Of a DNA stretch of 64,000 bases, positions 1 to 64,000 are shown piece by piece. The notes under the pieces were generated by a model. The model did no database searches. It saw only the letters and a program-made list of their open reading frames with translations, and was not told the DNA's origin. The stretch covers positions 15,624,001-15,688,000 of the forward strand of contig JBHGNT010000005.1 of the NCBI GenBank assembly GCA_043228905.1. The letters are read 5' to 3'. This DNA is from Azolla caroliniana. Its lineage: Eukaryota > Plantae > Polypodiophyta. Position 1 is the stretch's first letter; the number at the start of each line of letters is the position of its first letter. The translations under genes and the position numbers were made by a program.

Positions 1-5
1 ATTCC

Positions 6-3000
6 TAGTTTACCGGTTCATCCTCTGCCTTGGGCTGCTCGTCGTCGCTGTCCATGCCCCCTAGCCCCGGCTCCCCGTCGTGCTGTTTCTTGAACGCTTT
101 GATCCTCTTACCCGCTACCGGTATCGCCATTCTCGTACCGTTGAGCTCCGCGAGATGGTACGTCCCATTGCCGTTGGCGCTTGTTACTACGTAAGGCCCG
201 AACCACCTCCTCGCAAACTTCCGCGTGGCCCTGTGCTAATTGTCGCGGCTGCTGTCGTAGACTAGCACCCAGTCGCCTTCCTTGATCATCCTTGGCCTGA
301 ACCGGTGTGTTCAGTCGAACCGGGCTTTGTTCCTTATCCTCGCTACCCGAAGTTTCTCCGCGGCTTGCTCTACGTCCTCCGGCCTCCGCTCGAGCTGTCG
401 AATCCGCGCCGCCAAAAGTTCCTCCCGTCTCATCTCATCCTTCCAGTCCACCGTGGCCCACGAGGAGATCGTTCGCTCTGTTAGCATGATCGGCTTCTGT
501 CCGAACATCAGCTCGGTCGGCATGAACCCGGTTACCGAACTGTGCGTAGTTCGGTCCGCCCACAAGGCATAAGGTAGCAGCCGTGGCCAGTTCCCGACTC
601 GGCCTTCGCACGCCCGTACTAGCGCTTTGACAATTGGCCCGTGTCCTCGCTCCACCTTCCCGTTCGCCTCCGGATTGTACGCTGTGGTGAGCGAAAGTTT
701 GACTCCTAGCCGGTCGAACAACTCTTCGGCCTCTTCTGCGTCCAACTCACCACGGTCAGCCACGATCTTCCCTACGCACCCGTATCGGCATACTACGTCC
801 TCAATCAAAAACTGGCACACGGCTGCCGTCGTTTTGTTCTGCAGGGCTCGGCTTTCAACCTAGTTCGTTAGATCTTCCTGAGCCAGCACCAGATACCGCA
901 TCTGTCCTACCCCCATTGGCATCGTCACCAAATCCACCATCCACTTGAAGTGGACGGTCGGAGGGTAGGTCGGGTGAAGCTCGTCCCGATGTCGGATCAT
1001 GGAGTGCACCTGATAGCTTTCGCAAGTCGTCACGAACCGATGCACGTCCCGGTATAGTCCCGGCCACCAGTACTTCCCCTTTAGCTTTTCAAACGTGGCT
1101 CACGTTCCACGGTGTCCAGCCCACGGGCTATCGTGGTACGCCGCCAACAAATCCTCATGTTCCTCCTTCTTCGCCACCACTCGGAGCGGGATGTCGTTCC
1201 TCTTCTTCGGGTGCTTCCATATGTATCTGTACCGGAGAAAGAATCGGTAGGCTTTCTTTTGAATCCGGTTGGCCTCGTTCGTTGTCCATGCCGTGTCCAG
1301 TGTCATTGTTTTCAGGAACCCGCCGATCTGCAGCCACTCCCCGTCGTACTTGCTCTCGTCGAAATCGTTAAGCGTTGGAGAGCATTCCATGCCAGTTGTT
1401 ACATAAGCCGCCTCGAAGAAGTCCACGCCGACTTCCTCGTCCTCTGAAACCATGCCGCCCTCGTTTTCGAATCTCACCCTTGAAAGCATGTCGGCCATGG
1501 CATTATCTTTCCTGGAAATGTGTCGTATTTCTGGATTCAGGGACTTGATATACACTATCCACCTGAGCATTGCCAGGTCCGACGTCGCGCATCCGGAAAC
1601 CATGCCAAGGATCGGCAAGTAGTCCGTCTTGATAATTACCTCTGTCCCGATCAGGTAGTCTTTATCGGCCTTTACCGCCGAAATGATACCCTAGAGCTCG
1701 CGTTTAACCTAGGCGTATCCTCGCTATCGCTCGCTGAGGACCTTCGCGCCGAACCGGATCGGGGAACGCATGCCGTCCTCATCCTCTTGGTTGACGACCC
1801 ATCCGATCCCGGTCGGACTCGTGTCTACCGTTACGTAAATTGGAGTGCTCTTTCCGTAGACAGCCTTTCGGAGTGCTGGAGCCGCGGCAAGCGCTTCCTT
1901 CATCTTCCGGACAGACTCCGTATGCTCGTCTCTCCACTCGAATTTTTGCCCCTTTTTCAGCAACCCATATAACGGCTCCGCGACATGAGCGTAATGCGGG
2001 ATCCATATGTGGTAGAACGCGCACGCTCCCAAGAACCTCCGAACCTCCGTGACCGAGCTACAATCGTTCTTCGTCGCGGAGATGGCTTCTACCTTAGCTG
2101 GAGACGGTTTCCGGCCGTACGGCCTGCATAGGTGTCCGACGACCATGATCTCTGTTTGCCCGAAGGCCGACTTTCCCCCGGAGAAGGTGAGCCTCGCGCC
2201 CTCCAACCTCTGCAGCACCTTCTCGCAGTCATCGATGTGCGTCGCCACGAATTTCCGGCATCCGTCCGGTCCGATCGTCTCGTCCCTTTCCTCCACCGGG
2301 CATCCCTTGATCGGGACGTCGTTTTAAAACGGCATGGTGATGTCTGGGATACAATCCCTCAGCACTTTGTTCATTGCGTTCACCATGTGAGCCACCGAGT
2401 TCGTCCCTCCTTGCAGCAGGGTACACATCCATACTAGGCCGAGAGGAGTTCGCCTTGTCGTGATGTCTCTGCTCTCTACGGAAAGCTGGAACTGATCGTA
2501 CCCCGAGTAGAGATCATCGACCGAGTAAATCAACCTTCCGGCGAAGGCCTCCGCGAACTTGTCTATTGTCGGTCCGATTCCTGCGTTTCGAATGGTCACC
2601 TTGTTGACCAGTTGTAGGTCTTGAATAAAGCGCAGTGTGCCATCCTTCTTCGGCACGGTAAACCACCGGTTTGAGTATATGGGGCACTCGACGGTTCGAG
2701 GATTCCAATCTCGACCTTCTGCTTTAATAGCTCCATCAGCTTCGGGATGTGGGCTCTGGGTACTGGAATCGGTTTGAGACTCCACGGTACATGCGGTACC
2801 GTGAATATCACCATCGGTTCCACGACTGTTGGGTCTACGCACCCGATCTCCTCCGGTGAGAATGCGAAAGCCTTCCCGTGCCTCCCGAGCATTTCCCGAA
2901 AACGGTCCTCTTCCGCCAGCAGTAGGAAGCCACCCCCACCGATTTTGAGCTCGCGCAGCGTTATGTCGGTGAATGTGTGTCCTATGCGGGCCGGATTTCG

Positions 3001-3495
3001 TAAATTCGGGTCCGACGCAACCCCCTTTATTCGCAACTCGCTGCCCTCCGGCAAGGGAGCCGCGACTGGTCTCACTTTCCGGTCCACAGTCTTGTACCTC
3101 GTGTCCACCCGGGCCGTCCGATCTGACTCGAGCCCTCTACTGAAGTCCGCGATAAGTTCGTACATCTTTTCCGAACATACCGGAATCGTCCGGTCCTCTT
3201 TAAGGACCCCTCCGACTACCTATCGCAGCTCCCCCAAGGTATCGACGAAAGAGACCGCCTCCACGGCTCCGTTGATTTCCTCTCCAAGGCCGAGGATACC
3301 ACATGCCCGAAGTTGCTCCTCCGCCCTTTTCTTCTTCTCGCCAACAACATCGACTATTGTACACCCTCCGTTGTCGGAGAACCAAAATTTCCTACTTATA
3401 GTACAGGTCTTCTTCGCTATCGTACACTTGTGGGGTTTTCCCGGAGTGCCCGGACTATCGCGGCCCCACGCCTTGATAGCCCTCTCTAAAAATCC
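6..3495 (-). pseudogene. Pol (RT-RNaseH-integrase) of Gypsy A, disrupted
   Basis: ORF pieces 2596-3165, 2324-2842, 1724-2296, 1100-1618, 860-1045 and 311-820 are colinear with pol of elements C and D. Confidence 0.9.
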
Positions 3496-5612
3496 TCTCG
3501 ACTTTCGCCCCCGAGGGTCTCGCGGTTCCGCTCATGGTTCGGTCTCACCGTCAGGAACTGGACCGAGTGATGCCCATCCTGGCTCTTGATCCTTGCATAG
3601 GCCGAGCCGTTGTCCAGCACCTTGGTCTCCATCCGTGCTGCCGTGATGTACGGTTCTCCTAGTATAACCGGATGTGAGGACGTCTCCTGTACGAAGAAGT
3701 GTTGGCCAATCTCGACATCGCTGATCTTTACTCGTACATTCGGGCAGGCTCCATGTAGCTCTTCGGTGGCACGCGTCGCTGCACGTATTTTCCACCCGTG
3801 CTTGGTGTTGATCGGCCATTTTCCCTTCTTATAGAAGTCCATGGACATCAAATTGATTTCTAAACCATGGTCCACCAACGCCACCACCGGTTCATGAACA
3901 TCTCCGATCTTCACAGGGGTCTCCGTGGTCGCTCTGGCCCAGTGCAGCTTCGAATAGTGGCTCTCCGCCAACTCGTCTTCCAGCGCCATGTCCTCTATGT
4001 GCGTCGTTCACACCTCCACCGGCTTCTCCGGTTCTGTCTCTGTCGACAGCCTCTTCCTCTTCACCAAGTCTACGATGGAGTCGTGGAACTCCTTCTTGGC
4101 GATCCCGAGCACTTCCCTCAGCGATAGCTCCACCTTGTTGTCGAGGATTCGTTCTTCCAAGACCTTTCGCAGGTCCGTGGATCTTTCGATTTCTGTGCCC
4201 AGCCGGTACCCGCCCCTCTTGGGATTATCCTGGGCGCCGATCGCATCAACCTCATTCCGCCTTTGCCTAGACCGAGTTTCATATCGTTGCGAGGGCCCGG
4301 CCCCTCCGGTTTTCCCTACCCGCTTGTCCTCCACCAGAGCCTCGTAATTTTGACAAGCGGCTTCGGCGAAGCCCGTCTTTTCTTCCACCGGGTCACTCCA
4401 CCCGGTTACCTCCCGGACCCATTTTTCCGCGCGGTCCACCTCTTCTTTCCTTAGCCGTGCACCGGCGAGGCCTTCCAGCATCGTCGGCCAGAACCCGGCT
4501 TTGTTCGTCTTCGGGGCCTCGCCACCTCCGACCCGAATACCAGCAGACGCCGAGTAGTGGACGGTCTCCGCGTGACGAGCCGCCACCTCCTCCATCAGCC
4601 TTTTCATACCCCCTCGCCTGACGTTCAGGTTCAGGGCCCTTCGGGTCTCGCTGGCGTACACCCAACCGTTCCACAGGTACACCACGTTGCTTCTCATCGC
4701 CTCGGCGAAGTCCCCGCAGTCCTTCCGGATGTGCCCAACCGCGTCACACCACATGCACCTGTTTTCAGCCAGATGTCGTTGGTCACGGGCCTGTTCGCCA
4801 CCATCCCTCCGTGCCTGGACGATCTGGAGATCCTTTACCATCTGCGTCAGCTCCTCTAGAGCTGCTCCCCCGGACGAGCCCTTCACCATGCCGGTTGAAG
4901 CCGACCCGGTCTCGAGCCAATCTCGGGTCTCTTCCCTTCGTGCTGGTGGTGTTGGCTCGAGCTTCCTTGCTGCGACAGAGCCCGCCCCTATCGATCCTTT
5001 GTCAACCCATTCCCGCCGTTTGTCGAAACGGCCACATACCCTTTTCACCATGGCCCAGTCGGCCGTTAGCCCATCATCAGTCTCCGATAGGAGGCCTACC
5101 TGCTCCCGATCCCGCTCGTCAATCGACTTAACAAACAATAGGACACGGCTTGTGTCCAGAGCGGTCCGGTCAAGCACCAAGAGGCATGCGAAGTGTTCCT
5201 CAAACTCCCGAAGGAGCACTGACGTGTTCCTTCCTTTGTCGGGGGTCTCCACCCACTCCATGAAGTCCCGCTTCGAAAGTTGAAGCGCATCTTCAAGCCC
5301 GTATTTTTCGAGGAGCCGACCTTTGAACTCCTCCCAGGTCTGGCTCTCGGCCCGTACCTCGAGCACCTACGTATGGATACCCGACATCGTCACTCGAGGG
5401 AATCCGGCTAGATGCCTCTCTTCCGTAATGTCCCTCATTACCATCTCAGCCCGGTAGGACGCCAAGTAGCTCGTGGCATCCTTCCCACTAAACCGACCGA
5501 TCGTACCGACAACCGCCTCGATAGCCCTATCAAGGGCTCCGGTGCCTTCACGCGCAGTCACTATACGGTCCACAGCCGAAGCCATGGCCTCTGCAAGGTC
5601 CGACCCCCTCAT
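3486..5612 (-). pseudogene. Gag-protease of Gypsy A (in-frame stops)
   Basis: ORFs 5367-5612, 4008-5366 and 3486-3989 share one frame. CCHC knuckle; ALVDHG protease motif; ends DF*. Confidence 0.9.
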
Positions 5613-5634
5613 CTTCTACTCCTCTGCCGCTTGT

Positions 5635-5651
5635 TCACATCGGGTTCACCA
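5635..5651 (-). promoter_or_regulatory. Primer-binding site complementary to tRNA-Trp
   Basis: TGGTGAACCCGATGTGA versus the plant tRNA-Trp 3' end (TCACGTCGGGTTCACCA, recalled from memory); 1 mismatch. Confidence 0.8.
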
Positions 5652-5655
5652 AAGA

Positions 5656-6330
5656 TGTCGCGTCGTTATGCGCGTGCATGGAGAACAAGGCGGGACCACA
5701 GGGGTCTTGGACCGAGGAATAGGTGAGAAAAGGGAGAGAGAGAGAGAGAGAGAGAGACGCTCACACACGTATAGACAAAGAAGAGCACGTGGACGCGGCC
5801 CAACAACACAGGAGACACGAGTTGGGAACACTAGCGTATGTATATAAATGTATGTAGATGACTCGAACGGTTACAACCGATCAGGTCGGCAAGATGGATG
5901 CCGTCGCCTGATCACCCACGCACACAGGAGAGCAAGATGGAGATTTTGCCGGAAGCACATGGGCGTTCCACGGAGCAGAATCAGCTTCTTGAGAACTTGT
6001 GCAAAAGAAAGCTACAGAGAACGATAGAGAAGAAGAGCTCGGTCCCAGTCCGACAGCACTTCGCTCCTTCTAGCGCGCGATATCTTCTCTCCCCCGCCTC
6101 CCTCTCTTTTATAGCTCAAGGAGGGAGGCCGTTTCACCCGTTTACATCACATTAATTCTCTGTCCTTTCGGACAGAGATACTCCTCGATTTCCCTTATAG
6201 AATATTGCTACCTAGTATTTAACCTTTGTGCCTACCTATCTACTATACGACAAGGGACGTGCCCATGTGTAAGGGCCGGTTCACACACACTATACGCGGT
6301 TTGCGCCTGGGGACGGTTTTCTTCACGACA
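5656..6330 (-). repeat. 5' LTR of Gypsy A
   Basis: Minus-strand termini TGTCGTGAAG...CGCGACA, the same start as the LTRs of elements C and D. PBS follows immediately. Confidence 0.85.
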
Positions 6331-7681
6331 GCGTGCTAACGGAGAACGAGACTTGGGACTTGGTTGATGCCCCCAAGGGTGTGAAGCCGATCGGATGCAG
6401 GTGGGTGTACAAGGTCATGTACAACGCTGATAGCTCGGTCAATTGATAGAAGGCCTGATTAGTGGTGAAGGGCTATTCGTAGAAACACGACATCGATTAC
6501 GATGAGACCTTCGTGTCGATCGCGATAATGATTACTGTTTGTGTATTGCTGGCTATAATAGCAGCAAAGGGGTGGCACTTACATCAAATGGATGTAAAGA
6601 ACACATTCTTGCCAAGGGATCTTGAGGAACAAGTGTACATGGTACAACCCCCCGGATTTCTATCCAAACAAAACACCTCGGCACTTTGCCAATTGAAGAA
6701 GTCATTGTATGGCCTCAAGCAAGCCCCACGTGCCTGGAACGTAAAGATCACATAGCGACTACGTAAGATGGGTTGCTCCATCAAAATCAGAATCTTGGTT
6801 GTTCATTCAGCCTAGTCGGACCGGACCGATTACCATTTTTCTATATATTGATGATTTAGTCATCGCCGGTGCCGACCTCAGAGAAATCGGCCGAGTAAAG
6901 TCTCAACTTGCGGCATCATGCGAAATGAAGGATCTAGGACCTTCATTACTTCCTTGGAATTGAAGTGATCAAAAACCCGGAGGGCATATCGATAAGACAA
7001 CACCATTATGTGCTCAATATGCTCTTCAAGTTCGGGATGGCGGATTGTAAGTCCGTCTCAACCCCTCTTGGTAGAAACATGAGGCTTCGCCAAACTTTGG
7101 GAATGACGTGCGACCCAACATGGTTCGGACATATTGTCGGAAACCTCATTTATTTGATGATCACTTAGTCAGACCTCAGTCAATTCATGTCGCAGGGAAA
7201 GGCCGAACACCTTTAGTGCGCGCAAAGGATATTGAGGTATGTCAATGACTCAACACTAAGGACAGAGCATTGTTGTATCCGACCTCAGTTACCCAATCAG
7301 CTTGATCAGTCAATTCATGTCGCAGGCAAAGGACGAACACCTTCAGTGCGCACAAAGGATATTGAGGTATGTCAGCGGCACTAAGCATGAAACGTTGCTA
7401 TATCGGGCAGGAGTAGTTGATGAGTTAGTCAGCTACACGAATGTTGATTGGGCCAGAAATGCTGGTGATGGCAGGTCAATATCTGGATTTGCATTTTCTT
7501 TGGGAAGCGTCGCGATCCCCTTGAGCAGTAAAAAGCAACCGACAATGACACTGTCAAGCATTGCGGCCGAGTATCGAGGGGCGGCTATCACCACATGTGA
7601 AGCCATTTGGTTCAAAAGGCTGTTAAAGGATCTGCCTGTAGAGGTGTTCGAGCCGATAGTCATGTACTGCGACAACCTTAG

Positions 7682-8410
7682 TGTGAAGTCAATTTTTGCT
7701 CATAGGAAAAGACCGTGACAAATACATTTGATGCAAAGGTATAGAAGAATAAAGCACAATTTGAAAGGTCCAAGAGTTAAAAGATAAATGAAATTGAAGA
7801 GAAATAAAGTTAGAGGCGTTATTCAAAAGTAGAAAAAGCAAAAAAAAAGAAAAAGAAGAAAAATGCAGGAAATTAAGCATAAAAAGCAAGGTAGAGAAAA
7901 AAGCTCATAACTTCTTCATCTCTTATCCAAATTTCAAAAGAAAAGATTCTAAGAAAGCTGACAAACAGAGCTGTCTTGTATGAAAAAATTGGATGAAAAA
8001 CCAGAAATGATTATATGAAAAACGCACCACACAAACTCGAGGATATGTAAAAGAAAAGAAAAGAAAAGAAGCAAGAATAACGCAACTAAAAACCTATAAA
8101 TATGCGGTATTCGTAGCAATATGGGAGATGGAGGAAGAATAGAATATCTACAAGGAAGGATAGAAGATCTACAAGAAGAATGAAGAAGAAGAAGTGAGGA
8201 AGAAGAAGAAGATTAGAAGAAGTGGGAAGACATTTAGTAGAAGAAAGAGAGAAGGCAAAAATACTATTTTATTAATAGTATATTGAAGTAGTTATTTGGG
8301 GTTGTTCCTCTTGGTGTCTAAGAGGATTGCATTCTTTTCTTAATAGTATATTGAAGTATTCTTTTTTCTTCCTCTTCTCTTCTCTATCTTTTTTCTCTCT
8401 CTCTTCATCA
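7682..8410 (+). repeat. 5' LTR of element B
   Basis: Direct repeat of 18840-19568 with TG...CA ends. Confidence 0.95.
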
Positions 8411-8413
8411 TTT

Positions 8414-8434
8414 TGGCGCTCCAGGGAGGGTCGA
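8414..8434 (+). promoter_or_regulatory. PBS of element B (tRNA-Asn-like, assignment tentative)
   Basis: TGGCGCTCCAGGGAGGGTCGA begins 3 nt after the LTR and resembles the complement of plant tRNA-Asn 3' ends. Confidence 0.55.
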
Positions 8435-8852
8435 TCCTTTCCGTATAACGGGAGGAACGGTTGTCCACTCATTGATGGTTGGATCTACCAATTCATCATC
8501 AAACTCATGGCAAGATATGGAGTTCGCGATACGACAGATCTACAAAGAGAACTTTTCCAATTGCGTTGTTGTGAAGATTTTTGGCGATAGTGTGAAACTT
8601 GTAAGGAACATACGAACTCGAGCGTGGTTCTTCTCACGAAATATAAAACAATAATAGTAAAGATACTATTTTAAATAAGTTTAATATCTTGGTACAAAAG
8701 CATTATAGTTTACATGTAAATTCTCATATTAGAGCTTAATTGAGGGAGATGTGATGCATGAGCGCCAGATGGCAAACACGCATCACATGCATTCCATGCA
8801 TTGTATGCATGTTTTGTACCCTGACATGCATTATATGCACGGGTGCGTCGAT

Positions 8853-9121
8853 TGTTACCTCGTACGAGATGTACGGAGAGTCAAGTGTGATGAGCGAGGG
8901 TCGAATGGTGTCATGATGTTGTGTATGTGTAGGGGGCATAAATGTAATTGTGAGTCTATACGTATGTGAACACATGCACACGTGTGTGCATGTGGATGGA
9001 TACGAGGAGGTGTGAGTGACTGTCTAGTATGAATGCTAGAGGGGGCTTGCTTACACCCCTATGTATCTACCCCCTCTTGTACTATTTAACCCCTTATGGG
9101 GAATGAATGAAACATGAATAA

Positions 9122-9181
<60 letters not shown>

Positions 9182-9411
9182 TCATCTCTCTTCCTCTCTC
9201 TCCCCTTAACGTTGAACCCCCTTGGGAGGGGGGTGGAGTCATTCTAGGCACCACCCCCCACCCCTCAATGGTTGTCTTGTTCTTCACGTTCTCTCTCACC
9301 ATCATACCATTCATCATTTCCACTATTACACCATGTCTATCTTCATTATCAATCTACCATCATTTATTCCTATCTTTATCATTATCATACCCTAACCCTA
9401 AACCTACAACA
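8853..9411. mobile_element. Solo LTR inserted in the 5' LTR of C
   Basis: Absent from the 3' LTR; TGTTA...CAACA termini; near-TSD TCGAT/TCTAT; internal (CT)n. Confidence 0.7.
9127..9178. repeat. (CT)n microsatellite; other (CT/GA)n tracts near 5733, 32839, 51539 and 54311
   Basis: Read directly from the sequence. Confidence 0.95.
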
Positions 9412-9777
9412 TCTATAAAAGGATGTATGAAAAGGATCAAAGGGAGGTTATGTTTTGATTCAACAATTTAAGAAGAAGAGAAATTCGTTCTCCAATTGAT
9501 GATATATCTTGTCTCTCGAATCTAAAGTTAAAAATTTGATCTTATCTCTCTCAGTCTCTATCTCTCTCTCACCATCTCAATCTCTCTCCCTCAAACTATC
9601 TTAAATCCTTTCTCGCTAATGCTAGTGGGTGCTTCGAGTCGTTCTGGTCCAGAACCCCGGCGGTTCCGCCTCACGATCCGCACATAGAGACGGATCTTCA
9701 CGACATAATCAAATGGTGAACCTGACGTGAAAGAGGCGGCAGGAAGGATCAAATCGAGGATTAACCGATACTTGGAG

Positions 9778-11976
9778 ATGGCGTCCTCAAGAAATCAAGC
9801 GGGAGACTTTGAAAGGATGATGCTGATCGTCGAACAAATGATGAGATCTCGAGACAACGATGCGAGCATGGAGAAGGCAATCGACCGTGTCATGGAGCTC
9901 GAGGGTCAATTCGAGGGAAGGAACATTACGAAGTTCCTTGATGCATACAAAAGGGAGATGAATCAAAGGGACGTGTCTGAAGCGCGACAAATCATAAGTT
10001 TCAAGAGAGTGGTCGCCAACAACATCCAAAGGCGCGTCATCGAACTTCAAGAAGGGAAGAGAACGTGGTTGGAGTTCGAGAAAGCGATATTAGCGGAATT
10101 CGCGACGGAAGATTTGTCGAGGATGACTAGACATGCCTTGATGAAGTGGATAGAAAAGAAGAATAAGAAGATGAGCGGTTCGAGGGTGTACGACGAATTT
10201 GACCAAATGTTTCGTCGTCTCCCCGCCACAGACCAAGTGCTACTTGAGGAGGACAAAACTTTGTACTTCCTAAAGGCTATAGATATGAAGGATAGACGAG
10301 AATTGGGGACTCTTCTCGAAGACGATACCCAAGCAAATGGGCTTGTAGCGGACTGGATCGTGGTGAAGCGGGCGTGCAATAAGCTCGACAAGTGTCACCA
10401 AGGGGTTGATGACACCGACTTGACGGGATCGATTGTCACGGAGAAAGCAAGACCGCCAAAAGTAGCTGAGCCGCCAAACCAAAGTAACGTGGAAGAAAAG
10501 AAGATTGGTGATGACATCATCGAAGAACTGGCGAAGAAGTTTGAGGCGGTCACGCTAGCCAACATGAATCGTCGGGGCCCCAAAGGAAAAGAACCCTTTA
10601 GATGTGTGTGGTGCGATAGCATGGACCACATGAGAAGGGATTGCGTGAGCCTTCGAGAGGCGATTCGACAAAATATCGTATACATAGATGACAACATGAT
10701 CTGCTCGACTGAAACTCGAAGACCCCTACGGGTGAATTTCGGAAGAGGGGGAATGAAGAAGTCTATGGAAGATGCTGAAGCGACTCATGTGGATGCGATG
10801 CACTATGCTGCAACGGCCGGAATAAGAGTCGGGAAAGACAAAAATGAAGCTGCGAAAGTGGGAGCAAAGTTTTGGTCTTCCGTTCTCGAGTATGAGAAGA
10901 TGGGGAAGGGCACATCGAACGAGGTAGAGCTTGCAGACCGAAGCGTGCAAAGCATAACCGGGTGGTCGGATCCGGTGGATGACAACACCATACTCGTGGA
11001 AGTGATGTGCGACAACCACGAGGTGTTCGTCAAAGAAAAGAGAAAAAGAATAGAAGAGCAAGGCCCATCAAAAAGACATGAAACAAGGAACGCGAAAAAG
11101 AAAGATGATGCAGAGACGAGTCGACCCTTGCAAATGGAGGAAGGAGACGCAAGCCGAAAAGCGGAGTTGAACAAACAAGTCGAAGAAACGGTTCGGCCCG
11201 TGAAGATTGGTGTCGAAGACCCCGCTCGAAAGACAAGGACTATGCCGACCTATAAGCTAAGGTCAGACATAGAGCAGGAGACAGACCTGAAGAAAATTCT
11301 CAAGGAACGCGTTCTTGATAGCCACATGACTTTGTCCTTGAGGGAACTACTCGGCACTACAAAGAAGGAGTTCCAAGACACGATCGTGGACCTTGTAAAG
11401 AGAAAAAGGAAACAATCAAATGAAGAAGAAGAGAAGCCACTAAAAGCGAAAGTGAATGCCATAACGATGGCAAGAGATGAAGTCGATGAAGAAATGGTGG
11501 ACAACCACTATACTTGACCTCATTGGGCATGGGCGACAATGGAGACGCCAGTGAAGATCGGGGAGAAGAAAGAGACCATGGCAGCCTTGATCGACCACGA
11601 CTCGGGGATCAACCTCATGTCAACCGACTTCTACAAAAAAGGAAGATGGCCAATCAATACAAATCATGGATGGAAGATTCGCACGGCAACAAAAACTACG
11701 GAGGACTTGTACGGAGCTTGTCCCAATGTTAAAGTCACGATCGGGGATGTGGAGATGGATCAACATTTCTTCATGCAAGAATCGGCGTTGCATCCTGTCA
11801 TCTTAGGACAATCGTATATCACATCATCTCGGATGGAAACCAAAGTGTTCGACAATGGTGTGGCATTTTCTCGAATAAAGAGTCTTGACAACCAAAGATC
11901 TATTCAATTCCTAACGGTGCGAGCTAATCATGAAAGAAGTCGAGATAGTCTTGGTGGCAAATCCTCGGATTTTTAG
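9778..11976 (+). pseudogene. Gag-protease of element C (one premature TGA)
   Basis: ORFs 9727-11517 and 11539-11976 are in the same frame; CGA>TGA relative to element D; CVWCDSMDHMRRDC knuckle. Confidence 0.9.
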
Positions 11977-14900
11977 AGCGGATTATTGAAGCATGGGGCA
12001 CAAATAGTCCGAGCAATCACAAGTCCCCACAAGAAAATAGAGCACGTGGATTGCGAGGAGAAGCAACATGTGTCACACCTAATGGCACATGTAAACTAGT
12101 ACTACCCGACAAGAAGGACAAGCATCGGATACAAGATTTCGAGAAGATGTTGAAAGAAGAAAACTTAATAGAAGAAGAAGAGTTCCTGACTCATATGATG
12201 GAAGAAGCCTCATTTAACGACACCATCGGCGAAATCAAGGACGTCGTGGACTTGAGCTATCTTCACGACCAATGCGTGATTTTGGTTAACTCCGTCAACA
12301 TGTACACCATCATCGATGAATACTATCGTGACATCTTGATGGAGGAAGCTGAAGTCAACACAAAATATAAAACGTTGGATAAGAAGATCAAGCCAGTTGC
12401 GGTTCCGCTACCGGAAGATAGCTGGCAAAAGATGAAGGAAGTTGCTAATGATCCAAGCTTAAGAGATCCGAAGACGATAGGTTATATCTTCACCGAAGAG
12501 ACGAAGGGAAAGTTACGAGTTGGAAGGGAGGATTTCCTCCTCCCTGAAGAAGAGCGAATGTTTCTCGACATGCTTGAGAGACATGGGATGGCTTTCGCAT
12601 TTTTCCCACAAGAAATCGCATGTGTTGATCCAAGGACGATAGAGCCAATGGTGATCTTCACGGTGTCGCACGTACCTTGGAATTTGAAACCGATATTGGT
12701 TCCGAGAGCACGCCTACCGAAGCTGATTGAGCTCTTAAAGGAGAAGGTGAATATGTTGATCCAAGGACGATAGAGCCAATGGTGATCTTCACGGTGTCGC
12801 ACGTACCTTGGAATTTGAAACCGATATTGGTTCCGAGAGCACGCCTACCGAAGCTGATTGAGCTCTTAAAGGAGAAGGTGAATATGTTGATCCAAGGACG
12901 ATAGAGCCAATGGTGATCTTCACGGTGTCGCACGTACCTTGGAATTTGAAACCGATATTGGTTCCGAGAGCACGCCTACCGAAGCTGATTGAGCTCTTAA
13001 AGGAGAAGGTGAATATGTTGATCCAAGGACGATAGAGCCAATGGTGATCTTCACGATGTCGCACGTACCTTGGAATTTGAAACCGATATTGGTTCCGAGA
13101 GCACGCCTACCGAAGCTGATTGAGCTCTTAAAGGAGAAGGTGAATATGGGAATTCTGGAACCGTCGAATGCTCCTTACTCTAATAGGTGGTTCACGGTGC
13201 CGAAGAAGAATGGATCATTGCGATTCATCCAAGATCTTCAACCCGTCAACAAGGTGACAATTCGAAATGCCGGAATCGGTCCGAGCGTGGACGAATTAGT
13301 TGGGGCGTTTGCGGGCCGGTCCATCTACTCCATTGGTGATCTCTACTCCGAATATGACCAATTCCAATTGGTGATCAACAATCGTGACATTACAACCATG
13401 AGGACTCCGATCAAGCTTGTGCGGATGTGTACCTTACCTCAAGGCACAAGGAACTCGGTGGCTCATATGGTGAATGCCATGAACAAAGTCTTGAAGGATT
13501 ATATCTCGGACATCACGATGCCATTCTTCGATGATATTCCGATAAAAGGATGTTCGGATGAGGAGAAAGATGAATCAAAAGATAAGGAAGGATGTAGAAT
13601 GTTCTTCGCGGATCATATGAAAGATTGCGAGAAGGTGCTTCAAAGGCTCGAACATTTTCGGGAGAAAAATCTGCATTCGGGCAACCGGAGATCTTGGTGG
13701 TAGGTCATTTGTGTGGAGCATACGGCTAGAAGCCTTCGCCATCCAAGGTGAACGCGATCCAGGACATGAAAGAAGAATGCATGAACCAAATGGAGGTTCG
13801 AAGGTTCCTTTGAGCATGCACATTTGACCATATTTGGATTTCGCACTACGCCCATGTTGCCGAGCCTTTATATGGGTTGCTAAAGAAAAGAATGAAGTTC
13901 GAATGCTGAGACGAGCACATGAACGCGATGCGAAAATTGAAGAAACTACTTCTTGAAGCTCCAACACTAAGAACAGCCGACTATACCGAAGGAAAGCCGA
14001 TTTATGTGACTGTAGATACAAGCCCAACCGGAATCAGGTGGGTCATCAACCAAGAAGGAGAAGATAATGAGCGGTATGCCATCCAGTTTGGAGCAAAGGT
14101 TCTCAGCGAACAACAACAAAGATATGCCCAAGTCAAGCGAGAATTTTGGGGTATTGTGTCGGCAGTGAAGACGGACAAAGACTACCTAATTGGGTCGGAA
14201 GTAATAATTGAGATAGATTGTCTCCCAATCCTCGGGATGATCTCAGGATGTGCGACACCAGATCTAGCTATGCTAAGGTGGATCGCCTATATCAAGTCTT
14301 TAAACCCAGAGATCCGCCATCTTGCAGGGAAGAAAAACGCCATGGCTGACATGTTGTCGAGGGCAAGATTTGAGAATGAAGGTGACATGGTTTCAGAAGA
14401 TAAAGACGTCACCCTCGACTTCTTCAAGATGGCTCCACTATCGGCGGAAGACAAGGGCACGCTAACCCTCCACGCCTTCAACGAGGACGAGTACGAAGGG
14501 GAGTGGTTACTAATTGGTAGATTCCTAAGAACGATGACGACGGATGCTTCGTTGACGAAGGAGGCCCTATAAATCTGGAAGAAAGCCTGCCAATACTTCT
14601 TGAAGGGAGGATTCCTTTGGCGACACCCAAAAAGAAGGACATGAATACCACGTCGAGTGGTGGTGAAGAAAGAAGAACAAGTGACGCTAATGACCGAATT
14701 CCACGAGAGTGCCTGGGCAGATCATAGAGGAACATGGGCGACGTTCGAGAAGATGAAGGAGAAGTATTTGTGGCCAAGCATGTACAAAGATGTACTTCAT
14801 TTCGTGTTCACTTGCGAAACATGTCAAGTACATTCGAATATACGTCATCGTGATGAGCTATGACCGACATACCCGCTCACCATACACTTCTAATGGATGG

Positions 14901-15838
14901 TGGATCTGGTCTCAATACCAATGGGAGTGGGACAAATGAAGTACTTAGCTCTAGCAAGAGAAGACTTGACAAATCAAGTGGAAGGACGAGCCTTGACAAA
15001 TAAAACGACGTCGGTTGTTTGCAAATTTCTACTCGAAGAAGTTGTCTATCAATACGGATGTGTGGGAAAGATAGTTGTCGACTGAGGGGAGTTGGATGCA
15101 CATGAAGCAACGGAGCTCTTCGAACAACTAGGCGTGAAGCTCTCCCTCATGACTGCCTACAATCCAGAAGCGAATGGGAAGATCGAGTGAGGGCATGGAC
15201 CTATCGTTAAAGCCATCGTATGGGCATGCAACAGTCGAGTAGGGAATTGACTACGACTATTGCCCTATGCCTTGTGGGCCAATAGAACGAAACACAACTC
15301 AGTGATGGGGTATATGCCAACGGACCTTATGTATGGACAAAAGCCGGTAATGCCCATCGAAAGGACGATTGCCTCATGGGTAGCGATACCACGGGAGAAC
15401 GAGATGAGCCGAGAAGAGTTATTAGCAACAAGGATAAGGCAACTTGAAAGGAGACCTAAAGATCTAGAAAAAAAGCGAAAGATGTTGGAGGCAGCCTGAG
15501 TGAATAACAAAATTCGATTCGACAAGACGCATCGACTACGTCCCAAGAAGATCAAAGAAGGAGATTGTGTATTGGTCTACGACAACAGCCTTGACAATCA
15601 ACACAGTACAACAAGGAAGTTCGAAAGAAGATGGTTCAGACTGTATATAGTGATGAGTGCCAACGAAAATGCAACATACCACCTTGCGGAGCTAGATGAA
15701 TCAAGGCTCGCCATACCCATTGCGGGGAAAAGAGTAAAGATTTTCAAGAAAAGACAAGACGAGGATCCTGACCTGGATCACCTCGCCGATGAAGGTAATA
15801 GGGCGGATGTGAATGAAGATGTGGAAGAATCTGATTAA
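11967..15838 (+). pseudogene. Pol of element C, disrupted
   Basis: RT (PFFDD), RNase H (VTVDTSP) and integrase (H-x6-H...CETC, MVD) fragments. Confidence 0.9.
12623..13146 (+). repeat. 4 x 131-bp tandem duplication inside pol of C
   Basis: Unit TGTTGATCCAAGG...AAGGTGAATA starts at 12623, 12754, 12885 and 13016. Confidence 0.95.
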
Positions 15839-16968
15839 TCACCGTCGTCGAAATCTTGCACTCTCTCTCCTTGGCACGTACCGGAGGACGTGCGGTTTGG
15901 TGGGGGTGGATGTCATGAAGATTTTTAGCGATAGTGTGAAACTTGTAAGGAACATACAAAATCGAGCGTGGTTCTTCTAACGAAATATAAAACAATAATA
16001 GTAAAGATACTATTTTAAATAAGTTTAATATCTTGGTACAAAAAGATGGAGGTCTTGAAGAGCTTCTGAATGTACTTTACTACGTAGGAAACGGACATCT
16101 AAGTGTTAAGTTATGTGGGTATAAAGTTTACAAAGAAGAAGAGAAAAATATGTGATATCCCACATAAAAAGGACAAATAAGGAACCCACCATATATAAAG
16201 CAAAGCAAAAGCTATTGTCTTTGTGTATATATGTGGAGCATAGAAAAGGTTAAGTTGTATGACTTAATGAATGGATGTAGCCAAATGCATATAACTATGT
16301 GTTTTGGATGAAGACGGTTACCAACGACGGCGACTGACGGTGTCCGACATCACCCGACGACTGCGACCGACGGAGCCGACGATCGGACGGAGGAATGCCT
16401 TGTAAAAATACATTAATAATAAAAAACATATATATATATATATATATTCAAAAGGAGTGCAAGTGAAGACTTGATCCTTGCACCTTCACATTGAGAGTCT
16501 ATAGACTTACCACTAGGCTATGTCATCTCTTTAAAAATCTTTTCCCTATCATTATTATAAATTCTCATATTAGAGCTTAATTGAGGGAGATGTGATGCAT
16601 GAGTGCCAAATGGCAAACACGCATCACATGCATGTTTCGTACCCTCACATGCATCATATGCATGTGTGTGTCTATAAAAGGATGGATGAAAAGGATCAAA
16701 GGGAGGTTATGTTTTGATTCAACAATTTAAGAAGAAGAAAAATTCGTTCTCCAATTGATGATATATCTTGTCTCTCGAATCTAAAGTTAATAATTCGATC
16801 TTATCTCTCTCACTCTCTATCTCTCTCTCGCCATCTCAATCTCTCTCCCTCAAACTATCTTAAATCCTTTCTCGGTAAAGCTAGTGGGTGCTTCAAGTCC
16901 TTCTGGTCCAAAACCCCGGCGGTTCTGCCTCACGATCCGCACATAGAGACGGATCTTCACGACAATGT

Positions 16969-18096
16969 ATGGTTTCATCAATGTGCTACCTCGAGTATGA
17001 GAAGACATTTTTGGATATATGGTCCACTTGGATTCGACTTGTTGGAGGTGTTGAAGATGTATACTTCAAGATGCAAAGATTCAAAGCAGGGCTAGATCCA
17101 TATTTTCAATATGAAGTGCATATGAAGTATCCAAGGTCTTTCCATGATTTGCTTCGAGTATGTCAAAGTTATGATCAACAATTGAAGAAGCTGATATTCG
17201 GTGAAGCATATGGAGTATCGATGTCATATACTATAAATCCAAGCTATGATAATTGTGGATCAGTCATGAGCCAACAACAAGCATACTTGCAATGTCTGAT
17301 TCAACAGGTTCCCTCATATCATTATTCTAATTTTTGGAGTTATGATTATGTCTATGAAGGTGATTCCAAAGACAAAGAAGAAGAGGTGATGAATGTGGAA
17401 TTCCCCCATCTAGTTCATGAGGACAACCATGATACAAAGAATGATGATGTGAAAGACGAATCCAAGGAGATTGTTATGAGAAGCGATGCTATGGATGGTG
17501 ATGCCAATGTACATCATGTTGAGGACATTATTGATACAACAAGCGATATGGTGATTGATGATGAATATGTGCAAGATGAAATGGAAGATATGACAGAAAA
17601 CGTTGTTGATGGTGAAGTACCCACAACAGAATTGCAAGATAAAGAAGGTAACATGGAAGTGATAGCTGGAGATTGTCTTTTTGAGATCAATGCGTGTAAG
17701 GAAGCATTGGTAAGTGCCAAGTTGCAGTGTATGAAGGTGTTTGTGCAAGATTTGTGTTTTGGATTTGCATTGAGTAGCAACAAAGTTATGTGGACATCGA
17801 CTCTTCAACAACAATTTGATCAAGAGCCAAGAGAATTACTTGTAATGCATGATTGGAGTATCATGAACTTATCACCATCAAAGGATCCACAACAACTAAT
17901 CAAATGTATAAAGGAGAAGGAATCATCTATCGACAATGGCAAGCAAGAAGAGGAAAGCATAAAAATTGATGAATCTTCATGGGATAGGGAAAACAAATCA
18001 TTCCACATGGTGTCTAACAAGGAAGAAGAACTCATTCAAGAGAAAAGTATTATGACTTTGGGGGAAAAAGAAAAGATGATTTCCAAAAATATTTGA
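16969..18096 (+). CDS. Gag-like ORF of element B with acidic extension (N-terminus 8507-8566, split by element C)
   Basis: MARYG...LFQLR|MVSSMCYLEYEKTF...RFKAGLDPYFQYEV resembles retrotransposon Gag. The frame rejoins after removing C and its 4-bp TSD. Confidence 0.65.
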   Translation: MVSSMCYLEYEKTFLDIWSTWIRLVGGVEDVYFKMQRFKAGLDPYFQYEVHMKYPRSFHDLLRVCQSYDQQLKKLIFGEAYGVSMSYTINPSYDNCGSVMSQQQAYLQCLIQQVPSYHYSNFWSYDYVYEGDSKDKEEEVMNVEFPHLVHEDNHDTKNDDVKDESKEIVMRSDAMDGDANVHHVEDIIDTTSDMVIDDEYVQDEMEDMTENVVDGEVPTTELQDKEGNMEVIAGDCLFEINACKEALVSAKLQCMKVFVQDLCFGFALSSNKVMWTSTLQQQFDQEPRELLVMHDWSIMNLSPSKDPQQLIKCIKEKESSIDNGKQEEESIKIDESSWDRENKSFHMVSNKEEELIQEKSIMTLGEKEKMISKNI

Positions 18097-18839
18097 GGAG
18101 AGCATCAAAGGTTTATTTCTCTTATTTCTAAGTTTCCAAAGTTATTCATAATTGACTATTCACAGATAAGAGGAGAAGACATCAAGCACCACATCAAGTT
18201 GGAAGATTTGAAGTTTGTCTCACCTATTGTTGTGGTTCCAAAGAAGAATGACATCAACTTCAAACCCTTGATTGATTCAACCAAACGAGATCAATTTTTG
18301 CTTCCTTTTCGAGATGAGATTCTAGATGAAATGGTCATACATACAAAACAAGGTAGTGTGGAGAATTTCGTGTGCTAAGAAGGAATTTATATGGATAAAT
18401 CAAAGATCGAAGAAATTCAAAAGGTGACAATTCCAACAAGTCTCAAAGCTTTGAAGGTGTTTGTGCAAAAAGTTTGATCGCTTGAAAGATTTATTCATAT
18501 GTTGACATGCTTACTTCTATCAAGCATTATGTATCCGATGGTCCACCTAGTATTTGGAGAGTTGAGGAAGATATAATAATTGTTGTAACCTCTTTCTTTG
18601 TGTTGACAAGGAGAAAGATGGTGGTGGCTATTGTCAATGTGTGTGTGTGTATGTGTCTAGGAATGTGAGGTTTTTCCTACTGACTAACAGGGCTTTTACT
18701 CACATAATTTGTTTATTTTTATTTATTCTCTCCTTCTTTGTCTATAGCCATGAATAAGGCGAAGGAGAATTTTTTGGTTTTATTAGTAGCTTAGGGTTCA
18801 CCATAAATGGTTCACCAAAAAGCAAGGAGGGGGGTTAAA

Positions 18840-19568
18840 TGTGAAGTCAATTTTTGCTCATAGGAAAAGACCGTGACAAATACATTGGATGCGAAGATAT
18901 AGAAAAATAAAGAACAATATGAAAGGTCCAAGAGTTAAAAGATAAATGTAATTGAAGAGAAATAAAGTTAGAGGCGTTTTTCAAAAGTAGAAAAAGCAGA
19001 AAAAAAGAAAAAGAAAAAAAACGCAGGAAATTAAGCAGAAAAAGCAAGGTAGAGAAAAAAGCTCATAACTTCTTCATCTCTTATCCAAATTTCAAAAGAA
19101 AAGATTCATAAGAAAGCTGACAAAGAGAGCTGTCTTGTATGAAAAATTTGGATGAAAAACCAGAAATAATTATATGAAAAACGCACCACACAAACTCGAG
19201 GATATGTAAAAGAAAAGAAAAGAAAAGACGCAAGAATAACGCAACTAAAAACCTATAAATATGAGGTATTCGTAGCAATATGGGGGATAGATGAAGAATA
19301 GAATATCTACAAGGAAGGATAGAAGATCTACAAGAAGAAGTGAAGAAGAAGAAGAGAGGAAGAAGAAGAAGATTAGAAGAAGTGGGAAGAAGATTAGTAG
19401 AAGAAAGAGAGAAGGCAAAAAGACTATTTTAGTAATAGTATATTGAAGTAGTTATTTGGGGTTGTTCCTCTTGGTATCTAAGAGGATTGCATTCTTTTCT
19501 TAATAGTATATTGAATTATTCTTTTTTCTTCCTCTTCTCTTCTCTATCTTTTTTCTCTCTCTTCATCA
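18840..19568 (+). repeat. 3' LTR of element B
   Basis: Direct repeat of 7682-8410, preceded by a PPT and followed by the TSD. Confidence 0.95.
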
Positions 19569-19699
19569 CTTAGCAACATCCAATTAGCAAAGAACCCCAT
19601 CTTCCACACTCAGAAAAAGCACATCGAGGTGCACTATCACTTCGTCTGCGAACGAATCTAACACCCTAACTCAGTACAAGCTGGCAATATTCGGCCCGA

Positions 19700-22600
19700 C
19701 ACTAACTCAGTACAAGTTGGAAATTTGCAACACTGCGCTATTATTGGAATTGACACTATAGAACTTAATCTCCCAGGTGGTTCTAGATTAGTACTACACA
19801 ATGTCTGACATGTACCTGAGCTCTCAAGACCATTGATCTCAGTCGGACAACTTGAGGAAGATGGCATCCATGCTAGCTTCTCATTAGGAGGTTGGACTCT
19901 CCATAGGGGGAACCTCCTGCTTGCTCGATGTCTAAAAGAACATTCTTTGTACCCGCTATATGTCACACTCAAAGAGGGTGACTTGTTCCTGGTTGATATT
20001 CTCATGTCATCACTATGGCATGGACAACTCAAACACCTTAGCAAGGCCAACATAACACATTTATCTAGAGCTGTATACGTCCCCAAACTCTCCTTCTCAG
20101 ATCACTAGTTCTGCGAGCATTGTCAGTATGGCAAGCAAGTTGCGGCCTCACACCCGAAGGCATCACCAAGAGAATTAAATCCACTTGATTTAGTCCATTC
20201 GAACGTTTGTGGCCCTATGCCACATCAGTCTCTCGACAATGCCTTGTACTTCGTTAGTTTTATCGATAACTCGACTCGAAAGGTGTGGGTCAATATGATC
20301 AAAACCAAAGATCGCGTGTTCTCGATCTTCTAAGAATGACTTGCCAAGGTAAGAACCAATCCGGTTGAAATCTGAAATGCTTTTGAACTGACAATAAGGG
20401 ACAATTCAAGTCTGAAGAATTCATCAAATTTTGCTGACAACGTGATATTTGACATGAATATATGGCACCCTATAGTCCGGAGTAGAATGGAATTGCCGAA
20501 CACATGAATCAAACAATTCAAGAACAAATAGTATCCATGCTCCCACACTCCAAACTATCGAATGGCTTCTGGGCAGAGGCCCTACTTACGGTAGTACACA
20601 TATTAACATGTCGCCAAGTAGGCCTCTAAAACTTCAAGTACCTCAGGAATTGTGGATCGACAAGAAGCCGAATTACGACAAGTTGAGGATTTTCGGATGC
20701 GAGGCATATGCCCTCATACCGAAAGACGACTGCCGCAAATTAGAACCGGGGTCTAGGAAATGTATTTTCCTTGGCTATGGACCAGATGGAGAGATCAGAT
20801 ACCAACTTTGGGACCCCGAGCACAGACAGATCTTCCGGATTTTGGAAGTCATGTTCAATGAGTCCGCTATGCACAAGACGGCCGAAAGGCCCATTGAAGT
20901 AAGGTTAATCTTTTTAGATGTGCCGACCCTTCACGAAGGCCGACCCCATAACACGAGGTCAGCTTCACGGGTAGCTAAATACTCTCGCACTGACTCGAAA
21001 ACGCTTGACTCGACACATCTGAATGATTCAGCTTTGGATCATCTGACCCCGACACCTGATGCGACTAGTCCAGCCATACCTCGAAAATCTGAGAGATTGT
21101 CACAACCCCCAAAGAGGTACTCTCATGGAGTCTTCTTAATGGACACCATCAAACTGACGTCATACGAAGAAGCATTGGCATCAACAGATTCGACCACATG
21201 GCATCTGGTGATGGAGTCAAAAACAAACTCGATTCGGGCAAACAAGACTTGGGACTTGGTCTAACTACCAGAAAATCAATGTGCTTTTCCATGCAACTGG
21301 GCCTACAGATTAAAAGAGACGTTTGATTTGGCCACCCCAAAATTCAAGGCCAAATTTGTAGCAAAGGGTTTCCGACAAGAATATGGCGTCGATTTTGACG
21401 AGATCTTTTCCCCAGTGGTAAAAATGACAACCCTTCACTTCATGCTCGACGTTGTGGTAGCTGAGGACCTAGAGTTGATCCAACTAGATGTAAAAACGAC
21501 ATTCCTCCATGGTGACTTAGAGGAGGAAATTTATATGGAGCGGCCGAAAGGCTTTCTGGCATCCGGCCAAGAACATCTAGTCTGCCAAATCAAGAAGAAT
21601 CTATACGGCCTAAAGCAGGCACCGAGACTGTGGTATAAGAAGTTTGACGATTTCATCCAATCGGTCCACTTCTTAAAGAGCAATGAGGACCACTGCCTCT
21701 TCACCAAAACAACTCAAGATGGGTCACCCATCTTCCTCATCATCTATGTGGACAACATGCTACTCTCCAATCGACATGCTGGAGAGCTCGCCAAACTTGT
21801 TTGGCAAATGCGGTCGAAGTTTGTCATGAAGGATCTCGGTCCAGCAAGACACATTCTCGGATGAAGATAAGTTGGAATCAAAATCAACAATAGATGTTTC
21901 TGTCTCAAGCCGACTACATCAAACATGTCTTAGATTGCTTCAACATATAATCGGCCAAATTTGCTTCGACCCCGCTCCCCATTAATCTTCGGCTATCTCA
22001 GCGAGATTTCCGGACATCCGGTCAAGAGGGGGAAGATATGAAGTCGGTACAGTATGCACTGACAGTCGGCTCCTTGATGTATGCAATGGTCGTGACACAG
22101 CCTGATATTGCTCATGCCATTGGAGTCGTCCGTAGATTTATGCACAATCTCGACTGATCACATTGGAACACAATTAAAAAAGTGTTCAGATACCTTGTGG
22201 ACACAAAAGACTATGGCATCTTATTCAGCCCGAATGATACATAAGGCGTAGTCGGTTATACCGACTTAGACTTTGCCGGTTGTGTGGACAATAGAAAGTC
22301 AACCACCGAATATTGCTTCAAATTTGGCAATGGAGCAATCTCATGGAAATCAAAACTTCAGGAGTGCACTACCACATCAACAACCGAGGCCGAATATGTA
22401 GCCACCTCCGATACGGCGAAAGAGGCTTTATGGCTCGGTTGGCTAGCGCACAAGTTTCGACAAGTCGACTCCGACTCGGCTCTAGTTTTCTACAACGACA
22501 ATCAGGGTGCTTTCGCTCTATCTAAAAATCCAGTTCATCACAACGCCTCCAAGCATATTGATGTTCAATATCACTTTGTTCAGGACTATGTCATTTCAGG

Positions 22601-23159
22601 GAAAATCGGCCTCGAGAACATACCTAGAGTTGATAATGTTGCAGATGGGATGACCAAGTGTCTTTCAGAGGATCGATTCCGATCCCTTTGGCACTAGATG
22701 GGCATAGAGAAAAATCAGTCTGATTGAGTCGGACATTTTCGAGGAGCCGAATCAGAGGGCACGACCCCGATGTGAACCGGTAGGCCATTGGAGGTCTACA
22801 CTCCTAGACTACTAGGTAGTTATGATCCTAGGAGTTAGTGTAAGTAGCTCGATACAAGCATTGAAGTACATGTCAGTACTTCTATTAGTCCTTTTAAGGA
22901 CTTGTATAAAAGTGCTCACTAAGCACATTGTATGTACTAAGCATTCATTATTTTGAATTGAGCTTTTGTTGTCTGATCTCTCTCTGTGAAATGTAATATT
23001 TTTGGTCTCATAGATCATATTTGACCTCCGAAGAAGATAATATAATCCATCTATCTATCTCTCACACACACACTCTGTGTATTCCATTCTCTGTGTTTTT
23101 TGTTGTTATCCGGTTGAGCCGGTTGAGGTCTGTTTAGCTTCCGCATTATTTCTTTTACA
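19700..23159 (+). mobile_element. Ty1/Copia remnant E (pre-integrase region, integrase, RT, RNaseH, probable 3' LTR)
   Basis: LISVGQLEEDG, LWHGQLKH, KCIFLGY, QLDVKTTFLHG, YGLKQAPR, IIYVDNML, KHIDVQYHFV; LTR-like end TTCCGCA...TTACA. Boundaries approximate. Confidence 0.85.
22986..23060 (+). mobile_element. 5'-truncated 3' end of the RTEX-like LINE family
   Basis: Matches the 3'UTR at 55311-55388 and carries a (CTAT)n tail. Confidence 0.85.
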
Positions 23160-26100
23160 TATACAAATAATTGGGGTTATCTCCCCCGTGAAAGTAGATT
23201 ACAAATCATTGTGTCAATTCTGATTATAGTGCAATGCTGCAAATTTACGACTCAGTCTAGGCTGAATATTGTCAGAATTGTGATGTGTGAGTGGTCGCGT
23301 GATAGGAAGCGCCCGAATATAAGAGTTATGTGCTCTATTCCTTAGTCATAAGTAGAACTTCTAATTCGACTACATTCTCAATGAATAGTATGTTCGGGTC
23401 ATCTATCAATACCTTGGTTGATGAGTCGACGTAGTTGACCTTGTTTTGTCGGCCACCCTCCGGATCAGCTCGCTGAGCTTTGTCATTCTTTGCTTTGAGG
23501 GCACCTCAGTCGGCCTTGATATGTCTAGGTTTTTTGCTATAATTTCATATCTGACTTTCTTTGTTGGGAAACAGGTCCCTCTGAATGGGATCCGGATGAG
23601 AACCGGACGAGTCGGAGCAGACAACGTGAAGGAAGAAACCGAACCGGATAGATCCGGAAGGTATCCTGTTGGACATATTTGTAATTATGTTCCGATGTGA
23701 CTGTTGAGGTTATAATGTTAAATAGCCCTAAAGTTATATGAGTATAAATATAACTAGGGCAACTGTGTAAGATATAGTGAGTTAGTCGAGAGTGTTGTTA
23801 TTGTTGTACACACAGTGAGAGACAGAGATAGGGAGAGAGATACAGGAAGAATTTTTTGTTCTAACCTCCGTTTGAGGAAGATACAAAGCTCGAGGTCGTT
23901 GCCTCTCAGACTCTTATTTGGAATACCTCTTACCTATAGTGATCCTATTCGGAGTTTTAAAAACTCTCGTGGTTTTTCCCGATTAGGGTTTTCCACGTTA
24001 ATATTCCGTGTCATCTCTTTTCATCTTATTGACTGCATTGTTACTTTCTGTTCAATCTTCCATTTTGAAGTTGCGGATCTCGGTTGTGGCCGAGCACTAT
24101 TTCTATCAATCTGGTATCAGAGCATGGAAGATCCATTCGGTGGCATGTTCAAGTTCACCGGCTTCAACTACCCAATATGGAAGTCAAAGATGGGGGACAT
24201 GTTGGTGTTCATAGATCTTTGGCTACCGGTACCGTTCAGAGATACAAAACCAGACAAGATCGATGCCACGACCTGGGAGTTCATGCACATGAAGACAATG
24301 ACATACATCCGATGCTTCATTAACATGAGCCTATACAATAACTTTAATGTAGAAAACAAGGCCAATCAGCTCTGGGAGAAGATTGACACGATGTTGGAGA
24401 ACAAGAACGCCGTAAATCGGGTCTCGATATTCCGGAAGATAGTGAGGCTCCAGTATCAAGATGGTGCCAACATGGCTGAGCAGATGAACACCTTCCATGG
24501 GATGATAAACCAGACCTCCTCCCTTGAAGTACCGTTAGCCGATGAGGTACTAGTATTGTTATTGCTCAGATCCCTCCAAGATAGCTGGGAGACGTTGGTT
24601 GTCACTTTGGGACATGCCAGACCAGAAGGAAAGAGCTTATCCCTGGCGAGAGTGAAGTCAAGTTTGCTAAATGAAGAAGCTCACCGGAAGGAATGAGAAT
24701 CCGGAACCGATCCGAAGGCCTTGGTTATAGAAGATGACAATAGCCGAGGAAGAGGCCAAAATCGGAGTCCCCAGAACCGAGAAAAGTCGAGCATGAGGTT
24801 AAAGTTAAGGGGGAGGCCCACGTGCTTCTATTATAGGAAGCCGGGGCACTTCCAGAAGATTTGTCGACACTTCCGGATGGAGAAAGGGGGAGCCGGGGCA
24901 CTTCCAGAGGAACGTCGGCAATCGTGACAAGTGAAGAGGAATTGTTGTTTATCACCGAAGAGAGTGACCTACATCTTGTTAGCGACGAAACGACGTGGGT
25001 GTTCGACTCTGGAGCGTCATTCCATCTGACCCCCGACCAGAAGTGCTTCTCATCCTACAGATCCAGAGATCATGGTTGTGTCCGGATGGGGAATGAAGAT
25101 GCATGCCGAATGTGAGCAATAGCGCGGAATAGTGCTTGGCCATAACTGAGCCTTAATCACTCGATGGAAGAAAACAGAGAATAGAAATAAGACGACACAA
25201 GATATTAACGTGGAAAACCCTGATCAGAAAACTACGGGAGCCCATAGAACCCAAACTATCCCTATGAGACGAAGAATACAATGCGAGACTCAAGGCAATG
25301 ACCTCGAGCTGTATGTCTTTGCCAACCAGTAGTTACAACAAAAAATAATAACAACTCCAACAACTACATATATCTCAAGTGATTGCCCTAAGTCATATTT
25401 ATACTTGTATGAGTTTAGGACTATTTACAGATATAGCCATGATAGACACTCTAGAAACATATTTACAGATATGTCCCTAGATCTGGTACACACCTGATTC
25501 ATCCGGATACCTTTCGGATCCGTCCGATCCGGTTCCTTCCTTTAGCTCGTCCTTTCCGTCTCCTCCGGTTCTCATCTAGATCCCATCCGGAGGGACCGAA
25601 TTCCCAACAAGCTCCCCCTACACTCCGGCATGGGATGCTTTGCCAATCCGATCCGTCTCCTGCACACATCCAACTTGTCGGCTGACAACACCTTGGTCAA
25701 CATGTCCGACCCGTTCTCCTCCGTATGGATCTTCGTCAGCAAGAATTCTCTATCTTCTACTTTTTCCCGGAGCCAGTGATATCTCCTCTGGATTGTGCTT
25801 TGTCCGAGAGTGGTAGGTTGCGTTCTTCGTAAGGTGGATTACACTTTGACCATCGCAGTAGAGCCGGAATTCCTCCTACCGGATCGCTCGCTCTCCGATG
25901 AAGTCCTTCATCCAAATTACCTCTTTGCCGGCTTCCACGTCTGCCATATACTCTGCTTCCGTTGTCGACAATGCAACGGACTTCTACAGCCTCGACTGCC
26001 ATGATACGACTCCCCTTGCATATGTCATAACGTATCCGGATGTAGATCAGCGGGTATCTACATCAGTTGACATGTCTGAATCCGTAAAACTTTCTAGCTA

Positions 26101-28361
26101 GAGTTTACCTGAGCCGAATCAGAGGCACACGCTCGAGGTGCCTTTTAAGTACCGGAGTATCCACTTGACCACGGTACAATGTTCTCTTCCTGGATTGCTC
26201 ATAAACCGGCTCACCACTCCGATTGCATATCCAATATCCGGTTGGGTACACACCATTGTGTACATTAAGCTTCCAACAACAGAGGCATATGGTATCTTCA
26301 TCATCTCTTACTTCTCCATCTTGGTCTTCGGACTTTGCTTTCTAGACAGCTTGCAATTCGCCGAAAGTGTTGACCCAACCAGCTTAGCATCCAACATGTT
26401 GAACCTTCGAAACACCTTTGTCATGTACTTTTCATGTGACAACCACAACTGCTTCTTCGACCGGTCCCGAATTATGTGCATCTCTAGGATCTGTCTCGTT
26501 GGACCCATATCTTTCATTGCGAATGACCGGTTCAAAGCCTTCTTCAGCATTCTGATTTTGATACAGTTCCGTCTGACAATCAATATGTCGTCCACATACA
26601 GCAGGAGTATCAGGAAGTCTCCTCTGTCGAACTTCTTCACAAATATGTAGTGGTCAGCCTACGTCTTGTGGTATCCTTGGTCGGTCATGAAGGAGTTGAA
26701 CTTCTGGTACCATTGCCGAGGAGCTTGCTTCAGTCTGTATAAGCTCTTCTTCAACCGGTATACCAGGTGCTCCTTCCCTTTCATGACAAACCCCTCCAGA
26801 TGTTGCATGTAGATCTCTTCTTCGAGGTCACCGTGCAGGAATGCCATATTAACGTCTAGCTGCTCGACCTCAAGGTCCATGCTTGCCGTAAAGCTCAACC
26901 CAGTCCGGATGGATGTCAACTTGACTACCGGGGCAAAGATCTCGTCGAAATCCACCCCCTTTTTCTGCTGGAAGCCCTTCACCATGATCCGGGCTTTGTA
27001 TCTCGTTGGACTTCTGGCGTCTCCAAGTTAGAGCTTGTACACCCACTTGTTCCTAAGTGTTGTCTTTTCTTTCAGCAACTCCATCAATTCATATGTCTGG
27101 TTCTCATGCACGGAATCCATCTCGTCCTACATGGCACTTAACCACTTGCGGTTGTGGGTGTCTTTCTTTGCTTCCTCGAAGCTTTCCAACTCCCCCTCGT
27201 CGATCAGCAACACATGCTTTGCATCCGGAAATCTTTGGGAGATGCCTTCTCTCTCTGAGAGGATATCTCCGTCCTTGATTTTCGACCACCAGTTCCTCCA
27301 TTTGTTCTTCATCCAAATTCGATTCGGGGTCTTGTTCGGTTTCAATGTCCGATTCTTTTTCTTCGACCGATTCGGTTTCTTGTCCGAATTTGGCCGGTTC
27401 TTTGAGTGTCATATGGCTTCCGGCGCAATGGGTCCTTGTGTCTTTCAACCGATCTTTGTCGGTCGACCTGGAGTCCACTATCTTCTTCTCCGACTCCCAG
27501 TTAGCAATTGTCTTGTCTTCCCTGAAGACTATGTCTCGACTCCGAAAGACCTTCTTGTCAACCAAGTCCCACACTCAGTACCCGAAGTCATCATCGCCGT
27601 ATCCAAGGAATATGCATGGCCGGGACTTCGGATCGAATTTCGTTCTCTTGTCCTTTGCAACATTTACATAAGCGAGACAACAGACCACCTTCAAATGCTA
27701 GTAAGACACATCTTTACTAGTCCATACTCTCTGCGGTGTGTCTCCGTCCAAGGGTGTTGAGGGTGTTCTGTTAATCACGTATGTCGCCATCATCAGCGCC
27801 TCAGCCCAAAACGTCTTGGGTAACTTGGCATGTACCAACATGCTCCAGACTCTCTTTATCGCAGTCCAGTTCATCCTTTTGACCAATCTGTTCAGCTCCG
27901 GTGTATTCGGCATGGTAAATTCAATCTAGATTCCCTTTGACTGGTAGTACTCCTCAAACTTCCCCCTCCGTTGTCCGCTCGAACTGCCTTCAACTTCCGG
28001 CTAGTTTCCCTTTCCACTCTCGCATGGAATTCCTTGATGCGGACAACACCTAAGCCTACTTCTTCAACTGTGAGACCCACAACTTCCGGTTGTGGTCATC
28101 TATGAACATCACGAAGTACTGTGATCCGGCATGTGACTTCCTGTCCACTTGGCATACATTGGTATGCACAATTTCCAACGATGCATTCCATCTTGACGGT
28201 CGTCGGGTTTGGAAGGAGGTTTGGTTCTGCTTGCCGGCCAAATAGTCAGTGCACTTCTCAAGCTACATGTCTTTCACCTCTGGAATAGATAGATAGATAG
28301 ATAGATTATATTATCGTCTTCGGAGATCAAATATGACCTATGAGACCAAAAATATTACATT

Positions 28362-31300
28362 TCACGTGATACGTGTGAAAGTGAGTAGTGACTCTCGATG
28401 TTCAAGAACTTTACCAAGGAATGTTGCAATCGAGAGTGCACATTGTGGTTGTGAGAGGAATTCATGCAAAGATTGGGCTCGATCGAAGAGATGTGGAAAG
28501 CATGGTCGAATATGATCAAAGGCAGAGCATTGTATCAAAGTGTGATACTCAGACTCGCGAACTTGTTTAGGGCAAAGTGTGCATAGCCGACCACTCTCAT
28601 CACTTGTACCCCAACGCCCTGTTTCACATCGCAATGCATGTGAGCTAAGTCGCATGGAAGCAATGGTTCGAATGGCAGATAACGGTATGGGCTCTAACAT
28701 GTATGGATGTGTACGATTTCCCCTTTCCGCGAAGAATATGGTTTTGTAGTTAGGTGCAACATGTGTAGTATAATGTGTGAAGCGTGAGCCTCCACATTTG
28801 TCCCATGTCATGATACATTGGCGTTGCAAAAATGCCTCATTTACAGAGGAATCTAATGATGCATCATGAAGCAAGTGTCTCGCATCCCATCTACCAAACC
28901 ATTTTTCTATATCTTGCATCCAACCGGAACACAAAATTTTGCTTTTATGCGTCTTTTGGATCTTTTTGCTTGCTTCCCACGCAATTCTAGGAAGTCGATG
29001 TGAGGGACTTTTTTGAACCTTAAGCATGTATTCAACAACCCTTTCCATGGCCATGATCTCAATGGGAAGCGATCCCGTCTCAAGGAGGAGGAGGGTGTAG
29101 GGCGTTTGTTTCTTAACTTGTAGAAACTTGGTAAGAAAATGCTTTTGGACATTTTCAAACTCTTTCCACATAGACTTAGGGATGCTACCACCCCAACACT
29201 TAATATCTCTTGAGGACCCAACACTTAATATCTCCAAGATTGCATGTGTTCTCAAATGCATAGTATGCTCGTTTGCCCGCCTCTAAGCGGCGTGTAGCAC
29301 ATTCATTCCATCTATGATTTGAAGGAACTTCAAGGCCAAGATATTTGAAGCTTTCCACACATTCAAGTGGCTCATTGTTGTACATAATGCATGGTTTATC
29401 TCTTTTTTGGCTCTTCACAAGCATAATCTTTGTTTTAGAGCTATTGACACTTAATTTAGTATGCATGCAAAATTTTTCCAATGCCTTCATAAGCTTTTGT
29501 GCATCTCCTAAAGTATTTGCAAAAAGCACTACATCATCTGCATATAGCAAAAGCATAATCACAACATTCCCAATGGCAACTTCTTCAACACATTCTTCCT
29601 TTGCAAACTTGGTAACCATTTCTTCCAATTCATCAATGCATAGACCAAATAGTGTTGGTGAGAGTGGGCATCCTTGCTTAACACCAATAGTGCTTTTGAA
29701 AAAATCTGAAAGTTTATCTCTCATGCGCACACAACATATAACCTTCTCATAAATTCGGGAAATTGCAAGCATATATTCACTTGGCACCTCAAGTTCTTCC
29801 ATTCGCCTCCAAAGATGCTCACGAGGTACCATATCAAAAGCTTTCTTGAAGTCTACAAAGCAACAATATAAACCTTTACCTCTAAGGCGACTTTCCTCCA
29901 TTAATACTCGAAGGGTGATAAGGTGATCAATGGTGCTATGGTGTTTCCGAAAGCCAGCTTGTCCATAAGCTCTCTTACCACTTTTTTCAGCCCATACACT
30001 TATCTTTGATTCCATTATACATCCAAATAGTTTTGCCATTAATGAGCCAACCATGATGGTTCGATAGTTGTTTACATTATTTATATCTCCACCTTTATGT
30101 AAAGGTTTGATCCAATTTGTAGTCCAATCGTACGGCATACCATGTTGCAATGCATCATTAAACATATCTCTTATCCATATATGTGCTTCCTTTCCCGTCC
30201 ATTTGAGCATTTCAGCCTTTATACATTGAAGATCGCTTGCCTTTCGAGAGGCCAATTTCTTAAGTCCTATGCATATATCTTCAATTGTAAAGAAGGAAGG
30301 CATATGTGAAAGAGAACCATAACACATCATCTTTCCGGCAAGAGATAACTCATATAAATTCTTACAATGCATAGACAAGTCATGAAGAGTTAAGTCACCA
30401 TAACTCTCAACACGTTTTCCCTTTAGATTTCCCCAAAATTTAGCACATGCATGTGCTTTCTCTTGCGTTTGGATAAATTGTTGAGTAACTTCCCATATTC
30501 TTCTCTTTCTTTGAATAAGCCTTTTATACTCATGCAAATGCTTTTGGTAATTCTCTTTATCCTTAACTACATCCAAAACCATAAGGCACTTTCGAGCTTC
30601 ACGACATTCTTTATCAAACCATTTTTTCCTAAGTTTCTTGGTGCATTTCCAAGATGTGCGGTTGGTCGAAAAACATTTGTTTGTACATGAGAGAATGACT
30701 TTCTTGAAAGCTTCCCATTTGCATTCTAGTGTGGCACCATGTTGTATCTTTGTCATTTGTAACATATCCTCAACCATCTTGGAATACATGGGTGCTCGCT
30801 TAAGGTTCATGCTCAAGTGCGGTTGTTTATTATCTTCAATAGCCTTCTCACAATCAAACCTATGCATACATTTGAGATCAATACATAAAGGCCTATGATC
30901 TGATTCCGGTGTCCATTCACCAAGTGAGAATTTATGTATACGATCCAAAATACCTTCGGAAAGTAGCACATAATCAATCACACTATTTCCGTTGTATTTT
31001 CTACATGTAAAACCATTAGTGTTGGGCCATAAGGAAATACCATTTGCAATAAGCAATCCGGTACTATTGCACATTTGTAGGAGTAACTTCCCAAATTGGT
31101 CCGGATCTTTTTCATCACTAGAAGAGCGGTTATACATTTGCATATCCTCTTGCATCCTTGAGATATGTGGCATGAAAGATTCTTGTGAATCAAGTTGGAA
31201 ACTTCGTGTACGAGCATTCATGTCACCAAAGACAATAACTTCCCCTTTGGATTTGAAATAAGCAATATCATCTTCTAGATTGGCAAACAGTTGATCTTTA

Positions 31301-31695
31301 TCCAAACACGCATAAAAGTTAGAATCTTGATGAGGAATGTAACATCCAACAACAAAAGTGGGCAAATCATTAGGTGTTTCTATTTTGAGCCATATGTAGC
31401 ATTTATTTTCATCATTTTTTATGATTGACACATATTTCTCTATTTCCTTCTTAATCAAACATGCCACCCCTCCTTGTCCTCTTCTTTGTCTTGGATTTTT
31501 CTTCCATATCAAAGAGTGTACATTATAGTTTCCTAAACCTTGAATCCTTTGAGTATCATGCTCCCATGTTTCAACAAGAAGTGTGATATCCGAGTCATTG
31601 GTGAACTCCTCTATGCCAAATCCCGCATTCCATGGGTATCCATTGCAGTTCCAAAAGCATAGTCGTAAAAGGCGTGGGTTAGTCTCATAGATCAC
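28362..31695 (-). pseudogene. LINE ORF2 (APE endonuclease, RT, C-terminal CCHC-like domain) with one frameshift scar near 29200
   Basis: WNCNG, LVETW, GDMNA, IDY, SDH (EN); VDFKKAFD, QGCPLSP, YADD, KYLG (RT); RLSSH..ETGRW, CTLC..H..C. The start codon is GTG here and ATG in the sister copy at 61361. Confidence 0.9.
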
Positions 31696-31701
31696 GTGTC
31701 C

Positions 31702-32571
31702 CTATTTGCCTACATTTCCATCTTTAGGCACATCCTTAACCTTGTTTTTCAATCTTTCTTCATATGCTTTACGACGAGCATTTTGTTGTGAGATAGTACG
31801 ATCTTCACTCACAAAGCATTGTGTACCTTTCAGGTATACCCAACTATTTTCGAGTATGATCCGCCGCTTTGTATCATCTGTCATTGTACATACAATAGGC
31901 CTTTCTCCGGAGCGAGTAACACCATGTTTCCCAACTCGGTGTGCCCCATATACATTCACATCTGACATCCCATAATGCATGCTAAAAAATTCACCAATGG
32001 CCTTTCCAAGGGATGCGGGTGTTTCCATACTCTCTTCTTTAATCCCACGGACGACAATGTTCTTTGATCGTCGTTCGCGTTCTTTCAATTCTCGGACATC
32101 TATGCTTTCTATATTCTTCTCTTGATGCATCACCTGCATATTAGATGAGTTTGATAACACATCCCCACCACATACATCGGCCCATGACTTCGTTGTACAT
32201 ACATTTTTCATCTCACTTACATCCCGCCTCATCGTGTCCAATTTTTCTTCTTTTAATGCTTCCTTTAACTCAATCTTGTTAAGGCGCTCATTTGTTTCAA
32301 ATGAAGCTCTTTTACATTCTTGAATCTCTTCTTGAAGTTTTGCAACCACTTGTTTAAGACTTTCATTCTCAATGACAACACTTTGGAGCTTAGTATTCTC
32401 TTTCATTAACATCCTAATCTCTTCACCTTGCTTGTTTATGGTTTCTTGAAGAGAAATCAAGTGACTCATAAGCATTTTGTCCATTGCATTAGAATCGATA
32501 TTTGTTGGTGATCTCGGCTCATTATCAATCATACCCCCAAACTTTGCGGCGGTTTTACGAGTATTTGCCAT
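31702..32571 (-). CDS. LINE ORF1 (coiled coil plus RRM-like nucleic-acid-binding domain)
   Basis: 289 aa open frame; RERRSKNIVVRGIKE...AHRVG...RPIV...VSEDRT motifs typical of LINE ORF1p. Confidence 0.85.
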   Translation of the reverse strand: MANTRKTAAKFGGMIDNEPRSPTNIDSNAMDKMLMSHLISLQETINKQGEEIRMLMKENTKLQSVVIENESLKQVVAKLQEEIQECKRASFETNERLNKIELKEALKEEKLDTMRRDVSEMKNVCTTKSWADVCGGDVLSNSSNMQVMHQEKNIESIDVRELKERERRSKNIVVRGIKEESMETPASLGKAIGEFFSMHYGMSDVNVYGAHRVGKHGVTRSGERPIVCTMTDDTKRRIILENSWVYLKGTQCFVSEDRTISQQNARRKAYEERLKNKVKDVPKDGNVGK

Positions 32572-35500
32572 TGTAGGGACAAACCGTACGGGAAAAGAGA
32601 GACAAAGAGGGAAGGAGAGAGAATATACCTTTCACTCGATTTAGGGCTTCAAAATCTACCTTCCGTTTGAGGAATCGTGGGGCAAAGATGGCTGCGGATG
32701 AAAATGCTCATAACTTCTCGCCACGTTAACAGAATTCAGTAAATGAACATTCTTTAGAAAGCTCTCTCAAAGAGCTTTCCAACGAGCTATAGAACGTAGA
32801 AAACGATGGCCGGAGTGAACTTACAGAGAGCTTTGAAAGAGAGAGAGAGAGAGAGAGAGAGAGGAACACAGAGAATACGCAAGGAATGAGGTTATCTTCG
32901 GCAAGTCTCTGCATTCCCTTCTGGCTCATGTGCCACAACCTCTTGTGCCACAACTCACTGGCATTGTAATCTGGGCATGCATCAAGTACAGAGTGTTGAT
33001 CTTCCAGGCTCAGGCCACAATCAAGCTTCCTTTGCTGAACTTCATGACTCTGTTCCCGATGCTACCCATGTAGCCTTCCTCATCTAGCCGATCGGCTGAT
33101 ATCAAGTTCAACCGACCCTACGGAATGTGTCGGACATCCTTCAACAACAACTTGCACCCGATTGACTTCATCAGCAACACATCTCCTATGCCGACAATTC
33201 GGCATGCACCTTCATTTCCCATCGGGACAGAACCGTGATCGCCGACTTTGTATGATGCGAAGCACTTCCGGTCGGGGGTCAGATGGAATGACACGCCGAA
33301 GTAGATCACCCATGTCATTTCATCGCTAACAAGATGCAACTCACTCTCCTCGGTGATTAGCAGCAGTTCTTCTTCACTTGTTGCGATTGTCAATGTTCCT
33401 TTCTGATCCAAACTCCTCTGGTCCGGACTCTTCTTCGAGTCGACATTGTCGGTTCCTTTCTTCTTACGGAAGTGTCGGCAATTCTTATGGACAAGCCTTG
33501 GCTTTCCGCAATAAAAGCAAGTGGGCCTCCCCCTTGGGTTCGACCTCATCCCCGATTTGTCCCGGTTTTGGGGACTCCGATTCTGGCCTCTTCCTCAGTT
33601 ATGGTCGTCTTCCATAACCAAGGCCTTCAGATCAGTTTTGGACTCCCAGTCCTTCCGGTGAGCTTCTTCATCCAGTAAGCTTGATTTTACCCTTGCCAGG
33701 GACAACTGTTTTCCTTCCGGCCCGGTGTTGCCCAATGTGACAACTAGCGTCTCCTAACTATCCCGGAGGGAACCAAGCAGGAGCAACACAAGTACCTCGT
33801 CGTCTAGAGGTACTTCCAGCGAGGTTGTTTGGTTTATGAGCCCCTGGAAAGCATTCAAGTGCTCTGCCATACTCGATTTGTCTTGATATCGGAGTCTCAC
33901 TAACTTCTGGAATACCGAAAGCTGATTTATGACGTTTTTATTCTCCAACATGGTACCGATTTTCTCCCAAAGCACATGAGCCTTGCTTTCTTCATTGAAG
34001 TTGTTGTACAGGCTCATGTCGATGAAACACCTAATCTATTCCATCGTCTTCATATGCATCACCTCCCACGTTGTGGCATCGATCTTGTCTGGTTTCTTGT
34101 CCCCGAGCTATACCGGAAGCCAAAGATCTTTGATCACAAGCATGTCCCTCATCTTCGACTTCCACACTGAATAGTTGGAGCCGGTGAGCTTGAACATGTT
34201 TCTGAATGAATCCACCATTTGTTGTTCACTCTGATACCAGTTTCTGAGGAATAGCGCGGAATAATGCTCAGCCACAACCGAGTCTTGATCACTTGATGGA
34301 AGAAAACAAAGAATTGAAAGAAGACGACACAAGATATTAACGTGGAAAACCCTGATCGAGAAAAACCACGAGAGCCCATAGAATCCAAACTGTCACTATG
34401 ACAGGAAGAATACAAATTGAGACTCAGAGGTAACGACCTCAAGCTCTATGTCTTTGCCAACCGGTAGTTACAACAGAAAATGCTTTCTGTTTCTATGTTG
34501 CTCTCTCTGTGTCTCTCTCTATACAATAATAACAACTCCAACAACTACATATATCTCAAGTGCCCTAAGTGATATTTATACTTTTATGACTTTAGGGCTA
34601 TTTACATATATAGCCATGATAGACACTCTAGAAACATATATACATATATGTCCCTGGATGCAATTCACACCGGATTCATCCGGATACGATACCTTCCGGA
34701 TCTGTCCAATCTGGTTCCATCCTTTGGCTCATCCAATCTAGCTTGTCCGGTTCTCATCCGGATCCCATCCGGAGGGATCGAATTCGCAACACCGAATTGT
34801 TGGCATAGGAGACGTATTGCTGATAACGTCAACCGGGTGCAAATTGTTGCTCAAAGTTGTCTGACACGTTCCAGAGGTTCGGTTGAACCTGATATCGGTC
34901 GGTCGGTTGGATTATGAAGGCTTCATGGGTAGCATCCGGAACAGATTTATGAAATTCGGCAAAGGAAGCTTGATCGTGACCCAAGCCCGAAAGATCAACA
35001 TGTTGTACTTGATGCATGCCAGGATATGTCGGGAAGAAGTGAACATGGTATCCAACACTGCTGGTGAGTTGTGGCACAATAGGTTGTGCCTCATGAGCCA
35101 GAAGGGAATGTGGAGACTTGCCAAAGATAACCTCATTCCGGAGGTGAAAGACGTGCAACTCTAGAAGTGCACAGATTGTTTGGTCAGCAAGCAGAACCGA
35201 ACCTCTTTCCGGTCGAGACCACCGTCAAGATGGAAAGAACCACTAGCGCTTGTGCATACCGATGTATACTAGGTGGACACGAAGTCACATGCTGAGCCGT
35301 AGTACTTCGTGACGTTCATAGATGACCACAACCGGAAGCTATGGGTCTCACCACTGAAGACGAAGGATCAAGTACTGACCATCTTCAAGGAGCTCCATGC
35401 AAGAGTGGAAAGAGAAACCGGCCGGAAGCTGAAGGCAATTCGAGTCGACAATGGTGGAGAGTACCGGGAGCAATTCAAGGAGTACTGTGAGTCGAATTTA

Positions 35501-36740
35501 TCATGCCGAAGGCAACGGATCTAAACGGATTGGCTAAAAGGATGAACCAGACTATGATGGAGAGAATCGAAGTATGTTGGCACATGTTAAGTTGTCCAAC
35601 ACATTTTGGGCTGAGGCACTGATGACGGTGACCTATCTAATAAATCGATCACCCTCAACACCCTTGGACAGAGACGCACTAGATAGAGTATGGACCAGTA
35701 AAGACATGTCTTACCGGCATCTGAAGGTATTCAGCTGTCTCGCCTACGTGCATGTAGCAAAGGACAAGAGAGTGAAATTGCACCCGAAATCCCGAATGTG
35801 CATATTCCTTGGATACGACGATGATGAGTTCGGTTACCGAGTATGGAACTTGGTCAACAAGAAGGTTTTCCAGGAGTTGAGACATAGTCTTCATGGAAGA
35901 CAAAACCATTGTCGATTGGGAGTCAGAGAAGAAGATAGTGGACTCTGGGTTGACCATCAAAGATCGGTTGGAAGATGCTACGACACATCCAATCGGAAGT
36001 CGGATGTCAACCGAAGACCATGCTGAACCGGTTGGATTCGAACAAAGAACCGAATCGATCGAAGAAGAAGAATCAGACACCGGAACCGGACAAGATCCCA
36101 AATCAAATTTGGATGAAGAACAGATAGAGGAACCGGTGGTCAGAACTAAGGACCGAGATACCCTCTAAGAGAGAGAAGGGTCCCCTGGAGATTTTCGGAA
36201 GAAGAGTGAATACTGTTGACCGACGTTGTCGTGAAGATTTTCGGCAATAGTGTGAAAATCCCATAAAACGTACAAAATCGAGTATAAATCACATAATACA
36301 ATAATTGTGAAGATAACATTTTAAATAAATTTAATATCTAAGTACAAAATGATGGAGGTTTCGAATGCACTTTATTACACGAGAAATGGACAACTAAATG
36401 TCAAGATATGAGGGTATAAAGTTTGTGAAAGGAAAAAAGAAAATTGTGAGATATCCCACATAGGCACGACAAATACGGCTCTCATCATATATAAGGTGGA
36501 GCAAAAGATATTATCTTTGTGTCTATGTGTGGAGCATAGAGAAATCAAGGTAACTTGAACTAAGAGTGGAGATGGGCTAGCTACTCGTAAAGGGTTTTGG
36601 CCAACCAAAACCAGACCGGAGATGGAGCCGGTGATCCGACGCCAGTGAGACACCAACATCCGACGGCGAGGCGGCATCCGACGAACTGGCGTCCGGCGAC
36701 TAGATAAATAAATATATAAATATATATACATATACAAGGA

Positions 36741-36807
36741 GGGCAAGGAAGGATTCGAACCTTGCACCTCCAAGTTAAGAATCAATTGGCTTACCACTAA
36801 GCCATGC
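36741..36807 (-). other. tRNA-like (A box/B box) module inside the LTR; homologues at 44091-44157 and 16457-16524
   Basis: TGGCTTAGTGG (A box), GGCTTA/TAAGCC D-arm, TTCTTAA loop, AAGG-TTCGAAT-CCTT T-arm; no acceptor stem. Confidence 0.6.
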
Positions 36808-37328
36808 TATTTAGTTGAAATTATATTTCTATCATTGTACTTTTACATGTAAGTTCTCATACATGAGAGCTAAAATGAGTGACATGGTTATCATGCACCA
36901 CATGTAATACATAAGCGCCAAATGGCAAACATGCAATTTATGCATGTCTTGTACCCTCACATGGATCATATGCATGAGAGCATCTATAAAAGAATGAAGG
37001 GGGAGGAGAAAAAACACGTTTTTTTTTATTATGAAATTAAGAAGAAGAAATTCGTTATCAAATTGATGGTGTAACTTGTTTCTTAAATCCGAAGATAAAA
37101 GTTCAATCAATCTTTCTCAATCGTTTAATCTCAACTTCTCTCTTTCCCAATCTATCTTAAGTACTTTCTCGCCAAAGCTTGTATCGACTTTGAATCCTTT
37201 CGGTCCAGAACCCCGGCGGTTCCGCCTCACGATCCGCGCGTAGTGACGGATCTTCACGACATAATTAAGTGGTGAACCCGACGTGAAAGAGGCGGTAGGA
37301 AGGATCAAGTCGAGATTAATACTTGGAG

Positions 37329-39527
37329 ATGGCGTCCTCAAGCAACGAAGCAGGAGAGCTCGAAAGAATGATGCTAATCGTCGAGCAAATGATGAAATCT
37401 CGGGACAATGACGTGAGCGTGGAGAAGGCTGTCGATCGTGTTGTAGAGCTCGAGGGCCAATTCGATGGAAGGAACGTTACGAAGTTCCTTGATGCATATA
37501 GAAGGGAGATGAATCAGAGGGACATGTCCGAGGCACGTCAAATCGCAAGCTTCAAGAGAGTTGTCGCCAACAACATCCAAAGACGCGTCATCGAGCTTCA
37601 AGAAGGTAAGACAACATGGTCTGAGTTCGAGAAAATGATAATAGTGGAGTTCGTGACTGAAGACTCAACGAGGATGACTCGACATGCCCTCATGAAGTGG
37701 ATAGAGAAGAAAAATAAGAAGATGAGCGTCTCGGGGGTGTACGACGAATTTGACCAGATGTTTAGTCGTCTCCCCAATACGGACCAAGTGTTGCTTGAAG
37801 AGGACAAGACTTTGTACTTCTTGAAGGCCGTGGACATAAAGGATAGACGGGAGTTGGGGACTCTTCTCGAAGATGATACCCAAGCAAATGGGCTCATAGC
37901 GGACTGGATCGCGGTGAAGCGGGCATGCAATAGGCTCGACAAGCGTCACCAATGGGTTGATGACACCAACATGATGGGACCGACTACCACGGAGAAAGCA
38001 AGACCGCCGAAAGTAGTTGAGCCGCCAAGACAAAGTAATGTGGAACAAAAGAAGATTGATGACGACATCATTGAAGAGGTAGCGAAGAAGTTCGAAAAGG
38101 TCACGCTAGCCAACATGAATCGTCGGGGCCCTAAAGGAAAAGAACCCTTTAGATGCGTGTGGTGTGATAGCATGGACCACATGAGAAGGGATTGTCCGAG
38201 CCTTCGAGAGGCGATTCGACAAAATATTGTATACATAGAGGACAACATGATCTGCTCAAGCGAGACTAGAAGACCCCTACGGGTGAATTTCGGAAGAGGA
38301 GGAATGAAGAAATCTATGGAGGATGCCGATGCGACTCATGTGGATGCGATGCACTATGCTGCGTCGGCCGGAATAAGAGTCGGGAAAGACAAGACTGAAG
38401 CTGCCAGAGCGGGAGCAAAGTTTTGGACTTCCGTTCTCAAATATGAGAAGAAGGGAAAAGTCACATCGAACGAGGTAGAGCTTGCGGACCGAAGCGTGCA
38501 AAGCATAACCGGGTGGTCGGATCCGGTGGACGACAACAGCATACTCGCAGAGGTGATGTGCGAAAACCACGAGGTGTTCGTCGAAGAAAAGAGAAAGAGA
38601 ATAGAAGAGCAAGGCCCATCAAAAAGACATGAAACAAGGAACGCGAAAAAGAAGGACGATACGGAGACGACTCAACCTTCACAAACGGAGGAACGAGAAT
38701 CAAGCCGAAAAGGGGAGCCGAGCATACGAGTTGAAGAAACGGTGCGGCCCATGAAGGTTGGTGTCGAAGACCCCGCTCGGAGGACTAGGACTATACCTAC
38801 CTATAAGCTAAGGTCGGACATAGAGCAGACAACGGACCTAAAGAAAATTCTCGAAGAACGAGTTCTTGATAGCCACGTAACTTTGTTCTTGAGGGAATTG
38901 CTTGGCATTACGAAGAAGGAGTTCCATGACACGATCGTGGACCTTGTAAAGAGAAAGAGACAACAATCGGACGAGGAAGAAGAGAAGCCACAAAAAGCAA
39001 AAACGAATGCCATAACGATGGCAAGAGACGAAGTCGATGAAGATATGGTGGACAGCCACTATACTCGACCTCATTGGGCACGAGCGACAACGGAGACGCC
39101 GGTGAAGATCGGGGAGAAGAAAGAGACCGTGGTAGCCTTGATCGACCACGGCTCGAAGATCAACCTCATGTCAACCGACTTCTACAAAAAGGGAAGATGG
39201 CCAATCAATACAAACCACGGATGGAAGATTCGCGCGGCAACAAAGTCTACGGAGGACTTGTATGGAGCTTGTCCCAATATCAAAGTCACGATCGGGGATG
39301 TGGAGATGGATCAACACTTCTTCATACAAGAATCGGCGTCGCATCCTGTCATCCTAGGGCAACCTTATATCACATCATCTCGGATGGAGACCAAAGTGTT
39401 CGATAATGAAGCAGCCTTCGCACGAATAAAGAGTCTTGACAACCAAAGATCGGTCCAATTCCTAACGGTGCGAGCCAATCATGAAAGGAATTGAGATAGT
39501 CTCGGAGGCGAATCCTCGGATTTTTAG
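37329..39527 (+). CDS. Gag-protease fusion of element D (premature TGA at 39492 near the C-terminus)
   Basis: Continuous 720-codon ORF with CCHC knuckle and ALIDHGS protease motif; the natural end DF* is at 39527. Confidence 0.88.
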
Positions 39528-42500
39528 AGCGGACTATTGAAGCATGGGGCACAAATAGTCCGAGCAATCACAAGACCCCACAAGAAAGAAGAGTGCGTGG
39601 ATTGCAAGGAGAAGTAACATGTATCACACCTAGTGGCGCATGTAAACTAGTACTACCCGACAAGAAGCACAAGCGTCGGATACAAGAATTCGAGAAGATG
39701 CTGAAAGAAGAGAACATAATAGAAGATGGAGAGTTCGTGACTCATATTATGGAAGAAGCCTCATTTAACGACACCATTGGCGAAATCGAGGACGTCGTGG
39801 ACTTGAGCTATCTTCACAACCAACGCGTGATTTCGGTTAACTCCGTCAACATGTACGCTATCATCGATGAATACCGTCGTGGCATCTCGATGAAGGAAGC
39901 TGACATCAACACGAAATATAAAACGGTGGATAAGAAGATCAAGCCAGTTGCGGTTCCGCTACCGGAAGATAGCTAGCAAAAGATGAAGGAAGTCGCTAAC
40001 GATCCAAGCTTAAGAGATCCGAAGAAGATAGGTCATGTCTTCACCAAAGAGACGAAGGGGAAGCTATGAGTTGGAAAGGAGGATTTCCTTCTCCTAGAAG
40101 AGGAGCGAATGTTTCGCGATATGCTTGAGAGACATGGGAAGGCTTTCGCATTCTTCCCACGAGAAATCGGATGCGCTAACCCAAAGGTTATAGAGCCGAT
40201 GGTGATCTTCACGGTGCCTCATGTGCCTTGGAATTTGAAACCGATACCGGTTCCGAGAGCACACCTTCCGAAGCTGATCGAGCTCTTAAAGGAGAAGGTG
40301 AGTATGGGAATTCTAGAACCGTCGAATGCTCCTTATTCTAATAGGTGGTTCACGGTGCCGAAGAAGAATGGATCATTGCGATTCATCCAAGATCTTCAAC
40401 CTGTCAACAAGGTGACTATTTGAAATGCCGGAATCGGTCCGAGCGTGGACGAATTTGCCGAAGCGTTTGCGGGCCGGTCCATCTACTCCATTGGCGATCT
40501 CTACTCCGGATATGACCAATTCCAATTGGCGATCGACAGTCGGGGCATTACAACCATGAGGACTCCGATCGGGCTTGTGTGGATGTGTACTTTACCCCAA
40601 GGCGCAACGAACTCGGTGGCTCATATGGTGAATGCCATGAATAAAGTCTTGAAGGATTGCATTCCGTACATCACGATGTCATTCTTGGATGATATTCCGA
40701 TAAAAGGATGTTCGGATGAGGAGAAAGATGAATCGAAAGATAAGGAGGGTTGTAGAAAGTTCGTTGCGGATCATATAAAAGATTGCGAGAAGGTGCTTCA
40801 AAGGCTCGAAGATGCGAATTTGACATTTTCGGGAGAAAAATCCACATTTGGGCAACCAGAGATCTTGGTGGTAGGTCACTTGTGTGGAGCATACGGCCGG
40901 AAGCCCTCACCATCCAAAGTGAACGCAATCCAAGACATGAAAGAAGAATGCGAAAACCAAACGGAGTTTCGAAGGTTCCTTGGAGCGTGCGCGTTTTATC
41001 ATATATGGATTCCTCACTACGCTCATGTCGCCGAACCGTTATATGGACTACTAAAGAAAAGAATAAAGTTCGAATGGCGAGACGAGCACACAAAGGCGAT
41101 GCGAAGATTAAAGAAACTGCTTCTTGAAGCTCCGGCACTAAGGAAGGCCGACTATGCCGAAGGGAAACCAATTTACGTGACCGTAGATATGAGCCCAACC
41201 GGAATCGGGTGTGTCATCAATCAAGAAGGTGAAGATAATGCGCGATATGTCGTCCGGTTCGGAGCAAAGGTTCTCAGCGAACGGCAACAAAGATATGCCC
41301 AAGTCAAGTGGGAACTTTGGGGTATTGTGTCGGCAGTGAAGACGGACAAAGATTACCTGATCGGGTCAGAAGTGATAATAGAGACAGATTGTCTCCCAAT
41401 TCTCGGAATGGTCTCGGGATGTGCGACCCCGGATTTTTCTATGCTAAGGTGGATCGCCTACATCAAGTCTTTAAACCCAGAGATCCGTCACATTGCAAGG
41501 AAGAAGAACGCCATGGCTGGCATGCTGTCGAGGGCAAGATTTTCAAACAGAAGTAACATGGTTTCGGAAGATGAAGATGTCGCCCTCGACTTCTTCAAGA
41601 TGGCTCGATTGTCGGCGGAAGACCAGGACACACAAACCCTCCACACCTTCAACGAGAATGAGTACGAAGGAGAGTGGTTACTCATCGGTAGATTCCTAAT
41701 AACATTGACGACAAATGCTTCATTGACAAAGGAGGAGGCCCTACGGATCCGAAAGAAAGCTTACCGATACTTCTTGAAGGGAGGATTCCTTTGGCGACAT
41801 CCAAAAAGAAGGACAGGAATACCACGTCGAGTGGTGGTAAAGAAAGAAGAGCAAGAGACGTTGATGACCGAATTCCACGAGAGTGCTTGGGCAGGTCATA
41901 GAGGAACATGGGCGACGTTCAAAAAGTTGAAGGAGAAGTACTGGTGGCCAAGCATGTACAAAGATGTACTCCATTTCGTGTCCACATGCGAAACTTGCCA
42001 AATATATTCAAATATACGTCATCGTGATGAGTTACAGCCGACATACCCACTCACCATACACTTCAAATGGATGGTGGATCTGGTCTCGATGCCAATGGGA
42101 GTGGGAGAAATGAAGTACTTAGCGTTGGCGAGGGAAGACTTGACGAATCAAGTGGAAGGACGAGCCTTGACAAATAAGACGACTTCAACCGTTTGCAAAT
42201 TTCTACTTGAAGATGTTGTTTGCCGATATGGATGTGTAGGGAAGATAGTGGCCGACCGAGGGGAGTTGGACGCGCACGAAGCGACAGAGCTCTTCGAAAG
42301 ACTAGGAGTGAAGCTCTCCCTCACGATTGCCTACAATCCGGAAGCAAATGGGAAGATCGAGCGAGGGCATGGACCTATCGTTAAAGCCATCTGGTCTCGA
42401 TGCCAATGGGAGTGGGAGAAATGAAGTACTTAGCGTTGGCGAGGGAAGACTTGACGAATCAAGTGGAAGGACGAGCCTTGACAAATAAGACGACTTCAAC

Positions 42501-43323
42501 CGTTTGCAAATTTCTACTTGAAGATGTTGTTTGCCGATATGGATGTGTAGGGAAGATAGTGGCCGACCGAGGGGAGTTGGACGCGCACGAAGCGACAGAG
42601 CTCTTCGAAAGACTAGGAGTGAAGCTCTCCCTCACGATTGCCTACAATCCGGAAGCAAATGGGAAGATCGAGCGAGGGCATGGACCTATCGTTAAAGCCA
42701 TCGTACGGGCATGCAACGGTCGAGTCGGGAATTGGCCACGACTATTACCCTATGCCTTGTGGGCCGATAGAATGACACATAGCTCGGTCACAGGGTATAT
42801 GCCGACGGAGCTTATGTATGGACAAAAGCCGATTATGCCCATCGAAAGGACGATCGCCTCATGGGTAGCGATACCATGGGAGAACGAGATGAGCCAAGAA
42901 GAGTTATTAGCGGCGCGGATAAGGCAACTTGAAAGAAGACCTGAAGATTTAGAAAAAGTGCGAAAGATGATGGAGGCAGCCCGAGTAAAGAGCAAAGTTC
43001 GGTTCGACAACACGCATCGACTTCGTCCCAAGAAGATTGAAGAAGGGGATTGGGTTTTGGCTTACGATAGCACTCTTGACAATCAACACAGTACAACAAG
43101 GAAGTTCGCAAGAAGATGGTTCGGGCCGTATGTGCTGACAAGTGCCAACGATAATGCCACATACCACCTTGCGGAACTAGACGGATCAAGGTTCGTCGTA
43201 CCCATTGCGGGAAAAAGAGTAAAGATTTTCAAGAGAAGACAAGACACGGATCCTGACCTCGATTACCTCGACAATGAACATAACAAGGCGGATGAAAATG
43301 AAGACATGGAGGAATCTAATTGA
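39518..43323 (+). pseudogene. Pol of element D (RT-RNaseH-integrase, no chromodomain)
   Basis: RT FLDD, RNase H and integrase HHCC/DDE motifs; three in-frame stops and a 311-bp duplication. Confidence 0.92.
42078..42702 (+). repeat. 311-bp tandem duplication in the integrase of D
   Basis: ATCTGGTCTCGATGCC starts at 42078 and 42389; ATC microhomology at the junctions. Confidence 0.95.
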
Positions 43324-45465
43324 TCATCGTAGCCAAAATCTCACTTTCTCTCTTCTTGGCATGTACCGGAGGACGTGCGGTTTGGTGGGGGTGGATGTCG
43401 TGAAGATTTTCGGCAATAGTGTGAAAATCCCATAAAACATACGAAATCGAGTATAAATCACATAATACAATAGTTGTGAAGATAACATTTTAAATAAATT
43501 TAATATCTAAGTACAAAATGATGGAGGTTTCGAATGCACTTTATTACACGAGAAACAGACAACTAAATGTCAAGATATGAGGGTATAAAGTTTGTGAAAG
43601 GAAAAAAGAAAATTGTGAGATATCCCACATAGGCACGACAAATACGGCTCTCATCATATATAAGGTGGAGCAAAAGATATTATCTTTGTGTTTATGTGTG
43701 GAGCATAAAGAGTTCAAGGTAACTTGAACTAAGAGTGGAGGTGGGCTAGCTACTCGTAAAGGGTTTTGGCCAACCAAAACCAGATCGGCGACATCCAACG
43801 GCAATCCGGCGACGGCGAGGTGGTGGCATCTGGCGACGGCATCCGGCGAGGCACCAGTAACCGACGGCATCGGTATCCGGCGACGGCATCCGGCGAGGCA
43901 CTGGTAACCGACGGCATCCAACGAACCGGCGTCCGGCGACTAGATAAATAAATATATGTAAATTAAAATGGTCATACCTGGCTCGTGTGATATCGTATTT
44001 TTGTGTTCAAACATGCGAATCGAAGCTAACAACGCTAGCTATGATATAGAATTAAAAAATCGAGAGACATGACGAAATTAGAAAATTTGAGGACAAGGAA
44101 AGATTCGAACCTTGCACCTCCAAGTTAAGAATCAATTGGCTTACCATTAAGCCATGCTATTTAGTTGAAATTATATTTCTATCATTGTACTTTTACATGT
44201 AAGTTCTCATACATGAGAGCTAAAATGAGTGACATGGTTATCATGCACCACATGTAATACATAAGCGCCAAATGGCAAACATGCAATTTATGCATGTCTT
44301 GTACCCTCACATGCATCATATGCATGAGAGCATCTATAAAAGAATGAAGGGGGAGGAGAAAAAACACGTTTTTTTTTATTATGAAATTAAGAAGAAGAAA
44401 TTCGTTATCAAATTGATGGTGTAACTTGTTTCTTAAATCCAAAGATAAAAGTTCAATCAATCTTTCTCAATCGTTTAATCTCAACTTCTCTCTTTCCCAA
44501 TCTATCTTAAGTACTTTCTCGCCAAAGCTTGTATCGACTTTGAATCCTTCCGGTCCAGAACCCTGGCGGTTCCGCCTCACGATCCACACGTAGTGACGGA
44601 TCTTCACGACAACGTGGGGGAGCCAGAAAGCTTCAAAGAAGCAACGAGGAACGCCCACAACCGAAAGTGGTTAAGTGTCATGCAAGATGAGATGGATTCC
44701 CTCCATGAGAACCACATATATGAATTGATGGTGTTGCCGAAAGGAAAGAGAGTGCTCCAGAACAAGTGGGTGTACAAGCTAAAACCGTGAGACACTGGAA
44801 ATCCACCGAGATACAAAACCTGTATTGTGGTGAAGGGTTTCCAACAAAAGAAAGGGGTGGACTTCGACGTGATCTTTGCTCCCGTAGTCAAGAGGACGTC
44901 CATCTAGATTGTGCTAAGCATAGCGGCGAGCATGGACCTCGAGGTCAAACAACTCGATGTTAGGACAACATTCCTTCATGGGGACCTCGAGGAGGAGACA
45001 GATTTTGGGAATGCACATAATCTGGCACCGGTCGAAGAAACAGTTGTGGTTGTCATAGGGGAAGTACGTGACAAAGGTGCTTCAAAGGTTCAGTATGTCG
45101 GATGCTAAGCCGGTCGGGTCGACGCTTCCGGAAAATTGCAAGCTCCAGTAAACCCCTATTAGAAGGCTTCACCGATTTGGACATGTCGGCGTATGCAGAT
45201 ACCAACCAGTCTACATCCGGATACGTCATGACATATGTAGGGGGAGCCGTATTGTGGCAATCAAGGCTGTAGAAGTCCGTTGCACTATCGACAATGGAAG
45301 CGGAGCACATGGCAGCTATAGAAGCCGGTAAAGTGGTAATCTGGATGAAGGACTTCACCGGAGAGCTAAGGATCCCGCAGGACGAATTCCAGCTCTATTG
45401 TGACAGTCAAAGTGCCATCCACCTCGTGAAGAACGCGGCCTACAATTCCCGAACCAAACACATCC

Positions 45466-45840
45466 AGAAAATGTTTTTGGACATTTTCAAACTCTTTCCA
45501 CATAGATTTAGGGATGCTACCGCCCCATACTTCCACCCCATAGAGAAGAACCGGTGTCACCAAAGTGTCAAAAAGATATTTCTTGAGGACCCAACACTTA
45601 ATATCTCCAAGATTGCATGTGTTCTCAAATGCATAGTATGCTCGCTTACCCGTCTCTAAGTGGCGTGTAGCACATTCATTCCATCTATGATTTGAAAGAA
45701 CTTCAAGGCCAAGATATTTGAAGCTTTCCACACATTCAAGTGGCTCATTGTTGTACATAATGCATGGTTTATCTCTTTTTTGGCTATTGACAAGCATAGT
45801 CTTTGTTTTAGAGCTATTGACACTTAATTTAGTATGCATG
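45466..45840 (-). mobile_element. Internal ORF2 fragment of the RTEX-like LINE
   Basis: MHTKLSVNSSK...FENVQKHF is nearly identical to 29140-29466. Confidence 0.9.
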
Positions 45841-46822
45841 ACAACTCTGTGACCTTGCACAAAGTGGTTAACAAGGCTTACTTTGCAACATAATGTTGTA
45901 TATTGGGTATCATATAATAGGAACAACAATTTGTGATTAGGTTTTTCTAAATGCACTTTTAAAAGACAACTCGATATTGCTTGATGCATGGATTTTACCT
46001 TGGATTTGTTCATCATAGTAGCTCTTGTTGTTGTCTTAACCAACAAGTACTTTTGAGGTCTACTGTCAACCTTTTGTTTGTTCACCACATCCAACAATAA
46101 TCCAGTTTATCTTAGCATATAGGTTTCTTATCATGGTTAATACCAAAATTTGAATGTATTAAACTTATAGAGATTTTTCACTTCATGACCTTGTGCTTAA
46201 AGTTCTCACATAAAGTAAAACAACAACTCTGTGACCTTGCACAAAGTGGTTAACAAGGCTTACTTTGCAACATAATGTTGTATATTGGGTATCATATAAT
46301 AGGAACAACAATTTGTGATTAGGTTTTTCTAAATGCACTTTTAAAAGACAACTCGATATGGCTTGATGCATGGATTTTACCTTGGATTTGTTCATCATAG
46401 TAGCTCTTGTTGTTGTCTTAACCAACAAGTACTTTTGAGGTCTACTGTCAACCTTTTGTTTGTTCACCACATCCAACAATAATCCAGTTTGTCTTAGCAT
46501 TAGGTTTCTTATCATGGTTAATACCAAAATTTGAATGTATTAAACTTATAGAGATTTTTCACTTCATGACCTTGTGCTTAAAGTTCTCACATAAAGTAAA
46601 ACAACAACTCTGTGACTTGCACAAAGTGGTTAACAAGGTTTACTTTGCAACATAATGTTGTATATTGGGTATCATATAATAGGAACAACAATTTGTGATT
46701 AGGTTTTTCTGAAGGCACTTTTAAAAGACAGCTCGATATTTTGCTTGATGCATGGATTTTAGCTTGGATTTGTTCATCATAGTAGCTCTTGTTGTTGTCT
46801 TAACCAACAAGTACTTTTGAGG
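45841..46822. repeat. AT-rich tandem repeat, about 382-bp unit, about 2.6 copies
   Basis: ACAACTCTGTGAC recurs at 45841, 46223 and 46604. Confidence 0.95.
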
Positions 46823-47665
46823 AAACAATTGCAAAACATAAATCATAAGGAAAAAATGCAAAGCTCATTTGAGTCTTCGAGTGTTGTGTTGACTTAAAAC
46901 AACCTTCACTATGGAAAGCTTCAATCATAACTTTGCGAATTTAAGATGATGTCGTTAATTAAAACCTCACAATTACGCTCTGTGATTATGGAGTGGTAAT
47001 AAAAACTTTGGAAATTGACCATGTTAAGTGGCATTTTCATCGAGTGAGTGGCATTCTGGTAATTCCCCTGAAAAACAACCCTAACAACCGACCATTTCTT
47101 TGATATTCATTACGATAATTTGGAAGGATCTTATTTGAAGCTATGAAATGAAAAATAGCAACCAAATATGTCGTTTGTTTGCCGATGAACCCGTGAAGCA
47201 AAAGCTTACAATCTCAAATTTCACTCGCATGTGCCCCTTTCTTTAGCCATTTTACACAGGAAGGCTCAAAAAGAAATAGAGAATAGTGAGCAAGTGGTTA
47301 AGTTTTACAGAAGATTGATTTCCTGTTCTTTTATTTGTTTTGTAAACATTCAAAGATGAAGCCAAAGAATAGGGGAAACATTAAGGGGAGATTTCTGGTG
47401 TTACAATCAATTCGCTTAGCTTTGACAGGACCATGCTTGATTCATTTTTGTGCAATTCTCTTGAAGTTTGTTTACAGAGGTATTTTCTTCATTTATTTCT
47501 TTTGACCTAATCGCTAACATTTTCCATTACCAAAATATTTTGTTTCACCCACTATATTTCCATAATCAAGCATGCTATGTATGTGGGTAATATGAATTGC
47601 CTAAACTCCAACCGTATGTACACTCATATATATGGCATGACAAGGGAGCTTTATTGACATCCTAA

Positions 47666-50600
47666 TCATATTAATTCATGTAAGCTGCTGGATCGGCTAT
47701 ATCGTTGCTGAAGATATTCCTCAATGAATTGATTGGAATTAGGGTAATCCATGCTTTGATCATGATATCGCACATCATCGTCATCATCCAGATCACATAG
47801 GGCTACATTTAAATGGTTGCGTAGATCACAATCATTCAACGTAAGTATATTATCATAGCATTCGTCGATACTTTTGGGCTCTTGTCTGAAGTGTGCATCT
47901 GCACCATGGCCTTCTTTTAATATGTGCAAAATCTGTAAATACTCAGGGCCAATTTCCTCAGGTTTGAAAGGTTATTTATTACTAGTAACAGTTAAAAGTT
48001 TTTGAAATCTTATGATTCAAGTGGAAATCAATATTAAACTCTTTACCTTCTTCATGCAAGGTCTTGCTAGGGATGACTGCCTAAGGCAAAGAGAAGCTGC
48101 AAACATCATATTTTTAAGCTGGTATGCATTATATTGTCCATTCAGATTTTCATCTACCGCTCTGCCAAAACTAGATTCATCCTTCAAAAGTGGCTTGGCC
48201 TGCAATAGTAAAGATCCCTTGCTTTAGAACAACCAATTTAATAAATCAAACACATAGACAGAGATATATCGATATCGATATCGATATAGATATAGATTTT
48301 CAATAATGGAAGTGGAGAGCTAATTAAGAGTTTTTCGTACCCAGATCACCAAGTTCTCTTCAGATATCCTATTTTGAGTTGGATGCCGGCCAGAGATTAA
48401 TTCCAGCAAAACCACACCGAAAGAGTAAACATCAGTTTTGTCATTCACTTTGCCAAACATGAAATATTCCGGAGCAAGATACCTACCCAATTTTACACGT
48501 GAAATAAGTTAAACCTCTCATACCTTAGAAATGTATACGTTGCAAAAACAAAAATCAGCATGATGTCAATATAAAAAAACATCAATTTAATCTGTGTCAA
48601 TACAATCCTGATGAAAGTACCCGAATGTCCCCACGACATCATTGCAGATAAGGTGCGACGATGTAGCTGGAGCCCATTTTGAGAGACCAAAATCTGTCAA
48701 CTATGGACCAACAAAACTAGTCTTCTTTCATTCAACTTATTTTCGGCACTACTCCAGTTATGAGGGAAGAAGGAATAGCTGATGAAACTATACCTGTGGT
48801 GATAAATCTGATAAAAGAACGATGTTTGAGGACTTAATATCCCTATGTATAACCGGCCTTGAAGAATTATGCAAGTATGCCAAAGCTTCTGCGATGCCAA
48901 CAGCGACTTTGTATCGGATGTTCCATGGAACTACAGCCTTGTCTTTACCTGCTTCTCATCAAGTATACATACATATAGGTTATAAGTATAGCTATGCTAG
49001 AAATTTTGAGTTTGCATAGCAAAATGAACCGCACTATTTTCAAGATTTGTTTTACTAGGTTTGTGAAGGCTTATTTTCTTTTCTTTTCTTTTCAATGGCA
49101 AGCATTGGACCAATTAACATCTCTTATTGCATAAGAAAAGATAATGTGCTCATTCTTATCTTCCATGATACTAAATGAAAGTATTTGCTCATGTGTACCT
49201 AATTGTATTACACATCCACAAGATTTCTCAAAAACCAACCGAAACCCCTGAGCACGTACCATGCAATTTCTGCTCGAGGTCGCCTTCGGGTGCGAATGTG
49301 TAGACAAGCAAGTAGCGCCGATGGCAATTACTGATACAATGGCCAATAAGCCGCACAATGTGTGGATGTTGCAACCTTCTCACGATCTCCATTTCTGTAA
49401 AGAAGGCCCTCTCGGAGTCGCACAAATTGTTGAAGGATTTGACAGCCACAGTGCAGCCATTCGGAAGCATCCCGCGGTAAACATCACTGCACCCACCTTT
49501 CCCAATGATGTTATCTGGAATGAAATCCATGTAAACCATCAACATGTACTGGAGATGTTTTTCCACTAATTCAACAAACAAAACAAATAACGTGAAACAA
49601 TCTTTCCTTTTTCTCATGGTGGTGGTTCTTACCCATAGAGAAATGATTTGTCGCTCTTTCTAGTTCAGGAAATTCAAACACCAGGCAGGGCATGGTTTTG
49701 CAGAGCAGAGAATCTCTTTGTGGTTGAGGCAATTTTTCCGAGGTACATGCTACTGAATCATCCTCCGTCACATTGTCGGAAATCATCTCTAATCGGTACT
49801 TCTCATCTATAGAAGGATCCGATGCATATCTCTTTCGAGCACATCGGACATGAAGTGGTTTTGTCCGCTCTGGTAATTGTAAGGCCCATTCTATTACAGT
49901 CATCGGGTGCAGCAGTCGTGGGCGTGGCTTATTCACATAGGACAAGGATATAGAGTGATGCAATAAGGGCCATCCGATAGGCATCTTTGCTTTGCTATTG
50001 CATCGTACCTTTGCGTTTGCTCGACATGATTCTTTCCAGCATTTTAGAAGACGTGGGGAAGCAGTCTTGGCCAGATTAGTGGGCCCCTCATCTTCTTTCC
50101 ACTTCAGGAGAAAGGTCTGCTGGAATGAGCCTTTAAGCTCCTGAACCGATTGTTGTTTCCTCTTGGCAGCAATGGAATGAGGCAAAGAACCTGTGTTTCT
50201 CGGTTCAAGTTGTGTTAGGTATTTGTAAGGGTGAAAGAAGCATAAACATAGCGGATGGATTCGTCTCTGCAACGAAGATTCGTCGCACGTCTTCCTTGAT
50301 TCACCAGTGCTCTTCGCATTCACTATTCGCTTTTGCACTTCAATGCTCAGAGTTACAGTCCCTTTCCCTTTCAAACTATCAGCTGACTTAGAAATGGAAG
50401 GGGAGGGGGGGGGATGAGAAGGAGCAATTTAGGAGGAGGATGATGGCACTAGAATTCTCATTAATATTACAGAATCTACACCAAACTTAAATTAGAGATC
50501 ATACTGAAGGATGAGAGCTTAAAACTGACATGAAACAAATAGACTTACCCATGCTTCTCATAGCACCTGCTCTTTCGAACACAACTCTTCCATAATGGAT

Positions 50601-51316
50601 GACGAGAACTGAGCAACTGGTGGATAGGTGTCGGGAACAGTACATTGCTATCGGAAAGGTTCTGCAATTTACAGGAGAGCAATTTACCAAATACAACAAA
50701 CCATACATGCATTATTACATTACATTCCATTACCATGGCAATGAGTAATGGATGGATGGATGGATGGATCCATCCTAGGGAAGGATCAAGTGTCTTCATA
50801 CCTGGGAGGTTGTATGCTACTAGCATTATTCTTATCCCTAGTACCCAGTATCAATCTGACAGTATTGTAGCTTTTAGCTTCCTTCACCAACGCTTGCTTT
50901 GCTGAGGTTCCAGCGCAGATGATGACCTTCAGCTGCAAATCAATCTGAACACAAGGAAGGAAAGAGAGATCATAGTAAATTATGGTGATAATACAAACAA
51001 TCCAGAACGAAAAGGGTTCAAAAGAAAATATATGATGCACAACCCTCACATTGTTGAGGCGACAGAAGTCATCATAAACTCCGGAGAGGGAATGAAAGAA
51101 ATGGCTATGGCTATGGCTATGGCTATGGCTATGCCCATCATTATGACTGCTGATGATGACGTGGACGGCTACCACACGATCGCCTGGCTTGCTGAATTTG
51201 GCCAGGCTCCACGTCAGCATCTCCCTGCTCCGACACTCCCATTTCACGCCCACCATCACCACCGCCACCGCATCATTCGCATTCAGATTCATATTCGTAT
51301 TCGTATTCGTATTCAT
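47666..51316 (-). CDS. Receptor-like cytoplasmic Ser/Thr kinase with N-terminal USP/adenine-nucleotide-alpha-hydrolase-like domain (RLCK-VI-like), 10 exons
   Basis: GT-AG exons 51050-51316, 50802-50944, 50549-50661, 49633-50382, 49260-49514, 48794-48948, 48621-48700, 48341-48482, 48047-48199 and 47666-47932 splice in frame. Motifs: LTWSL...[63 protein letters not shown]. Confidence 0.92.
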
Positions 51317-51536
51317 ATATTCATATTGATTGGTGAGAGAGCATTAGCAGGCAGACTACATGTGTGTACAGACACCCCACCCATATACCCATATCCCTCC
51401 ACACACACACACATATACATATGTATGTACATATATATCATTATATGTATATATATAGTTGGGGGGTGTGTGTGTCGAGAGAGAGAGATGGTGTGTTTGT
51501 TTGGTGTATTTAATACAAGTGGGGGGGGGGGGGGGG

Positions 51537-51575
<39 letters not shown>

Positions 51576-52185
51576 GCTCTTAAAAGTCCCTTTGAGGGAC
51601 ATCTCATAACTGCAAATGATGATCCATAGATGAGCCAAAACCCAAAAGGGAAGGAGAAGGGGAAGTCCCTAAGTCTTCTTTGTCTCTTCTTCTTCTTCCT
51701 TCTTCTTCTTGGTGTTGGTGGTGGTCAATGTCATAGCCACCATGCTATATTAGAGGTTGTTCCGCTTTCGTCGATTTCTCTTCTTGTGCTTTTACCTTTG
51801 AGCAATGGTGGAAAATTACTACATATTCTACATGCATCTTTATTTGCCTACTACTAGTACTACTACCCTGGAGCCATGAAGGTTGTGTTAGGAATGGACA
51901 CCATCAAATTTCTATATTTATTAGTTGTAAGATTTTCCTCGATCACATGAGGTGGGTGGTTAGCAATAAGTATATAGCAAAATGTCCCACACACACATGC
52001 ATGCATGTGTTTCTCGCGTCCTTCATTTGTGACCTTATTTAAAAGGTTCAAACTTGCCAGATAGCTTGCCTCTCTCTTTACCAAATGGAAGAAGAACCAT
52101 GCCTATCATAGATGAGAGATTGCGAAGATGTTCTCGATTGCATCATGACACGTGTGAATGAAATTCAAAGACCATGTTCATGGCA

Positions 52186-52335
52186 TTTTTCATTTTGGAA
52201 TGCGTCTTGCATTGATTAAAAAAGGGCGTACAATTCAAACTGTTGTATTCATCTTGGATAGTGTCTTGCATTGATTAAAGCACAAACCAGAATTCAAGTG
52301 TTATATTCATTTTGGATTGGCCCTAGCGTTGATTA
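52186..52335. repeat. Diverged ~60-bp tandem repeat (about 2.5 copies) upstream of the kinase gene
   Basis: TTCAT(T/C)TTGGA...TTGATTA occurs three times. Confidence 0.6.
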
Positions 52336-53254
52336 GAATGAGGACTGGAATTCTTATTTGCCTCATGAAACAATAAAACAAGAGAACCATGGGGTGTGCG
52401 TGCGTGTGTGTGTGTGTTGAGAGAGGGGGGGGCAACAAGGGGCTTTTTCTTAATTGAGAAATGACACATGCCAGGATAAACTCTAAAACTCTTTACTTCT
52501 ATTACACTTTTTCCCCAAGTGTTTGATACTAATTGGGATATATGGTACCAAAAGAATGACTTGGATGTGTAACCACCATAAGGCGTTGTTGGAACACAAC
52601 ACATCTTCATTGCACCTTGAAACACAACTTAGACTATGATATGGTGTATGGTTTGTCTTCTTATTCAACTTGAAACATAATTTAGAGCCTACAATGTCAT
52701 AGGGTCTTATCATTCTATGCAACTTGATTCACAATAACCAAACCAAAGAGATTATCACTTTCGTACCTACCTTGTGGATGTATGACGCCTCACAAGGAAA
52801 AGCCAACAATATTTCTTCATTGATTATTAGCATTGCCTTTAATAAGACAAGATTGTGGTCTTGGGTTGTGGAATGTGAATTGGTAAAGCCTTTTTTCTTG
52901 CTTTCAAACAAAACAATATGAAGATCTTTTCTAATGAATGCAAAATCCCCATTGCTCAAGACTTTAAACCCACAATGTCAAGGCGTCCTTTACCACTCCA
53001 TTGCAGATCTATGGAACAAAATGATGGGGTGTGTAAAGTCACTTTTTTATGGGTAAAGACAATGTGGTCATCAACTTCACGGCTAGCATGTAATATCTAT
53101 GTTTGGCTCACATTCTTGTCTTTTTGTCAACTCAAATGATGTAATTTGATTGACTCTTCCTACCAAAGTTGATTTCTTTTGCAATAATTATTGGTGATGT
53201 CTTTTGCTGAAGCATACTTTGTCAAATTACTTTAGAAGAAATGATTTATTTGAG

Positions 53255-53417
53255 ATGAGATATGGCACATTGCAATCTTATTTGTTGACATTCTATGTCA
53301 AAGATGTGCAACTAGGAGAAGAAAACAATGTCGGCATGAGATATGGCACATTGCAATCTTATTTGTTGACATTCTATTGCAAAGATGTGCAACCAGGAGA
53401 AGAAAACAATGTCGGCA
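53255..53417. repeat. 81-bp tandem duplication
   Basis: ATGAGATATGGCACATTGC at 53255 and 53336. Confidence 0.9.
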
Positions 53418-54306
53418 CTTGGCTTGTTACCTTGTAGAAGTCTTGATCATAAGAAATGAGTCTATCTATAATATACTTATGGGAATGAGTCTCTATCTTA
53501 TTTATCCTGTCCCGTGAAAAATGAATGTATGACAATAAATGGTCCTTCCTTATAAACGTCGGTTTTCAGAGGAAAGGATATTGAGGTCTTGGCTTTAACA
53601 AGGTGGAGGAAAGTGCCAGAATGTCCCCGTTTTTTGGTATCTTTACGGAAAGTAAGAAAGGAATTGTGAGAATTTTCTAAAGCTTAATTTCGGGGTTTTG
53701 CATAATTAGTAACAAAGGTGTATCCCCTACTTGTCATCGTGCTTTCTTGACTATAGTAAATACATACTTTTGTGTCTTTTACGTTGTAACTATTATTCTA
53801 TTCTAAAATTTCTCACTTTCTTTCTTGTAAATAGAATCATATTAATCATGAAAAATAAAAACAACTATAGAAATTCAAAGACAAACGACCTTGGGATCTC
53901 AATCGAGATCACATAGACTTTTAGAAGCCATGTGACGAAAAGGCCAACATAAGGTGAACATGATGCCTTTCCAACTCACATGTTTGGATCTCACTAGGCA
54001 ATAACATGCCATAATGTTTCCAATGACAAAAATTGCCAACATGCCATTGTCCAATTGCTTATTGTGACAAAAACATACACTAAACACGCCATAATACCCA
54101 ATACCTTAATAACTCAAAAGCATTTGAAAGTTTAGTTAGAAGACTTTAACAAGCCAATTGTCTTGAATGTCTAAGAATTTTGTAGAAAGAACCATTCAAC
54201 TACATTGCAATTTTCTTTCACATATTTTTTTCTTGTTTCGATTAGAGGATTAACACTAATGATAAGCCATTCTCTAAAGCCATAAAACAACTTAAATAAA
54301 CACAAT

Positions 54307-54358
<52 letters not shown>

Positions 54359-54360
54359 GT

Positions 54361-55388
54361 AGGCAAGCGAGCATACTATGCATTTGAGAACACATGCAAT
54401 CTTGGAGATATTAAGTGTTGGGTCCTCAAGAAATATCTTTTCGACACTTTGGTGACACCGGTTCTTCTTTATGGGGTGGAAGTATGGGGCGGTATCCCTA
54501 AATCTATGTGGATGAGTTTGAAAATGTCCAAAAGCATTTTCTTACCAAGTTTCTACAAGTTAAGAAACAAACGCCCTACACCCACCTCCTCCTTGAGACG
54601 GGATCACTTCCCATTGAGATCATGGCCATGGAAAGGGTTGTTGAATACATGCTTAAGGTTCAAAAAAGTCCCTCACATCGACTTCCTAGAATTGCGTGGG
54701 AAGCAAGCAAAAAGATAAAAAAGACGCATAAAAGCAAAATTTTGTGTTCCGGTTGGATGCAAGATATAGAAAAATGGTTTGGTAGATGGGATGCGAGACA
54801 CTTGCTTCATGATGCATCATTAGATTCCTCTGTAAATGAGGTATTTTTGCAACGCCAATGTATCATGACATGGGACAAATGTGGAGGCTCACACTTCACA
54901 CATTATACTACACATGTTGCACCTAACTACAAAACCATATTCTATGCGGAACGGGGAAATCGTACACATCCATACATGTTAGAGCCCATATCGTTATCTG
55001 CCATTCGAACCATTGCTTCCATGCGACTTAGCTCACATGCATTGCGATGTGAAACAAGGCGTTGGGGTACAAGTGATGAGAGTGGTCGGCTATGCACACT
55101 TTGCCCTAAACAAGTTCGCGAGTCTGAGTATCACACTTTGATACAATGCTTTGCCTTTGATCATATTCAACCATGCTTTCCACACCTCTTCGATCGAGCC
55201 CAATCTTTGCATGAATTCCTCTCACAACCACAATGTACACTCTCGATTGCAACATTCATTGGTAAAGTTCTTGAACATCGAGAGTCACTACTCACTTTCA
55301 CACGTATCATGTGAAATGTAATATTTTTGGTCTCATAGGTCATATTTGACCTCCGAAGACGATAATATAATCTATCTATCTATCTATC
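54361..55388 (+). mobile_element. 5'-truncated RTEX-like LINE copy
   Basis: Near-identical to the 3' 1 kb of the 28287-32882 element, with (CTAT)n tail; follows a long (CT)n at 54311-54356. Confidence 0.93.
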
Positions 55389-58319
55389 TCTTTGGTAAAA
55401 GCACACAATTATATTAATTGTATGTAAAATCCACTTAGTTACAACACATCTTAGTCTCCTCTACCCATCATATGCATATGTAGGGAGAGGGACGTCTTGT
55501 AATGTGTTGTAGACCCCAATAACGTAAAAATTGGAACAATATCTCCATCTCATCATTTGAACCATTTTGAACATATTGAGAAAAAACCTAGTGTTGAGCT
55601 CTCAAACAACAACAAGTTAAAACTTGCCAAATGTCTGATAAGTACTTCCAAATGGTACACGCTATAGGACATTTAATGAACCTATGTGTACTATCCTCCA
55701 ATGGAACGGTGCAAAAGAAACAAGTGCTAGACCCTAGTCCTCGTCTCTTTAAGGCCGAACCTAATGGGAGCCCTCCAATCATGACTCTCCATACGAATAC
55801 CTTTGCACGAAATGGTAGATGGGAATGCCAACGCTGTAATATTTTCCACCACCTTGCATCTGACTTACATACACTCCACAACTTCACTGCTTTAGGAGAT
55901 AGCCAAGATAATGATGCCATCACATGATGATACATAATATTTGTAGTGACCTGTAACAAGAGTGTACCATCTTGTAACCGCCAATCCACCCAAGGTGCAA
56001 AATTTGTTTTCAATGGCAAAGATCCTTGCAACAATGGTATATCTTATAATTTCTCCCAAATAAATCCATAATTTGGGGGAATACATAACCATCGCTTGAC
56101 ATCTTCAAAATACGACAAACTTTGAGATTCATTATCAACCACATCTTCCAAATGTACAATCCCTAATCGAAATAAACGATTGAATTGAGATCTCAACTTC
56201 TCTTTCCCATGCCAAAACAACACTCGAGAAGAAACAAGCAATTCATTTTGTAATGAATTACAATATTCTCGATCACTTGATCCTCCCCATTCAAAAAGAG
56301 ATAATGCATCTTGCCACGATCTTACCAAATGTTGTCCACATACAGAATGTCGAATCTTTAGAGGAATACTTCCATTGAGTAATGACCATTAGGATGCTTG
56401 AATCTTTGTTTTCCCGTGCACCAATCCTTCATGCTCAATAAAATAGTGCATCATAGATATCCATGGTTGATCTTGTTGACATATATCTCGTAATAATGCA
56501 AATCTATGAGCCATCAAATGCCTTTCCAAATCCAATATTGCTGCATCACCTAACCCTTAAGGAGTAGCCAAATGGTCCCATGAAATCCATGTAACTCCCA
56601 TCATTTCTCCCTTCCACCACAACATGAAACGAATAGGTTGTAACATGTTTTGTAATTCCTTCTTCGTCCAAGGTAGTAAAGGCAAAAAATATAATAACAT
56701 GGGTATCAAGATACATTGCACCAGTTTGAGTCGTACATGAAAGGGCCATAATTGAGACTTCCAATAAATAAAATTTTCCTTCAATTTACTACCAATCCAA
56801 TCAATCAATTGAACATTTGTAACATCAACACCCAATGGATAACCCAAATGTCGATAAATTGGTCCTCGTGTAATCACTGACCCTCGCCATCCCAAACATT
56901 CCAAATCACTCTCCGTACAAGAAATAAGGCAAGACTTCCTCCAAATTATATACAAACCTGAAGCCAAAACAAATTGATCCCAAACTTTCATACTCCTTTT
57001 AAGATTTTCTTTTGAGGCTTGTAAAAACATAAAAGAATCACTGGCTAATGCTTGTGCCACCAATTGTCCACTAGAAGGAAGATGCAAACCCACAATATCA
57101 CCACTGGTGACAAGTTTTGACAACATTACTAACAAAGGATGTGTACAATAGCAAATAACAATGGGCTTAGTGGACATCCTTGCCGCACGGATCTAGTAAG
57201 AAACACTTTCGGAGTAACTCCACCATTAACCATCACACCCAAGGTTGCATTTTGCCCTAGCAAAAAGATAAGTCGACACATACGTGAACCAAACCCCATA
57301 TTATACATCACATTTTAGAGGAAAGACCAATTAACATGATCATATGGTTTTTCCAAATCTAATTGCACCATAATCATTTCTTGATGTGTATGTCGAGCAT
57401 AATTGGTAGCCATTTGAACATTCAAAACATTATGCAATATATTTCTACCTATAATAAAACCATATTGAGATGGATGAATAAGTTGAGGTAAGAACTTCTA
57501 AAGTCTGTTGGATAATACTTTGCAAACACTTTGTACAACCCTCCCATCAATGAAATAGGCCTTCATTGATGAAATGACTTTGGAGATGGTACCTTTGGTA
57601 TTAATTTGATAAAGCCCACCTTCCAGCTCTCAAGCATGAAACCAGAATCTCAACATTGTTGAAACATTTGTGTGAATGGAATCTTAAGCATTCCATCATA
57701 CTTGTTAAAAACTTCATTTGTAACACCATCCCAACCAGGGCTTTTACCATTTGGAAGGTGTAACAATACCTTTTCCACCTCAGCTTCTTTAAAATCAACA
57801 TCCAATTCTTGACAAATATTTGTATTCATGACACTCCCAATTACATCATAAAACTCTTGTTGTGCTTTCAACACACATTAATAATCAACTCTAGCCCAAT
57901 CAAATTCTTAAAATGAGTAACACATAGCTCAATAACCTTGATTGGCTCTACAATAATGTCATCCCCTATCTGAATTTGTACCACATTTGAACGAGCATAT
58001 GGTGGTCTTAATCCTTGACAAAACATATGAGATTGTGATTGATTATCTATAAATCCCTCCTTTAATTGACATAGTCATGTTTGTTGATAACTTTGACAAG
58101 AAAAATTCTTCACAATGTCCTGTACTTCAACTTGAACATCCAAAAGCTCTTCATCATAAATATTATTCATCAATAGTACATTGTATCTTGTAAGAATATA
58201 TGAAAACTTATAAATCAATTTCTTACGTCTTTAAGCATTAGTCATACCATACATACGATGAATATCATTGATGTTTTGTAGTGTTGTATCCCATTGTAAA
58301 GAATCAGGTATGATTCTTG

Positions 58320-58662
58320 TGTAGCGGAAGAGATGTGTGTTATGTATATGTGTGAGAGGAATTAGAGGAGAGAAGAGAGAACACAAGATAGATAGAAAAA
58401 GGAATACTCAAGAAGAAGGTGTATATTCACAAATAGAATTAGGAAATACAAAATGTAGCATTACAAGGAGTCACAACCGACTTAGTATGAAGTATGAGGA
58501 GGGTGCTTTATATAGAGTCACCCTCTCTCTTCATTAACTTACAACAATCACTTTCTCTCTTGGGGAATGTGAAGACTCATAGTCATGGGGAATATGTAAC
58601 CCATTAGTTATGTGTCATAGAATATGATTCTATGACACATAGTTAATTTGTAGAGAGTAGTG
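58320..58662 (-). mobile_element. LTR-like fragment inserted in the L1
   Basis: Minus-strand end CTTCCGCTACA is Copia-LTR-like, with TATATAA and CT-rich tracts; flanked by GGTATGA(TT/CC)CTTG direct repeats. Confidence 0.55.
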
Positions 58663-61255
58663 GTATGACCCTTGACCTTTGAGTAATCATAGATTCTTAA
58701 AAGGTGTGTTCACACGTTGTGCTATGTTGAACTTGATTCTCAACACCCATGCATGCCATCCTTTTGAAATAACTTGTTCTGAAAACATGCCAAAAATTTG
58801 TGGCATACAGGCATCGAATAAGGAATGTAATAATAAAGAAGAATTAAACCTCAAAGGAACTCGATCAAGCAATGTTTTGTATATATTTACCCCATGATTA
58901 ATAAACTCAAAACATATGGAAAAATGATCCAATGTCCCAAACTCTTGCATAATTGACATATTAAGCATCTTTGGCAAAAAGGACTCATCATGCATAACAT
59001 ACATTCTATCTAACCTACTCCATGTTTCCTTATATTGCATAGACTGAAATGTAAACCCAACCTCATCTTGATGCAATCATTTCCATACATCCAACTTCAA
59101 AACCTTTGATGCCAATCTGTCCCAAACAGGTTGCTCAGGAGAATCCATCAATGAGAATCATGAAGTAAATTGTGAAGCATCAACACACATATTAAAATCA
59201 CCCATTAGCAAATCAACATGGCCCACTAATAACTGTGGATATATTGAAGCACATGACACAATGCGTTGATTAGAATTATTGGGTGCATAGATTCCTACCA
59301 ACCTTATCAAATCCTCAAAATGCTTGACTTCCATCACCAAAACATGTCCATATGGATCATTATAGACTATATGTGGACAAAACAAATCACGAATAATCAT
59401 GACAACCTTTGAGTAATGATGTGATAACTGCCCTGCATAATATGCGGAATATCCACGCAAATGTAACACAGATCCTGCTAAATCACGACACTTATGTTCA
59501 ATTCCGCATAAAACATCCTATTCTTTATCAATAAAGTTTTCCATAATATATACTTCTTATGAGGATAAGATGCCCCTCTCACATTCCATGATACCACTTT
59601 CATTTAATACCTTTAGTAAGAACTTGCTCTTTATGAGCAAGTGTGTACTGACTACTTGTTCAAGAGTTGCATAAGGATTCGTGTGTACTACATCCCCTCC
59701 ACCAATATTAGGGTTTTGTTGTCTAGATCCACAAGAAAGAACTCCTTGATTTAATTGAGGTCGTACCACGCTTCTTGAAGAATTGAATTGTAATTGGTTG
59801 GACAATCTCTGATTTTGCACTTGTTTCTACGAAGGATTTTTCTTAAACCCCTCATTCAATCTCAAATGATCTTTTGGTAATGCCTTACCATTAGTATTTT
59901 TTGTGTCCCTTTGTATTGCAACACCCTTCTCTTTTATCTTATGCTTCACTTGATGCCACTCACCAACTTCAACATCTGGATCATCATTAATACATACTCC
60001 ATACTCCATACTTCATTCTCCTCCCCAACACCTCTAACATGACCATGAACTTTAGGATCTCGCTCTAACCCATGAGATGTTCCCTCATCCATGACCATAT
60101 CAACCATTGAGACAATATCCTTGTCAACATCTTCCTTAATTTTCCCTTTGACATTATTTTCTAGGGATAGTTCACCATGTTATTGACATTTAGCCATAAA
60201 ATGCCCCAATTTACCACATTTAAAACAATGTCCTGCAAAAGTTTCCCATTGAAGCTTAAAACGAAATCGACCAAATTGGGATGTATCTATACTCAACCAT
60301 CCTGGAAGTTTACAACCTGTATCACATAGCATGCAAACTCTACATTTGTTCAACGAATTAACATGAGGAGCAACCAAAACTTTACCAATTTGAGACATCA
60401 ATCCTGGTAGTAAATACCAAAAGAATGAGTTACTACAATCAACGGTCACCCAAATTGGACATTGTTGTTTTAATAGATCTTTATAATCCACCACCGGAAC
60501 CCATTCCATCACATGCACTAATCTTCTATCAAAAAAGATTGGTACCTTTGCCATCAAAGTCGTACGGTGTTCTGACGATTGAAAAACCACATCATAGAAA
60601 CCTCTTGGACCCACATACAGATCCTGAACACAATTACGCATTATGAATGAATTCAACCACTACTTAATCCATGATACCAAAGGAAGTTTGCTAGTGAAAT
60701 ACAAAATAACACCATGATCATAGAACCAGTCATAAGTTTCTAACATAGACTTGGTCTCCATCACCACCTCTACAACATCCTCCTCCACACAATCTTTAGC
60801 ATCTTCCTCATTTTTTTCCATAAAACTAGAAAGTAAAGCCTTAATAAAATCATGATGACTATCAATATCATAATCATCTCCAATAACATCTTTCTCACCA
60901 AGAATAACAACGTATGATGTTTTCTCATGTTCTATAGAATCGATGCACTTTTGCCCCTTGTAATTTTCACAACCATCATTACTACCACATCCATCGACAA
61001 TCATCAACTCACTTCCTGTTGTTGTGTAAGCCATCCTAATAGAGATTGAGAGAACTAACCTGAGATGATGGCAATTTTGTTTGTAGTTTCTTATAACAAT
61101 AACGAAACTTAATGTCAAAATAATCCTTGGAAAGCTCTCTGAATGAGCTTCGCAACAAGCCAAAAAACATAAAAAACAGAGTTCTAACTACAAAATTTAC
61201 ATTAGAAACATGTTTCAACACTATTCTTGGAACGTTATCGCTTCTCTCTCTCTCT

Positions 61256-62500
61256 TGTACTATCTCACAACAAAATGCTCATCGTAAAGAATATGAAGAA
61301 AAATTGAAAAATAAGGTTAAAGATGTGCCTAAAGATGGAAATGTAGGCAAATAGGGACACATGACCTATGAGTCTAACCATGCCTTTTACAACTATGCTT
61401 TTGGAATTCCAATGGATACCCATGGAATGCAGGATTTGGCATAGAGGAGTTCACCGATGACTCAGATATCATACTCTTGTTGAAACATGGGAGCATGATA
61501 CTCAAAGGATTCAAGGTTTACAAAACTATAATGTACACTCTTTGATATGGAAAAAAAATCCAAGACAAAGAAGAGGACAAGGAGGGTGACATGTTTGATT
61601 AAGACGGAAATGGAGAAATAAAAAATGATGAACATAAATGCTATATATGGCTCAAAATAGAAACACCTAATGGTTTGCCCACTTTTGTAGTTGGATGTTA
61701 CATTCCTCATCAAAATTCTAACTTTGATGCTTGTTTGGATAAAGGTCAACCTTTTGCCAATCTAGAAGATGATATTGCTTATTTCAAATCCAAAAGGGAA
61801 GTTATTGTCTTTGGTGACATGAATGATCGTACAAGAAGTTTCCAACTTGATTGACAAGAATCTTTCATGCCACATATCTCAAGGATGCAAGAGGATATGC
61901 AAATGTATAGCCACTCTTCTAGCAATGAAAAAGATCCGGACCAATCTGGGAAGTTACCCCTACAAATGTGCAATAGTACCGGATTTCTTATTGCAAATGG
62001 TATTTCCTTATGGCCCAACACTAATGGTTTTACATGTTGAAAACACAACAGAAATAGTGTGATTGACTATGTGCTACTTTCTGAATGTATTTTGGATTGT
62101 ATACATAAATTCTCACTTGGTGAATGGACACCAGAACCCGATAATAGGCCTTTATGTATTGATCTCAAATGTATGCATAGGTTTGATTGTGAGAAGGCTA
62201 TTGAAGATAATAAACAACCGTACTTAAGCATGAACCTTAAGCGAGCACCCGTGTATTCCAAGATGGTTTAGGATATGTTACAAATGATAAAGATACAACA
62301 TGGTGCCACACTAGAATGCAAATAGGAAGCTTTCAAGAAAGTCATTCTCTCCAATACAAACAAATGTTTTTTGACCAACCGCACATCTTCGAAATGCACC
62401 AAGAAACTTAAGAAAAAATGGTTTGATAAAGAATGTCGTGAAGCTTGAAAGTGCCTTATGGTTTTGGACGTAGTTAAGGATAAAGAGAATTACCAAAAGC
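61256..62500 (+). mobile_element. RTEX-like LINE fragment (ORF1 end plus ORF2 endonuclease), decayed
   Basis: TISQQNA...DGNVGK* then ATG at 61361; colinear with 30540-31799 up to KENYQK. Confidence 0.92.
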
Positions 62501-63014
62501 AGGTCATGAAGTGAAAAATCTCTATAAGTTTAATACATTCAAATTTTGGTATTAACCATGATAAGAAACCTATATACTAAGACAAATTGGATTATTGTTG
62601 GATGTGGTGAACAAACAAAAGGTTGACAATAGACCTCAAAAGTACTTGTTGGTTAAGACAACAACAAGAGCTACTATGATGAACAAATCCAAGGTAAAAT
62701 CCATGCATCAAGCAATATCGAGCTGTCTTTTAAAAGTGCATTTAGAAAAACCTAATCACAAATTGTTGTTCCTATTATATGATACCCAATATACAACATT
62801 ATGTTGCAAAGTAAGCCTTGTTAACCACTTTGTGAAAGGTCACAGAGTTGTTGATTTACTTTATGTGAGAACTTTATGCACAAGGTCATGAAGTGAAAAA
62901 TCTCTATAAGTTTAATACATTCAAATTTTGGTATTAACCATGATAAGAAACCTATATGCTAAGACAAACTGGATTATTGTTGGATGTGGTGAACAAACAA
63001 AAGGTTGACAGTAG
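62501..63014. repeat. 382-bp tandem repeat (about 1.3 copies), inverted relative to 45841-46822
   Basis: AGGTCATGAAGTGAAAAATC at 62501 and 62883; reverse complement of the left array. Confidence 0.95.
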
Positions 63015-63569
63015 GCTAGAGAAACACATTTAGTTGGTTATACATGACAAAACATTACGTGGACATAAAAATATTTGCAATGGAATCAAAGGGGATGGCT
63101 TTTCGTTCCAAAAGTTTCAGTTGATCATTTTGAAAGTCTTCATGAAAAATTAGACGAGTCTGAAGGCGTGGAGCTAGAAAATCAACGATTCCCTAATTTG
63201 ACCTTCTTATTTGTATTGAATTCTTAGCTTCCCTATACCATGTTTTAGTTGGCCTTATCTTCAACCTGAGTAATATTCTTATGAATGCCAGAGTTATTGC
63301 GCACATTACAAATATTACTCAGTATCAAGCAAAGCAGAAACCTGGGATTAGTTTGTAGCCTTTGATACGAATGATGAACATTCAATTCATGAATATCTTG
63401 AATCCATTTTGTGTAGGGGGGACTCTAGTTCGATAATTTCTTGGCATGAGGGGACTTATATCAAACCCAAGTGGTCAAGTGATGGATTTACCTATGTGGG
63501 CAAACTTCCGTGAAGGCTAGATATATGACATGTAGGTTTGTTGAAGTTGTTCAACACATCTTTTTTTTT

Positions 63570-63890
63570 GTCTTCAAAAAGATTGTAAAATTCAAGAAGA
63601 ATGCCAAAATGCATGAAGCCAACACAACAAGTTGAAACCTTGTTTCAAACACTCGAAGAAAATTCATGGTTCTCTTTGAATCTTCATTTAAAATTGCCCA
63701 TAGTGCCAATATGGGTTCACAAATCATATCATTAGACCACGTAGACCAAAACTGTTGAGCCCACTTGTTTTACCTTGCAAATTTGATAACAGACCCACCA
63801 TGTAACCTTGCAAATTGAAAGACAAATCTCGTGAACCAGCTACAAATGCACCCAACAGTAGGATTTTGACACTCGCAATAACATATCTCT
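63570..63890 (-). pseudogene. Fragment of a nucleotide-sugar transporter gene (SLC35D/UTR-like), no introns seen
   Basis: SVKILLLGAFVAGSRDLSFNLQGY...GKTSGLNSFGL, then after a frameshift ICEPILALWAILNED...VVLASCILAFFLNFTIFL; has an internal deletion. Confidence 0.75.
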
Positions 63891-64000
63891 TATTGATGCC
63901 ATGCCAATTATATTCATAGCATCCACTAGCAATAAACCTATCATTCTCACTCATATCCTGCCAATAAGATCTGGATATGTATCTTTTGTCCAATAATATT

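Follow-up and report, generated by a model that had tools for sequence, protein, structure and literature searches.

An APE-type LINE in the window (the whole 64,000-nt stretch of DNA that was analysed) probably produces its endonuclease/reverse transcriptase as an ORF1–ORF2 fusion by readthrough of the UAG that ends ORF1, and a predicted 17-bp helix that joins the first bases past the stop to the 3'UTR, and would compete with a terminal hairpin, likely stimulates this readthrough; judging from the sequence, we assign this reading a probability of about 0.65. Most ribosomes would terminate at the UAG and yield an excess of ORF1p. With the tail paired at +7 to +23, about 11–12 bp would lie at the mRNA entry channel of the ribosome, and a few ribosomes would decode the UAG and supply the enzyme as the fusion. 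An elongating ribosome would strip off the tail, the terminal hairpin could refold for the new RT on the same RNA, and the enzyme would be made only on RNAs whose 3' end is intact, with action in cis being favoured.

The element and its copies

The element and its copies are arranged in the window as follows.

28287..32882, minus strand: full-length LINE copy (ORF1 plus endonuclease/RT ORF2), lodged in Copia-type pol sequence
32883..32887, minus strand: target-site duplication ATTCC, 5 bp, left copy (from sequence)
28282..28286, minus strand: target-site duplication ATTCC, 5 bp, right copy (from sequence)
31702..32571, minus strand: ORF1, 289 aa, last residue Lys
31696..31707, minus strand: junction AAA TAG GGA CAC, a single in-frame stop (31702–31704) plus a 6-nt spacer
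31702–31704, minus strand: the stop; its hexamer fits UAGGGV, a type III context for readthrough
31679..31695, minus strand: proximal arm, +7 to +23 past the stop, GTG first (ATG in a minority of copies)
28362..31701, minus strand: ORF2 (APE endonuclease, RT and C-terminal CCHC motif), in the frame of ORF1
near 29200–29225, minus strand: disruption of ORF2 in the full-length copy of the window
28333..28349, minus strand: distal arm, inside the 3'UTR of about 55–56 nt
28324..28339, minus strand: predicted local hairpin AGGTCA-TATT-TGATCT, which shares bases with the distal arm
28287..28306, minus strand: tail (ATCT)5
61257..62501, plus strand: sister fragment including the junction (TAG 61352–61354, ATG 61361), 93% identical
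54362..55389, plus strand: 5'-truncated sister copy (distal arm 55327–55343, hairpin 55338–55351, tail)
22986..23060, plus strand: 3'-end fragment bearing the TAGATCAT variant
45466..45840, minus strand: internal ORF2 fragment, 85% identical

The element is an APE-type non-LTR retrotransposon (LINE) on both counts that were tested: the ORF2 domains PF03372 (APE endonuclease) and PF00078 (RT) both score above the cut-off, and the element has no LTRs, an (ATCT)5 tail, an ATTCC target-site duplication and 5'-truncated sisters. The N-terminal half of ORF1 is coiled-coil-like and the C-terminal half is homologous to the ORF1 of ferns, Adiantum nelumboides among them, and of the relative L016, with coiled-coil proteins being the sole matches of ORF1 in Pfam and the PDB. 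No protease domain was found in domain and structure searches of the LINE. Family members were drawn from the window, 14 metagenome loci and the contigs of four runs; the read depth at the 3' end is about 25 times that at the junction.

A single frame across the amber codon

ORF1 and ORF2 lie in one frame spanning AAA-UAG-GGA with a single stop. Among the hexamers accepted as type III (Beier–Grimm) contexts (UAGGGV, UAGGUA or UAGGAU), the junction carries UAG GGA; UAGGGV is described as the type III readthrough motif in the available portion of PMC13517186. The sequence-only reading had treated the codon as an ordinary ORF1 stop, but it is in fact a conserved TAG in frame with ORF2. At least 100 open in-frame codons precede ORF2 in 33 of the 40 distant relatives with a readable junction (about one third would be expected by chance), and in five of the 40 the ORFs are out of frame or separated. 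The ORF1 stop is TAG in all 33 in-frame relatives, compared with TAA in 14, TGA in six and TAG in two of the stops that end ORF2; the stop is followed by a +4 G in 28 of the 33, and in 14 of the 33 the hexamer matches a type III context exactly (hand count). A natural fusion is found in L078, in which one open frame of 1487 codons has TTC at the position of the TAG of L073, its 72%-identical sister. The C-terminal Lys of ORF1 occurs in 11 of 41 homologs, all from a close group, despite a variable preceding tail, whereas the last residue of nine more distant homologs is T, A or E. No fused ORF1–ORF2 protein of 586–2000 aa was present among 7991 scored candidates, which counts for little. Viral contigs searched by close alignment and by junction pattern, and genome contigs searched by close alignment, returned nothing useful, and a plasmid search returned one match, which was RT-only; the viral loci L015 and L096–L107 were left out of the analysis. 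A variant genetic code with TAG as a sense codon does not fit frames that run to well above 1000 codons and contain a single TAG, that of the junction, and was dismissed.

The sequence-only reading had the helix controlling ORF2 initiation, that is, termination–reinitiation at a GUG/AUG codon 6 nt past the stop, with the helix gating or positioning the start. There is, however, no conserved start codon near the ORF1 stop. GTG makes up 82, 75, 99 and 100% of the depth at this position in four runs and ATG 18–25% in two; four of five metagenome junctions have GTG (L001, L003, L004 and L007), the ATG form being that of L002, a high-coverage contig. In mutated copies the codon encodes Val or Ala, P0051 reads K-Y-G-Q-V-T-Y-E-T-N unbroken through the junction, P0001 (66% identical) retains T-Y-E-T-N, and the Met position of L072 is Thr in its sister L091. 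Upstream of the first endonuclease strand, the stretch that follows the stop has no ATG in 28 of the 33 in-frame relatives, and in eight it has no near-cognate codon either. The change from CACGTG to CACATG runs in the direction that we infer for CpG decay, and other CpG sites stand at 4–21% in the same run among the positions listed. Reinitiation requires neither a fixed frame nor a fixed TAG, and the natural fusion L078 also speaks against it. On the other side, the helix does cover the GUG/AUG codon, ATG is found in the 61-kb copy, in L002 and in up to 25% of the depth, and L1 tolerates the loss of its AUG. Reinitiation is used by SART1 and L1, in SART1 with a downstream structure (from the accessible part of PMC5972666). 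On balance we consider reinitiation improbable here, and control over initiation is not supported.

Two further readings of the amber codon were weighed. The TAG and the G after it might be a conserved 3' splice acceptor, with ORF2 made from spliced RNA; YAG/G is the acceptor consensus and the frequent +4 G would fit it. This is nevertheless highly improbable, as no pyrimidine tract precedes the TAG (a pyrimidine fraction of 0.42 in the 20 nt upstream versus 0.43 in ORF1, and of 0.2 upstream of the TAG in the element of the window), splicing has no need of the ORF1 frame, and the fusion L078 lacks an AG at its junction. Alternatively, the helix might guide A-to-I editing of the UAG to a tryptophan codon, as occurs in hepatitis delta virus. 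The amber codon does adjoin a long duplex, and the mutated copy P0049 may be read as TGG there in an inferred alternative frame, but the stop lies outside the helix, plants are not known to have ADAR, and editing would seed many TGG copies, whereas TAG is universal in the in-frame relatives and the fusion has TTC; editing is thus extremely improbable.

Predicted pairing of the junction with the 3' end

The segment TTGGTCTCATAGGTCAT (28333–28349, minus strand) is complementary to GTGATCTATGAGACTAA (31679–31695, minus strand) over 17 nt, with 14 Watson–Crick and three G-U pairs and an energy of −23.5 kcal/mol; the arms are 3.3 kb apart and the proximal arm begins 6 nt past the ORF1 TAG (31702–31704). 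The arms, the number of G-U pairs and the spacing agree with what had been reported from the sequence at the outset. The helix is the strongest of the 41 uninterrupted helices of at least 13 bp in the 4.6-kb element. When the whole element is shuffled with its dinucleotides preserved, a helix as strong as this one arises somewhere in 8/60 cases and one of at least 17 bp in 30/60, whereas targeted shuffles of an 81-nt junction interval, picked after the fact, against the 3'UTR of 56 nt reach 17 bp in 1/5000 and the duplex energy in 26/3000. Further details of the initial description also proved accurate, namely the sister junction ATGACCTATGAGTCTAA at 61361, which places one U-U mismatch in the helix, the hairpin GGTCA-TATT-TGACC at 55338–55351, and the 3' fragment in which the arm starts at 23002 and TAGATCAT is found at 23011.

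The proposal that both C-G and U-A versions of one pair exist in the family held only for the A variant, which is present in a lone 78-bp fragment; no copy unites U and A, and the sole copy with both arms has G-U at this position. A compensatory U-A pair was dropped as unshown: T at 31691 accounts for about 59% of the depth in one run and at most 1% in three, and the loose-end consensus of the 3' arm retains G, with low agreement. Placing reads on the 3' end yielded nothing for positions 28314–28344, probably because the contigs are cut at the tail repeat, and since the procedure also missed a difference common to every other copy, these positions are not counted as conserved.

The 3' strand of the local hairpin is TGATCT in the full-length copy and TGACCT in the remaining copies. 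The predicted hairpin and the helix share bases and would exclude one another, but the hairpin region folds no better than shuffles (z of −1.3 and −1.6). When the 4.3-kb RNA is folded to minimum energy, the local hairpin is retained and the long-range helix is absent. This absence, the whole-element shuffles and the failure to find any compensatory change in cis within the family are what would be expected if the complementarity were a functionless accident of this family. Such an accident is very unlikely given the positional result of the targeted shuffles and given that independent families, with the window excluded, pair at the same position through unrelated sequences.

Across 23 elements including that of the window, a junction pairs better with its own 3' region than with those of other families (p = 1e-5), and the own pair ranks first in eight of the 23. 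The preference persists among the 22 relatives when the element of the window is left out (p = 2e-5) and when L016 and L088 are also removed (p = 0.0014). With control segments taken ahead of the stop or from +61 to +90, p is 0.36 and 0.69, and the signal is limited to the first 30 nt past the stop, with none in the flanks. L016 (32% ORF2 identity, homologous ORF1) and L088 have helices of unrelated sequence, 16 bp and 13 bp long respectively; in each, the distal arm lies 7–11 nt before the tail and is the best partner anywhere in the element. Six relatives with a recognisable end have a predicted local hairpin that shares bases with the distal arm. In about ten of the 22 relatives, own pairing within 800 nt of the ORF2 stop is no better than pairing across families; all of these are apparently from animal hosts, and many of the contigs have no defined 3' end. 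The comparison of arms in relatives supports family-specific pairing. Inside two sister groups cross-pairing equals own pairing, so that base-by-base covariation is not demonstrated. Since distant relatives share the layout with different sequences, the predicted bridge likely promotes readthrough rather than masking a start. The switch architecture originally proposed stands as a prediction, because the helix is family-specific and overlaps the predicted terminal hairpin.

The helix starts at +7 after the stop in the LINE of the window and at +4 in L016.

Readthrough may be real while the helix acts otherwise, by repressing it, by looping the RNA to deliver the new RT to the 3' end of that RNA or by shielding the RNA from nonsense-mediated decay. 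The constancy of TAG in 33/33 relatives, which holds even in the roughly ten families with no detectable helix, is in keeping with such a role, as are a helix start nearer the stop than in known stimulators and the recognition of 3'-end stem-loops by stringent LINEs (PMC3747384, in the part available). The pairing signal is, however, found only in the region in which stimulators act, and type III contexts generally require a downstream structure (PMC13517186, as excerpted). We regard another role for the helix as unlikely. Stimulated readthrough, our preferred reading, may extend more widely: it is possible, and is put forward tentatively, that a LINE clade ranging from plants to marine invertebrates uses amber readthrough licensed by its own 3' end, with release of the hairpin, which would explain cis-preference.

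Relation to known systems

The closest parallel is the PRTE–DRTE interaction of the tombusvirus CIRV, for which we draw on the accessible sections of PMC3234231. Readthrough at the type III motif of CIRV needs an interaction over more than 3.5 kb, and the CIRV signal did not work when placed between two luciferase genes. Both systems have UAG GGA and a plant host, and the LINE, like CIRV, would make its polymerase as a readthrough fusion. In CIRV and, by prediction, in the LINE, post-stop bases pair with the 3' end over about 3.3–3.5 kb and the distal arm shares bases with a 3'-terminal structure that excludes this pairing. The PRTE of CIRV forms a bulge within a large stem-loop, whereas the LINE has a plain predicted 17-bp helix of intermolecular type from +7. 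No proximal stem-loop of this kind is predicted at the LINE junction, and since the junction region folds no better than shuffles (z of +0.9 and −0.3), the arrangement would work like, but is not, a PRTE. CIRV is an RNA virus, whereas the present element is a non-LTR retrotransposon in which the pairing is predicted from sequence.

MoMLV gag-pol, as described in PMC13517186 and PMC5009743, likewise has a structural protein and RT in frame across UAG GGA, with a structure 3' of the stop setting the product ratio. There, however, the structure is a local pseudoknot set off by a spacer of 8 nt, and the fusion is cut by a protease, whereas the LINE has its partner strand 3.3 kb away and showed no protease domain; 8-nt spacers, longer than that of the LINE, are given for animal-virus readthrough structures in PMC13517186. 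SART1 and mammalian L1 share bicistronic LINE RNA and unconventional ORF2 expression with our element, according to the excerpted text of PMC5972666. SART1 has a structure downstream of the junction and an overlapping stop–start, and L1 has a 63-nt spacer and an AUG, whereas here the frame is fixed, a single TAG is conserved and an AUG is usually lacking. A literature search found no LINE precedent for stop readthrough stimulated by the tail.

It has long been asked by what route LINE ORF2 is translated and how its protein locates the RNA that encoded it. Reinitiation (L1 and SART1) and 2A skipping are the known modes of translation, to which readthrough steered by the 3'UTR would, if true, be added. 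An RNA-only device would then license enzyme synthesis on full-length RNA only, explaining cis-preference, and a mutational test of the two arms would tie translation to this preference. Plant RNA viruses and a genomic retroelement would share one RNA logic, the tombusvirus strategy. The endonuclease/RT of the clade would carry ORF1 at its N-terminus, which is relevant to element engineering and to annotation, where ORF2 starts are currently called at arbitrary internal codons.

This LINE may belong to the RTE-X (RTEX)/Proto2 group: the 289-aa ORF1, unlike RTE, and the non-poly(A) ATCT tail are RTEX-like but not unique to RTEX. The RT tree comes from a quick search and includes no named RTEX or Proto2 reference. 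The portions available of PMC3747384, PMC3905857, PMC6890710 and PMC10294476 make no mention of readthrough or an in-frame stop. The same portions describe RTEX/Proto2 elements as having, like ours, a long ORF1, an ORF2 with APE and RT and a microsatellite tail, and as being present in ferns, green algae and molluscs.

Codons at the ORF1–ORF2 junction

The LINE in the window, a putative RTE-X element, is considered here through three features.

28287-32882, minus strand: LINE, 4.6 kb; target duplication ATTCC, tail (ATCT)5
31679-31695, minus strand: junction arm, +7 to +23 past the ORF1 TAG
28333-28349, minus strand: 3'UTR arm

ORF1 and ORF2 share one frame (...GGC AAA TAG GGA CAC GTG ATC TAT GAG ACT AAC), and on its codons the junction reads as a stop, not a start. 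Contigs were compared from four runs, which represent four organisms: at the supposed start, ATG accounts for 17.6, 25, 1 and 0% of depth, the remainder being GTG. A change from CACGTG to CACATG would match the direction of CpG decay, and no spacer indel is among the differences listed for these contigs. UAG GGA corresponds to the type III readthrough motif in the available text of PMC13517186. Among 41 ORF1 homologs, many of them annotated in the fern Adiantum nelumboides, 11 have a variable tail that closes with Lys and nine more distant ones finish with another residue, the rest being truncated or running off. The related protein P0051 reads K-Y-G-Q-V-T-Y-E-T-N through the junction, and P0052 has Ala where Val stands.

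A profile built from 48 related ORF2 proteins retrieved 198 relatives on contigs filed in bacterial assemblies, which evidently represent eukaryotic host DNA. Among the best 80 of these 198, the ORF2 N-terminal end is present in 40 loci, of which 33 have 100-690 open in-frame codons ahead of ORF2; in five the ORFs are separated or out of frame. The junction stop is TAG in all 33 in-frame relatives, in contrast to the 22 readable ORF2 ends (TAA 14, TGA 6, TAG 2), and 28 of them have G at +4. In the stretch ahead of the first endonuclease strand, ATG is absent in 28 of the 33, none of ATG, CTG, GTG, TTG and ACG is found in 20, and eight lack any near-cognate codon whatever. In L049 the stop is TGA and the upstream edge of the contig is 26 codons away, and L078:326-4786 is a natural ORF1–ORF2 fusion of 1487 open codons with TTC where its sister L073:754-756 has TAG. 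In a quick tree with no named references, the TAG type is found across all the large branches; the window's family groups with L016, L032 and P0005 (95% support). Although a few host samples supplied many of the relatives, these belong to distinct families, with ORF2 identities of 26-76% in the pairs checked.

The sequence-only reading had proposed that pairing with the 3'UTR controls the ORF2 start codon. The complementarity it described exists; with GTG mostly at that position, ATG missing from most in-frame relatives and one frame running across the TAG, such a switch is improbable. Splicing at the junction is a still more distant prospect, as a pyrimidine tract upstream of the TAG is absent from the in-frame relatives, and RNA editing of the stop is the least probable explanation considered.

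Several further observations concern these loci. Long in-frame linkers separate the TAG from the endonuclease in L057:1546-2450 (~300 codons), L051:560-850 (96) and L041:1566-1770 (68), and L078 carries a tandem ~35-nt repeat past its stop. In L035, L039, L043, L044, L046, L047, L058 and L061 the conserved endonuclease W-N motif follows the TAG after only about five codons; this subgroup mostly has no clear 3' partner and possibly uses a different stimulator. Many full-length eukaryotic LINEs (L016-L095) lie on contigs filed as bacterial genome assemblies, and the plant LINE ORF1 proteins P0033 and P0041 are annotated as Enterobacter hypothetical proteins, which is contamination of public assemblies.

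Predicted pairing between junction and tail

The 17-nt complementarity of the two arms, with three G-U pairs, was confirmed at -23.5 kcal/mol, and all remaining coordinates of the sequence-only reading match. This helix is the strongest among 41 helices of at least 13 bp in the element; an equally good one arises somewhere in 8 of 60 whole-element shuffles, so that as a bare helix it is unremarkable. Its position is rare: when junction and 3'UTR were shuffled against each other 5000 times, in a test window picked after the fact, one shuffle matched it. With two strands folded together, the helix is preferred by 8-24 kcal/mol for this junction, and by 18 kcal/mol with its own 3'UTR. The local 3' hairpin overlapping the distal arm, claimed to be exclusive with the helix, is indeed predicted, and the whole-RNA fold retains it without the long-range helix, but it is non-significant.

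Recurrence was scored all-by-all, each junction against each 3' region, in the 22 in-frame relatives whose ORF2 is complete and followed by 40 nt or more (11 of the 33 lacked a 3' end). With the window's element included (23 elements), own pairs beat the expectation by 3.5 kcal/mol (p=1e-5), and the own 3' region ranks first for eight of 23. Control windows give p 0.36 (30 nt before the stop) and 0.69 (+61..+90). The excess persists when the window's element is excluded (p=2e-5) and when the two best cases are removed too (p=0.0014). Unrelated helices occur in L016 (TGTGGGAGTCATAGAG with CTCTATGGCTCCCACG, 16 bp, -27.9) and L088 (13 bp, -24.4), where no other part of the element pairs better with the junction than the 3' arm, which lies directly ahead of an (ATTG)n tail; in L045, L048, L051 and L069 a GGCCG-type box pairs with a GGCC hairpin adjoining the 3' end. 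Complementarity by chance is accordingly very improbable, for all that some shuffled elements yield equally good helices.

The expected complementarity in related families holds in part: about 10 of the 22 relatives show no pairing excess. In two sister groups cross-pairs equal own pairs, and covariation is therefore evident between entire helices rather than at individual base pairs. In the window's own family, where reads could be scored for the junction arm, no compensatory change came to light. Readthrough in which the helix has another role is unlikely, though it is the strongest of the alternatives.

Two minor observations concern the window's copy. It carries C-to-T changes at 31691 (long-range helix) and 28326 (local hairpin), the two alternative partners of the 3'UTR G 28337, which may hold both RNA forms in balance or, in a single copy, perhaps reflect chance decay. 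A second predicted helix (14 bp, -16.4 kcal/mol) joins 31226-31239 in the endonuclease coding region to 28310-28323, the last bases of the 3'UTR, and is within chance range.

Proposed readthrough and its precedents

Frame, stop, context, missing start codon and complementarity, all read from sequence, point to UAG readthrough stimulated by the long-range junction–tail helix, as in the tombusvirus CIRV, with a probability of about 0.65. Most ribosomes would stop at the UAG and release ORF1p. Pairing of the tail with positions +7 to +23 would place the helix at the mRNA entry channel, which lies 11-12 nt past the A site according to the available text of PMC13517186, and decoding of the UAG would be favoured. 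Onward translation would peel the tail away, and the terminal hairpin could refold beside the new enzyme; this hairpin is likely to be an RT-recognition element, by analogy with the 3'-end hairpin recognised by the RT of stringent LINEs (PMC3747384, in part). The same scheme, including culling of truncated RNAs and cis action, is proposed for CIRV in the accessible portion of PMC3234231.

The feature is real, and it represents a known viral recoding strategy predicted here in an element class for which no description of such a strategy was found. The open literature, as distinct from subscription journals, Repbase reports and supplements, yielded no paper describing a LINE with stop-codon readthrough or with pairing of junction and tail. 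For non-LTR elements, the mechanisms given in the available sections of two recoding reviews are reinitiation and 2A skipping (PMC5972666, PMC5009743), and the available sections of the RTE-X papers mention neither readthrough nor junction–tail pairing (PMC6890710, PMC11203168, PMC12477816, PMC3905857, PMC10294476).

The element and its surroundings

The LINE is inserted within Copia-type pol sequence, and its ORF2 is disrupted near 29200-29225. The remaining window is mostly decayed LTR retrotransposon (9709-18096, 20476-27760 and 37320-43323; Copia gag, SH3-like domains, RT/RNase H/integrase). Three 5'-truncated LINE copies, at 22986, 54362 and 61257, start exactly where a (CT)n run ends; in L007:1-270, a related locus, a LINE 3' end continues into (CT)n and then the 5' part of a second copy; (CT)n targets are possibly preferred for insertion. 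Two internal LINE fragments (45049-45480 and 62503-62900) are flanked by one common unrelated repeat (CAAGGTCATGAAGTGAAAAATCTC...), suggesting that they were captured inside, or interrupted by, another repeat.
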